In this document: positions 1-64,000 of the stretch, in pieces
Numbering within the stretch: position 1 is the first letter of the stretch
How the letters are laid out: each line of letters begins with the position of its first letter
NCBI RefSeq assembly: GCF_963921235.1
Contig: NC_086108.1
Coordinates: 54,562,001 to 54,626,000 of the forward strand
Direction of reading: 5' to 3'
Length of the DNA stretch: 64,000 nt
DNA from: Mobula hypostoma
Taxonomy: Eukaryota
Made by a program: the position numbers and the translations under genes
The notes under the pieces: generated by a model
Database searches by the model: none
Seen by the model: the letters and a program-made list of their open reading frames with translations, nothing else
Told to the model about the DNA's origin: nothing

Positions 1-585
1 CTGAGCCCATTATCTGAGTTTCCACAAACTATTTTGTTTTTAACTAGTGAGTCTCTCAAATCTCCAAACTCACAGGACTTACTCAGTGTGTGAAGCTTGA
101 CTAAGTATTGGTCAAAGCTAACACCTTGTTTCTAGTCACAGGAAAAGAACTTGTTTTTCTCAAACAAGATGTTTTTAGTTGGGACAAAATACTCCTCAAA
201 TTTTGTCATCAGGGTGTCTAATGTAAAGCCTGTCTCATCAATTTGAAAGCTGTTATAGTTGTCCAAAGCATCTTCACCAATTACATTTCGAAAAATAGAG
301 ACTTCCAATTTTTCAACAACCGCTCCAAGTCTGCTAGCTGAAAATATATGTTGAATTGCTGTCTGAGGCATTTCCAGTTATCCATTAAATTGCAGGTAAA
401 CTGCATAGGTGTGGGACTACTTAGCTTATCCATGATGGGAATTTTCAGCCTTTCACCTGAATTTCCTGGTGAATTTAGGGACACTATGTGTTCTCTTACC
501 TTGCTGCCCGTCTTTTTTTTCATTGGAACTAGTGTCTCTCAGTCATCATGGTATTCATTTATGCTCACACTGACTTCTGACACCA
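1..585 (-). mobile_element. Ty3/gypsy LTR retrotransposon, 5' internal region (frameshifted gag); continues off the left edge
   Basis: Minus-strand gag-like peptides (NWKCLRQQFNIYF; VIGEDALDNYNSF...KFEEYFVPTKNILFEKNKFF) lie downstream of an LTR-like end (...GTAACA, LTR starts at 586 on +) followed directly by a primer-binding site (PBS). Confidence 0.8.
573..585 (-). promoter_or_regulatory. Primer-binding site complementary to the tRNA-Leu(CAA) 3' end
   Basis: Minus strand reads CA|TGGTGTCAGAAGT, the reverse complement of the ...ACTTCTGACACCA end of vertebrate tRNA-Leu(CAA). Confidence 0.7.
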
Positions 586-1149
586 TGTTACATTTATTCT
601 TAATAAAGACAAACTTAATGTGTGTAAAAACTAACACGTTTGATTCTGTACACTGTTCAACACTAAAGTTTGTGAGTTCTCCCTGAGGTGACATCATTTC
701 ACCTGGGACCTCTGGTTTCTGTCCATGTCTTGATGCCATGCTGGCTGTCAAGCCATTAACTACTGTAAAGTATCCCTCATGTAGGTGGGGCAGGGGAATT
801 GAGAGGGGGACCAGGGGATTTGATGGGAACATGGGAGACAAAGTGGAATTAATGGAGATAAGTGCTTGATGGGTGGTCCAGATACAATGGGCCAAAGGGC
901 TTGCTGCTGTTCTCTATGACTTCATATATTTGGACTTTAGTTTGATGGGAATTGTTTGATTTCCAGAAATGCGAACTCAAGTTTGCTTAGTTGCAGTTTA
1001 TTTTTCTTTAGATGGCTAATTAAGACAATGTAATACAGTAAATCATCTGAGATGATGTATGCAATGAGGTTTGATCTAACCAGGTAGGGGAAAGCGTCAT
1101 TTAATTGCTCACCCAGGCGTGGTTAGGATCCATGGTCTGATTGGTCAAC

Positions 1150-2345
1150 TATTGTTTTATTAGAAATGGAAGAGTTAGGAGAGGAGATCTTATTGAAAAC
1201 ATAGAACATCTAGAGGATCTGACAGGAAGGATCCTGAAATGTTATTTCCCCTAGCTAAGGCATCTGAAACAAATTTTCTCAAAACAAGCAGCCAATCGCC
1301 GAGACGAGAAAAATATCAGTTACTCGAAGAATCATGAATCTTTTGACTTCTCCATTAAGAGGGCAGCGGAGGCTTATTTCCTAGGTATATGCTAAACAGA
1401 TATTGATAGATTTTTGGTCATTATGTAATTCAATGTATGTGGCATTTATACAAGAAAGTAGCACTGAGGTAAGAGATCAGGTAAAAAGTGTGATAAGCTA
1501 AAAGTCTGCTCCTGTTCCTGCTTCATATATCTTATGTTCTTATAACATTTTACCAAATTTAACGTAATTATTTTTTGTATTATTCATTTACTTATCCTTA
1601 TTCCCCTTACAATCATTGTTCTAGCAAACTGTAATAATTAAATCTAATCTGTTTGCAGATAATCTATACTTTCATTTCCATTCAAAAGTAATATAATTAA
1701 ACCACATACTTCTCGGTGTTGCTAAAAATGGCTAAATAACCCTTGGCCGGAAGATCTATCGTGCTCCTTTTCCACCCCTATAGAAAGAGGCTGACGCCAT
1801 ACTTGGATTTATTTGACTTCCTTTCATCCAATGACCTCATTTATCAAGCCAATTTTTCATACATTTTAACTGCCTTATCAGCTTGTCCTGCCATTTGGAG
1901 AATCATATTTCTATTGGTTTTTAAATACTTATGTAGAAAGATAGGCTAACTTACATCCTAAACCTGAGCGAGGCTAATTTTGATGGCATTAGACAGGAAC
2001 TTACAAAGGTTGATGAGCAGAGGCTGCTTACAGGTAGAGGGATATATGGCAAGTGGGAGAAGAGGCTGCAGATGCTGAGATCTGGAGCACCAAACAATGA
2101 TATCAACATTGTGAAAGAGGAGTGTTAATGTCTTGAAGCTCATTGATGTGGATAAGTTCCCAGTGCATTTGAGAACACTGTGGCAAGCAAGGAAAAAATG
2201 GTGAAGTTTTTATACCTTTGTTTACTCATGGGGAAAGTACCAGAGGACTGGAAGATGGCAAGGACTGATTGGAGAAAGTCAGCTTGGCTTTGTGCTTGGG
2301 AAATCAAGTCTCACAAATTTGACTGAGTTTTTTGAAGGAGTGACA
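1150..2345 (+). mobile_element. Old, fragmented CR1 LINE remnants interspersed with unique DNA
   Basis: Degenerate CR1 ORF2 motifs (RGDLIE-like near 1180; PEDWKMA and NLTEFFEGVT near 2240-2345) and a CR1-like 3' tail near 1510-1540. Boundaries approximate. Confidence 0.5.
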
Positions 2346-2446
2346 GCAACACACAAAAAATGCTGGAGGAAGTCAGCAGGCCAGGCAGCATGTATGGAAA
2401 AGAGTTAACAGTCGACATTTCAGGCTGAGACCCTGCATCAGAACTC
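2346..2446 (-). mobile_element. Penelope-like terminal-repeat fragment
   Basis: Shares the AACACACA...TGCTGGAGGAA.TCAGCAGG.CAGGCAGCAT block with 13845-13977 and ends in a minimal hammerhead motif of the kind carried by Penelope terminal repeats. Confidence 0.6.
2410..2445 (-). ncRNA. Degenerate minimal type I hammerhead ribozyme (Penelope-associated)
   Basis: Minus strand: AGTT-CTGATGCA-GGG-TCTCAG-CCT-GAAA-TGTC-GACT. Stem I AGTT/GACT, stem II GGG/CCT, core CUGAUG(A>C) and GAAA, vestigial stem III. Core A9 is mutated. Confidence 0.55.
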
Positions 2447-3088
2447 ATGAGTAGCTGTCATCCTTCTGCTTAAGATATTTGTTCATTGTTTTTGGTAGGA
2501 AGTTCCAGAAATTAGAGACGAGGAAGGAATGGCAATACTTTGCCAAGTCAGGATGATATGTAACTTGGATGTAAACTTGAATGTAGGTAGGTTAATGGGA
2601 GATCTTTTACTGGCTCACATTATGCCATTCTTCACAGTCCAGGACTCTAGGTTTTATTTTGATCAGTCTTAAAGATGTCAGTGGAAAAAAATGGCATAAC
2701 AATTGATCTTGTAATCCATTTGAATAGAGAATGAGGGAAATCTGCTAAGTTCTCATTTAAGGTGCAAACGAAGACTAGTGTAACGCTCCTTGCAAGTGGC
2801 CCATAAGTATAGACATTAACAATGTCTATGTTTACTCACAAATTAACATAGCAAGTTGAACCAAACATCCGAAGGTACCAAGTTTTGACAATCTGAGAAA
2901 TTTTAGAAACTGAAATTTCACCCTTTGTCTAATATTAATGTTTGAGCAGTTGTAGAATTTGTCCTTTCATATTATAAATTACTCAGAATTTGAGTGTCCT
3001 TACTTCTTTCCTATCTTTCAATTTTAACTCAAGAATGAATTTGTTTTAAATGCAATTATTTTGGATTTACTGACTGCCTCTGAACTTT

Positions 3089-4773
3089 ATAGACAATAGA
3101 CAATAGACAATAGGTGCAGGAGCAGGGCATTCAGCCCCTCGAGCCAGCACCGCCATTCACTGTGATCATGGCTGATCATTCACAATCAGTATCCTTTTCC
3201 TGCTTTCTCCCCATATCCCTTCACTCCGTTATCTTTAAGAGCTCTATCTAACTCTTTCTTGAAAGAATCCAGAGAATTGGCCTCCACTGCTTTCTGAGGC
3301 AGAGCATTCCACAGAATCACAACCCTCTGTGTGAAAAAGTTTTTCCTCAACTCAGTTTTAAACTGTCTACCCCTTATTCTTAAACTGTGGACTCTGGTTC
3401 TGGACTCCCCCAACATCGGGAACATGTTTCCTGCCTCTAGTGTGTCCAATCCCTTAATAATCTTATATGTTTCAATCAGATCCCCTCTCATCCTTCTAAA
3501 TTCCAGTATATACAAGCCCAGTCGCTCCAATCTTTCAACATATGACAGTCCCACCATCCCGGGAATTAACCTCGTGAACCTACACTGCACTCCCTCAATA
3601 GCTAGAATGTCCTTCCTCAAATTTAGAGACCAAAACTGTACACAATACTCCAGGTGTGGTCTCACCAGGGCCCTGTACAACTGCAGAAGGACCTCTTTGC
3701 TCTTATACTCAATTCCCCTTGTTATGAAGGCCAACGTGCCATTAGCTTTCTTCACTGCCTGCTGTACCTGCATGCTTACTTTCAGTGACTGATGAACAAG
3801 GACACCTAGATCTCGTTGTACTTCCCCTTTTCCTAACTTGACACCATTCAGATAGTAATCTGCTTTCCTGTTCTTGCCACCAAAGTGGATAACCTCACAT
3901 TTATCCACACTAAACTGCATCTGCCATGCATCTGCCCACTCACCCAACCTGTCCAAGTCACCCTGCATTCTCATAACATCCTCCTCACATTTCACACTGC
4001 CACCCAGCTTTGTGTCATCTGCAAATTTGCTAATATTACTTTTAATCCCTTCATCTAAATCATTAATGTATATTGTAAATAGCTGCGGTCCCAGCACCGA
4101 GCCTTGCGGTACCCCACTAGTCACTACCTGCCATTCTGTAAAGGATTCATTAATCCCTACTCTTTGTTTCCTGTCTGCCAACCAATTTTCTATCCATGTC
4201 AGAACCCTGCCTCCAACACCATTTGCTCTAATTTCGCCCACTAACCTCCTATGTGGGACCTAATCAAAGGCTTTCTGAAAGACCAGGTACACGACATCCA
4301 CTGGCTTTCCCATGTCCATTTTCATAGTTACATTCTCAAAAAATTCCAGAAGATTAGTCAAGCATGAATTCCCCTTGGTAAATCCATGCTGACTCGAACC
4401 TATCCTGCTACTGCTATCCAAATATGCCGCTATTTCATCTCTTATAATTGATTCCAGCATCTTCCCCACCACTGATGTCAGACTAACTGGTCTATAATTG
4501 CCTGTTTTCTCTCTCTCTCCTTTCTTAAAAAGTGGGATAACATTAGCTACCCTCTAATCCGCAGGAACTGATCCTGAATCTATAGAACATTGGAAAATGA
4601 TTACCAATGTGTCCACGATTTCTAGAGCCACCTCCTTAAGTACCCTGGGATGCAGACCATCAGGCCCTGGGGATTTATCAGCCTTCAGTCCCATCAGTTT
4701 ACCCAACACCATTTTCTGCCTGATGCGAATTTCCTTCAGTTCCTCTGGCCACTATTACATCTGGGAGATTGTT
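3089..4773 (-). mobile_element. CR1 LINE, 5'-truncated, with a 351-aa uninterrupted RT/C-terminal ORF2 segment
   Basis: ORF 3186-4241 has SGVPQGSVLGP, KFADDTKL, LVRPHLEYCVQFW and RGDLIETYKI. (ATTGTCT)n 3' tail at 3089-3112. Confidence 0.95.
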
Positions 4774-5569
4774 GAATAATTTATAATGTTGAACTGGAAG
4801 GAACAATTTAATCCTCAAAACCTGATCCAAATCTTCCACTGGCTGCATGCACTCTACCAGTGCATGCACTGTTTCAAACCATTACTTCGATGCTTGTCGC
4901 TTGGGTGGCAATCTGATAGCTGTAGAGTTGATACTGTATCAGGTTCCAGTGAACTTTCAAGGAGGCATTAGCTCACACGATATCACGGTGTAAAAATGTG
5001 AATTCTTTTATCATAACGAGATCAGTTGTGTCTTTAATGCCATATTCACCAATAATACCCAGCTTCCTATGCAGGGAAAAATAAGTATAGGTTTTCTCTG
5101 GGATGCTGTATAATTCGATTATTGAAATATAAATTTTAATCCCTCTTTACACTATATTGCAGGAGAATAAGGACGACTTCATGGAGTAAAAGGCAAATTT
5201 AGAATTTTATAAAATCAAAAATTAGAATATTTTTCAATTTCAATCATGTTTTGAAATTACATTGTATTAAGTGTCAGCATGTTAAAAAAAGGATTATTTT
5301 AGTCTGTGGTAGAATGTATTTAAATATTTGGCTACAAAATATTTGTGTATAAGTAAAACTTCAGGAGACACTATTTCAGTGTTAAATATCGTCTCTAAAT
5401 ATAGGAACATTCTAACTGTAAGAACTTAATTTTGTATTCGGTTTAGAAACAATTTATGTAACATTTTATAAATAAAAGCATATTTTCTGGAACTGTGTCC
5501 GGATTGTAAAAATATGGTGTCTTTTTTGTCTAGCCTCCTTTACTTTCTACCATATTTTATTTTCCTCAG

Positions 5570-5713
5570 CCGTTCTACCGAATTTAACTTCAATTAGCCA
5601 GTTTGAAAGATGGCTTACGAAATATTGCGAGCTGTCGTCCTCGGTGTGCCTAGCTCTGGAAGGTTATCTCTCAGAGAATAACCAAATATTTTGGTCTCAG
5701 ACACTTGGCGAGT
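5570..5713 (+). CDS. Candidate internal host-gene exon (144 bp, phase 1-1), product unknown
   Basis: Pyrimidine-rich acceptor (TTTTATTTTCCTCAG), GTAAGA donor at 5714, open frame VLPNLTSISQFERWLTKYCELSSSVCLALEGYLSENNQIFWSQTLGE, CpGs retained, non-repetitive context. Peptide not recognised. Confidence 0.3.
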
Positions 5714-6449
5714 GTAAGATCAGACTCTTAGGTACATAGGAGTATGCAGGCCTCTGTTGATGTCAGTGCGCTATGATCTGTGCTGCACCAACACAACTCA
5801 TCCCTGACTGTCTTAGAAGTGAGAACCGTACATAGCAGAATTTTCCAAAATGCATTTTGAGGTCTGCACATCATTCTCTGATTTATTTGATCCAGTGCCA
5901 ATGTAGTCTAAAGTATGTCCTTCAGATACTTCATGGCAATGTGAAATCCATTTCCTATTGTGTAGAAAATTACAGCAAGCAGTTTGGAAGTAAGCTATAT
6001 GAGCTAATCTGCTTTGGTAACTTGGGTTGAGGCTGGAACACACAAGATATTCCCTGCATTATTAGTTTAACCCAGTATGGTGTTTAGCTCTCTCCCTGCT
6101 GTCAGGCTGGAGTCTGAATTTGGTGCGGCCAGCAGTGGCAAGGCAACTTCAAAAGCGAATACAGTACATCTGTGCACTATTCAGTACGAAGAAGCACACT
6201 GTTTGTTTTACTGTAGGCCAGGATGTCAGTTGCGACCTTCACCTCTCGAGTAAGACAAGTTAGCCCCATCTGCCTTATGAACTAATCAGAAGATAACTAT
6301 TGAAAAATACAGTGCACAGGAGAGTGTGGCAAATCCCACAGGATCCCTTAATTCAGCCAGTAAAAGCTGTCCTCATTGTATGGCAGGACTCTGTTAGAGT
6401 GTTGTAGAACAGAGGGAGTTGGGGACATATGTGTGGTGGTACAGGTACA

Positions 6450-7005
6450 TAGTTCCTGAAAGTAGAGAGGATGCTGAAAAAGGTGTTTGACACACTTGCC
6501 TGTATTAGCCAGGGCATTGATAGCAAGAATTGTGATTTTACGTTGAAGCTTCACAAGACATTGCTGAGACCACATTCATACCGTTCTGATTGCCTAAACC
6601 GGAAAGGGTGCAGAACTGATTCACAAAGATGCTGCCTGGCTTGAGCTATAAGCAGAGCTTTGGGCTGCCTTCCCTGGACAGCAGCACCCTTTGTAATCGT
6701 GAGGAGAATAGATAAGGTAAATGGTCTCAATCTTTACTGAGTAGCGAAGCCTAAAGCTACAGAACAAAGCGTCTTAGGTGAGGGGTGAAAGATTTTTTTC
6801 ACACACAGGCTTGTGATATATGGGACAAGCTGCCAGAGGAAGCTGAAGAGGCAGATACAACTCCAACATCTAAAAGACATTTAGACATTTCCATGGTAGG
6901 AAGGGTTAATGTCGACCAAACTCAGGTAAATGGCACTAGCTCAGTTTGGATCAAATGTGTAGAGTACTGGGTGGCCTGTTTCCACGCTGCAGAACTCTAT
7001 GACTT
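6450..7005 (+). mobile_element. Old CR1 LINE 3' fragment
   Basis: Degenerate FFHTQ..IWDKLPEEAEEADT..SKRHLD (CR1 ORF2 C-terminus) followed by a CTCTATGAC tail. Confidence 0.65.
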
Positions 7006-7410
7006 TACCTGGATTTGCTCATCACAAATTATTCATCCATGATCACTTCCCAACAGCATGGAGTAAAAGTAGATAATCCTGAAATCAAGCTATAGGCTGA
7101 ATTGTTGGAACTCTATACAGTACTCCCCACACGAAGCAATTACGATTCCCAACCACAATAGACTGACATAAAACATCTTGCAGTTTTTGAACCCCACACA
7201 GCACTACATCATATATTCTGTCATTAAAGGTTAGTATCAACATTGTTTAAGAAAATTGTGAGCTGAAAAACAGTTCATTTTATCTTCTTTTGGCATATCA
7301 TTCCTTCAGCTCAAATCATTTCCATTGTGGTAAGTGGAAATATTTAATCAGCCTTTTTGAGTGAAAATTGATGCTTCCTCAGCAGTTGTAGAATACACCT
7401 TTTGGTGCTA

Positions 7411-7527
7411 CTTGAACACGTCTTCAGTGATGAACCCGGGGTCGTAGGGTGTTTTGGGTCTTTAATCATCTGACACCCTCACCTGGTCAACCCGGGGGGG
7501 GGGTGATCAGCCCCCGACATGTCCAAG
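7411..7527 (-). ncRNA. Structured 3' UTR resembling a rearranged hammerhead ribozyme (degenerate copy)
   Basis: Enclosing helix CTTGGACATG/CGTGTTCAAG, stem GGGTGT/ACACCC with a GUC site, stem GATGA/TCATC, core CTGAAGA. GAAA appears as AAAA in a CpG context. Confidence 0.4.
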
Positions 7528-8735
7528 TGGCGCACTAATCCACGGATCCCCCCCTCCGGATCCACAGCCACTGCGAGGTCTTTTCAGCGGCCTCCAGAAT
7601 GTTCTTGGTGGCTCTTCTGCACTGCAGTCCTTAAACTCCAAGGAATTTTAGAGTCTGCTGTAATGAATGGCCAGCAAAGCCCCAACACCCAACTTTGACT
7701 GGCTCACAGCGAGCTCTCCAGCCATTGCTCCAGCATCCTGCAACAAGATCTGTATATTTAGCCTTCTTGCGCTCGTTGGCCTCTTCAATCCGGTCTTCCC
7801 AGGGGACAGTAAGTTCCAGCAGAACAACTTGCTTTGTAGACTCCGATATTAACACCATGTCCGAGTGGCTGCGATGTTCTCTGGGAACTTGAGCTGCGTT
7901 CCTAGATCGACTTGGAGCTGCCAGTCTCGTGCAGTGGCAAGAAGCCCTCCTGAGGAGCTAGGCCGATGTTGAGCCTTCTCCCCCGCTCTGATAAAGGTGA
8001 TGGACTGTTTGGGAGTGTGCTGATTTTTGCTGTCTTGAATCGCTGTGCTGATTGCATCCGCCATAGACCTTAGGACTTGGTCATGGCACCAGTGGTATCG
8101 CCCTTCCCCGACGCCTTCGGGCAGCAACTTAGGATATGCTCCAAGGTGCCCCTCCTCTGGCACAGTTGGCATGCTGGAGTGTTTGCCATGCCCCACCTGT
8201 GCAGGTTGGCCGGGCTTGGGAGAACGTCATAGACTGATTGGATGAGAAACTTGATGTGCAATGGTTCGGCTCTCCAGCGCTCTGTCCAGGTGAACTTGCG
8301 AGGTTCCCCATGCTCCCATCTAGTCCAGGCACCTTGTTTGAACATGCCGGCCATCTTGCTGTATCGTTCTTCCTCCACTCCTGCTCGTATCTCGTCCTGA
8401 ACCAGTTGACGCTTCTCCTTTCCAGAGCCATGCCTCCACTGTGTCGACAGCTTCCTGTGCCTGCCACTTCCTTCCGGTCTTTACACAGATTCCTGCCGAA
8501 GTGACTTTAACATCAGAGGAATCTCGGTACATCATAACCTCCCTGGTTCGAGTGACTTTGAATTGCTCTGACAGGCCGCTGATGGGGAGTTGTAGCTTGG
8601 TGGAATGCCCAGACAGGGCAATGCAGCTTAAGATCCGGGGGAGCCCCAGCCATCTCCGGAGAAACTGACTGATGGTCTTCTCCAGAGCCTCCACTGTTGA
8701 CATTGGCACCTCATAGACTAGAAGGGGCCAGAGTA

Positions 8736-10851
8736 CATAGAACATAGAATAGTACAGCACAGTACAGGCCCTTCAGCCCACAATGTTGTGCCGACCCTCA
8801 AACCCTATCTCCCATATAACTCCCCACCTTAAATTCCTCCATATACCTGTCTAGTAGTCTCTTAAACTTCACTAGTGTATCTGCCTCCACCACTGACTCA
8901 GGCAGTGCATTCCATGCACCAACCACTCTCTGAGTAAAAAACCTTCCTCTGATATCCCCCTTGAATTTCCCACTTCTTACCTTAAAGCCATGTCCTCTTG
9001 TATTGAACAGTGGTGCCCTGGGGAAGAGGCACTGGCTGTCCAGTATCTATTCCTCCTAATATCTTGTACACCTCTATCATGTCCCCTCTCATCCTCCTTC
9101 TCTCCAAAGAGTAAAGCCCTAGCTCCCTTAATCTCTGCTCATAATCCATACTCTCTAAACCAGGCAGCAACCTGGTAAATCTCTGCTGTACCCTTTCTAA
9201 TGCTTCCACATCCTTCCTATAGTGAGGCGACCAGAACTGGACACAGTACTCCAAGTGTGGCCTAACCAGAGTTTTATAGAGCTGCATCATTATATCGCGA
9301 CTCTTAAACTCTATCCCTCGACTTATGAAAGCTAACACCCCATAAGCTTTCTTAACTACCCTATCCACCTGTGAGGCAACTTTCAGGGATCTGTGGACAT
9401 GTAACCCAGACCCCTCTGCTCCTCCATACTACCAAGTATCCTGCCATTTACTTTGTACTCTGCCTTGGAGTTTGTCCTTCCAAAGTGTACCACCTCACAC
9501 TTCTCTGGGTTGAACTCCATCTGCCACTTCTCAGCCCACTTCTGCATCCTATCAATGTCTCTCTGCGATCTTCGACAGTCCTCTACACTATCCACGACAC
9601 CACCAACCTTTGTGTCACCTGCAAACTTGCCAACCCATCCTTCTACCTTGACATCCAGGTCGTTAATAAAAATCATGAATAGTAGAGGTCCCAGAACAGA
9701 TCCTTGTGGGACACCACTAGTCACAATCCTCCAATTTGAATGTACTCCCTCCACCACAACCCTCTGCTTTCTGCAGGCAAGCCAATTCTGAATCCACCTG
9801 GCCAAACTTCCCTGGATCCCATTCCTTCTGACTTTCTGAATGAGCCTACCATGTGGAACCTTGTCAAATGCCTTACTAAAATCCATGTAGATCACATCCA
9901 CTGCACTACCCTCATCTATATGCCTGGTCACCTCCTCAAAGAACTCTATCAGGCTTGTTAGACATGATCTGCCCTTCACAAAGCCATGCTGACTCTCCCT
10001 GATCAGACCATGATTCTCTAAGTGCCCATAGATCCTATCTCTAAGAATCGTTTCCAGCAGCTTTCCCACCATGAATGTAAGGCTCACTGGTCTATAATTA
10101 CCTGGACTATCCCTACTACCTTTTTTGAACAAGGGGACAACATTCGCCTCCCTCCAATCCTCTGGTACCATTCCCGTGGACAACGAGGACAAAGATCCTA
10201 GCCAAAGGCTCAGCAATCTCTTCCCTCGCCTCGTGGAGCAGCCTGGGGAATATTCCTTCAGGCCCCGGGGACTTATCTGTCCTAATGTATTTTAACAACT
10301 CCAACACCTCCTCTCCCTTAATATCAACATGCTCCAGAACATCAACCTCACTCATATTGTCCTCACCATCATCAAATTCCCTCTCATTGGTGAATACTGA
10401 AGAGAAGTATTTATTGAGGACCTCACTCACTTCCACAGCCTCCAGGCACATCTTCCCACCTTTATCTCTAATTGGTCTTACCTTCACTCCTGTCATTCTT
10501 TTGTTCACATAATTGAAGAATGCCTTGGGGTTTTCCTTTACCCTACTCGCCAAGGCCTTCTCATGCCCCTTTCTTGCTCTTCTCAGCCCCTTCTAAAGCT
10601 CCTTTCTTGCTTCCTTATATTCCTCAATAGACCCATCTGATCCTTGCTTCCTAAACCTCATGTATGCTGCCTTCTTCCACCTGACTAGATTTTCCACTTC
10701 ACTTGTCACCCATGGTTCCTTCACCCTACTATTCTTTATCTTCCTTACCGGGACAAATTTATCCCTAACATCCTGCAAGAGATCTCTAAACGTCGACCAC
10801 ATATCCATAGTACATTTCCCTGCAGAAACATCATCCTAATTCACACCCACA
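8736..10851 (-). mobile_element. Young CR1 LINE, 5'-truncated, inserted into the HERO element
   Basis: ORF2 segments 9383-10216 and 8982-9368 (PGNYRPVSLT, DFSKAFDKVPH, GVPQGSVLGP); (TTCTATG)n tail at 8736; AGTA duplicated at 8732-8735 and 10851-10854. Confidence 0.95.
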
Positions 10852-11774
10852 GTAGCCTTGGCAGGACTCCGTGTTGGTACATCCAGGCTTTGAATTTTCC
10901 TGGAAGCCCAGGTTTATCAATCGCAGTGAGCCAGGTTATCAAGTCGCTCCTGCTTTGTTGAAGTGCGGCTGTGTCCTTCAGGGAACTGTTGAAGATCGTG
11001 CCCAGACTCTTGACTGGTTTTTCTGTCACTGTTGGAATCTGGATCCCTCCCAGGGTAAAGCGGAACCGGTCGGCCACTCTTCCCTTCTTCAGGACCAGAG
11101 ACCTGGACTTGGCTGGTTTAAAGCTCATCCTTGCCCATGAGATGAGCCATTCCAGCCTTGAAGGAGCCATCTGCACCCAGGGACGGATGTTGCCATCACC
11201 TTCAGGTCGTCCATGAGTGCTCTTATTGGGGGCTGCCGAGTACCAGATCTAGACATGGGGCCTCTACATTCCACCTCCGCTGACTTGACAATCAGGTTCA
11301 TGGCCAGTGAGAAGAGTGGCACCGAGATTGTGCAGCCAGTGATTGTGCCCTTCTCCAGCCGATGCCAGGCGGATGTTACTGACCCTGAGGAGACTCTCAA
11401 CCTGAAGCTGCTGTAATTGTCCAGAATGAGGCACCTAATTATGGACTTTAATATTCCAGTCAACTATACAGAAATAGACGCTTCAAAATCTACTTTAACT
11501 CTCTGAAGTTGTAGCATCACCAGAATGTCTAACTTTACATCATGGTTCTAACAAGTTAGTTGGAACAAGTGAAATACTTTTGAATACTGCTGTCTGGCTT
11601 AAGAAGTCACTGATACAAGGACATGCACACCACTTGCTAAGAAATGAAGTGCATAGCATCCTGTTAGATAATCTTAGCTTAAATTGCAGCGTGCATAACA
11701 TTTTGTGATATATGCTTTGTGGGTGCACTGTGATCTGCAGGAACATTGCTTCATTTGGTTGTGTACCAACTACC

Positions 11775-12691
11775 AACTACTCGGACTTCAACTACTGCAC
11801 AGAGTCTTGTCATCTTCAGAAGTTTTCAGATGACTCTGCCATAGTTGAATGCATCAGCAAGGGAGATGAGGTTGAATACAGGGCTACGGTAGGAAACTTT
11901 GTCACGTGGTGTGAGCAGAATTATCTGCAGCTTAATGTGAAAAAGACTAAGGAGCTGGTGGTAGACCTGAGGAGAGCTAAGGTACCGGTGACCCCTGTTT
12001 CCATCCAGGGGGTCAGGGTGGACATGGTGGAGGATTACAAATACCTGGGGATACGAATTGACTATAAACTGGACTGGTCAAAGAACACTGAGGCTGTCTA
12101 CAAGAAGAGGCAGAGCCGCCTCTATTTCCTGAGGAGACTGAGACCCTTTAACATCTGCTGGACGATGCTGAGGATGTTCTACGAGTCTGTGGTGGCCAGT
12201 GCTATCATGTTTGCTGTTGTGTGCTGGGGCAGCAGGCTGAGGGTAGCAGACACCAACAGAATCAACAAACTCATTTGTAAGGCCAGTGATGTTGTGGGGA
12301 TGGAACTGGACTCTCTCACGGTGGTGTCTGAAAAGAGGATGCTGTCTAAGTTGCATGCCATCTTGGACAATGTCTCCCATCCACTACATAATGTACTGGT
12401 TGGGCACAGGAGTACATTCAGCCAGAGACTCATTCCACCGAGATGCAACACAGAGCGTCATAGGAAGTCATTCCTGCCTGTGGCCATCAAACTTTACAAC
12501 TCCTCCCTTGGAGGGTCAGACATCCTGAGCCAATAGGCTGGTCCTGGATTTATTTCATAATTTACTGGCATAAGATACATATTACTATTTAACCATTTAT
12601 GGTTTTATTACTATTTATTATTTATGGTGCAACTGTAACGAAAACCAATTTCCCCCGGGATCAATAAAGTATGACTATGACTATGACTATG
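11775..12691 (+). mobile_element. Rex1/Babar-type LINE, 5'-truncated
   Basis: LQKFSDDSAIV, LQLNVKKTKELVVD, YKYLG, SRLYFLRRL, HRKSFLPVAIKLYNSS; AATAAA then (ACTATG)n tail at 12663-12691. Confidence 0.9.
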
Positions 12692-13844
12692 TATCTATAC
12701 AGTCAGGTGACAACAAACTTGAACTTGATTTTTATTTTCACAGATTATTCTAGTGGTTCATACATACATTCTTACTTATGGAGTCAGGCAGCAGGTGGTT
12801 ACTCAGAACTACAAACTTTCTAGCTTCTTTCAGTCCAAAGCTAATCTAAAACTTAACCCAACTGTTTTAGTATTGTTCACATTTTTTTTCCAATGTAGTA
12901 CAATGACCAAGCTAATATTCATGGGTACCTAGGTAGTTAGAGTATGAGATCAGATACCACAAGGGACAGAACAGTAGTCCAAAAGTGAGACATGACAATC
13001 TTAAAATGAAGGCAATGTAATCAGGGGTGGAAGATCTGAAGAAATTTCCCATTCACATGGCTTTGTGTTATTAATGCACCATGAAAATCCTGCAGGTTTT
13101 TTGAGGGATGAGTTACAACCCTAAATTCAAGTTATTTTGCAATGCTTTGAGACAATCCAAAACAAATTACTGTAATGTCCCTTGGCATAAAATGGAATCT
13201 TAAAATGGAATGAACTAAACAATATTTTTTCAAGCGGTAGTATTACCTATTGAATGCCAAAAAACTTAAAAGTAGCTTGAAGATCAGCTTAAGGCAGAAA
13301 TACAAACAGTGCAAATGTACATTCATTCAATCTTAAACTTTAGATGAACCCAATATTTTCTTCTCTTAAAGCATATAAAAACACAGCATTATTCAATTTT
13401 AAAACTTCAGGAGAAGGAAGTATGCATATAGTTATGGTTTTCTATGGGATTTATTACAAATGTTGTCAGATTATTTGGCTTTTGGAACCTATAATGATCT
13501 GTCAATTGGCTGAATTAAAAACTGGTCAAGAATCTAAACATCTGTGAAATGGCAAATGAAGAATATATTTCTACCTTGTAATTTGAGGCTAATTAATACA
13601 ATGGCAAAATAAAATATCAGCTTGCAAATTCAGTGCATGGACTATAGGACTTCAATTTTGAAATTTAAAAAATGAACACGATATCATCGCAGTATCTTAT
13701 ATTGAAGATATTGTTGTTTCCCCAATAAATGACAGTTATGCCAGATTTATACTTTGCCTCAATAAAGTTGAAAATGGTAGAAATATTCAACTAGTCAGAT
13801 GGCATCTGTGGAAGGAGCAACAGAGCTGGCGTATATTGAAGATG

Positions 13845-13977
13845 AACACAAGAGATTCTGCCGTTGCTGGAAATCTAGAGTAACACACACAAATTACTGG
13901 AGAATAGCAGCAGCTCTGGCAGCATCTACGGATTTGAATAAAGAGCCCACGTTTTGGGCCAAGATCCATCTTCAGAG
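13845..13977 (-). mobile_element. Penelope-like terminal-repeat fragment with a decayed hammerhead motif
   Basis: Similar to 2346-2446. Minus strand 13945-13977 reads CTGAAGA-TGG-ATCTTGG-CCC-AAAA-CGTG (GAAA changed to AAAA at a CpG). Confidence 0.5.
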
Positions 13978-13980
13978 CAA

Positions 13981-16900
13981 ACATATAGATTAGAACATAG
14001 GGCAGTATGTGCCCCACAATATTGTTCTGATCTTTTAACTTACTCCTGGATCTAACCCTTCCCTCCCACATGGCCTTCTAGTTTTCTTTCATCCATGTGC
14101 CAATCTAAGAATCTCTTAAATGTCCCAAATATATCTGCCTCCACCACCAAACCAGCAGTGCAGCCATACTACACCCTATGTAGAAAAAAAAACAACCTCT
14201 GACATCCTCCCCCAACTTCCTTTCTTCCAGTCATGACCTGGGAAAAAGTTATTGGCTGTCATTCTATGTATGCTTCTTATCACCTATACACCTCTATCAA
14301 ATCGCCTCTTATCCTCCTCCACTCCAAAGCGAAAAGCCCTAGCTTGCTCAAGCTTTCCTCTTCAATATATGTTCTCTAATCCATGCAGCATCCTGGTAAA
14401 TTTCCCGTCCACCTTCTCTGAAGCTTGCACGCCTTTCTATAAAGAGGCCACCAGGACAGAACATAATGCTCCAAGTGTGCTCGAATCAGAGTTTTATAGA
14501 GCTGCACATTATTTTGCAATTCTTGAACTGAATGCCTTCTCTAATGAGAGCCAATACATCATACTCCTTACCCACCCTATCAACTTGCATAGCAACATTG
14601 AAGGATCTATGGATGTAGACCACAAAATCCCTTTTTTCCTCCACACTGCCAAGAATCCTGCCGTTAACCTGTACTCTGCCTTCATTCGACCTTCCAAAGC
14701 GAATCACTTCATACTTTTCTGGATTCAACTGCATCTGCCACTTCTCAGACCAGCTCTACATCCTATTGATGTCCCATTGTAACCTACGACAACCTTCCAC
14801 CCTATCTACAAGGCCTCTAAGCTTGATGTCACCGAAAAAGTTAATAACCCACCCTTCCACTTCCTCATTTAGGTCAGTTATTAAACAAAATCACGAAGGG
14901 CAGGGTCCCAGAACAGATCCCTGAGGAAAACCATTAGTCATGTATAGAATATGCTCCATCTACTACGACCCACTGCTAATGTAGACAAGCCAATTCCAAA
15001 TCCATGCAGCCAAATTTCCTTGCATCTCATACCTCCTGACTTTCAGAATGAGTCTACTGTGGGGAACTCGTTGAGTACCTTACTAAAATCTATATGCACC
15101 ATACCCAGTGATCTACCTTCATCAATTTGTTCTGTTACTTCTTTGATATATTTATTCACAGGACCCCAAATGATCATGAATCCCACCTCTAGAAATCCTC
15201 TCCAATAGTTTTCCCACTCACTGATCTATAATTCCTAGGGTTATCCCCAATACCTTTCATGAGCAAAGAGATAATATTTTCCATCTTCCACTCTGGTATT
15301 ACTCCTGTGGCCAGTGAGGATGCAAAGATGAGTGTCAATGGTGCAGCAATATCTTCTCTCACTTCTCAGGATAACTTGGGGTATATCCCATCTGACCCTG
15401 GAGACTTAACTATCCTAACATTTTTACAAATGTTCCAAAACATCCTCTTTCTTAACTTCAACATGTTCCAGCATATTAGCCTCACATTCATCAAGGTCCC
15501 TCTCAATGGTGAAAACTGAGGCAAAGTATTCATTAAGGACCTTCTATACCTCTTCCAACTCCAGGCACATATTTTACTTCTATCCATGATCAGTCCGCCC
15601 CTCACTTCAGTCATGCTTCTGTTCTTCATGTATATGTGGAACCCTTGAGGTTTTCCTTAAACCTACTTTCCAAGGCTTTCTCATGATCCCTTCTAGCTCT
15701 CTTAATTCCCTTCTTAAGCGCCTTCCTGGCTACCTTAAAACTCTCAAGAGCTCTATCTGATCTTTGTATGCTTCTTTCTTCTTCTTGACTAAATGTTCCA
15801 CTTCTCTTGTCAATTATGGTTCCTTCACCCTTCCATCCAGTAAATTCCATGCAGATGCTCCCTGAACAACCTCTACATTTTCTGTTGTACATTTCCCTAT
15901 GAACATCTGTTCCCAATGGATGCTTCCAAGATCCTGTTTATTCCATCATAATTAGCTCACCCCCCAATTAAATACTTTCCAACACTCTGCTAAAGTTCAG
16001 GGAGTTGTGGTCACTATCTCCAGAATGCTCACCTACTGAGAGATCTTTCACCTGACCAGGTTCATTGCCTTGGACTAGATCCAGTTTGGCCTCTAGTCCC
16101 CTCTAGTCAGCCTGTCCACATTTTGTGTCAGGAGTCCTTTCTGGACGCACCTAAAAAATTCTGTCCCATCTAAGCCTCTTGCTCTAAGGAGGTGCCAAAC
16201 AATATTAGGAAAGTTGAAGTCACCCATGACAACAACCTGTTATTTTTGCACTTTTCCAAAATCTCCCTCTCAATCTGTTCCTTTGTATTCCAGCTGCTAT
16301 TGGGCAGCCTATAGAATACTCCCAACAATGTGACTGCTCCATTCTTGCTCCTGACCTCTAACCACATGACTCAGAAAATCCCTCCATGACGTGCTCCCTT
16401 TCTGCAGCTTTGATACTATCACTGATTAGTAATGCCACTCTCTTGACTCCCTCTGTGTTGAGTTCATTGAGTTGTGGCTGAGATTTAGATTTTTTTTTAG
16501 TTTCATAGAAATGGCTTTGGGGACAGAGAGATGAGTTAGGGATCAGGTTAGGGTTTAGGAACGTGGATGAGGGGGAATTAGAGGTTAGGTCGCAGTCTTG
16601 TGTCTGCTCCGATTTCGAAGGCCAGCAGTGCAGACATGGGTTATCTGTGGGCTGGATCGGGATGTTCAGCTGGATGTCCAGTTGGTAAACCAGCATGAGT
16701 AATGGCTGTCACTATCCACCCCCCCAGGGTCAGCAAGTTGTCGGCGGTTCTGGAGTTTGAGTTCCGTGTGTGCAGGAGGAACAAGGCCTGATGGTTCCCT
16801 GAGTCTGCAAATTGGTGAGACTGTATTTTGAGGCCTAGTGTTCAGGTTCCTATCTTCATCTAGTCTGGGGCTCAAGGTCTCGTATTCAGAGACTGGCGGG

Positions 16901-17485
16901 CTGAGGATCGAGGCCTGAGGGTTGAACTGGAAGTCCAGAAGTCAAGACCTGTTGACCAGAGCCCTGAATCTGCATATGTAACACTATGAGTCCACTAGGG
17001 AGATCAAAGTCCAATGTCTAGGTCTACTAGAGGCTGAAGACAGCCTGCTCTGGGGTTAGGGGACTGCGTTTGCATGGGTGGGTGTGTGACAGGAGGGAGG
17101 AACGGGGCTTGTTTGGCAGTTGTTCTTTTCTTGCTTGCTGCATTCTGTTTTGTGGTTCGTGTTGTTCTGACAAGCATTGTGGCATGCTATGTTGGTGCTG
17201 AAATGTAGTGTGACTCTTGTGGGCTGCCTTCAGCCCACCCTCGGGTGTGGTGGTTGTTAATTCAAATGATGTACACATGGTAAATAAACTTGAATCTTGA
17301 AATTTTCTGTCCCTTCTGAAATATTGAAATCCTGGAACATCCAACAGTCATTCCTGCCTTATGACAGCAAAGTCTTCTGTACTGACTACAATATCATAGT
17401 TTCATATACCAATCCATGCTCCAAGTTCATTGCCCTTGTTCCTGATACTTCTTGTATTAAAGTAAACACACCTCAGCCCGACCAA
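13981..17485 (-). mobile_element. Old CR1 LINE (endonuclease to 3' tail), heavily mutated, interrupted at about 16447-17299
   Basis: Fragments WLEVRSKNGAVTLLGVFYRLPN, KSPGSDGIYP, MQLNPEKYEVIRFG and DVPGFQYFRRDR in CR1 order; TTCTA-type tail at 13981-14000. Confidence 0.85.
16447..17299 (+). mobile_element. Non-coding retroposon (SINE or non-autonomous LINE derivative) inserted in CR1
   Basis: Interrupts colinear CR1 sequence and ends AATAAA-CTTGAATCTTGA, a tail like that at 12716-12729 and the minus-strand Rex-like ends. Confidence 0.5.
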
Positions 17486-17487
17486 TT

Positions 17488-17816
17488 AGAGTCATGGAGT
17501 CACAGAACACTACATCACAGAAACAGGCCATTTGGCCCAGCTAGTCTATGCCGAATATTAATCTGCCAATCCCCATCGACCAGCTCCCGGACCATAGTCC
17601 ATCATATTCCTCCCATCCATGTACCTATCCAAATTGCTCTTAAATGTTGAAATCAAACCCACATACACCACGGCCACAAATAGCTCATTCCACACTCTCA
17701 CCACCCTCTGAGTGAAGACATTCCCCCTCATGTTCCTCTTAAACATTTCACTTTTCACCCTTAAACAATAACCTCTAATTATAGTCTCACCCAACCTCAG
17801 TGGAAAAAAACCTGCT
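17488..17816 (-). mobile_element. CR1 3' end (left half of the CR1 hosting the gypsy element)
   Basis: RGNVFTQRVVRVWNEL...FKSNLDRYMD; (ACTCCATG)-type tail; resumes at 30436. Confidence 0.85.
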
Positions 17817-17904
17817 TGTCAGGCCTGCTCCTTCTGATACCCTTCAGCCTATACATGCAAGCACTTCCTAGTCTCCAACCAGCTAATGGGATTCACCTAC
17901 TGCT

Positions 17905-20352
17905 GCGGCCAAGGTGGAAGTGTTCACGTCGCGGCCCTGTTATAACCCAGATCTTGCCATTGTCAGCAACGACATCGCTGGCCTCTGCAAGAAACTTGTC
18001 ACAGACCCAATACCACAGACACAGCACCGTCCTATTGGTATTCAGATAAATGCAGCAGTGTTACCAACCGTCGTACCATTCAAAAGGCGCTTCAACCTCA
18101 AGAAGGCCGATTGGAATGGGTTCACAAGAACACTTGACCGTAAGGTTAAACGTATTAAACCACTACCTGAGCACTACAACCTGTTTGCAAAAGCTGTCCA
18201 GAAAACAGCCAAAAGGACGATCCCCCGAGGTTGCAGAGCACACTACGTCTCTGGTCTCACCAAAGAAAATGCTGAACTCTACAGGGAGTATGCCTCAATG
18301 TTTGAATCTGACCCTTCTCAGAGGAAACAGTATCTACCGGTGAGAGGGTGATGTTAAGTATCTCTGAAGAGCGTCAAAACACCTGGAACCCTTTGATAGA
18401 GACAACAGATCTTACAAAAAAAAACAAGAAGGCATGGTCTCGCATACGCAAACTTGGAGGCGATCCCAAGAAAGCTGCCCCACATCCCAATGCGTCTGCT
18501 AACCAAGTTGCACACCAGTTGCTCCTAAATGGAAAAACCAACAAGAAACAACCAAGAGCACAGCTAGATAGGAAGAAGTACAGTGATGACCCTGGCTTCA
18601 CTGGATCATTCACCACGGAAGAGCTGGAAATTGGTATATCTAGTCTAAAACATGAGAAAGCAATTGGTCTTGACAACATAGCATTGGAGCAGATAACACA
18701 TTTTGGACAGCAAGCAAGGAAATGGCTCCTACAATTGCTCAACAACTGTCTGGCAACACACAAGCTACCTAATATTTGGCAGAAGTCACATGTAATAGCA
18801 CCCGGAAAAGATCCCTCAGATCCTAAGAGTTTTCGGCCAATCTCACTGCTTTGCCAAACTAATAAGCTGTTTCAACGCCTGATACTCAATAGGATAGCAC
18901 CAACTATAGATGAGAAGATCATTCCAGAGCAAGTAGGTTTCCGCCCTGGCAAATAAACAGCAAGCCAACTGCTCAACCTCACACAATATATCGAAGATGG
19001 TTTCGAGCAAGGGATGGTGCTATTTTTGTAGACTTGTCAGCAGCTTACACTACAGTGAACTATAGACGTCTCCTCTGCAAGATCCTAGAGATGACAAAAG
19101 ATATTCACTTAACAGAGCTGTTTGAAAGCATGCTTCAGAATCGCCGGGTCTATGTTGAACGAGGTGGGAAGCGCAGTAAGTGACGTATCCAGAAGAATGG
19201 TCTTCCTCAGGGAAGTGTGCTTGCACTGCTCTGTACAACATCTATACGAATGACCAACCTATAGATGATGTCACACGCCGTTTTATATATGCTGATGACC
19301 TATGCACCACTGCCTAAAGCACTGATTTTAACACCATGGAGAAAACACTTTCTGAGGCCTTGGAGGGGATTAACATCCTACTATGAAGAAAACCACCTCT
19401 GCGCAAACTCATCAAAGACACAAGTTTGTGCATTCCACCTCAGGAACCATGAAGCCAAGCGCCAACTTAAAGTGACCTGGTGTGGAGCAACACTGACGCA
19501 TTGTGAGCACCCTATCTACTTAGGAGTCACCCTTGACAGATGCCTCACTTTCAAGAACCACATCAATAAGACAAAGGCAAAAGTGAGTGCATGAAACAAC
19601 ATTCTGAATAAGATCACTAACACAAAATGGGGAGCAAGCTCAAAAACATTGCGATCTAGTGCACTTGCTCTTTGCTATTCTACTGTTGAATACACCTGCC
19701 CTGCAAGGGAAAGATCTACTCATGTTAAGAAGATGGATGCCACTCTGAATGCGAGCTTTCAATTTATCACAGGTTGTTTAAAACCAACAAACACCAACAG
19801 CCTATATATCCTGGCGGGTATCACTCCCCCGCTATAAGAAGAAGGGTAGCCAGCAAGAAAGAACGACTCCATCAAACATCAGATGAGAGGCACCCTCTAC
19901 ACGGTCATACACCTACACCCAGCCACCTAAAGTCAAGGAAAAGCTTCATGAACAGTGTTGTTCCATTACAATCAATCCCACCTGAAGCGCGCATCGCCTT
20001 GTGGAAAGACCGGCTCGCCAGTCTCAAACAACCCCCAACGATGGAAATTCCACCGGATGAAAGCCTTCCCCCAGGAGCTAATTGCAACTGGGCAACCTGG
20101 AAGTGCCTTCACAGACTTAGGTCTGGTGTAGGTCATTCAAAGGTGTCACTAAGCAAATGGGGATATACAACCAGCCCGACAACTTGTGAATGTGGAACTG
20201 TGCCACAAACTATGCAAATTCTCCTGCAATGCCCATTGCTAGAGGAACCCTGTACTATTGCAGGTCTTGCTGAATTCAACAACAAGGCGCAAAAATGTGT
20301 CCAGTTCTGGCTGGGCCATGTATAGATTGTCCATGGACACGATAAGAAGAGG
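17905..20352 (+). mobile_element. Vingi/Ingi-like LINE, 5'-truncated, inserted in the gypsy 5' LTR
   Basis: Perfect 10-bp TSD ACCTACTGCT (17895-17904, 20353-20362); RRFNLKKADW, SANQVAHQLLLNGK, FRPISLL, GLPQGSVL, FIYADDL, YLGVTLDR, C-terminal CECG..QTMQILLQC; very short 3' UTR with an AAGAAGAG tail; no RNase H seen. Confidence 0.8.
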
Positions 20353-20512
20353 ACCTACTGCTAATTCCAGACCAATCACCTGCAGCCTATTTAACCCCAG
20401 TTCTCACACACAGTCCTTGTTTGCTCATTGAACCAGCCAGACTCAACCAGTTGCTCCTAGCTTTCACTTTCCCTGCCTAAAGTTTACTTTTTTACCTGTT
20501 GTGTTTAGTTTC

Positions 20513-21620
20513 TGTCATGGTCCGGTCTGTGAAGTCGGCATTCTGGTTCACAATCCGGTCCATGGACTCCGGACTCCAGGTCTTCCAGCTGTCCCTTGTT
20601 TCAGTTGGGCTTAATCATAGGCACCTGATGCTCGTCCTGGGGCTGGGAATATGTGGCCCTGGGATTGATTGTAGGTGCTGGATTGTCTTGTCAGTATCCT
20701 ATCTTTGCCTCTGCGGGGTAAATCAGGCTGTCTTTGTTGTTACCCTGCGGTTGAATCTGTCCCTTCCTGTCCTTGCCTCTGTTGGGTAAGCCAGGCCGTC
20801 TTTGCCGTTACCCTGAGGCTGGGCTGTTCCCTTCTCTTCCCCTTCCTTCTGAAGCCTTGCCTGTTTCACTGTCAAGTTCTACTGCTATAGCAAGACCGGA
20901 GCCTTGCTGTGTCAAGATAAGAAACTGTCTATCGTTGTTTGGTACTGTCTCTTTGTGTCCTCACCATTGCTAGATAGGTCCGGCTGTTTGCTGCTACCTT
21001 GTGTTGGGAACCGTCTCTGTGTCCACACCTTTGCTAGGTAGGTCTGGCCATTTGCTGCTATCTTGTGTTGGGAACTCTCTTGTTGAGTTCAGCATCCTGT
21101 ATATGAGTCCCGGCTCCACGTCCTGTTCACAAAGAGGGGTCCTGGCTCTGTGTTCTTGTCTCTCAAGTCCAAGGCTCTGAGTGTCCAGTCCTCGTCCAAA
21201 GCTGTGAGGCTCCTGTCTCCCAAGACCACATCATGTCTTTGCCTAGTTCTGGGGTCCGAGCCTGAGTCAAGACCCAGGTTCTGGGTCCTTGCCCAGTCTC
21301 TGGCTTAGAGTCCACACCCAAGCCTCGAAGAACCCAAGCCTCATCATATCCTCGCCTAGTTTTGGGGTCCGAGCCCAAGTCAAGACCCAGGTTCTGGGTC
21401 CTTGTCCAGTCTTTGGCTCGGAGTCCAAGCCCAAGCTCCTAGTTCCCAGTTCCTTGTCCTGGTCCCGCTTTCCTAACCAAGTCCTAGCCCAGGTCTGTGT
21501 TCCTGTCCCAGCTCCCAGTCTGGGTCCTGTCCCGTCCCTAAGCCTAGTCCAGTCCAGTTCCTAGTACTTCAGTGTCTGTATCTTGCATTTGGGTCCACTA
21601 CTAACACCCCCCATTTGACA
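20513..21620 (+). mobile_element. Solo LTR (1108 bp) with internal tandem repeats, inserted in the gypsy 5' LTR
   Basis: TGTCA...TGACA termini; perfect 5-bp TSD GTTTC (20508-20512, 21621-21625); similar to the LTR starting at 56042. Confidence 0.9.
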
Positions 21621-22575
21621 GTTTCTTTTCTCTCCTGTTTTATGGCTTGTTTGTTTGCGGTCTATGATTAAAATTATTGTTCACTGCTGAATCATCTCTG
21701 CTGCCCTGCTTTTGGGTCAAACTTCCTCTGCATTTCTTGACAGGATGAACCCTCGATTTACCCACCTAAAGGAAATTGTTTGTTGCCACGAGTACACGAT
21801 ACAGAAGAAGCAGGAACCCATTGACCTTCTGCTCGCCACACTCGTCCACCTCTCCATCTCAGTACAGTAACTCTGTAGCATTCCCACTGAGCCCTTTTTT
21901 TCCTGTGCCCAGACACTTTGGTGGATCTCCAACCTGATATCACAACTTCCTGTCCCAGTGTGCATTACACTTCCAACTCCTGCCGTCTCTCTGTTCTGTG
22001 GACCGGGCCAAGATAGCCTTCCTCACCTCTCTCTTCTCTGGCCGAGCTCTAATCTAGGCCATGGCTAACTGGGACAATAAAATCCCTATTTGCAACAAAT
22101 ATGGGGACTTCACTGCTGAGACGCTCCAGGTTTTTGACCATCCTGGAAGAGAAAGGGTAGCAGCAGATCTAATATTTTGCCTGTATCAAGGCTCATGCAC
22201 TGTACTGGATGACACCATGGAATACAGGGCCTTGCGGAGTGTAGTTGAAATAGAATAGGAACAAGTTCTTTGGCCCACAATGTTGTGCCAAATCAACTAA
22301 AAAGTAAATTAAAAAAAACCCTCCTACTTACATAATCCCCATATCCCTCCATCTTTCATATTTATGTGCCTATCTAAACATCTCTTAAAAGTCTCTAGTG
22401 TATTTGTCTCTATCACCATACCAGGCAGTGCATTCCAGGCACCCAGAACTCTGAGTAAAAAATTTACCCCTCACATCTCCCTTGAACCTATGCCCTCTCA
22501 CCTTCAATGCATGCCCTCTGGTATTAGATATTTCCCCCTTGGGAAACAAATACTCTTCTGTTCACTCTCTATCAT

Positions 22576-22816
22576 TGAGGCACTATCAATTACTCCAAAA
22601 GACTAGAAGTAGAGTAAATACTGAAAGGCTTTTATAACAGTAAATGGACCCACGTCCATGCTGAGTATCTGACCTGGACTGAGAGGAGGAGCAGAGGCAC
22701 AATCGCCTTTATTCAGAGATCTGTGGGAGGAGCCACAGGAGCAGTCAGCAGAGGGGCGTGTCCAGGCATGTCCAGACAGGTAACCCAGTTACAACCTATA
22801 TACATGGTTTACCACA
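22576..22816 (-). mobile_element. Small solo LTR (241 bp)
   Basis: TG...CA termini, TCAT duplicated at 22572-22575 and 22817-22820, interrupts CR1. Confidence 0.55.
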
Positions 22817-23158
22817 TCATATACAGAGTGGACAGAGAATATCTGTTCAATAATAATCTCATAATCTTTTGAACCTCTTTCAGATCTCTCCTCAGCTTCT
22901 GCCAGTCCAAACTAAAGAACCCAAATTTGTCCAGCCTCTCATGACAGCACATGCCCTCTAAATCAGGAAGCATCCTGGTAAAACTCTTTTGCATCCTCTC
23001 CAAAGCCTCAACATTCTTCCTATAATGGGGTGACCAGAAATGTATGCAATATTCCAGACATGGACTAATTAGTGTTCTGTAAGGTTGCAATATAACCTCT
23101 TGACATTTGAACTTAATGCCTCAACTAATAAAAGCAAACATTCCATAAGCCTTCTTAA

Positions 23159-25099
23159 CAGGGCCGGATTAAGCTAGTGCGGGGCCTGTAGCATATGTTA
23201 TAAAGGGGTCCTAAATTTTAAAAATGCACATAAGTATTAAAACATAAATAATTCAATTTTTTCATTTGCTATACAGCCAGATAATACAACAGATGTCTGA
23301 CACTTCAGTAATAATATTACTTATATGTAGGTATCAGTTTCCAATGTCAAAAGTAACAAAACTACAATTTAAAAGATATATTTTCTAAACTTAGCATGAG
23401 CAAATTTGTTGATGATACTGGAAATGTCTATTTCACGCAGAAGTTCATATTCAGTGCTCATTAGAGTGAGATTATTCAATCTGTTTTGACCCATGGTGCT
23501 CCTTAGTTCATTTTTAAACCTTTTCAGTTTTGAAAATGAGCGTTCTCCACTGCAGCTGGTAACCATGAGTGACAAATAGATGCGCAAGGCATTTTCTACA
23601 TTTGGAAAACACGACTCCAAAGAATTGTCAGTTATCAAAGGTACAACTGTAACTCTACAAGGTCTTGTTTGGCGCCAATATGAGAAGCAAGATTAGTTTT
23701 CAACAGTTCAGTAAACTACACAAGGTCTTCATCAAGTCTTTCTTCCAGATCTTCCGGATATGATTTAATAAGATTTGATAACCTCTTTATGATCTCTTCA
23801 GGTGTAAACGACTGTAACTGATGAAGGAATCCAAAAACACCATTCACCTTTAGATAAGTGTTCTGCCTTTTTGACAGGGCAGAAAGCAAACTGTCAATAA
23901 TGGCAAAACATGTTCGGCTTTTAAACTTCTGGGAAGGTGTTTGAGATTCAACAAGTGGATCAAGAGTGCTGGAACCACTGAAATCATCATAAGTGCAATT
24001 TTGATTGCGTTTTCTTCGAGTTTGCTGTTGATAATCTTTACACTTAGTCAGATCTTTGGCTTTTTGCTCAATGTCTGAAAAAGTAAACCGTGCAACTTGA
24101 ATATATCCATGCAAGAATTCATAGAGTGCACAAGCTTTGTTCAAGTCTTGGCCAGAAGATTGCAAAGAAGCACTGGTCATTTGAAAACGCTGTAATACTT
24201 GATCCCACAATATGACCATTATTCCTGTTTCCAATTTTATCATGGTTGAAAGTAGTCCATGAGCCTGTTGTCGACACTCTGCCTTCTGATCATTGTTATT
24301 TGAAATGTCATCCCAGACTTGTTTTATTTCAGAAAAACTGTAAAAGTGCTTTTGTTTCATCTGCACGAGCTGACCACCTGGTATCTGACATTCTTTTCAC
24401 AATGGGCAAATGACCACCACCATCAGAAAATGCAGCAGAAAGGAGATCCCACCGATAAGTAGAAGCAGAAAAAAATGTGTACAGGTTTTCTACAAATTGA
24501 AAGAAAATTAATGCTTCTTGACAACATTCAGCAGCACATTTTCCAACCAAATTTAGTGAATGTGCAAAACATGGAATGTAATCTGCAAACACATTCAGCT
24601 CTTTAATTCGTGCTTGTAAGCCACTATACTTGCCACTCATGTTGCTGGCATTGTCATAACTTTGATCACATCAGTCTTTTTTATCAATGTCGTTTTCCTT
24701 TAAAAAGTCAAGTAAACTTTGAGCGAGCTGTTCAGCGCTATGACCTTCCATATCCAAAAATATCAGAAATCTTTCATCTGCTCCAGATGGCAAAATGTAG
24801 CGCAAAGTCAAAGTCAGCGGTGCGCCCTCCAGCGGCGTAACAGCGCACATTGCAGCGGGTTGGGAGTGTGGGAGATAACGCAAAGGTCACCACGACACAG
24901 CAAGGAGCCAACACACACCTACACACACATACGATGCAGCTCCCCCGACATGAAAACAACAGCGTTGCCAGATCGTCGTGAGAATACGGTGAGATGCCGA
25001 TTTCACCAGACTGCAGCTTGCAAGCATTTAGTGCAGGGCCCTTGAAAATGCAGGGCCTGTAGCATATGCTACTTTTGCTACTAGGTTAATCTGGCCCTG
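23159..25099 (-). mobile_element. hAT DNA transposon (Tip100/ZMYM1-like), internally deleted, transposase pseudogenised
   Basis: TIRs CAGGGCCGGATTAAGCTAGT and CAGGGCCAGATTAACCTAGT (18/20); perfect 8-bp TSD CTTCTTAA; motifs MSGKYSGLQARI, PCFAHSLNLV, TRWSAR and hAT dimerisation domain SCSGERSFSKLKRFKNELRSTMGQNRL. Confidence 0.95.
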
Positions 25100-27180
25100 C
25101 TTCTTAAGCACCCTATCGAACTTGAACCCCAATGTCTCCCTGCTCAGCACCAGCTTTAAGGATCTTGCCCTCAACAGTGTACTGTCTCCTTGCATTTGCC
25201 CTACCAATGTGCAATACCTCACATTTATCTGGGTTAAACTCCATCTGTGATATCTGCAACTACACTCCCTACAACTCCACCAGCCTTGGTATCATCTGCA
25301 AACTTACTAACCCACTCATCTACATTATCCAGATCATTTATATACATCACAAACAGCAGAGATCCCAGCACAGATCCCTGTGTAACTCCACTAATTACAG
25401 ACCTCCAGCTCGAATAGGCCCCTTCAACAATTACCCCTCTCTTCTACATGCAAACCAGTTTGGAATCCAAACAGCCAATTCACCGTGAAAACCATGCTCC
25501 CTAAGCATCTGGATTAGCCTCCCATGCGAGACTTTGACAAACACCTTACTAAAATCCACATAGACAACATCCACTGCCTGACCTTCACAAAACTCTCTCG
25601 TCACTTTGTCAAAAACATCAATTTAGTTGTTAAGACATGACTTACCTGCACAAAGCCATGCTGCCTCTCCTTAATTAGGCTATGGGTTTCCAAGTACTCT
25701 TATATCCTATCCCTAAGGATTTTCCCCAGTAATTTCCCTACACCTTGCGTGATAATCACCAGTCTATAGTTTCCAGTATTTTCCCTTTTTTCCCTTCTTA
25801 AATAGAGCTACAACGTTAGCCACTCACCAGTCCTCCAGAACCTCGCCTGTGCCTAGAGAGGACACGGAGATACTGGTCAAGGCCCCAGCAATCTTGTCTC
25901 TAGCCTCCCTCAATAACCTGGGGTAAGTTCCATCAGGAGCTGGGGCTTACCCATCTTCGTACTCATTAGGAGACATAACACTTCCTCCACTTTGATGTCT
26001 AAACATCCTAACATATTTATGCACTTGGCGCTGCTGGCCCTTTACCATCATGGCTCCTCAGAGTGCTTGAAAGACAAGCTGTCTCCCCCGAAGATCCCAT
26101 CGACCTTGAAAGCCTCATCACTCTGGCTCTCTGTATTGACAAGTATCTCATGGAACGACCTGCCAGAGCCCCAGTTCCATTCCCAGAATCATTTCAAGCT
26201 TCAGAACCTCCATTACAAATGCCTCCAGAAAACATGCCATTAGGGGGAGCTCTCTTGACCCCCCCTCCTCCCACCTAAGAACGTGTGTTGGTGAAGAAAA
26301 AACATGAGTCTACTGCAGAGCAGTAACCACCAACAGCAGCCGGGAAGTGGTGCCCCCCACATAGAAACGAGGTGCCTCCTATTTGGTCCCCCATTCCAGC
26401 ACCAGTCACACTCTCTGTCCTCCTCCACATTTCATTGACTCTACGTGCAGAGGAGGCATTTACTATCGTGGACTCAACAAAATTGCCATTACGAACCACT
26501 ACCCTCTCCTCTTGATGGATAGTGCATCTGCGGGGCCCAAATCTCCACCAAACTGGAGCTACGGAGTGCATACAACCTGATCCGCATCTGCCGGGGGATG
26601 AGTGGAAGATGGCATTTATCACACCCACTGACCACTATGAATACTTAGTGATGCCTTTCGGATCTTCCAACGGTTTCCAAGCCTTCGTTAACGATATCCT
26701 CCAAGATTTGCAGCACAGTTTTGTGCTCACTTACCTCAATGACATCCTCATCTTCTCCAAGAACTCCCAGAACCACGCCTGCCACGACCATTCAGTCCTT
26801 CAGTGTCTCCTTGAACACCAACTTGACTGCAGGTTAGAGAAGTACCAGTTCCACACCCCAGCCATCTCCTTCCTGGGCTATGTCTTTTTACCCCAAGGCA
26901 TAACCTTGGACCTGGAGTAAGTACGTGCTGTTGTTGAATGACCCTGACCAGGCACCTAGAGTTCTTCTTGGGTTTCTCCAACTTCTACCGCCGTTTCATC
27001 AGAAACTACAGCCAGATCACCACTCCTCTCACCTCCCTCACGGATAACCTGGTTTGCCGCCATGAGCCATGCTTTTGAGGAGCTCAAATGATGCTTCACC
27101 ACCACTCCCACTGGTGAGTTATCTTCTTCAAAACAATTTAATTTCATCATCTTCTTCTGACTGAGTTCCAAAGATGTTGT

Positions 27181-29571
27181 AGAACATAGAATAGTACAGC
27201 ACATTACAGGCCCTTCGGCCCACAATGTTGTGCTGACCCTCAAACCCTGCCTCCCATATAAGCCCCCACCTTAAATTCCTCCATATACCTATCTAGTAGT
27301 CTCTTAAACTTCACTAGTGTGTCTGCCTCCACCACTGACTCAGGCAGTGCATTCCACGCACCAACCACTCTCTGAGTAAAAAACCTTCCTCTAACATCCC
27401 CCTTGAACTTCCCACCCCTTACCTTAAAGCCATGTCCTCTTGTATTGAGCAGTGGTGCTCTGGGGAAGAGGCGCTGGCTGTCCACTCTATCTATTCCTCT
27501 TATTATCTTGTACACCTCTATCATGTCTCCTCTCATCGTCCTTCTCTCCAAAGAGTAAAGCCCTAGCTCCCTTAATCTCTGATCATAATGCATACTCTCT
27601 AAACCAGGCAGCATCCCAGTGAATCTCCTCTGTACCCTTTCCAATGCTTTCACATTCTTCCTATGGTGAGGCAACCAGAACTGGACACAGTACTCCAAGT
27701 GTGGCCTAACCAGTATTTTATAGAGCTGCATCATTACATTGCGACTCTTAAACTCTACCCCTCGACTTATGAAAGCTAACACCCCATAAGCTTTCTTAAC
27801 TACCCTATCTACCTGTGAGGCAACTTTCAGGGATGTGTGGACATGTACCCCCAGACCCCTCTGCTCCTCCACACTACCAAGTATCCTGCCATTTACTTTG
27901 TACTCTGCCTTGGAGTTTGTCCTTCCAAAGTGTACCACCTCACACTTCTCTGGGTTGAACTCCATCTGCCACTTCTCAGCCCACTTCTGCATCCTATCAA
28001 TGTCTCTCTGCAATCTTCGACAATCCTCTACACTATCTACAACACCACCATCCTTTGTGTCATCTGCAAACTTGCCAACCCACCCTTCTACCCCCACATC
28101 CAGGTCGTTAATAAAAATCACGAAAAGTAGAAGTCCCAGAACAGTTCTTTGTGGGACACCACTAGTCACAATCCTCCAATCTGAATGTTCTCCCTCCACC
28201 ACAACCCTCTGCCTACTGCAGGCATGCCAATTCTGAATCCACCTGGCCAAACTTCCCTGGATCCCATGCCTTCTGATTTTCTGAATAAGCCTACAGTGTG
28301 GAACCTTGTCAAATGCCTTACTAAAATCCATATAGATCACATCCACTGCACTATCCTCATCTATATGCCTGGTCACCTCCTCAAAGAACTCTATCAGGCT
28401 TGTTAGACATGATCTGTCCTTCACAAAGCCATGCTGACTGTCCCTGATCAGACCATGATTCTCTAAATGCCCATAGATCCTATCTCTAAGAATCTTTTCC
28501 AACAGCTTTCCCACCACAGACGTAAGGCTCACTGGTCTATAATTACCCGGACTACCCCTACTACCTTTTTTGAACAATGGGACAACATTCGCCTCCCTCC
28601 GGTCCTCCGGTACCATTCCCGCGGACAACGAGGACATAAAGATCCTAGCCAGAGGCTCAGCAATCTCTTCTCTCGCCTCGTGGAGCAGCCTGGGGAATAT
28701 TCCATCAGGCCCTGGGGACTTGTCCGTCCTAATGTATTTTAACAACTCCAACACCTCCTCTCCCTAAATATCAACATGCTCCAGAACATCAACCTCACTC
28801 ATATTGTCCTCACCGTCATCAAGTTCCCTCTCATTGGTGAATACCAAGGAGGAGTATTCGTTGAGGACCTCGATCACTTCCACAGCCTCCAGGCAGATCT
28901 TCCCACCTTTATCTCTAATCGGTCCTACCTTCACTCCTGTCATCCTTTTGTTCTTCACATAATTGAAGAATGCCTTGGGATTTTCCTTTACCCTACTTGC
29001 CAAGGCCTTCTCATGCCCCCTTCTTGCTCTCCTCAGCCCCTTCTTAAGCTCCTTTCTTGTTTCCCTATATTCCTCAATAGACCCATCTGATCCTTGCTTC
29101 CTAAACCTCATGTATGCTGCCTTCTTCCACCTGACTAGATTTTCCACCTCAATTGTCACCCATGGTTCCTTCACCCTACCATTCTTTATCTTCCTCACCA
29201 GGACAAATTTATCCCTAACATCTTGCAAGAGATCTCTAAACATCGACCACATGTCCATAGTACATTTCCCTGCAAAAACATCATCCCAATTCACACTCAC
29301 AAGTTCTAGCCTTATAGCCTCATAATTTGCCTCTCCCCAATTAAAAATTTTCCTGTCCTCTCTGATTCTATCCTTTTCCATGATAATTCTAAAGGCCAGG
29401 GAGCGGTGGTCACTTTTCCCCAGATGCTCACCTACTGAGAGATCTGTGACCTGACCCAGTTCATTACCTAGTACTAGATCTAGTATGGCATTCCCCCTGG
29501 TCGGCCTGTCCACATACTGTGACAGGAATCCGTCCTGGACACACTTAACAAACTCTGCCCCATCTAAACCC
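27181..29571 (-). mobile_element. Young CR1 LINE, 5'-truncated, with a 504-aa uninterrupted RT segment
   Basis: ORFs 27240-28754 and 28764-29513 (endonuclease end SDH, KFADDTK); (TTCTATG)n tail; nearly identical to 8736-10851. Confidence 0.95.
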
Positions 29572-30435
29572 TGCGATGGACCCTGTGATGGTCCATTCCA
29601 GCTGAAATGGAGACCGACCCTTAGACCATCATTCCATTAACTCAGGTCCTCAACCTGATCACCTGGAAACTTGAGAATCAGATCCACCAGGCCCTAAAGC
29701 ATAAGCTTCCTCTGGCTGACGCATCTGACAGTCACATCTACATGTCGGCGGTTTAACACTCTGAAGCACTCCAGTGTGCCCACTCCACACCCCTCTCTAG
29801 CCATCCAGGTGCATGACAGACTTTGGATTTTCAGTGAGTCTGGTTCAGCTGGCCCACCATGACCATAGCTGTATGTCTGTTTGTTGCTGCCTGCACTCAG
29901 TGCACCCGGCCCAGTCTACACGGTTCCTGATGGATCCATGTTGTCATGGACAGAGGTGAGTAGGATTGGTACGGCCTAGCGGAGAGGCCTTTGGTGTCAT
30001 CTTGGAACCATTGTCGTTGATGAGTTCCACTGGACCCATCCAGATCAGCCTGGGTCATCGGGAACCGCCCACAGGTGGGATGGGGGAGGTCCTGTCGGGT
30101 CTTTTTCCGCTAACAACTCCCAGTCTGTACATGCAGGCACCTCCCTGTCTCCACCCAGCTAATAGGATTCACCTGCCCCTCGTCCAGACTCATCATGTGC
30201 AGCTTATTTAACCCCAGTTTTCATCCATTGTCCTCTTCAATCATCATCGAACCAGCTGCTCCGGCCTTTCACTCTCCCTGCCTGAAGTTTACTTTGTTGC
30301 CTACTGTGTTTCGTTTCTGTTCTCTCTTGTTTTGTGTCTTGTCATTTTCTGGTCTATTATTAAAGTTATCATTCACCTCTGAATCATCTCCACTGTTCTG
30401 CTTTTGGGTCAACCCTCCTCTACATTTTCCTGACA

Positions 30436-31770
30436 CTGATTTCATTTACCCTATCTATCCACCGTTTATTCATAATGTGCCTTGCCATTATGCCACAGGC
30501 GTCCTCGTCTTTCCATAGCCATGACTGTTCTTGGCAAACTTTTCTACAGAAGTTGTTTGCTACTGTTTTCTTCTGGGCAGTGTCTTTGCAAGACAGGTGA
30601 CTCCAGCCATTATCAATACTCTTCAGAGATTGTCTGCCTAGTGTCAGTGATCGCATAAGTAGGACTTATGCTGTGCACCAGCTGTTCATACGACCATTCA
30701 CCACCTGCCCCCATGGCTTCACATGATGCAGTTGGAGGGCTTAGCAGGTGCTAAACCTTGCGTGTGGGTGACCCGCAGAGTAACGAAGGGAAGAAGGCTT
30801 TAGTCCTCCTTTGGTAGAAACATGTCTCCACCCCACCACCCGACTGTATCTATACCCCTCATAATTTTGTATACCTCTATGAAATCTCCCCTCATTCTTC
30901 TATGTTCTAGGGAATAAAGTACTAACCTATTTAACTTTGCCCTATAATTCAGGTCCTCAAGTCCTGGCAACGTCCTTGTACATTTTCTCTACACTCTTTC
31001 AATCTTATTTACATCTTTCCTGTAGGTAGGTGACCAGAACTGCACACAATACTCCAAATTAGGGCTCACGAATATTTTGTACAACTTCAATGTAACATCC
31101 CAATTTCTGTCATCAGCACAGAAGGCCAATGTACTAGAAGTTTTCTTTGTGACCCTATCTAGCTGTGACGCCACTTTGAAGGAATTATGGATCTGTATTT
31201 CCCCAATCCCTCTGTTCTTCTGCACTCCTGCATTTGATTGCATTTATGCCTGACCCACTGCCTCTCCTTCCTTACAGTCTCTCCACACATTGCATCTACC
31301 TTTACACCAACTGCACCATCATCTGGCCTATCACTTTGGCTTCCATCCCTGCCAACTGAGTTTAAACCCTCCACAACAGCTCTAGCAAACCAGCCCACAA
31401 GTACGTTGGTCCCCCTTAAGTTCAGATGTAAACCATCCCTTTTGTACAGGTCATACCTTCCCCAGAAGAGATCCCAATGATCAAAAATCTGAAACCCTGC
31501 CCCCTACACCAGTTATCCAGCCACACATTCATCTGCCATGTTATCCTATTCTTACCCTCACTGGTGTGTGGCACAGGCAGCAATCCAATGATTACTACCT
31601 GCTTTTTAGCTTCCTTCTGAGCTCCCCATATTCACTCTTCAGGACCTCCTCCCTTTTCTTGTCTACGTTGTGGATACTAATATGCAATTATGACCTCTGG
31701 CAGTCCACCCTCCCTCTTAATAATGCTGTCGACCCAATCTGAGACATCTCTGACATTGGCACTTGGGAAG
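30436..31770 (-). mobile_element. CR1 continuation (ORF2 3' part and ORF1 esterase remnant), interrupted by a SINE
   Basis: Joins 17488-17816 across the gypsy TSD; NLEYCVQFWSPTYRKDVNKIERV; ORF1-like sequence at 31240-31770 resembles 41820-42200. Confidence 0.8.
30459..30846 (-). mobile_element. SINE or non-autonomous retroposon, probably RTE-related (388 bp)
   Basis: Perfect 7-bp TSD TATCTAT (30452-30458, 30847-30853); non-coding; minus strand has a GCAAAC.ACTTC...TTTGCCAAGAA block like that in RTE-derived SINEs. Confidence 0.6.
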
Positions 31771-32559
31771 CAACATGCTAGGTTTACAGGGTACTTTGTA
31801 AATTGGATGATGGAAATGAGGGCAACGGAGAAGTAAATAAAGTAGTTGTAAATCAACAAAATATCCAAAAGCAAATATATGATTGCATAAAAGGAAATGA
31901 AGATTTTGCTAAAGTTGGCCAGCAGTGATTGCCTCCAGTGCCATGAATGATAGAAGAAAATTAACATGACATTATGACGAACTGGATCCCTTTCGGTGCT
32001 AAATCCAAGTGCAGCCAGATTTCAATATAGAGGTGCTTCGGTTTCCAAGCACATTTGAATGATTTATGAATACCAGCCTCAGGTGTGGCAGAGTTAAAAT
32101 TGACCTTTATTATTGCATCTGGCAAATGGTAGACCTGCCACATAAATATTTCTCTAAAATCAGGGGAAAGAGATTTCAAATTATATTACAGTTTCAACAC
32201 AGTCACAAATTCTGAGCATAGACTTATGGTTTCAATGCAATAATTTGTTATTATTTCTATTTAGCTGCACTTTTGGACATGACAGATTGATGCATTTTAT
32301 TGCCTGTTATTGAATCATAGCCAAAATCAATCATTTTTTTCTGAGCAGCAAAAACAAACCCAGATTAAACTGAAGGTAAAGTCTGAAAGGAGTAAGCCTT
32401 AATGAAGTGATTAGGAATTAAGTTAATTTCTAAATAGATAAACATGTTGGGATAAATTTAATATGACTAATTTAGCTGGGATATTGGTTTATGTTGCATA
32501 ATCCGTCTTGAACAATTATCTGGATACATTTACCTGGATAATAATGTATGGGAGCTGAT

Positions 32560-33691
32560 TAAGAATGTTCAGTCACTCAGCATTCAGGCTGAGGTAGTAA
32601 ATTGGATTAGACATTGGCTTTGTGGGAAAAATCAGAGGGCCGTAGTAGAAGGTTGCCTCTCTGATTGGGGGCCTGTGACTTGTGTGCTGCAGGGATTGGT
32701 GCATGGTCATTTGTGTCTGTCATCTATATCAATGATCTGGATGATAATGTGGTTAACTGGATCAGCAAATTTGTAGATGACACCAAGATTTGGGGTGTAA
32801 TGGACAGTAAGGAAGGCTATCATGGCTTCCAGAAGGATCTGGACCAGCTGGAAAAATAGGCTGAAAAATGGCAGATGGAAGTTAATGCAGACAAGTGTGA
32901 GGTTTTGCACTTTGGTAGGACCATCCAGGGTAGGTCTTACACAGTGAATGGTAGGGCATTGAGGAGAGTGGTAGAACAAAGGGATCTGGGAATACAGGTC
33001 CATAATTTGTTGTAAGTGGCGTCACAGGTAGATAGGGTCATAAAGAGAGCTTTTGACACATTGGCCTTTATGAATCAATGTACTGAGTTCAGGAGATGGG
33101 ATGTTGAAGTTGTGTAAGACGTTGGTGAAGCCTAATTTGGAGTATTCTATGCAGTTTTGGTCACCTACAGTACCTACAGGAAAGATGTAAACAAGATTGA
33201 AAGAGTACAGGGAAAATTTACATGGATGTTGCCAGGTCTGAAAGACTGGGGTTATGACGAAAGATTGAATAGTTTAGGACTGTATTCTTTAGAATGTAGA
33301 AGAATAAGAGGAGATTTGATAGAGGTATACAAAATTATGAGAGGTATAGATAGGGTAAATGCACGTATGCTATTTTCTCTGAGGTTGGGTGGGACCACAA
33401 CCAGAGGTCATGGGTTAAGGGTGAAAGGTGAGAATTTTAAGGGGAATATGAGGGGAAACTTCTTCACTCAGAGGGTTGTGAGAGTATTAAATGAGCAGTC
33501 AGTAAAAGTGGTGCATATGAGTTCGATGTCAACATTTAAGAGAAGTTTGGATAGTTACATGGATAGTCGGGATATGGAGGGCTATGGTCCTGGTGCAGGT
33601 CAATGGAGGGGAGGTATTTTAAAGGGTTTTGGCATGCACCAGATGGGATGAAGGGCCTGTTTCTGTGCTGTTCTTCTCTATGACTCTATGA
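32560..33691 (+). mobile_element. CR1 LINE 3' fragment
   Basis: IYINDLDD..KFVDDTK, RIRGDLIEVYKIMRG, NFFTQRVV; (ACTCTATG)n tail. Confidence 0.92.
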
Positions 33692-34294
33692 GGAATTCTG
33701 CAAAGGTTTTGTGCTGTATGAATGCAAATTTAAACTTTGTTTGAAATGTCACAAAGTCAAACCGGACTATTAAACAAACTCTCTGCCTCGTGAGTTAGTA
33801 GTTGCTTGGCTTTAACCTACTATGGCATTATCGCTCTTTATGGAGTTTGGCGTATGTCACTGTACACTTTCCTGGCTGCTGATTCCTATCCATCAGTGAC
33901 AGTCTCACCTACAGGGAGGACACAACCACAGACCAACAATGGAGATTATACAGCTGCTTGAGAACCATCGTAACTTCCTCAGGCTCATATGCCTCTCAGA
34001 ACTGTCGAACATAGCAGCAAGGGCCTTCTGAAGGTAATTCATGATGGTGTTGTGAACAGCAGAGGTTATCAAACATTTATCTTTCTCTCACCTCTCTCTC
34101 CCAGAGCTTTCGTCTCACAAATCATAGGTGATTGGGCTACATCCATAGTCCAGATTTAGTCTGTGAAATTTTAAATACTGTAAAATAAAAAAAAAGGCTG
34201 TTCATCCCCTCTGGTTCATGCCTCTCACAGGAGTGCAGTTTCATCTATCTAAATCCCCCAGTCCTTATTTCCCTCCAGCTTTGTAACTTAAAAA

Positions 34295-34741
34295 TTGGAC
34301 AATCGAAGTAATGTTCTGCTATAAGTTTTCCATTGCTAGAAAGATAGAAGAGGATGGTAGATAAAGTTCTGGGTGTGACGTTATACTGCCTCCTCCAACA
34401 CAAGGTCCCTCTACTCATGCCCCTTACTTCCACCAAGATAGCAACCAAAGTAAGTTTCAAATCCAGGTTTGTTGGCACTGTGATGTGGGAGTGTTGACTG
34501 CTGTACCATCATGGTCAGAGAGGCTGCAATTTCTCAGATGGATATGTCAACTGTATTTGGCTTTGGTGTCAGGGTTCCTTTCTTGTAAAATTGAAATCAC
34601 TATATCTTTCTTCAATTTAAAAGTATCCACATGATGGTGGAGGAGGCACTATAATGTCACACCCAACTTTATCTACCATCCCCTTCTTCTATTTTTCTAG
34701 CAACGGAAAACTTATAGCAGAAAATTACTTTGATTGTCCAA
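34295..34741. repeat. Long inverted repeat (about 100-bp arms, about 240-bp spacer); MITE- or foldback-like
   Basis: 34295-34397 (TTGGACAATCGAAGTAA...GCCTCCTCCA) is the imperfect reverse complement of 34638-34741 (TGGAGGAGGC...TTACTTTGATTGTCCAA). Confidence 0.85.
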
Positions 34742-36039
34742 ACAAATGACAGCAGATGTTGTGAATATACAATTTCAGTTGAAATGTGACAAGCAACTTT
34801 TCACTATGTCTTATAACAAACAATAATTAACTCAGAGTGGATCAATCATAAGCGTGTTTATTTTACTTGCAGCAAGGGAAGTCTAGCACCACAGAGGTGC
34901 CAGCGATAGCTTTGAAGAAAGCAGACATCACTCCTTTATACACAAATGTTAGCAAACTACACCTGTTCAAGGACAGGGTGTGTTCCATTCATATGCTTAT
35001 CCAGAGTACTTCACATTCTTCCAGTAACTGAACCTACTTATCTTTCTGCAGTTTGTCAAGTACTCAGGTTCCATCCCATAATGTTGCATGAACACTATTA
35101 GCAAAACACGCTGGTATAATCCAGGTTCAATTTTGTTGCAGAAAGTATGTCATTTTGTTACTACAAGTACATTTCCATAGTTGCCTTGTTAGAATTCAAT
35201 GTCAAAATTTTGTGAGATGGTGTGATGTGGACTTGTATCATTCAGCTTTACTACTTAAAAGGTCAATAGATTTTTGGACATGAGGAGAAATCAAGGGAAA
35301 GGAGGCTAGTTCAGATAAGTGGATTTGAGGTTTAAAAAATCACCCATGGTCCTATTGAATTGCAGAGTAGGTCCATGGAGCCAATTGGCCTAATTGTGTT
35401 TCATTTCTACATTTTTACATTTTAGTTTTGAAGTGGTTAAGGAAGAGAATCGGAGAAGGAAAATCTGCATCCAAAAGAGTTCCTTGAAACAATTGTGTAT
35501 AGTTAGGACGAGGAAGTAGATTATGACCCCAGTAAAGAAAAGAAAAAACTGCTGCCAGAATTAAGAAAATGTGGCTAGGGTTGTCCGAAGAAGGAATCCA
35601 TGCAAGGTGTACATATGAACTTCTAGCAGCAAGCTGAACCTGGAAAGAAAAAGTATTCCATGTTCATCTGCATCCTATAGTATCCCAACTCCCAATGAAG
35701 GTAAGATTTCATCACATCACAGTTTACACTTGCTTGTCTCTGCAGTGCACTATTCAGTTTTAATGTGGTCAGTGGTTGTTTTTATGCAGTAGGAAGGTGA
35801 ATGGTGACATTCTCAAGGACTAGAGACATTGCTTCTTCTTAAGTTAATATTAATGATCCGATGAAAGGATGGGGGACAGGGGCGAGATGCAGTTTCTAAA
35901 TTTTCAGATGTGACACAAAATTGAGTAGTACTGTGAAGAGGATAGTGATAGATTGCAATAGGAGATAGGCAGATGTATGACAACTGCATCTTAATATGAG
36001 GTGATTCATTTTTGTAGGAAGCATGCGGAGGTGTAATTT

Positions 36040-36550
36040 AGAATTGAAGAAATTATCTGAGGATTGTCAGTTCAGTGATGGGCTTAATGATGCACTGAGA
36101 GATTGTTTAGTTTGTGGAATCTTGCAAGAAAGCATTCAAAAATAGCTCCTAACTGAATCACAACTTACATTTAAAAGAGCAGTTGAAATAGCTGTATTCA
36201 TGTAAACAGCAGACAGAGACACAACTGAGTTGTAGTCAGTCAGGAATGAGAGTGCGTGTGAACAAAATGGCAGTGTCTAAATAAAAACCAGCTAGGCCAA
36301 ACAAGTTGTGTTACCACTGCGGCAGGGGTCACATACACCAGACCAACACAAATATAAAGTTGAAATGTGCAGAAAATGCAACAAGGTAGGACACATACAA
36401 AGAGCATGTCAGGCAGACAAAAGTAAATGGATTGCACAAGCAAGAAAAAAAAGATAAGAAGTCAAGTTGCAGTTTCAAAAAGAGGACTGATCTGCATGCT
36501 GTTGATAAAAGGTCTGATAATGATGAGAGCGACTTAGGATAGTGTGGCCT
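36040..36550 (+). mobile_element. Isolated Ty3/gypsy gag remnant
   Basis: ELKKLSEDCQFSDGLNDALRDCLVCGI..LLTESQLTFKRAVEIA with stops, followed by zinc-knuckle remnants (CYHCG; CRKCNKVGHIQRAC). Confidence 0.75.
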
Positions 36551-39500
36551 TGAGATCGTACTGATCTTGCTGCAGAGTATCATTCATTTGTTGTGTGCCA
36601 TGTTGCTGCACAGTATGGCCTCCCAATAATAATGATCCACTTTGAGACACTGGAAAAGCTGGGTCACTTCTCATAAATTGGGAGATTGCTGGCAGGGACG
36701 TGTAAGCAGCCCATAAGAACGGATGGGGAATGTGGACAAAAAGTGAAGGCTCAACTCGTTCTCAGCTAACACAGTCCCCTCAGTACCCTACTTGATGTCC
36801 CACATCCGACGGTTACCTACCTCTACATTGGATGCAGATCAAGCAATGCATGGCTTCAAATCCATGAGGAATTCAGTCTAGAGCACCCGAGCTGTCAGAT
36901 TCAAAGCAGTCTTCTTCTGTCTCAAATAAAGCTACAGCAGTTGTATCATTTGGAAACATGTAGAAGAGCATCAGTAAAGATCTGCTACATAAGTACGGGG
37001 TTGCTTATGTGTGTTTTACAAGTTTAATGTTTGCTTGTACTCTGCTAAGTTTTTGATATATGTAAAGCTATTTCACTTATGTTGAAGGATGAACTGATGT
37101 CAAGCATTTGGATGGGGCGTTAAAACAAGCATATATACAGTAGCTGTTGTGGGGATACTTTTGAGTTGAACTAATAAAACAGTATATACTGATTTCCTGG
37201 ATTGACGGTGCCCAACTCAACTTTGCCATAACGAGAGCTGTAACGTGTATTTTCTCTGCTCGACTGGCTGCCTCTCATTTATCCTTCTTACCTTATGAGG
37301 GTCTGTGGGTTCTGTCCCTTGCAAGCCAGGCAGTCCCAGTACTCTCTACTGTGTGGTGATAGCGAGAGGCTGCAAGATAGCTTTACTACATATACTTTAG
37401 CTCGACAACCAGCTAGTACAGCTGCATCTTGAGAATTCAGAGACGTTGAGGGCATCTTGGCACCCAGCAGCAGTTCACTACAGACCTGCATGCATCATCT
37501 TTTTGTGGTGATACATTTGTTTACCTTTGACGGAGTAGAAGCTTACACAATCAATGAAAACACCTGCATTACATGCACGTACCTATTTTGCCTGAAGAAT
37601 AGCCACGGAGTGGTCATTATAGCAGGGTTCACTTCGTTAACTCGTCTAAAAAGGCAGATTTACGAAACAGGACTTCCCCACACAAAACATGGCAACTATC
37701 CCACGTTTTTCCAATTTCAGCTGCATTTCCCCCAAGCCCAGAATTCTATTAGAAATAAGTGCTGTTCATTCAAAACTCTTGACTTTAAACATTCATTTGC
37801 TAAGATCTTTAAATTAGGCATTCTTTGTTGAAACTTCTTCAGTTCTTCTTCAAGGTACATCATAAAAGTTTACCTGCCATCTGACCTAATTGACTTTATG
37901 CCACTCAGATTAACTGCTTATTTAAAATTATGCCATGTGCCAAAATGCTTCATTATGCTTACTATGCAAATTGATGTTGAATAAAGAAAAGTAGACCATT
38001 CAGATTGACAAATCCTGTTCTGCCATTCAGTTACATCATGAATAATTTATATACGTGTTTCATTTTGCCCCCTCAATTCTTGCCTCATCTTCGTACTACT
38101 AATTTACGTAGGGACAAAGGAGATAATTCTGTTTGCTATCTATATTACTTTTTGTATTTATCTCAACTGTTTTTTTAAAATTGCTAGACACCAGTTTAAA
38201 AACTGGATCACACAGAAATGGTTGATCCGTCAGTGAGTAAAATCACAGCCCACTTTGTTCATCCTTAAAGAAAGACATCTAATCTCGCATCTGCCAATTG
38301 CTGTATCCAATTGTTTTGGAACCATTAAAAAATTTTCATCTCTATTACTGGGAAGTCTGTTCCATATTTTTGCAAAACTTCATATGAATTTCACAGTGAA
38401 CAGTTTCAACAATTGCCTCCTTGCCAGTGTAATTTTGAGTGGGTTTTGGATATGAACTTACTCAATTCTTTTCATCATCCGCCTTACTTGCTTTTGTGGT
38501 TGGCCTAGACACATTGCTCAATGCTTTCTTTGAATGGAGTAGTACGTTGTTTGAATATTTATTTAATTGCATTCTGTTGGTTTTGGCTTGGTAGCTTTGC
38601 ATTCTTCGTTGATTGCTGTTCTGCAAAGCCTAACTATGTTGAGAGTCAAGTCTTCCCAGATGCCTGGACACTTTGGTTTTATTTTATGCAAGATTTAACT
38701 GCTCAATGGTCTTAAAAGCTGAATTTGATATTTGTTCCTCTTCTGACTGATTAACAGCCAATATAATTTAACAACTAATTTAGCTACATTCACTGCCATC
38801 CTGGTGTGCTCTGCACTCTCCCACATAACAAACACAACATGGTGTTAGAAGTGGTTGGCTGTTGATGTATTTGTGCTGCAGACCAAGTGAGATCCCCAAC
38901 GAGAGAGAATTTACAGTAAAACTGTTCTTGTTTGCATATACTTACAAAAGATGTCCGGAGACTTATCAAGCTAAACTGCTGATGCTAGTTTGCTAACTGA
39001 GCTGAGAATTGGCCATGGTTGCTAGGCAATGCCTTCAAGTTGCACCCAAAAGTAGATACACTGTGGTAATCTGTGGGCCCCTAGCCTGGGGAAGTACACA
39101 GACACAGCAGAGAAGTGAGTCAAACTCCCAGGGAGAGAAAAAAGACTTGCGTAGTCCAAATAAATAAATTAATAAAAAAACAAACTGGAAAATGGGGCAA
39201 ATTCTTGCAGTACCTCCTTAACAAATAAAACCCCCTGAGATATCTGATTTCTCTAAACCAGGGGACTTTGAGAGATGGCTCAGACATTTTGAGAGATTTA
39301 GGGTTACAAGCAATCTCACTCAGGCTTCAGAAGAGCATCAAGTAAGCACACTGATATACTGCATGGGTGACAAAGCAGATGAGATCATGGGTGGATTAGG
39401 ACCGACAGATCTTAGAGAAAAGAGAATAAAACAATGCAGAAAGAACAAATTCAAAGAATATTTCACAAGAAAGTGAAATGTAATATATGAGAGGGCAAAG

Positions 39501-41816
39501 TTCAACTCCAAAAAAGAGAAGCTGGATGAAAGGCAACTAACTTAATCACAGAACTGTCAAATCACTGTGCATATGGGAATCTGAGAGATGAGCTCATTAG
39601 AGACAGGATTGTTGTCAGGTTACTAGACACAAAATTGTCAGAGAGACTTCAGTTGCAGGCAAATCTCACACTAGAGAAAGCTGTTACTATAGTCAGACAA
39701 TGTTTGTCAGCAACAGGCAGAACTCAGGCATGAACATGATGGTGAAGTAAAGTTAGAAGCTGCACAAAAAGAAGGGTACAAAGTGCAGTCATAAAGACTT
39801 CAGGAAGAGGTGAGAGTAGAGCTCAGTTCAAATAAAACAGACAAGCGAAACAACCAGCAAGTAAAATGTCCAGCTGCAGGAGATGTGGCAAGTCTTCATT
39901 CCACATCAAAGAGCTCTATCCAGTAAAAGAAGTGAAATACCACCAGTGCAATAGAGTTGGCCATTATAAAAATCAGAGTCACTTGATCTTCAGGACTTCA
40001 AAGACGACCATGTTTCAGACAAAGAGAGAGCTTTCCTTGGGGTTCTAGATTCAAATAGACAAGACTAATGTACAATGTTTCAGTTGCAAGATGAGGCAGT
40101 GGCATTTACAATGGACACTGTAGCAGATGTCACAGCCATTCCCAAATGTCTGTCCACAAAACTACTCAAGGAGCCAGGGAAACAGAAGCTTCCTACTACC
40201 ATTCATGAAAAAAAGGATGTCTATGTTGTTCAGAATCTCTTCCCATCTCTACTGGGACGACACACCATTGAGAAGCTGAACATCATTGCATGGGTGGATT
40301 CACTAAACCATGTTCAGTGGCAGAAGAAGTACTGGGAGTTGTTCACAGGCCTGGGGGTACTAAACGAAGAGTACCTTATTCAACTGAGGTCAGGAGTGAT
40401 GCCCTACTCTCTGACCACAATGAGGCAATGAGGCACCAATCCCATTGATGAACAAAGTCAAAGCTGAACTTGAGAGAATGGAGGCACTTGATGCCATAAC
40501 TAAAGTGAAAGGACCTACTGATGACACAGTGACGATCTGTGTTGATCCAGCAGAATTGAATAATGCAGTGAGGCGGAAGAAGTTTATTCTCCCCTCTGTT
40601 GAGCACACATTGGGTATGTTGGGTGGGGCAAAGTTCCTCATCAAACCAGATGCAAACTCAGGGTTCTGGCAGACTGTTTAGCCTCTGAGTCACAGCGGCT
40701 CACAACCCTTTATTACACCATGTGAATGCTATGCATTCAAGAAACTCCCTTTTGGCATCTTTATCAGCCCCTGAACTCTTTCAGATGAGAATGAACCAAA
40801 TTTTGGAGGGACTGAAAGGAGTAGTCTGCCATATGGATGATCTTCAGAGGCTCAAGTGAGGAACATGACAAAAGTGGAAGCTTCCTTTGATAAACTGTAA
40901 CAGGCTGGAATCACCCTGAACAAAAATAAATGTGAATTTGTAAAGTTGGGGGTGAAAACTTTAAGCCACCAACTGTCCCCAGAGTGAGTGCAACCAGATT
41001 CAGACAAACTGGCAGGAGTTTGGAACGTGGCACAACCTACGAACGTATCTGAGATCCACAGTTTCCTTGGCATGGTAAAGCAACTGGGAAAACTCATTCC
41101 AGACTTGGCAGAGAAAACAAAGCCATTATGTGACCTCTTTCCTTGGAGAACCATTTGGACCCGGGATGCACTTCAGGAGAAGTCACTTTCTGCCAACATT
41201 GGCATTCTTTGATCCAAACAAAGCAACCAAGGTCTCAGCAGATGCTTTCTTCTTTGGCCTAGGGGGAGTGCACATGCAAGACTGCAGTGGTGTATCGAAA
41301 CTGGTGGCATATGCATCAAGAGCACTGACTACTACTCCATTACACCAAATCAAAAAGGAGATGCTGGCTTTCATGTGGGCTTGTGAATGCTTCAGGCACT
41401 AAATTCCTACTTGAAACAGACCTCAAGCCACTTGTCAGCCTCCTCAGCTCGAAAGCTCGGATGACTTGCCTCCACGTCTGTGAAGGTTCAGAATGAGGCT
41501 GATATACTTTTATGACATTGAACATATCCCTGGCAAATCTTTCACAACACCAGCCACTCTGTTGAGGATGGCACGCAAAAGTGAGTGGACAGAAGCTGAC
41601 TCTGCCCTCATGGAAGATCCCAACATCTACTTAGCTCAGGTGCGTGAAAGTTTTCCTGCAATATTAGAGAATGTTCACACTGAGTTGAAAAAGGACCAGA
41701 TCTGCAGCAAGGTCATGCAATACTCTGAGCATGGATGTCCAGCTGTTCCAGAAGGAGCTCATGAACCCAGATTTACTGGCTTGAAAGAGACATACTCATC
41801 ATTCTTGATGGTTTGC

Positions 41817-44800
41817 ACCCACAATATCCCGATAAGGGAGGGTGAGCAGCCAGAAGTCGTGGTACATATTGGTACCAATGACATAGGTAGGAAAAGAGAG
41901 GAGATCCTGAAAACAGAATACAGGAAGTTATGAAGGAAGCTAAGAAGCAGGACATTGAGGGTAGTAATCTCAGGATTGCTGGCCATGCCATGTGACAGTG
42001 AGGAGAGGAATAGAATGACGTGGCAGATAAATACATGGCTGAAGAATTGGAGCAGGGGGGCAGGGATTCAGATTTCTGGATAATTGGGACCTCTTCTGGG
42101 GCAGGTGTGTCCTGTACAAAAGGGACAGGTTGCACCTGAATCCGAAGGGGACCAATATTCTTGCAGGCAGATTTACTGGAGCTGTTGGGAGTGGTTTAAA
42201 ATAATATGGCAGGGGAATGGAAACCAGTATGATAGAGCTGAGGATGAGCCAGCAGGTTTACAAGTAGATGATGGGTATAACATGAATGTAAGGAAGGGTA
42301 AGACAATGATTGGGTACAAATGCAGACAGAACAAAGAAATTGTACCACAGAGGCAAAATTCAAAAGGGTGAAGAATGCAGTACTGAAGGAGCTTATTTAA
42401 ATGTGTTTAGCATTCTGAATAAGGTGGATGAACTCATGACGCAATCACAGATTGGTCGGTATGACGTTGTGGGCATCACTGAGTCGTGGCTGAAAGAAGA
42501 CCAGAGTTGGGTGCTGAACATCAAAGGATATACTTTGTATTGAAAGGACAGGCAGGAAGGCATTGGTGGTGGTGTGGCTCTGTTGTAAGGGATGGAATTA
42601 CATCTTTAGAAAGAGTTGACAGAGGGTTAGAGAATGTTGAATCTTTGTGGGTGGAGTTAAGAAACTGCAAGGGTAAAGAAACCATTATGGGAATCATATA
42701 TAGACCTCCAAATAGTAGCCAAGATGTGGGGTCAAGATTGCAAAGTGACCTGGGAAAGGCACGTAATAAGGGTAACGTCACAGTTGTAATGGGGGACATC
42801 AATATGTAAGGGGATTTAGAAAATCAAGTTGGTGCCAAATCACAAGAAAGGAAATTTGTTGAATACTCCTAAGATGGCTTTTTAGAGCTGATTGTGCTAG
42901 TGCCTTATTTGGGAAAGGCTATCTTAGATTGGGTGTTGTGTAATAATCCAGATCTTATTAGAAAGCTTAACGTAAAGGAACCCGCAGGAGGCAGTGATCA
43001 TAATATGATTGGATTCATCCTGCAGTTTGTGAGGGAGAAACATAAGTCACAGGTATCAGTATTGCAATGGGATAAAAGGAATTACAGAGGAATGAGAGAG
43101 GAGCTTGCCCAGGTGGATTGGTGGGGGGGGGGGGGGTGGTGTGAATACTGCTGGGCAGAGCAGAGATGGCTGAAGTTTCTGGGAATAGTTCACAAGGCAC
43201 AGGATAGATAGGTCCCACAGAGGAAGTTGTTTTCAAATGGCAGGATAGGCAATTTGAAGCTGATTGCATAAAAGCCAAGGAAAGGGCATATAAGGTAATA
43301 AAAGTGAGTGGGAAGTTAGATGATCCAACAAAAGGCAACTAAAAAGCAAAAAGAAGGGGAAAAGATTAAATATGAAGGCAAACTAGCCAATAATATAAAG
43401 CAGGATACTAAAAGTTTTTTCAGTTATATAAAGAGTAAAAGGGAGGTAAGAGTTGACATTGGACCACTGGAAAATTATACAGGTAAGGTAGTAATGAGGG
43501 ACAAAGAGTCTTCATCGTGGAAGACACTAGCAGTGTGCCAGAGGTCCGTGAGTGTCAGGGAGCAGGAGTGAGTGTCATTGCTATTACAAAGGAAAAAGTG
43601 CTAGGCAAACTCAAAGGTCTGAAAGTGGATGAGTTCTCTGGACCAGATGGACAACATCCCAGAGTCCTGAGAGAAGCTGCTGAAGGGATAACGGATGTAT
43701 TGGTCATGATCTTTCAAGAATTACTTGATTCTGGCATGGTCCTGGAGGACTGGAAGATTGCAAATGTCACTTCCCTCTTTAAGAAGGATGAACACAAAAG
43801 AAAGGACATTATTGGCCAGTTAGCCTAACCTCAGTGGTTGGGAACATGTTGGAGTCTATTATTAAGGTTGTGGTTTCAGGGTACTTGGAGACTAATGATA
43901 AAATGTTAAAGCCAGTATGGTTTCTGTAAAAGGGAATCTTGCCTGACGAATCTGTTAGTTCTTTGAGGAAGTAACAAGCAGGGTGGATAAAGGAGAGCCA
44001 GTGGATGTCATTTACTTGGATTGTCAAAAGGCATTTGATTAAGTGCCACACATGAAGCTGCTTAACAAAATAAATCCTACAGGAAAGTTGTTACAGGAAA
44101 GATACCGGCATGGATACAGGAATGGCTAACAGGCAGGAGGTAGCAAGTGGGAATAAAGGGGGCCTTTTCTGGTTGGCTGCCAGTGACTAGTGGTGTTCCT
44201 CAGGGGTCTGTATTGGGACTGCTACTTTTCACATTGTTTGTCAATGATTTAGATAATGGAATTGATGTCTTTGTGGCAAAGTTTGAGGATGATATGAAGA
44301 TAAATGGAGGAGTAGATCGTGCTGAGAAAGCAATGAGATTGCAGCAGGACTTAGACAAATTGGAAGAATGGGCAAAAAAAGTGGCAGATGGAATACAGTG
44401 TTGGGAAATATATGATAAGATATTTTGGTAAAAGGAACAATAGTGCAGACTATTATCTAAATGGGGAGAAAATTCAAACATCAGAGGTGCAGAGGGACTA
44501 ATGAGTCCTCATGCAAGACTCTCAGAAGATTGATTTACAGGTTGAGTCTGTGGTAAAGAAGGCAAATGCAATGTTGGCATTTATTTCAAGGGGAATAGAA
44601 TATAAAAGCAAGGAGATAATGCTAAGGTTTTATAAGACACTAGTCAGGCCACACTTGGGGTAGTATCAACAGTTTTGGGCCTGATATCTCAGAAAAGATG
44701 TGTTGTCATTGGAAAGAGTCCAGAGGAGATTCATGAGGATTATTCCGCGAATAAAGGGGTTGTTCATATGAGGAGTGTTTGGCAGCTTTGGGCCTGTACT

Positions 44801-45194
44801 CACTGGAATTTAGAAGAAAGCGGGGGGATCTCATTGGAACTACTAAATGTTGAAAGGACTAGATAAGGTGGATGTGGAGAGGATGTTTCCTATGGTGGGG
44901 GTATCCAGAACTAAGGGATGACCTTTTAGAACAGAGGTAAGGAGGAATTGTTTTTCCAGAGAATAGTCAATCTGTGGAATGGTCTGCCATAGACTGTGGA
45001 AGAGGCCAAGTCCGTGGGTATATTTAAAATGAAAGTTGATAGTTTCCTGATCAGTCAGGGCATCAAAGGATATGGCGAGAAGGCAGGTGTATGAGGTTGA
45101 GTGGGATCTGGGATCAGCCATGATGGAATGGTGGAGCAGACTCTATGGGCTGAATGGCCTAATTCTGCTCCTATGTCTTTTGGTCTTATGGTCT
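41817..45194 (+). mobile_element. Long CR1 LINE (ORF1 SGNH-esterase part plus decayed ORF2 with APE endonuclease and RT) inserted in gypsy pol
   Basis: EQPEVVVHIGTNDIG (ORF1); DVVGITESWL, IYRPPN, GSDHNMI (APE); GVPQGSVLG; (TCTTATGG)n tail. Gypsy frame ILDGL|LKGSRLVIP rejoins across it. Confidence 0.92.
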
Positions 45195-46267
45195 AAAGGG
45201 CTCCAGACTCGTCATTCCTGCTTCTATGCATGCCAAAATCTTCAGTCAAATTCTCTGAGGACATCAAGGCATCGAAACATGTTGCCTAAGGGCAAAGCAG
45301 TACATGTATTGGCCTGGTCTGCATTCACCACTGGGAGATTATGTAAAACAATGTGAAGCATGCAGACAACTGCACAAAAATCATGCTGAGCCTCTCTGTC
45401 CCACAGAATTCCCAGATTTTCCATGGCAAATTGCAAACACAGACACTTTTGTGCTGAAAAGAGACAAATATCTTCTCACTGTGGATTACTATTCATGGAA
45501 TGTTGAGGTGTCCAAGCTGTCCTCTATATCCTCAGCAAGAGTTATAAAGCACCTGAAAACTGTATTTGCTCATCATGGAATACCAAGGATACTTCTGTCG
45601 GACAATGGTCCACGATTCAACTGCTCAGAATTTAAAGCCTTTGCTAGGGTCTTTGTGCTCAAACATCTGACAAGCAGTCCACAGTAGCCATAGAGAAATG
45701 GAGAAGTGGGAAGAGCGGTGCAAACTGTTCAGAGTCTCCTATTGAATGCAAAGGACCCCAACAAAGCACTGTAGCTTATCGCTCCACACTTTTTGCGGAT
45801 GGCTGCAGTCCATCAGAGCCGTCAAAGGATCGAAGACTGAGAACAAGCCTACCCATTCTTCCTTCCCCTCTCCAACCTTACTTACTGGACAGACAAAGTG
45901 AGAAATTTTGAGACAACACAGCATGAGACAATGAAGAGCATGTTTGATCTCAGACACGGAGCAAATTCTTTGTCACTGCTCAGGAGTGATGAAGCTCCTT
46001 CTGTGTTTCAGACCAATTCACCAAAAGAACAATATTCTGGCAGCATGCACCATGATCATTTGTGATCGGAACATCACAACGTGAAATCAGGCAGAACAGG
46101 CGTGTAATCCTATGCCATCCACAAAAGCCAGAGGAAGATTTAGAGTGGCCAGATGCTTATGACAAGACCACTTACCTGAGGTGGTTGCACCTGGTCAAGA
46201 ATCTCCGTCTGTTCCACTGCTTTCAGGAACCTACACCAGATGTGGTTGCTCATCTGTGCCACCAGAG

Positions 46268-47043
46268 TTCAGAGTTCAAAAAATTTTATTATCAACGTAC
46301 ATGTATGTCAACACATTCAATGCTGAGATTCATTTTCTTGTGGATATATTTAGCAAATCTGTAGAATAGTAACTATAAAAGGATCAGTGAAAGATCAACT
46401 AGAGTGCAGAAGACAACAAACTGTGCAAATGCAAATATAAATAAATAACAATAAATAATGAGAACATGAATTAATAAGACAAAGAGTCCTTAAAGTGAGA
46501 TCATTGGTTGTAGGGACACTTCAACGGATGGACAAGTGAAAACAGTTATCTCCTTTTGTTTGGGAGCCTGGTGGTTGAGGGGTAGTAACTGTTCTTAAAC
46601 CTGGTGGTGTGAGTCCTGAGGCTCTTGTACCTTCTACGTGGTAGCAGCAACAAGAAAAGGCATGTCCTGGGTGGTGGGGATCTCTGATGATGGATTCTGC
46701 TTTCCTATGACAGTGTTTCATGTAGATGTGGTCAATGGTTGGGAAGGCTTTACCTCTGATTTACTGGGCTGAATCTACTTACCTGTTGTAGGATTTTCCA
46801 TTCAAAGGCATTGGTGTATTAATACCAGGCTGTGATGCAGCCAGGCAAGACACTCTCTACTATATATCTATAGAAGTTTGTCAAAGTCTTAGATATCATG
46901 CCGAATCTCCACAGACTCCTTTCCTCACAATTGTACTTATGTGTTGGGCCCAGGACAGGTCCTCTGAAATAGTTAACAGCAAGGAACTTAAAGTTGTTAA
47001 CCGTCTCCACCTCTGATCCTCTGAGGAGGACTGGAGATATACT
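46268..47043 (-). mobile_element. Rex1/Babar-like LINE 3' fragment
   Basis: NFKFL, LTNFYRYIVESVLPGCITAWY, SIIRDPHHPGHA; AATAAA and (GAACTCT) tail; possible CCAGAG TSD. Confidence 0.75.
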
Positions 47044-47581
47044 CCAGAGCCTAATGCTTAGGGCAAGTGACTAAAGAGGCAGAATACTCCTCTCACTTTG
47101 CCAGTGTGCTCCGTTATTCGATCCTGACCTCCATTAGATTTAGTGTTTTCTTAAAAAGCGTTCTAATATTGAAAATATTTCACAAAATAAAACTGTTCTT
47201 AAAAAAAGAATTGGTGAAAAACGAGGAAAGTAAGGAGAGTGAGAGGCAATTAAAAACAAAGAGAAAGCCAGTTAAAATTCTATTTTATTTATGTTAGGAG
47301 CATAAGTTATGTGCTATGGGTAAAGTCAACTGAATTGCTCAATTTCAGTGACTATAATTTCAATGCGCTTCTACAGACAAGAAGTACATATCTAGTTTTT
47401 CTCAAGAAGGGGAGATGTTATGGTAGTTAATGGGTTAATCCTGTCCTGCTCAGTTAGCCACCCCCTCAAAGGAGGAGTTCACATATTGTACAAACAGTGC
47501 TATCAATAAAGTTCAGTTGAATAGCCTGCATGCTACAGTGCTGGTGTGTGATCTGCACTCTCCCTCATAACGAACACAACA

Positions 47582-50500
47582 CCTAGTCCTATTTGACCTG
47601 CACCCAGACCATAGCCCTCCATACCCCTTCCATTCATCTACCTATCCAAATTTCTCTTAAATGTTGAAATTGAACTCACATCCAACACTTCAGCTGGCAA
47701 CACTCTGACCACCTTCTGGGTGAAAAAAAAATCCCCTCATGTTCCGCTTAAACATTTCACCTTTCACCATTAACCCACGACTTCTGGTTCTAGCATCTAC
47801 CAACTTCAGTAAAAAAAATTTGTTTGTATTTATCCTATCTATACCCCTCATAATTTTGTATGCCTCTATCAAATCTCCCCTCATCTCTTCTATCTTCTAG
47901 AGAAGAACATCCTAACCGATTCAACCTTTCCCTACAACTCAGGTCCTCAAGTCTCAGCAACATCCTTGTAAATTTTCTCTGCACTCTTTCAATTTTATTT
48001 ACATCTTTCCTGACCAAATCTGGACACAATACACCAAATTTGGCCTCACCAATGTCTTATACAACTTCAACCTAACATCCCAACTCCTGTACTCACTACA
48101 TTGGTTGGCCTGTATTGTGCTGTAGGTTTTCTATGTTTACATTGGTTTATGAAGGCCAAAGTGCAAAATGCTTTCTTTATGACCCTATCTTCCTATGATG
48201 GAACTTTCGAGTAGGTATGGATCTGTATCCCCGATCCCTCTGTTTTACCACACTCCTCAGTGCTCTACTGCTCACCATGTAAGATCTACCCTGGTTGGTC
48301 TTCTCAAAGTGCAATAGCTCACACTTGTCTTCATTAAATTCCATCTGCCATTTTTCAGCCCATTTCACTAGCCTGTCCATATCCCACTGCAAGCTCTGAT
48401 AGTCTTCCTTGCAGTCCACTACATCCCCGATCTTTATGTCATCGCAAATTTACTAATCCTGTTTAATACATTATCATCCAGCTCATCGACGTAGATGACA
48501 AACAACTTTGGACCTAGCACTGATCCCTGTGGCGCACAACTATTGACAGGTCTTCTGAGAAGCAGCAATCTACTAACACTCTTTGGCTTCTTCTGCGAAG
48601 ATAATGTCTAATCCAATTACTATCTCATTTTGAATGCCAAGTAACTGAACTTTCTTGACCAATCTCCCCTGTAGGACCTTCTTAAAGACCGTGCTAATGT
48701 CCATGTAGACAGCATTTACTGCCTGGTCTTTATCAACTTTCCAGGTAAATTTCTCAAAAAACTTTACAAGATTGGTTCGACATGACTTACCATGCACAAA
48801 GCCATGTTGATTACCCCTAATCAGACAATCCAATCTGTCTATCCAAATATTTACATATCTGATCCCTAAGAAGACTTTCCAACTATTTTCCTACTACTAA
48901 TGTCAGGCTCACCAGACTATAATTTCCTGACTTACTGTTAGACCCTTCCTTAAATAATAGAACAACATTAACTTTCCTCCTATCCTTCGGTATCTTACAT
49001 GTGGCTAAGGATGTTTTAAATATCGCTGCAATTTCTGCACTTGCCTCCCACTAGGTCTGAAGGAACACCTTGTCAGTCCTTGGGAATTTATTCATCCTAA
49101 TTTGTTGCAAGGCAGCAAACACCTCCTCCCCTGTAAACTGTTTACGGTTTAAGTCCTCACTGTCTCCTGAGTAAATACAGATGCAAAAAATCTATTTCAG
49201 ACCTCCTCCACCTCTTTCAGCTCCATGCATAGATTGCCATAGATCTTCCAAAAGACAAATTTTGTCCCTTGCAGTCCTTTTGCTCTTAATATATCTGTCA
49301 AAGCCCTTAGGAATTTCCCTCACCTTGTCTGCTAGAGCAAACTCATGTCTTCTTTTAGCCTTCCTGATTTCCTTCTTAAGGATCCTCTTGCATTTCTTAT
49401 ACACCTCAAGTACCTCAATTGTTCCTGACTGTTATGCACATCCTTCTTTTTCTTAACCAGGGCCAGAATATCACTTGAAAACCAAGCTTCCCTAAACCTG
49501 TTACCCTTGCATTTTATTTTGACATGAACATATAAGCTCTGTACTCCTAAAATTTCACTTTTGAAGGCCTCCCACTTACCGAGTACACCTTTACGAGAAA
49601 ACCACCTGTTTCAATCCATTCTGGCCAGATCCTTTCTGATATCATCAAAACTAGCCTTTTTCTGATTAAGAATCTTAACCAAAGGACCAGGCCTATCTTT
49701 TTTCCATAATTTCCTTGAAACTAATGGCATTATTTTCACTAGATGCAAAGTGTTCCCCTACACTATCTCCTGTCACCTGTCTTGTTTCACTCCCAATAGA
49801 AGATCTAGTATTGCACCTTCTCTGGTTGGGACTTCTAGATACTTATAAGGAAACTTTCTCATCCAGCCATTTTACAGTATGGGAGTTCAAGTTAATATGT
49901 GGAAAGTTACAATCACCTACTATCACAACCTTATGTTTCTTACAACAGACTGTGATATCCCTACAAATTTACTCCTCCAAATACTACAGACTGTTGGGCA
50001 GTCTATAATATAATCCCATTAATGTGGTCATACTTTTCTTATTCCTCAATTCTATCCATAAAGCCTCAGTAGATAAGCTCTCCGGTCTGTCATGCCCTAA
50101 ACTCATCTGCAATACTCCTTGCACTGAAATATCTGCAGCTCAGAACATTAGCCCCACTTTGCTCAACCTTTTGACTGCTGACTTTGTAAGTAGGCTTAAC
50201 AACATCTTTCTCCACCACCACTCCACTATCTGTTCTGGCACTCTGGTTCCCATCCCCTGCAGAATCCCCCACCACCATACAGCACATGCAATCCTTCCTG
50301 CTGGGATATTAGTCCCCCTTCTGTACGGGTCCCACCTTCCCTGGAAGAGAGTCCAATGATCCAGAAATCTGAAACATTCTCCCTTGCACCATCTCATTAA
50401 CCTCATGTTAATTTGTATGATCTTCCTATTTCTGACCTCATTAGAATGTGGCATGGGTAGCAATCATGAGATTATAATTCTGGAGATCTTGTCCTTTAAC

Positions 50501-50700
50501 TTAGCACCTAACTCCCGAACTCACTTTACAGGGCTTGTCACCCCTCTTACCCATGTCATTGGTACGGATGTGGACCATGACCTCTGGCTGCTCATCCTTC
50601 CACTTAAGAATGCTAAGATGTCCTTGACCCTGGTAGCTGGGAAATGACATACCATCTGGGAATTAAGCTCTCATCCACAGAACCCCCTGTCTGTTCCCCT
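47582..50700 (-). mobile_element. Old, long CR1 LINE (ORF1 remnant to near the 3' end)
   Basis: FRFLDHWTLFQGRWDPY (ORF1), NQHGFVHGKSCRTNL, AEKWQMEFNEDKCE and MRGDLIEAYKIMRG in order. Confidence 0.88.
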
Positions 50701-50769
50701 ATCACTACAGATTGCAGGTCACTCTGCCTTCTCACATCCTGCAAGAGGAGATTCTGGAAAGGTGCAAAA

Positions 50770-52360
50770 AAATAACCAGGTTGTTCTCATGATTGGCCCC
50801 TCCTTAATGCAAGAGGCTTAGATGGGGCAGAATTTGTTAGGGGTATCCAGGAAAGATTCCTGAGAAAATATATGAGTAGAGTGACTAGAGGAGGAGCCAT
50901 ACTGGATCTAATACTAGGCATTGAACTTGGCCAGGTGTCAGATATCTCTGTGGGTGAGCATTTCGGAGACAATGACTGCAACTGCCTGACCTTTATCACA
51001 GTCTTGGACAAGGAGCAGATAGTATGGGAAAATATTTAATCAGGGGAGGAATAATTATGATGGAATTAGCAGGAATTTGGAAACATAGTTGAGAACAGAT
51101 ATTCACAGGGAAATGTACAGCAGGAATATGGAGATTATTTAGGGAGCACTTGCATGGGGTTCTGGATAGGTTTGTCCCATTAAGGCAGGGAAAATATGGC
51201 AGCTTAAAGGAACTTTAACTTTGACTAGAGGAAGATGGAAGCATACATATGGTTCAGGAAGCAGGGCTCTTGAGAGTTATAAGGTAATCAGGATGTGAAT
51301 TTGCATTTATTTAAATTTTACATCCATCCCATAATCTGAGGGAGTAAAAATCTTAGCGTTATGACTTTGTCACAATGTATAGACATGTGAATTTATAAGT
51401 TTAATGGCTTGTAGAAAGAAGCTATCCGGTAGTCTGTAGGTCCTGACTTTAATGCTGCGATATCGTTTGCCAGACAGAAGCAGCTGAAACAGTTCATGGT
51501 TGGGTTGACTGGTGTCCCCGATGATTTTCCAGACCTTCTTTCTGCACCTATAGCTGTAAATATGGATTTTAGTAAGGTATTTGACAAGGCTTCACATGGA
51601 AAGCTCGTTCAGAAAGTCAGGAGGCATTGGACCCAGGGAAACTTGGCTGCGTGGATTCAGAATTAGTTTGTCCACAGAAGCAGAGACATGGAGTGTATTC
51701 TGCCTGGAGGTCAGTGACCAGTGGTATTCAGCAGGGAACTGTTCTGGTACCTCGACTCATTGTGATTCTTATGGCTTGGTTGAGGAAGTAGAAGGGTGGG
51801 TTAGTAAGTTTGTAGATGATATGAAGGTCGGTTGTGTTGTGGATAGTGTGGAAGGTTGTCAGAGACATAGATAGAAAGCAGAGCTGGTTTGAGAATTGAC
51901 AGATGGAGGTCAATCCAGAAAAGTGTAAAGTGATACACAGTTTGGAAGGTACATTAAGGCAGAATACAAGGTTAATGGCAAGATTCTTAACAATATAGAG
52001 GAACAGAAAGATCTTGGGGGTTCCTGTCCATATATCACTCAAGGTTGTGCACAAGTTGATAGGGTGGTTAAGAAGGCATATGGTGTGTTTGCCTTCATTA
52101 TTCAGGGGATTGAATTCAAGAGATGCAAGGAAGTTTTCTAGCTGTATCTGGTTAGCCCACACATGGAGTATTATATTGCCTCATGAAGGATGTGGAAGCT
52201 TCAGAGAGAAGTGCATGGATTAGAGAAGATGTGTTAGAGAGGAAAGTCTGAGTAAGCTAGGGCTTTTCTCTTTGGAGTGAAGGAAGATAAGAGGCTCTTT
52301 GAAAGATGTGACTAAGATGATAAGAGGCATGGACAGAGTGGACAGCCAGTGTCTTTTTCG
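50770..52360 (+). mobile_element. Fragmented old CR1, with a short minus-strand LINE 3' end inserted near 51295-51550
   Basis: RGGAILDLILG, MDFSKVFDK, WVSKFVDDMK and 3' ORF2 remnants. Confidence 0.75.
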
Positions 52361-52757
52361 AAATGCTATTCTATATTCTACGTCCTGTGATAGCATTGTG
52401 ATTAACTCATTTGCTGAGCAAGTCTCAGTTGAAGAAGAGTGTGGAAATTGTCAGTGAAACCCATATCCAATAAATCAATGGTAGAAGAATTTAAGATTAG
52501 TCAGGGCTCCACACTTTAGGAAAGATGTGCTGTCCTTGGATATTCACCAGAACGATACAAAGCATAAAATGTTAAGTTATAATGACAGATTATGTGGAAT
52601 CAGATTAATTATGCATTTTTTATCTCCATCTTGACTGCCTCAATGAATGCTCATGTGAAATTTACTGTCTTGCTCCGAACTTGCATGAATCCTACACATC
52701 CATTTCGCTTCTCCATTTGTTGTCTAATAATGAATCACAACATCCTTCAATGGCTGA

Positions 52758-53230
52758 AAAGGTTCAAAGTAAATTTATTATCAAAGTACATGTATCAAAA
52801 TACAAAGTACACACACTACCCTGAGATTCATTTTCTTGCAGGCATTCACAGTAAAAACAAAGAAACAAAAGAATCAATGAAAAAACACATAGATCAAAGA
52901 CAGACAAGCAGTCTATATGTAAAATCATTAAACTATGCAAATATGAAAAGAAAAAAAACCAAAATAAATAAATAAGCAATAAATATCCAGAATATGTGCT
53001 GAAGAGTCTTTGAAAGTGAGTCCATTTGTTCAGTGTTTGGATGAGTGAAGACGAGTGACATTATCCTCTCTGCTTCAAGAGCCTGATAGCTGAGGAGTAG
53101 TAACTGATCTTGAACCTGGTGGTATGGGACGTGAGACTCGTGCACATCTTTCCTGATGGCAGCAGCGAGAAGAGAGCATGGCCTCGGTGATGGGGGTCCG
53201 AGATGATGCATGCTGCTCTCCTAGACAGTG
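52758..53230 (-). mobile_element. Rex1/Babar-like LINE 3' fragment, same family as 46268-47043
   Basis: Shares the GTTCAAA..ATTTATTATCAA.GTACATG...CTGAGATTCATTTTCTTG block and the decayed DPHHPGHALFSLLPSG motif. Confidence 0.7.
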
Positions 53231-53840
53231 CATTCTTTTCGCGAGGACCAGAATATAAAAGTAAGGATGAAATGTCGAGGTTTTATAAAGCATTGGAGAG
53301 GTCTCACTTGGAATATTGTGAGCAGTTTTGGGTCCCTTCTCTAAGAAAGGATGTGTTGACATTGGGAGGGTTTACAGCAGGTTCACGAAAATGATTCCAG
53401 GATTGAAAGGTGTGTTTGATGGCTCTGGGCCTCTACTCCCCGGAATTCAGAAGAATGAGGAGCGGCCTAATAGAAACCTATCAAATGTTGAAAGGCCTTG
53501 ATAGAGTGGATGTGCAGAAGGTGTTTTCTATGGTGGGGGAGTCTAAGACCAGAGAACGCATCCTCAAAATAGAGGGATGTACTTTTAGAATGGAGATGAG
53601 GAAGAATTTCTTTAGCCAGTGACTGGTGGATCTGTGGAATTTGTTGCCACAGGCGGCTATGGAGGCCAAGTCATTGGGTAGCGGTTGTTAGATTCTTGAT
53701 TGGTCAGGGCATGAATGGATATGGGGAGAAGGCAGGAGGTTGGGGCTGAGGTGGAAAATGAATCAGTCATGATGAAATGGCAGAGCAGACTCAATGGACC
53801 AAATGATCTAATTCTGCTCCTTATGCTTTCTTATGGTTTT
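53231..53840 (+). mobile_element. CR1 LINE 3' fragment
   Basis: RSHLEYCEQFW, EFRRMRSGLIETY, EMRKNFFSQ; TCTTATGG tail. Confidence 0.88.
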
Positions 53841-55091
53841 TATTGTGTATAGTTGTACCAAATAAAGTGGCCACTAAGGGTATGTCTGTGATAATAAACC
53901 TGATTCTGAACTGTGGCATTTATGATAAAGGATGTAGGAGGGTTGATACAGGTAAAGTAGCACAGACAAATAGGATATCACAACCAGTTGCTCAAGAGTT
54001 GTGAAAATCATAGAAAGCTGCAGATGGTGGAAATCTGAAATAAAGACAAGAGGTATTGGAGGCACTCATTGAGAAATAAAAGAACTTAAAATTCAGGTCG
54101 ATGAGATTTGTCAGGAAAAGTTCTGATGGGAGGTCTTTTATTTAAGATTTTAGCATTCTTTCCAAGACGTTGCCAGATCTGTTGAACATATACGTAATTT
54201 TGTGGTTTGCTTAGCGTTTATGGCAGAAAGCATTTTTGCATACAGACGCGTAGAGGGAACTTCAAATTCTCTTCCAGACATGGCTTATGAGGCGAATATT
54301 AATATCAAAACTGAATCTCTTTTGTAATGTTAGGACAATAATGAATATGGAACTTTGATCTTATTGAATGGCAGTGCAGGCTGAAAATGGAGTGGCCAAT
54401 GTAATTTTAGTGAAAATGGGAACATGTAGTAGGTGTTGATGCAGGCAAACATAATGTTTTTCATACTTTTTATTATTTCATTCAGCATTCTTGTAGGCTT
54501 TTTCTTTCATATCTCAGTTTTATTTTCTCTGTCAATTGTGAAACTGTTTATTTTTAGAAGTCTTATGTTGAAGCTCATTATTAACTGAGTTTGCTAAAGT
54601 CAGCATTTGGGGATGATAAATAACCTCCACACTCTTAAATCAGACAGCAGGAAAGTCAGCCATGGTTCAAACTCTTAGTTATAAAACATTAACCTTAGTG
54701 GAAAATGTAAGTGCTTTTGGATATTGTGTCAGGATAACATCTGTCTTAGCTCTTCTACTTCTGAGTAAAAAGACGGCTGGCATTTTTTTTAAGGTCACAT
54801 ATAAAGGTTGGCAATTGGAAGACGTGTAATGGCATCCTGAAAGACAGCTGTGTGAGAGATTATAGGAAAGAAATCAAAAAAGAGATAACAATTAATGAAT
54901 ATATAGGAGCCCAAACCAACTCTATGCCTTATGAATTTCCAACTGGAATAGATCAATGGCTAAACGAGCTCGATTCATAAAAAAATCCTGCAGCTCTAAG
55001 TACAGTAATTGCACCTCAATAGTAAGTTGGTACTGCTCAGTATAACCTTCGCCTATGAGCGGGTGGTTGCAATTTTTAGTGCAGTAATTAT

Positions 55092-55617
55092 CAGACATCC
55101 CACCTCTCCCGGAAGTTCCGGGAGTGTCCCGCATATTAATAGTGGCTCCCTGATGCCCGCAAATTGTATACAATATCACGGAAATCAATTTTTTTGAGAG
55201 CGAGAGTGCGAGAGCACTTGAGAGCGTGCGAGCGACCACGAGAGAGAGAGAGAGAGAGAGCGCGAGCGAGAGCACGCCATGGCAGAGTGTTCCAAAAAAA
55301 ATATAAAGCGTACGTCACCCCAGATTACACTAAAGTGTACCCCTGCCTAATAGGGGTCAAAATAATGTCAGTGTTGCTCGCTGCACTGTTTGCAACAGTG
55401 ACTTTTCTATTGCCCATGGTGGGTTAAGACTGTAAAAGACATGTTGAGGTGAGTTTAACTGGTGTCATTCGTTCATTAGCATTGCTAACGTTATTTAAAC
55501 TAGCTGGCCAGCTGCTAAGGAGCTACTCTACTGCAGACATCCCACCTCTCCCGGAAGTCTCCTGTAAATTGATGGTGTTACCTCCCTGAAATGAGTTTTT
55601 GCAGGGTGGGATGTCTG
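55092..55617. mobile_element. Non-autonomous DNA transposon (MITE, 526 bp)
   Basis: Perfect 13-bp TIRs CAGACATCCCACC/GGTGGGATGTCTG; 6-bp TSD AATTAT (55086-55091, 55618-55623); internal (GA)n near 55240-55260. Confidence 0.9.
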
Positions 55618-56180
55618 AATTATATTCAACTTGCATTGCTATCAATTTTTGAAAGCAAGATATTGTTAAAAGCTCAATTTTATGGGATTTACAAGCCATC
55701 AGTCTCCAGCATTTCTTAGGGAGTGGCTGGGCTAACATCATGACAGCAGTGAGGAAGTGCTTGGATCAGATTTTGATTAACTGTCAAACCCAGCATGGCA
55801 GATCTTTTACCACAATGAGCACCCAGGAAATCTGAATTAAAAACTTTAAGTGCTTAGCATATCAGAAAATGTGCTCACACAGAGAAAATGGGGTTAATAT
55901 TTCAGAGTGAAAGACTTCCCTAAAAAAAGACATATCTAAGTGTCTACAATACAAGAAAGGGGAAGGGAATAAAAAATTATTGAATTGCCGCATCATGCTG
56001 CCTGGAAAAAGGCCATTCAGCCCAACTCAACTACACTGATCTGTCATAGTCCGGTCCACTAAGTCCGCATTCCAGTTCATGGTCCGGTCCACCAACCCTT
56101 GCTCCAGGTTTTCTTATCTGCCCTGTTTCTGTTCTTGTTGAGCTCTAACTGAGTCAGTTGATGCTAGTTGGGGCTGGCTG

Positions 56181-56188
56181 TATAAATA
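56181..56188 (+). promoter_or_regulatory. TATA box of the LTR
   Basis: TATAAATA about 140 bp into the LTR, the expected U3 position. Confidence 0.55.
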
Positions 56189-56267
56189 CCTCCAGAGACC
56201 AGGGTGTGGCCGCTGGATTGTTCTTGTCCTTACTCCTTGTATCCCTTGCTCTGCCTTCTGTTTTCTC

Positions 56268-57378
56268 GCCTGAAGCCTTGCCTCGCCTTGCCTCGCCTCG
56301 CCTCGCCTGAAGTTCTGTCTCGCCTTGCCTTGCCTTGCCTTGCCTTGCCTTGCCTTGCCTGAAGTTCTGTCTCGCCTTGCCTTGCCTTGCCTTGCCTGTA
56401 ACTCTAGGCTCGCCTGAAGTTCTGTCTCGCCTTGCCTTGCCTTGCCTTGCCTTGCCTTGCCTTGCCTGTAACTCTAGGCTCGCCTGAAGTTCTGTCTTGC
56501 CTTGCCTTGCCTTGCCTTGCCTTGCCTGAAGTTCTGTCTCGCCTTGCCTTGCCTTGCCTTGCCTGAAGTTCTGTCTCGCCTTGCCTTGCCTGTAACTCTA
56601 GGCTCGCCTGAAGTTCTGTCTCGCCTTGCCTTGCCTTGCCTGTAACTCTAGGCTCGCCTGAAGTTCTGTCTCGCCTTGCCTTGCCTTGCCTTGCCTGTAA
56701 CTCTAGGCTCGCCTGAAGTTCTGTCTCGCCTTGCCTTGCCTTGCCTTGCCTTGCCTGTAACTCTAGGCTCGCCTGAAGTTCTGTCTCGCCTTGCCTTGCC
56801 TTGCCTTGCCTGTAACTCTAGGCTCGCCTGAAGTTCTGTCTCGCCTTGCCTTGCCTTGCCTTGCCTGTAACTCTAGGCTCGCCTGAAGTTCTGTCTCGCC
56901 TTGCCTTGCCTTGCCTTGCCTTGCCTTGCCTTGCCTTGCCTTGCCTTGCCTGTAACTCTAGGCTCGCCTGAAGTTCTGTCTTGCCTTGCCTTGCCTTGCC
57001 TTGCCTTGCCTGAAGTTCTGTCTCGCCTTGCCTTGCCTTGCCTTGCCTGAAGTTCTGTCTCGCCTTGCCTTGCCTGTAACTCTAGGCTCGCCTGAAGTTC
57101 TGTCTCGCCTTGCCTTGCCTTGCCTTGCCTTGCCTGTAACTCTAGGCTCGCCTGAAGTTCTGTCTCGCCTTGCCTTGCCTTGCCTTGCCTGTAACTCTAG
57201 GCTCGCCTGAAGTTCTGTCTCGCCTTGCCTTGCCTTGCCTTGCCTGTAACTCTAGGCTCGCCTGAAGTTCTGTCTCGCCTTGCCTTGCCTTGCCTTGCCT
57301 TGCCTTGCCTTGCCTTGCCTTGCCTTGCCTGTAACTCTAGGCTCGCCTGAAGTTCTGTCTCGCCTTGCCTTGCCTTGC
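56268..57378 (+). repeat. Composite minisatellite I: GCCTGAAGTTCTGTCTC + (GCCTT)n + GCCTGTAACTCTAGGCTC
   Basis: Directly visible tandem array with a variable pentamer count. Confidence 0.97.
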
Positions 57379-57418
57379 TGTCTGGTCCTGGAGCCACCCT
57401 GTACCTAGCTCCTTTCCT

Positions 57419-57554
57419 GTCCCTTGCCTCTGCCCAGGTAAGCCAGGCCGTCTTGCCGTTACCTGGGGTTGGTTCTGTCCCTTCCAGTCCCTTGCCTCTG
57501 CCCAGGTAAGCCAGGCCGTCTTGCCGTTACCTGGGGTTGGTTCTGTCCCTTCCT
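57419..57554 (+). repeat. 68-bp tandem duplication (two copies), each containing a hairpin
   Basis: GTCCCTTGCCTCTGCCCAGGTAAGCCAGG... begins at 57419 and 57487. Confidence 0.9.
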
Positions 57555-57623
57555 GTCCCTTGCCTCTGTCGGGTGCTGATCTGCGCCCTGCCCAGGAGAT
57601 CCGTGCCCTGCCCAGGAGGAGCC

Positions 57624-60600
57624 AAGCCTCGCCTCGTCTCAAGTCTCCAGCCTCCAGCCTCGCCTCGCCTCAAGTCTCCAGCCTCCAGCCTCGCCTCGCC
57701 TCAAGTCTCCAGCCTCCAGCCTCGCCTCGCCTCAAGTCTCCAGCTTCCAGCCTCGCCTCGCCTCAAGTCTCCAGCCTCCAGCCTCGCCTCAAGTCTCCAG
57801 CCTCGCCTCGCCTCAAGTCTCCAGCCTCCAGCCTCGCCTCAAGTCTCCAGCCTCCAGCCTCGCCTCAAGTCTCCAGCCTCCAGCTTCGCCTCGTCTCCAG
57901 CCTCCAGCCTCGCCTCGTCTCCAGCCTCCAGCCTCGCCTCGCCTCAAGTCTCCAGCCTCCAGCCTCGCCTCGCCTCGCCTCAAGTCTCCAGCCTCCAGCC
58001 TCGCCTCGCCTCGCCTCAAGTCTCCAGCCTCCAGCCTCGCCTCGTCTCCAGCCTCCAGCCTCGCCTCGCCTCAAGTCTCCAGCCTCCAGCCTCGCCTCGC
58101 CTCAAGTCTCCAGCCTCCAGCCTCGCCTCGCGTCTCCAGCCTCCAGCCTCGCCTCGCGTCTCCAGCCTCCAGCCTCGCCTCGCCTCAAGTCTCCAGCCTC
58201 CAGCCTCGCCTCGCCTCAAGTCTCCAGCCTCCAGCCTCGCCTCGCCTCAAGCCTCCAGCCTCCAGCCTCGCCTCGCCTCAAGTCTCCAGCCTCCAGCCTC
58301 GCCTCGCCTCAAGTCTCCAGCCTCCAGCCTCGCCTCGCCTCAAGTCTCCAGGCTCCAGCCTCGCCTCGCCTCAAGCCTCCAGCCTCCAGCCTCGCCTCGC
58401 CTCAAGCCTCCAGCCTCCAGCCTCGCCTCGCCTCAAGTCTCCAGCCTCCAGCCTCGCCTCGCCTCAAGTCTCCAGCCTCCAGCCTCGCCTCGCCTCAAGC
58501 CTCCAGCCTCGCCTCGCCTCAAGCCTCCAGCCTCGCCTCGCCTCAAGTCTCCAGCCTCGCCTCGCCTCAAGTCTCCAGCCTCGCCTCACCTCGCCTCGCC
58601 TCAAGTCTCCAGCCTCCAGCCTCGCCTCAAGTCTCCAGCCTCCAGCCTCGCCTCAAGTCTCCAGCCTCCAGCCTCGCCTCGTCTCCAGCCTCCAGCCTCG
58701 CCTCGCCTCAAGTCTCCAGCCTCCAGCCTCGCCTCGCCTCGCCTCAAGTCTCCAGCCTCCAGCCTCGCCTCGCCTCAAGTCTCCAGCCTCCAGCCTCGCC
58801 TCGTCTCCAGCCTCCAGCCTCGCCTCGCCTCAAGCCTCCAGCCTCCAGCCTCGCCTCGCCTCGCCTCAAGTCTCCAGCCTCCAGCCTCCAGCCTCGCGTC
58901 TCCAGCCTCCAGCCTCACCTCGCCTCAAGTCTCCAGCCTCCAGCCTCGCCTCGCCTCAAGTCTCCAGCCTCCAGCCTCGCCTCGCCTCAAGCCTCCAGCC
59001 TCCAGCCTCGCCTCGCCTCAAGCCTCCAGCCTCGCCTCGCCTCAAGTCTCCAGCCTCGCCTCACCTCAAGTCTCCAGCCTCCAGCCTCGCCTCGCCTCCA
59101 GCCTCGCCTCAAGTCTCCAGCCTCCAGCCTCGCCTCGCCTCAAGTCTCCAGCCTCCAGCCTCACCTCGCCTCAAGTCTCCAGCCTCCAGCCTCGCCTCGC
59201 CTCAAGTCTCCAGCCTCCAGCCTCGTCTCGCCTCAAGCCTCCAGCCTCGCCTCGCCTCAAGTCTCCAGCCTCCAGCTTCGCCTCGCCTCAAGTCTCCAGC
59301 CTCGCCTCGCCTCAAGCCTCCAGCCTCGCCTCGCCTCAAGTCTCCAGCCTCCAGCCTCGCCTCGCCTCAAGTCTCCAGCCTCCAGCCTCCAGCCTCCAGC
59401 CTCCAGCCTCGCCTCGCCTCAAGCCTCCAGCCTCGCCTCGCCTCCGGCCTCCAGCCTCGCCTCGCCTCTAGTCTCCAGCCTCCAGCCTCGCCTCGCCTCG
59501 CCTCAAGTCTCCAGCCTCCAGCCTCGCCTCGCCTCCAGCCTCGCCTCAAGTCTCCAGCCTCCAGCCTCGCCTCGCCTCAAGTCTCCAGCCTCCAGCCTCG
59601 CCTCGCCTCAAGTCTCCAGCCTCCAGCCTCGCCTCGCCTCAAGTCTCCAGCCTCCAGCCTCGCCTCGCCTCAAGCCTCCAGCCTCGCCTCGCCTCAAGTC
59701 TCCAGCCTCGCCTCGCCTCAAGTCTCCAGCCTCCAGCCTCGCCTCGCCTCAAGTCTCCAGCCTCCAGCCTCGCCTCGCCTCCAGCCTCGCCTCAAGTCTC
59801 CAGCCTCCAGCCTCGCCTCGCCTCAAGTCTCCAGCCTCCAGCCTCGCCTCGCCTCAAGTCTCCAGCCTCCAGCTTCGCCTCGCCTCAAGTCTCCAGCCTC
59901 GCCTCGCCTCAAGTCTCCAGCCTCGCCTCGCCTCAAGCCTCCAGCCTCGCCTCGCCTCAAGTCTCCAGCCTCCAGCTTCGCCTCGCCTCAAGTCTCCAGC
60001 CTCGCCTCGCCTCAAGTCTCCAGCCTCGCCTCGCCTCAAGTCTCCAGCCTCCAGCCTCGCCTCGCCTCGCCTCAAGTCTCCAGCCTCCAGCCTCGCCTCG
60101 CCTCCAGCCTCGCCTCAAGTCTCCAGCCTCCAGCCTCGCCTCGTCTCCAGCCTCCAGCCTCGCCTCGCCTCAAGTCTCCAGCCTCCAGCCTCGCCTCGCC
60201 TCGCCTCAAGTCTCCAGCCTCCAGCCTCGCCTCGCCTCAAGTCTCCAGCCTCCAGCCTCGCCTCAAGTCTCCAGCCTCCAGCCTCGCCTCGTCTCCAGCC
60301 TCCAGCCTCGCCTCGCCTCGCCTCAAGTCTCCAGCCTCCAGCCTCGCCTCGCCTCAAGTCTCCAGCCTCCAGCCTCGCCTCGCCTCGCCTCAAGCCTCCA
60401 GCCTCCAGCCTCGCCTCGCCTCGCCTCAAGTCTCCAGCCTCCAGCCTCGCCTCGCCTCGCCTCAAGCCTCCAGCCTCCAGCCTCGCCTCGCCTCGCCTCG
60501 TCTCCAGCCTCCAGCCTCGCCTTGCCTCAAGTCTCCAGCCTCCAGCCTCGCCTCGCCTCGCCTCAAGTCTCCAGCCTCCAGCCTCGCCTCGCCTCAAGTC

Positions 60601-63600
60601 TCCAGCCTCCAGCCTCGCCTCAAGTCTCCAGCCTCCAGCCTCGCCTCGTCTCCAGCCTCCAGCCTCGCCTCGTCTCCAGCCTCCAGCCTCGCCTCGCCTC
60701 AAGTCTCCAGCCTCCAGCCTCGCCTCGCCTCAAGTCTCCAGCCTCGCCTCGCCTCGCGTCTCCAGCCTCCAGCCTCGCCTCGCGTCTCCAGCCTCCAGCC
60801 TCGCCTCGCCTCAAGTCTCCAGCCTCCAGCCTCGCCTCGCCTCAAGCCTCCAGCCTCCAGCCTCGCCTCGCCTCAAGTCTCCAGCCTCCAGCCTCGCCTC
60901 GCCTCAAGTCTCCAGCCTCGCCTCGCCTCAAGTCTCCAGCCTCCAGCCTCGCCTCGCCTCAAGCCTCCAGCCTCCAGCCTTGCCTCGCCTCAAGTCTCCA
61001 GGCTCCAGCCTCGCCTCGCCTCAAGCCTCCAGCCTCCAGCCTCGCCTCGCCTCAAGCCTCCAGCCTCCAGCCTCGCCTCGCCTCAAGTCTCCAGCCTCCA
61101 GCCTCGCCTCGCCTCAAGTCTCCAGCCTCCAGCCTCGCCTCGCCTCAAGCCTCCAGCCTCGCCTCGCCTCAAGTCTCCAGCCTCGCCTCGCCTCAAGTCT
61201 CCAGCCTCGCCTCGCCTCGCCTCGCCTCAAGTCTCCAGCCTCCAGCCTCGCCTCGCCTCAAGTCTCCAGCCTCCAGCCTCGCCTCAAGTCTCCAGCCTCC
61301 AGCCTCGCCTCGTCTCCAGCCTCCAGCCTCGCCTCGCCTCAAGTCTCCAGCCTCCAGCCTCGCCTCGCCTCGCTTCAAGTCTCCAGCCTCCAGCCTCGCC
61401 TCGCCTCAAGTCTCCAGCCTCCAGCCTCGCCTCAAGTCTCCAGCCTCCAGCCTCGCCTCGTCTCCAGCCTCCAGCCTCGCCTCGCCTCAAGTCTCCAGCC
61501 TCCAGCCTCGCCTCGCCTCAAGTCTCCAGCCTCCAGCCTCGCCTCAAGTCTCCAGCCTCCAGCCTCGCCTCGTCTCCAGCCTCCAGCCTCGCCTCGCCTC
61601 AAGTCTCCAGCCTCCAGCCTCGCCTCGCCTCAAGTCTCCAGCCTCCAGCCGCGCCTCGCCTCGCCGCAAGTCTCCAGCCTCCAGCCTCGCCTCGCCTCAA
61701 GTCTCCAGCCTCCAGCCTCCAGCCTCGCCTCAAGTCTCCAGCCTCCAGCCTCGCCTCGCCTCAAGTCTCCAGCCTCCAGCCTCACCTCGCCTCAAGTCTC
61801 CAGCCTCCAGCCTCGCCTCGCCTCAAGTCTCCAGCCTCCAGCCTCGCCTCGCCTCAAGTCTCCAGCCTCCAGCCTCGCCTCGCCTCAAGTCTCCAGCCTC
61901 CAGCCTCGCCTCGCCTCAAGCCTCCAGCCTCGCCTCGCCTCAAGTCTCCAGCCTCGCCTCGCCTCAAGTCTCCAGCCTCGCCTCGCCTCAAGTCTCCAGC
62001 CTCCAGCCTCGCCTCGCCTCGCCTCAAGTCTCCAGCCTCCAGCCTCGCCTCGCCTCCAGCCTCGCCTCAAGTCTCCAGCCTCCAGCCTCGCCTCGCCTCA
62101 AGTCTCCAGCCTCCAGCCTCACCTCGCCTCAAGTCTCCAGCCTCCAGCCTCGCCTCAAGCCTCCAGCCTCGCCTCGCCTCAAGTCTCCAGCCTCGCCTCG
62201 CCTCAAGTCTCCAGCCTCCAGCCTCGCCTCGCCTCAAGCCTCCAGCCTCGCCTCGCCTCAAGTCTCCAGCCTCCAGCTTCGCCTCGCCTCAAGTCTCCAG
62301 CCTCGCCTCGCCTCAAGTCTCCAGCCTCGCCTCGCCTCAAGTCTCCAGCCTCCAGCCTCGCCTCGCCTCAAGTCTCCAGCCTCCAGCCTCGCCTCGCCTC
62401 AAGTCTCCAGCCTCCAGCCTCGCCTCGCCTCAAGCCTCCAGCCTCGCCTCGCCTCAAGTCTCCAGCCTCGCCTCGCCTCAAGTCTCCAGCCTCGCCTCGC
62501 CTCAAGTCTCCAGCCTCCAGCCTCGCCTCGCCTCGCCTCAAGTCTCCAGCCTCCAGCCTCGCCTCGCCTCCAGCCTCGCCTCAAGTCTCCAGCCTCCAGC
62601 CTCGCCTCGCCTCAAGTCTCCAGCCTCCAGCCTCACCTCGCCTCAAGTCTCCAGCCTCCAGCCTCGCCTCAAGCCTCCAGCCTCGCCTCGCCTCAAGTCT
62701 CCAGCCTCCAGCCTCGCCTCGCCTCAAGCCTCCAGCCTCGCCTCGCCTCAAGTCTCCAGCCTCCAGCTTCGCCTCGCCTCAAGTCTCCAGCCTCGCCTCG
62801 CCTCAAGTCTCCAGCCTCGCCTCGCCTCAAGTCTCCAGCCTCCAGCCTCGCCTCGCCTCGCCTCAAGTCTCCAGCCTCCAGCCTCGCCTCATGTCTCCAG
62901 CCTCCAGCCTCGCCTCGTCTCCAGCCTCCAGCCTCGCCTCGCCTCAAGTCTCCAGCCTCCAGCCTCGCCTCGCCTCAAGTCTCCAGCCTCCAGCCTCGCC
63001 TCGCCTCAAGTCTCCAGCCTCCAGCCTCGCCTCATCTCCAGCCTCCAGCCTCGCCTCGCCTCAAGCCTCCAGCCTCCAGCCTCGCCTCGCCTCGCCTCAA
63101 GTCTCCAGCCTCCAGCCTCGCCTCGCCTCAAGTCTCCAGCCTCCAGCCTCGCCTCGCCTCGCCTCAAGTCTCCAGCCTCCAGCCTCGCCTCGCCTCAAGT
63201 CTCCAGCCTCCAGCCTCGCCTCAAGTCTCCAGCCTCCAGCCTCGCCTCAAGTCTCCAGCCTCCAGCCTCGCCTCGCCTCGCCTCAAGTCTCCAGCCTCCA
63301 GCCTCGCCTCAAGTCTCCAGCCTCCAGCCTCGCCTCAAGTCTCCAGCCTCCAGCCTCGCCTCGCCTCGCCTCAAGTCTCCAGCCTCCAGCCTCGCCTCGC
63401 CTCGCCTCAAGTCTCCAGCCTCCAGCCTCGCCTCAAGTCTCCAGCCTCCAGCCTCGCCTCAAGTCTCCAGCCTCCAGCCTCGCCTCGCCTCGCCTCAAGT
63501 CTCCAGCCTCCAGCCTCGCCTCGCCTCAAGTCTCCAGCCTCCAGCCTCGCCTCAAGTCTCCAGCCTCCAGCCTCGCCTCATCTCCAGCCTCCAGCCTCGC

Positions 63601-64000
63601 CTCGCCTCAAGCCTCCAGCCTCCAGCCTCGCCTCGCCTCGCCTCAAGTCTCCAGCCTCCAGCCTCGCCTCGCCTCAAGTCTCCAGCCTCCAGCCTCGCCT
63701 CGCCTCGCCTCAAGTCTCCAGCCTCCAGCCTCGCCTCGCCTCAAGTCTCCAGCCTCCAGCCTCGCCTCAAGTCTCCAGCCTCCAGCCTCGCCTCAAGTCT
63801 CCAGCCTCCAGCCTCGCCTCGCCTCGCCTCAAGTCTCCAGCCTCCAGCCTCGCCTCGCCTCGCCTCAAGTCTCCAGCCTCCAGCCTCGCCTCAAGTCTCC
63901 AGCCTCCAGCCTCGCCTCAAGTCTCCAGCCTCCAGCCTCGCCTCGCCTCGCCTCAAGTCTCCAGCCTCCAGCCTCGCCTCAAGTCTCCAGCCTCCAGCCT
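57624..64000 (+). repeat. Composite satellite II built from GCCTC, AAGTCTCCA and GCCTCCA modules (common unit 31 bp), more than 6.3 kb
   Basis: Directly visible; frequent unit GCCTCGCCTCGCCTCAAGTCTCCAGCCTCCA; runs to the window end. Confidence 0.98.

Follow-up and report, generated by a model that had tools for sequence, protein, structure and literature searches.

Penelope-like elements encode a Penelope-type reverse transcriptase (RT) together with a GIY-YIG endonuclease, and R2, a target-specific element that lacks a terminal repeat, carries at its 5' end a ribozyme of another class than the hammerhead, the HDV-like ribozyme. The hammerheads of Penelope-like elements are described, in the accessible part of the report on them, as minimal type I or canonical motifs in which one extra base is tolerated at 9/10.1 (PMC4209133). 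As far as the available portions of that literature go, a circle model has already been proposed for Penelope elements, and for retrozymes monomer release and circularisation have been shown. The hammerhead core is defined in the accessible text of Perreault 2011 (PMC3088659) as C3 U4 G5 A6 N7 G8 A9, G12 A13 A14 A15 and U16 H17. The orders in which its blocks, namely the CUGANGA strand (C), the GAAA strand (G) and the cleavage site (S), can follow one another were enumerated in Eckert 2023, whose accessible text gives six orders on the assumption that CUGANGA and its stem II strand are inseparable (PMC10085705). According to the same text, types SGC and CSG cleave in vitro and are found only in environmental data, and the way in which the contact helix connects to stem III in type SGC is not readily reconciled with the crystal structure (PMC10085705).

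We analysed a stretch of 64,000 nucleotides of Mobula hypostoma DNA, here called the window, which carries on its minus strand, from about 11435 to about 7384, an R2-group element whose 3' end is a hammerhead-like motif. This HERO-type copy was truncated at its 5' side inside the RT and split by a LINE insertion at 8738-10851, and the 64-kb window held no further copy. The pieces of the copy are as follows.

10847..11435, minus strand: 5' piece, a 5'-truncated HERO-type ORF (part of the RT domain); tblastn with P0005 and P0008 at 82-84% identity, and blastn with L001
8738..10851, minus strand: presumed CR1-type LINE inserted in the HERO-type copy, outside the motif; splits the ORF between P0008 residues 661 and 659
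7511..8736, minus strand: 3' piece of the ORF with zinc knuckle and restriction-like endonuclease, frameshifted; Pfam zf-RVT (E 3e-7) and tblastn

We take the LINE at 8738-10851 to be of CR1 type from the text of its ORF; because it is inserted in the HERO-type copy, it is the younger of the two. The CR1-type copies at 27180-29301 and 8738-10851 are 93.6% alike, and more distant CR1-type pieces are scattered over the window. Just upstream of the truncated HERO-type copy, on the opposite strand, a 275-codon open frame at 11709-12536 (+) belongs by eye to another RT-type element.

Protein relatives of the ORF piece at 7511-8736 occur in many fish and in lancelets, judging by the named hosts. The intact relatives P0008, L004 and L014 carry RVT_1 and zf-RVT domains, their best solved-structure matches are R2 proteins, and the endonuclease-region alignment A1 contains PD and ELT motifs, which we take to mark the endonuclease. 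The HERO label is provisional and draws on the restriction-like endonuclease (RLE), the fish and lancelet hosts, the lack of a fixed target and a likeness to Takifugu BAC82598 (presumably HEROFr), rather than on an RT tree with named references. At the level of protein sequence, the element belongs among the R2-group (RLE) non-LTR elements, which the accessible text of PMC3636483 defines by a single ORF with RT, zinc knuckle and PD-(D/E)xK endonuclease.

The first-pass annotation of this DNA had proposed that a HERO-type element carries, where it ends at its 3' side, a hammerhead core whose strands follow a non-circular order, and this reading held up: the core is near-invariant in the family and its order is S-G-C. 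Every string that it quoted lies on the minus strand where it had been placed (CUGAAGA at 7427-7421, A at 7455, GUC with its C at 7472, and A at 7471), as do stem III (7478-7473/7452-7447), the 10-bp helix (7527-7518/7420-7411) and GGGUU 7493-7489 with GACCC 7460-7456. The motif stretch folded better than 200 of 200 shuffles (z -3.67), and no Rfam family was found over it. The window's own copy departs from the hammerhead core in that G12 (7455) is A and positions 1.1 and 2.1 form an A-A mismatch; bearing G12A and U1.1A, truncated and interrupted by the CR1-type LINE, it is a dead relic. Read against its family, the minus strand of the window copy divides into the following parts, from 5' to 3'.

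7518..7527, minus strand: 5' strand of helix A, which closes the ribozyme fold and pairs with 7411-7420; 8 significant covarying pairs, 91.6% of cells paired
7494..7517, minus strand: hairpin H, with the self-complementary loop hexamer UGAUCA (7509-7504) and a 3' strand decayed to a C run
7489..7493, minus strand: stem II strand with G10.1 (7493), detached from CUGANGA; 10.1-11.1 is G-C in 52/60 rows, 3 significant pairs
7481..7487, minus strand: 5' strand of helix C (stem I-II contact helix), partner 7441-7435; 4 significant pairs
7479..7480, minus strand: GA of the putative kink-turn, non-bulged strand; G 66/69, A 69/69
7472..7478, minus strand: 5' strand of stem III with H17 (C at 7472), the predicted cut falling between this base and 7471
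7467..7471, minus strand: 5' strand of stem I; 7471 (position 1.1) is a private A in the window copy; 3 significant pairs
7447..7460, minus strand: block G, with the 3' strand of stem II (C11.1 at 7456), GAAA (G12 at 7455, here A) and the 3' strand of stem III
7442..7446, minus strand: 3-nt bulge and GA of the putative kink-turn; G 69/69, A 68/69, third bulge base U in 49/60
7435..7441, minus strand: 3' strand of helix C, from covariation and pairing counts
7421..7432, minus strand: 3' strand of stem I and CUGANGA (7427-7421)
7411..7420, minus strand: 3' strand of helix A, beginning immediately after A9; 7415 is C in host-lineage depth, which gives a perfect helix
7384..7410, minus strand: tail to the 3' end of the element, with a small hairpin (7407-7396) and no poly(A); depth falls below about 7384

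Relatives were picked by protein only: an alignment of the endonuclease region supplied the best 80 of 191 confirmed metagenome loci (42-81% identity), of which 31, together with the window, served to build a covariance model. Within these best 80 of 191, 66 loci extend at least 150 nt beyond the ORF on its 3' side; the model found the full motif there in 62 of them, and full-length element matches scored 31-118 bits. Two of the four loci without a model match, L006 and L065, are broken inside the motif, L077 is a distant variant by eye and L075 has no core. Among viral sequences, 80 stretches (of 120) that contain these core words in matching order reached at most 20.3 bits and held no good motif, and no relative of the element protein was found on the viral contigs. 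When the 65 element 3' ends of at least 200 nt were run through a parser for the S-G-C core, 56 scored 10-14, and 0 of 200 shuffles rose above 8. The motif is not a product of chance. Rfam returned nothing relevant in 7 loci, nor in the L075 UTR.

Some loci departed from the common pattern. The distant member L077 (1770-1890) has a four-way junction and all six helices, with no kink-turn signature. L075 lies inside the clade as the sister of L064 (support 99/92) and is tandem, without the hammerhead core; its 3' UTR (L075:1290-1570) contains a different branched stem that may be a replacement ribozyme. Internal deletions join the N-terminal ORF to the endonuclease region in L047, L065 and L079. 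L081, L082 and L083 are HERO-type fragments on short contigs in three bacterial genome assemblies, and are probably eukaryotic contamination. The last of these is a distant RLE element (35% identity, on a long branch) that ends in a TAG microsatellite; at L083:1185-1285 it displays, by eye, an unsplit type-SGC-like fold that the covariance model missed, with a 3-bp stem II directly after CUGAUGA and a contact helix. Possibly this unsplit wiring, seen in a single sequence, is ancestral.

Core positions were counted in the 69 ungapped of 76 matches, which include many close relatives (about 25 clusters at 80% identity). U4, G5, A9, A13, A14 and C15.2 were invariant (69/69), A6 and A15.1 were kept in 68, C3 and U16.1 in 67, and G8 in 66 of the 69. 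G12 was kept in 60, the other nine having A, at a CpG. N7 was U in 42 matches, A in 12, C in 12 and G in 3, and H17 was C in 33, U in 22, A in 14 and G in none. In L025 and L026, which form one family, C3 changed to U together with G8 to A, giving U3-A8, a swap known from Penelope hammerheads in the accessible literature on them. At the family level, the core is that of a hammerhead. All 14 copies whose ORF end is open have a perfect core, versus 30 of 38 others, a difference that was not significant (P 0.09). Of 59 loci, 35 have the ORF stop within the 5' strands of the motif and 19 upstream of helix A; in 2 it comes immediately past the cut and in 3 farther on. The 3' UTR location given in the first-pass annotation holds for the core: the stop precedes it in almost every locus, so coding constraint cannot explain it. 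The location does not hold for the 5' half, which is partly coding, since in L001 and in 20 of the 90 relatives reaching the C-terminus the ORF runs through this half and stops at a UGA right after the GUC.

In 5' to 3' order, the motif comprises helix A, hairpin H, a stem II strand, helix C, GA, a stem III strand, H17 and a stem I strand, followed after a linker of 1-7 nt by the partner strand II', GAAA, III', 3 nt, GA, C', I', CUGANGA and A'. Architecture was counted in the 60 of 81 rows with a parser score of at least 9. A conventional stem II after CUGANGA was rejected, the base after A9 being pairable with 11.1 in just 2 of the 60. The earlier suggestion that a junction replaces stem II did not survive: GGGUU/GACCC is stem II, with G10.1-C11.1 in 52 of 60 rows and G10.1 supplied by the upstream strand. 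The block order is II-S-G-C, with helices A and H inserted between A9 and G10.1. Helices A, H and II abut mostly without spacers, and therefore form a four-way junction between A9 and 10.1. Types I, II and III were also rejected, because these have the cyclic order C-G-S and nested stems, whereas here the order is S-G-C and stems I, II and III cross.

Covariation was assessed on 56 rows in 25 clusters, with L077, L010, L039 and L040 dropped. Against a tree-based null, 22 of 22 pairs at E<0.05 lay inside the six helices (8 in A, 4 in C, 3 each in II, III and I, and 1 in H), and on all 56 unclustered rows the same was true of 17 of 17 significant pairs; these figures are to be read with the registers of A, H and II having been set by best pairing and the parser having given preference to pairing in I and III. 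In a second count, on the model alignment, 94.1% of 2507 cells were paired versus 35-41% when slid. The covariance model contains neither stem I nor stem II, for which 94.2% and 95.3% of cells were paired, and the hammerhead pairing was present in 55, 51 and 56 of 56 rows, with 94-97% of cells paired. The first-pass annotation had named a family consensus with stem covariation as the check on its reading, and that consensus agrees with it, having a near-invariant core, a paired stem I and all 22 significant pairs in helices.

Helix C is formed by the flanks of II and I', and in three dimensions it would bring stems I and II into contact. GA pairs surround a 3-nt bulge at its junction with stem III, their four bases being kept in 66, 69, 69 and 68 of 69 matches. 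A kink-turn is a 3-nt bulge followed by tandem G-A and A-G pairs between two helices; by this rule, the motif carries a predicted kink-turn that links stem III to the I-II contact helix. The loop of H contained a self-complementary hexamer (UGAUCA, UGGCCA, UGUACA or UCAUGA) in 18 of 25 clusters versus 2.4 expected from shuffled loops, the clusters being mutually related and some families being without the hexamer. The first-pass annotation had picked out the core strands and overlooked the contact helix, the kink-turn signature, this palindromic loop and the tandem arrangement described below.

Contigs of four runs from four organisms (4 of 24 listed runs) were aligned onto 7340-7900. Two reversions had been named as what the window copy would need for activity, and both letters were present in the host lineage: on the element strand in the four runs, U accounted for 96-99% of depth at 7471 (position 1.1) and G for only 44, 28, 31 and 47% at 7455 (G12), the latter share being affected by an alignment onto the window copy that favours the window copy's own letters. 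At 7415 the minus strand carried C in 98-99% of depth, making helix A perfect. Decay at the G12 CpG exceeded the 9-38% found for the CpG at 7420, and A12 is likewise present in L001, the closest locus. The A12 majority may reflect CpG decay, reference-letter bias or a G12A subfamily. A ribozyme-dead G12A subfamily, to which window position 7455, L001 and L003 would belong, may have been mobilised; a second subfamily, with CUGAUGA, was found among loose contig ends. Genomic copies ended at about 7384, some 88 nt 3' of the predicted cut, with a flank agreement there of 0.40-0.45. No jump joint at 7472 was present among the joints listed for the four runs, and no indel occurred at the predicted cut in host-lineage contigs or in the relatives' matches. 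A drop in depth at 7473 was rejected as a sign of solo 3' fragments, as it tracks a stretch where the window copy diverges; upstream depth at 7587-7624 was equally high in runs X4 and X5 and lower in X9 and X11.

The 3' end ran straight into the conserved 5' UTR module of the next copy in 13 of 66 loci, an array frequency that tandem junctions in collapsed metagenome contigs overstate. These 13 loci are tandem by construction, so the fairer test lies in loci with the module upstream of the matched ORF. In all seven of these (L004, L014, L025, L065, L068, L072 and L079) the complete 5' UTR was preceded by the element's own 3' end. In L065 and L079 the partial own 3' end upstream comes after non-element DNA, which excludes an assembly loop. 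Its start lies about 40 nt to the 3' side of the cut in L079 and about 50 nt to the 5' side in L065; the start in L065 argues that the RT copied through the cut. The core lay 40-98 nt upstream of the module in 19 of 20 module-bearing loci (with a profile seeded from 11 of these), and dispersed-copy flanks had only 0-4 bases in common with the tandem spacer before the module. L025 assembles as a circle of 3836 nt, the unit being about 3.8 kb. The head-to-tail neighbours in L072 (1-5451) belong to two subfamilies that are 70% alike, with a switch point somewhere from the tail to residue 400; in L014 the likeness of the two repeats is 92%. The start of the 5' UTR (L031:2818-2960 and 19 other loci) is a conserved run of short hairpins with purine-rich loops and UGAC separators that is not in Rfam and may be a translation or protein-binding element; neither this module nor the L075 UTR folded significantly better than shuffles (z -1.28 and -1.62).

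In L061 (965-1570), a ribozyme half ending at H17(+1) is followed by one extra base and then by mid-ORF sequence, with no remainder downstream. The RT of R2 is capable of template jumping, and a jump onto a cut end would produce just such a junction as that in L061. The end of contig L035 falls at H17 and the start of contig L014 at +2. Three of about 16 breakpoints were thus within 2 nt of the cut (P about 0.03, post hoc), which is a weak sign of cutting.

In our view the rewired hammerhead fold, whose connectivity is that of the SGC and CSG types that cleave in vitro, very probably cleaves after its NUH triplet (H17). For its use by the element we propose, with somewhat less than even confidence, a full circle model of unit-length excision from tandem transcripts and re-ligation to a circle that is copied by the RT. 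Two cuts by the ribozyme, each after H17, would release a unit-length RNA from transcripts of tandem copies, whereupon helices A, II, C and III (four of the six; about 26 bp) would bring the ends of a monomer together, rebuild one ribozyme and allow ligation to seal the circle. The same 26 bp or so equally keep each cut end attached to the partner it had before cleavage, so a monomer could come free only through a strand swap; the palindromic loop of H might pair two ribozyme copies so that ends swap. The RT would start internally at the tail end, overrun the sealed cut and travel more than once around the circle, and the product would be insertions with a partial 3' end, the 5' UTR, the ORF and the 3' end in that order, again able to yield unit-length RNA. 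Should the fold cleave, we regard the narrower claim, that an internal start and a run through the sealed cut give rise to such insertions, as evenly balanced. The template likely holds the junction between tail and 5' UTR, because complete 5' UTRs come with an upstream tail. The likeness of just 70% in L072 and 92% in L014 counts against a single circular template, so that template switching or assembly chimeras must be added; the tandem, nested L075 without a core and the minority of G12 in the window's host lineage also count against the circle. In its broadest form, the proposal is that a whole clade of autonomous animal LINEs replicates via a ribozyme-sealed circular RNA of about 3.8 kb, using a seventh hammerhead wiring that is split by a four-way junction, bent by a kink-turn and equipped with a retrovirus-like kissing loop, and that the tandem pseudo-LTR insertions are products of rolling-circle target-primed reverse transcription; this we offer as a possibility that we lean modestly against.

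Other readings account for parts of the same evidence. An active hammerhead might serve as a 5'-end processor only, comparable to the HDV-like ribozyme of R2: the upstream repeat would free the element from a read-through transcript, the cut might license cap-independent translation, the template would be linear with its downstream ribozyme uncut or resealed, and tandems would arise by strand transfer or template jumps. The unlike tandem neighbours in L072 and L014, the jump-like chimera at H17 in L061, the start of L014 at +2 of an upstream ribozyme with the downstream one intact, and the highly structured 5' UTR all suit such a role, as does the finding, in the accessible text of PMC13725137, that self-cleavage alone can drive cap-independent translation. 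Identical ribozymes would nevertheless have to cut upstream yet not downstream, and only a jump could take insertions to the 5' side of the cut, whereas L065 extends there with no indel; on this balance, we consider the 5' role unlikely. Quite improbable, in our view, is a non-catalytic hammerhead-derived fold kept as a binding platform for the element RT. A position about 30-100 nt from the RT start site, a putative kink-turn and a palindromic loop that suggest protein or RNA partners, and the common A12 in the window lineage would all fit a platform, but conservation obeys catalytic rules (a free N7, an H17 that is never G in 69 and a paired change to U3-A8), and three breakpoints fall at the cut.

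We give similarly little weight to a self-destruct switch, in which the ribozyme would inactivate transcripts unless the element's own protein binds first, as a cis preference or a limit on activity, and tandems would be unrelated, arising for instance by insertion next to the element's own 5' end. The cut does part the RT start signal from the ORF and removes the stop codon in some families; yet this offers no account of seven complete 5' UTRs out of seven that follow a 3' end at a fixed short spacing, and the mere 0-4 bases that dispersed flanks share with the tandem spacer also speak against it. The role suggested in the first-pass annotation, in which cleavage at the 3' side would set where the template for target-primed reverse transcription ends, could appeal to the position near the 3' end and to the L061 chimera, which shows that the RT can use an end at H17 as a landing site. 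Nothing 3' of the cut is lost from the copies, however, the whole fold and the tail being retained to a boundary at about 7384, roughly 88 nt past the cut, so that cleavage cannot make the template end; the full motif is moreover kept in 62 of 66 relatives, and we find this role barely credible.

The circle model brings the element close to Penelope-like elements and retrozymes, and it may work alike; it is a member of neither, since it has an R2-like RT and a C-terminal nuclease. Unlike the Penelope hammerheads described in the accessible part of PMC4209133, the HERO motif has a non-circular order, an insertion at 9/10.1 that amounts to two helices, and an R2-group RT with a restriction-like endonuclease. 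The long-proposed, unproven Penelope circle model would become testable with a different RT and nuclease. Metazoan non-LTR retrozymes are likewise tandem repeats cut by hammerheads to circularising monomers, but their units, as far as the accessible text describes them, are non-coding, 150-450 bp long and of type I, whereas the HERO unit is about 3.8 kb and has its own RT (PMC7229834). The HDV-like ribozyme of R2 is similar in that self-cleavage frees an RLE-type element from a longer transcript, according to the available portion of PMC13580325. Products clamped by four helices, together with an RT that may copy circles, would be useful for RNA circularisation and RLE-based gene insertion.

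The openly accessible literature yielded no hammerhead in HERO and no such wiring, a prior mention being possible in subscription journals, Repbase Reports or Kojima and Fujiwara 2004. Within the literature searched, this would be the first hammerhead in an R2-group LINE; type SGC appeared there in Eckert 2023 only, and the available parts of Forgia 2023 and Mahbub 2017 held nothing further on the subject. The first-pass annotation had left it undecided whether the family is among the rearranged hammerheads already reported; it is absent from those of Eckert et al., which come, in the accessible text, from metatranscriptomes, soil metagenomes and one bacterium, and the accessible supplement of that paper makes no mention of a kink or k-turn (PMC10085705).

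Types SGC and CSG, as the accessible text of Eckert 2023 presents them, are the nearest relatives in wiring. As in type CSG, the path of the HERO motif runs through II, the contact helix, III, the cut, I, II', GAAA and III'; as in type SGC, III' is linked to the contact helix, I' and CUGANGA. Membership of type SGC was rejected because block C is not intact and helix A directly follows A9, and membership of type CSG, with block C first and G last, because only the stem II strand comes first and CUGANGA comes last. The cyclic order is the same with the ring opened between A9 and 10.1, so the motif would work like both types while being a member of neither. Unlike them, it is opened inside block C between A9 and 10.1 with two extra helices there; stem III and the contact helix are joined by two links, both closed and bearing the kink-turn signature, where Eckert 2023 leaves the geometry open; and it resides in an autonomous animal retrotransposon rather than in viroid-like RNAs or soil DNA. 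The putative kink-turn would be a natural answer to the geometric problem that remained open for type SGC. The HERO motif is a new opening of the SGC/CSG class, which Eckert 2023 assumed impossible, and it takes hammerhead topology past the six orders thought possible and places a non-circular permutation in animal genomes.

Follow-up and report, generated by a model that had tools for sequence, protein, structure and literature searches.

Tandem repeats that arose inside LTRs have been described in mouse (Ms6-hm and Hm-2), Ctenomys, swamp eel, potato, maize and barley (accessible portions of PMC9659126, PMC6947457 and PMC7463522). In mouse, Ms6-hm and Hm-2 are expanded simple tandem repeats in MaLR LTRs (Kelly 1994, as cited in the available text of PMC9659126 and PMC6947457), and their germline mutation rates were given as 3-7% per band in control mice in the part of a further report open to us (PMC3419097). 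As far as these sources go, the ray arrays described here are like them in being vertebrate short-unit tandem arrays that appear to have arisen inside an LTR. The units of Ms6-hm and Hm-2 are G-rich and 4-5 bases long, and they resemble the AAGGC/GAGGC pentamers found on the minus strand of the ray arrays. However, the class of LTR is different, and the single ray LTR holds a pair of compound arrays that include linkers and higher-order repeats. In addition, instability has been measured for Ms6-hm and Hm-2, whereas the ray arrays are known from sequence alone.

Other satellites have also been traced to retroelements. In Lathyrus, nine of 11 satellites originated by occasional expansion of short arrays carried within Ogre elements (Vondrak et al., PMC7004042, in the text available). 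These Ogre-derived satellites (Lathyrus sativus; pea PisTR-A) belong to plants and their arrays lie in the 3′ UTR, whereas the ray arrays lie in an LTR; furthermore, they were shown genome-wide by long reads and FISH, whereas the ray case is one locus (PMC7004042, same portions). LTR-derived satellites include potato Sobo and the St3 series, maize CRM1TR and CRM4TR, Ctenomys RPCS and swamp eel MALREP (excerpts of PMC9659126 and PMC7463522). According to the same excerpts, their tandem units come from LTR sequence, as in the ray. For comparison, the ray arrays have tiny units and sit in one inserted copy that retains its 5′ part. In contrast, the Sobo-type satellites are mostly long monomers cut from an LTR and amplified as centromeric blocks. 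In squamates, some satellites derive from SINEs (Vassetzky et al., PMC10702118, in the accessible text). Like the ray arrays, they are found in vertebrates, come from part of a retroelement, are modest in length and arise repeatedly; however, their source is a SINE and not an LTR, and their unit is a sizeable part of the element (PMC10702118, same text). The available portion of a frog tandem-repeat paper (PMC12054243) added nothing to this comparison.

We found no description of the ray LTR or its arrays in the open literature or in the accessible text of two batoid genome preprints; subscription journals, Repbase, Dfam and the preprint repeat tables lie outside that scope. A 15-base pattern from the LTR start, which is too short, hit at least 121 loci in metagenome contigs, and none of those listed was homologous beyond a 26-base chance match. 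The single locus hit by an 18-base island pattern in viral contigs matched the pattern alone, and a 28-base array pattern hit no locus in prokaryote genomes. The locus has well-bounded tandem arrays inside a young LTR; this way of origin has long been known, and the locus adds a fresh example.

The window, that is, the whole stretch of 64,000 bases that was analysed, is repeat-rich vertebrate DNA with many reverse-transcriptase fragments. RVT_1 was matched by four of the 13 frames scanned in it, and the reverse-transcriptase frames lie far from both LTRs. Its relevant features are these:

20508-20512 and 21621-21625: GTTTC, the 5-bp TSD of the solo LTR, matching on both flanks.
20513-21620, plus strand: solo LTR of a related subfamily, 1,108 bp, with a TGTCA start and a TGACA end.
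20849-20885, plus strand: single module resembling the units of both arrays (GCCTT/GCCTC pentamer and AAGT(T)CT), with 14 of 14 bases matching the array 1 entry.
56037-56041, plus strand: TGATC, candidate left copy of a 5-bp TSD and the final host bases ahead of the insertion; contig 32 of run X9 matches up to 56041, and contig 17 of run X5 ends there.
56042-56260, plus strand: 5′ part of the LTR, here called the head (TGTCA start, U3 and presumed start of R), 75.7% identical to 20513-20700 of the solo LTR and belonging to a high-copy family.
56181-56188, plus strand: TATA-like box TATAAATA at the LTR's TATA position, its first T not being the usual letter of the family.
About 56261-57379, plus strand: array 1, about 1.1 kb, with runs of 2-10 GCCTT pentamers and two linkers.
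57380-57624, plus strand: LTR island, made up of a spacer, a 68-bp unit in 2.3 copies, a 20-bp pair and the array 2 entry; 81.8% identical to 20690-20860 of the solo LTR.
57410-57568, plus strand: the 68-bp unit of the island (2.3 copies), its two full copies differing at 2 of 68 sites.
57578-57617, plus strand: the 20-bp pair of the island, seen in the sequence.
57625-64000, plus strand: array 2, a compound GC-rich minisatellite of 6,376 bases that continues past the window end.

An earlier sequence-only reading had described the head and the island as colinear with the solo LTR, and alignment bore this out. Between 56042-56275 and 20513-20700, 134 of 177 bases were identical (75.7%), with a local score of 106 and a best score of 32 among 300 shuffles, the control used for the LTR alignments. 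Between 57376-57630 and 20690-20860, the figures were 157 of 192 (81.8%), 140 and 40. The order of the two parts is the same as in the solo LTR. No third match to the solo LTR exists in the window, and the LTR's remaining 770 bases (20850-21620) are unmatched there outside the LTR itself. The part common to island and solo LTR is the 68-bp tandem pair, whose copies in the solo LTR are 78% alike.

The solo LTR, which the same reading had reported, proved real, as did its TSD. The element runs from TGTCA to TGACA with GTTTC on both sides. Its host is a smaller LTR-like element with an uninterrupted relative at about 29943-30435, and a gap of exactly five bases is needed when the solo LTR flanks are aligned with this relative (30245-30400). 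Other window matches to the solo LTR query region belong to the flanking host element. The solo LTR contains tandem pairs of 68, 64 and 113 bp, and three of the seven tandem-repeat rows before 56000 fall inside it, in 2% of that stretch, which agrees with the proposal that the LTR family is repeat-prone. A poly(A) signal was looked for in the solo LTR and not found, and the R/U5 boundary was thus assumed from the smaller LTR-like elements of the window. The solo LTR had further been taken as the unexpanded form of the LTR at 56042. This view had to be given up, since the two are only 76% identical and the 40 bases before array 1 are absent from the solo LTR, yet high in depth in closer copies. 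These differences mark it, as far as sequence comparison can tell, as a distant cousin and not as an unexpanded ancestor.

The LTR family is probably Ty3/Gypsy, judging from its end motifs and from the LTR composition of batoids. The TGTCA...TGACA-type end motifs are presumably those of fish Gypsy LTRs. Gypsy/DIRS1 is the main LTR class in batoids (bioRxiv 10.64898/2026.10.27.761883, in the text available).

Evidence from outside the window came from the contigs of four of 24 runs (X1, X5, X9 and X17), compared with positions 55560-56270. Run X1 represents organism A, possibly the source of the window, so that it has no independence; X5 represents organism B, and X9 organism C. TGATC is present directly before the LTR start, as had been noted from the sequence. 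Contig 32 of X9 (2,682 letters, depth 16.2) matches the flank 55621-56041 and stops matching exactly at 56041, and its 1,077 further letters do not match the LTR (at 85%). By this alignment stop and the single-copy depth, we read the contig as a candidate empty site in organism C. In addition, 24 contigs of X5 join unlike flanks to 56042 (flank agreement 0.39), which fixes the 5′ end of the family there, and contig 1 of X1 crosses the 56041/56042 junction with no differing letters. The X5 contig that carries this flank breaks off exactly at 56041. A break of this kind would be consistent with an animal heterozygous for the insertion; however, the last 40 bases of the flank come from a moderate-copy repeat, which gives the break another possible cause. 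A second TGATC, at 57577, was considered as the other TSD copy and rejected because no TGACA precedes it. There is a true insertion at 56042, with the TG 5′ end of the LTR at a sharp edge.

The flank differs from that of organism B at 8 of 428 letters (1.9%) and from that of organism C at 32 of 421 (7.6%). The insertion edge, together with the organism C contig, indicates that the insertion is younger than the split between A and C. It may be about as old as the split between A and B, although this timing is loose. On these flank comparisons, the insertion appears to be young.

The head belongs to a dispersed high-copy family in organisms A and B. Its summed depth in X1 was 10^4-10^5, compared with 27 on the flank; the excess over the flank was 3,400- to 9,900-fold in X1 (bins 56160-56231) and 390- to 12,000-fold in X5, where summed contig depth gives an order of magnitude only and no copy number. 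The 40 bases leading into array 1 (bins 56208-56255) reached depths of 266,000 and 234,000 in X1. In organism C (X9), depth was zero over 56136-56270. The copy at 56042 differs from the family majority at nine listed sites in 56092-56211, some of which run opposite to CpG decay. These sites were considered as a sign of age, with arrays much younger than the insertion, and this idea was weakened by the young orthologous dating and by the mixed direction of change. The nine sites point mostly to a difference of subfamily rather than of age.

Array 1 has LTR sequence on both sides and thus arose in the LTR lineage; expanded simple tandem repeats also originate inside a dispersed repeat, but consist of one very short unit. 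It follows a grammar of four tokens with 5 mismatches in 1,095 bases, and its linkers comprise 20 of the GAAGTTCT type and 14 of the TGTAACTCTAGG type. A higher-order repeat of period 379 includes an exact repeat of 299 bp. Both arrays are compound, consisting of pentamers and linkers and not of one pure short unit, and they align with each other over their core.

Array 2 consists of 213 units, mostly of 24-36 bp, built from AAGTCTCC, AGCCTCC and GCCTC blocks. There are 36 unit types in non-periodic order, the commonest being a 31-mer with 56 copies. Mismatches to the grammar number 49 in 6,376 bases (0.77%), and 408 intact TCGCC sites stand against 11 of decayed type. Furthermore, CpG is nearly undepleted, its observed/expected ratio being 0.81 in the array and 0.26 elsewhere in the window. 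Three blocks recur as higher-order repeats with 98-100% identity: one of 397 bp at period 514, one of 313 bp at period 546 and one of 318 bp at a distance of about 2.65 kb. A rare variant unit also reappears at a distance of 2.65 kb. No exact internal repeat is longer than 390 bp, and the longest repeated string has 12 units, compared with at most seven in 100 shuffles. We infer from these features recent slippage and block duplication. Homogenised units with higher-order repeats are present, as in satellite DNA; the word 'satellite' is a matter of scale, the array being at least 6.4 kb and classical satellites tens of kb to Mb and as a rule heterochromatic. Because neither TGACA nor TGGGTC occurs from 56042 to the window end at 64000, array 2 begins before the expected end of the LTR. 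That stretch shows no primer-binding site or internal region of an LTR retrotransposon either.

The long open frames across array 2 were rejected as coding sequence, as its units have no stop codons on the plus strand. For the open frame 57341-57940, a protein search gave nothing among 138 and 7,998 candidates, and among 1.84 billion representatives there were only two weak, unrelated low-complexity matches. Strong secondary structure was likewise rejected as a driving force: hairpin folding is weak, at -0.9 to -13.8 kcal/mol for stretches of about 120 bases, and the G4 motifs of the G-rich strand (22 and 221) are all two-tier, none three-tier.

The sequence-only reading had placed small seeds of the arrays in the solo LTR and had regarded the arrays as the same intervals in expanded form. 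The array lengths stood, at about 1.1 kb and at least 6.4 kb, but the solo LTR has no matching interval for array 1: the 68-mer pair (20697) follows directly on its head and leaves this interval almost empty. The 14-base match CTGAAGCCTTGCCT at 20849-20862 to the array 1 entry is beyond chance (reached in 1 of 300 shuffles and 0 of 98 genomic controls). However, it is found on the 3′ side of the 68-mers and array 1 on their 5′ side, so that its proposed role as the seed of array 1 is not supported. The other proposed seed, CCAAGCCTC at 21318, was no better than chance, being reached in 146 of 300 shuffles and in 9 of 98 genomic controls. The module at 20849-20885 is colinear with the array 2 entry, although this match is weak (50 of 1,000 shuffles). 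A better reading would be that the solo LTR has a single module and the LTR at 56042 two related ones, with an order that differs between subfamilies. Of the claim that the arrays were born in the LTR, what survives is that array 1 is enclosed by LTR sequence and that both arrays begin inside the inserted LTR; the mapping from seed to array does not.

The position of TATAAATA, after a CAnnTG-like motif, is that of the TATTTAA boxes in two smaller LTR-like elements of the window. The box had been called intact, and it is indeed present, but 99.6% of the family depth in both X1 and X5 lacks its first T and has C at 56181 (127,875 of 128,408 depth in X1). The perfect box is thus a property of this copy or of a small subfamily, and its spelling is no particular sign of activity. 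Because CATAAA can also function as a TATA element, promoter use by the putative LTR promoter is possible. None of the runs listed is recorded as RNA; run X17, which is guessed to be RNA, has family contigs on the head with 5-23 differing letters each among the eight listed, and no cover on the unique flank; it is neutral as to transcription of the copy at 56042.

Starting from the insertion edge, the LTR homology around array 1 and to the left of array 2, and the uniform arrays with their higher-order repeats, all of which are observed, we propose the following origin. A copy of a high-copy LTR family (TGTCA...TGACA, 5-bp TSD) would have inserted at 56042 after the split from organism C. Its subfamily would carry a slippage-prone C/T-rich module (GCCTT/GCCTC pentamers and AAGT(T)CT linker) downstream of the TATA position, at two sites, before and after the 68-bp tandem pair, where the cousin at 20513 has one similar module. 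Replication slippage would have altered the pentamer runs, and blocks of 300-550 bp would then have been duplicated at this chromosomal site by unequal exchange or gene conversion, the two processes giving arrays of 1.1 kb and at least 6.4 kb. Beyond the window, one would expect the remainder of the LTR, with TGACA at its end (followed by TGATC if solo). As a speculative addition, R might extend from about 56210 almost to the 3′ end, which would put the modules inside the region of first-strand transfer; out-of-register transfer in reverse transcription could then yield subfamily differences in module number and order. A similar strand-transfer idea has been put forward for Ogre repeats (PMC7004042, in the portions available). 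We think it probable that the account as a whole, with seeds carried by the LTR, growth at this site and an LTR tail past the window, is right. The arrays are most likely neutral, unstable DNA without function.

Uniformity of the arrays alone does not prove growth after insertion, and part of them may have been carried in. Taken further, the arrays could be normal in the LTR subfamily, many copies having been mobilised with kilobase arrays and little growth having occurred at this site. The high family depth of the 40 bases leading into array 1 would suit this, as would the several contigs that run to the end of the compared stretch and the young insertion, which leaves little time for growth at the site. 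However, more than 8 kb would be an exceptional length for an LTR; furthermore, the exact repeats of 299-390 bp, spaced at periods of 379-546 bp, look as if blocks had been duplicated locally and recently. We consider this explanation unlikely. It is also quite unlikely, in our view, that array 1 alone was born in the LTR, which would have been truncated near 57625 and fused, through deletion or recombination, with a dispersed satellite whose units are related. The right end of array 2 lies outside the window, and the weak colinear match of the solo LTR module to the array 2 entry and the 770 unmatched solo LTR bases lean the same way. Against such a junction, the units of array 2 resemble those of array 1, itself inside the LTR, and motifs of the array were found nowhere in 1-56260. 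In addition, the orthologous contig of organism C assembles through the site at single-copy depth, so no long satellite was there beforehand.

The length of array 2 rests on the assembly, the run data consisting of contigs only, and it could be partly an artefact of an over-expanded or mis-joined repeat. We regard this as highly improbable, because 36 unit types in non-periodic order with a longest exact repeat of 390 bp are unlike a copied read segment.

Taken by itself, the locus is a cartilaginous-fish addition to the list of known cases. A wider possibility, which we put forward tentatively and hold to be rather doubtful, is that an LTR subfamily with copies on the order of thousands, shared by at least two related ray species and with R-region modules reshuffled in reverse transcription, has seeded many independent multi-kilobase arrays. 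If this is true, its young and partly polymorphic insertions would provide thousands of natural replicates of satellite birth, with dated starts, from one vertebrate seed. If it holds in a survey of the family, array length set against insertion age and chromosome position would test why only some seeds grow. Meanwhile, abundant GC-rich simple tandem repeats have been reported in stingray and shark genomes (bioRxiv 10.1101/2025.06.08.657570, in the text available), and the family, if the survey holds, may be a possible source of them.

Several further repeats were annotated in the window:

8738-10851 and 27180-29301, same strand: two copies bearing reverse transcriptase
11709-12536, + strand: open frame of 275 codons matching ALKBH8_N (PF09004)
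about 20329-20512 and 21626-21742: smaller LTR-like element, split by the solo LTR
about 29943-30435: relative of the smaller LTR-like element
55090-55617: very high-copy element
56003-56041: fragment of a moderate-copy repeat

The two copies with reverse transcriptase were 93.6% alike across 2.1 kb, and they are members of a fairly young LINE-like family. The ALKBH8_N model, which the open frame matched, is a frequent marker of LINE C-terminal regions.

In addition, the solo LTR (20513-21620) was nested within the smaller LTR-like element, which carried ATTAAA as well as a TATTTAA box and terminated in TTTTGGGTC...TGACA. Its uninterrupted relative had a longer 5′ part, and no matching TSD was found for this relative.

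Upstream of the right-hand LTR, the very high-copy element had a GA-rich core and two ends of similar sequence. In all four sequencing runs whose contigs were placed, hundreds of contigs continued into unlike flanks from 55617, the end of the element. This element is probably a small non-autonomous transposon. The 40 bases preceding the insertion at 56042 belonged to a moderate-copy repeat, with a depth of 300-1,400 in three DNA runs. Thus, the LTR was inserted in or beside another repeat.
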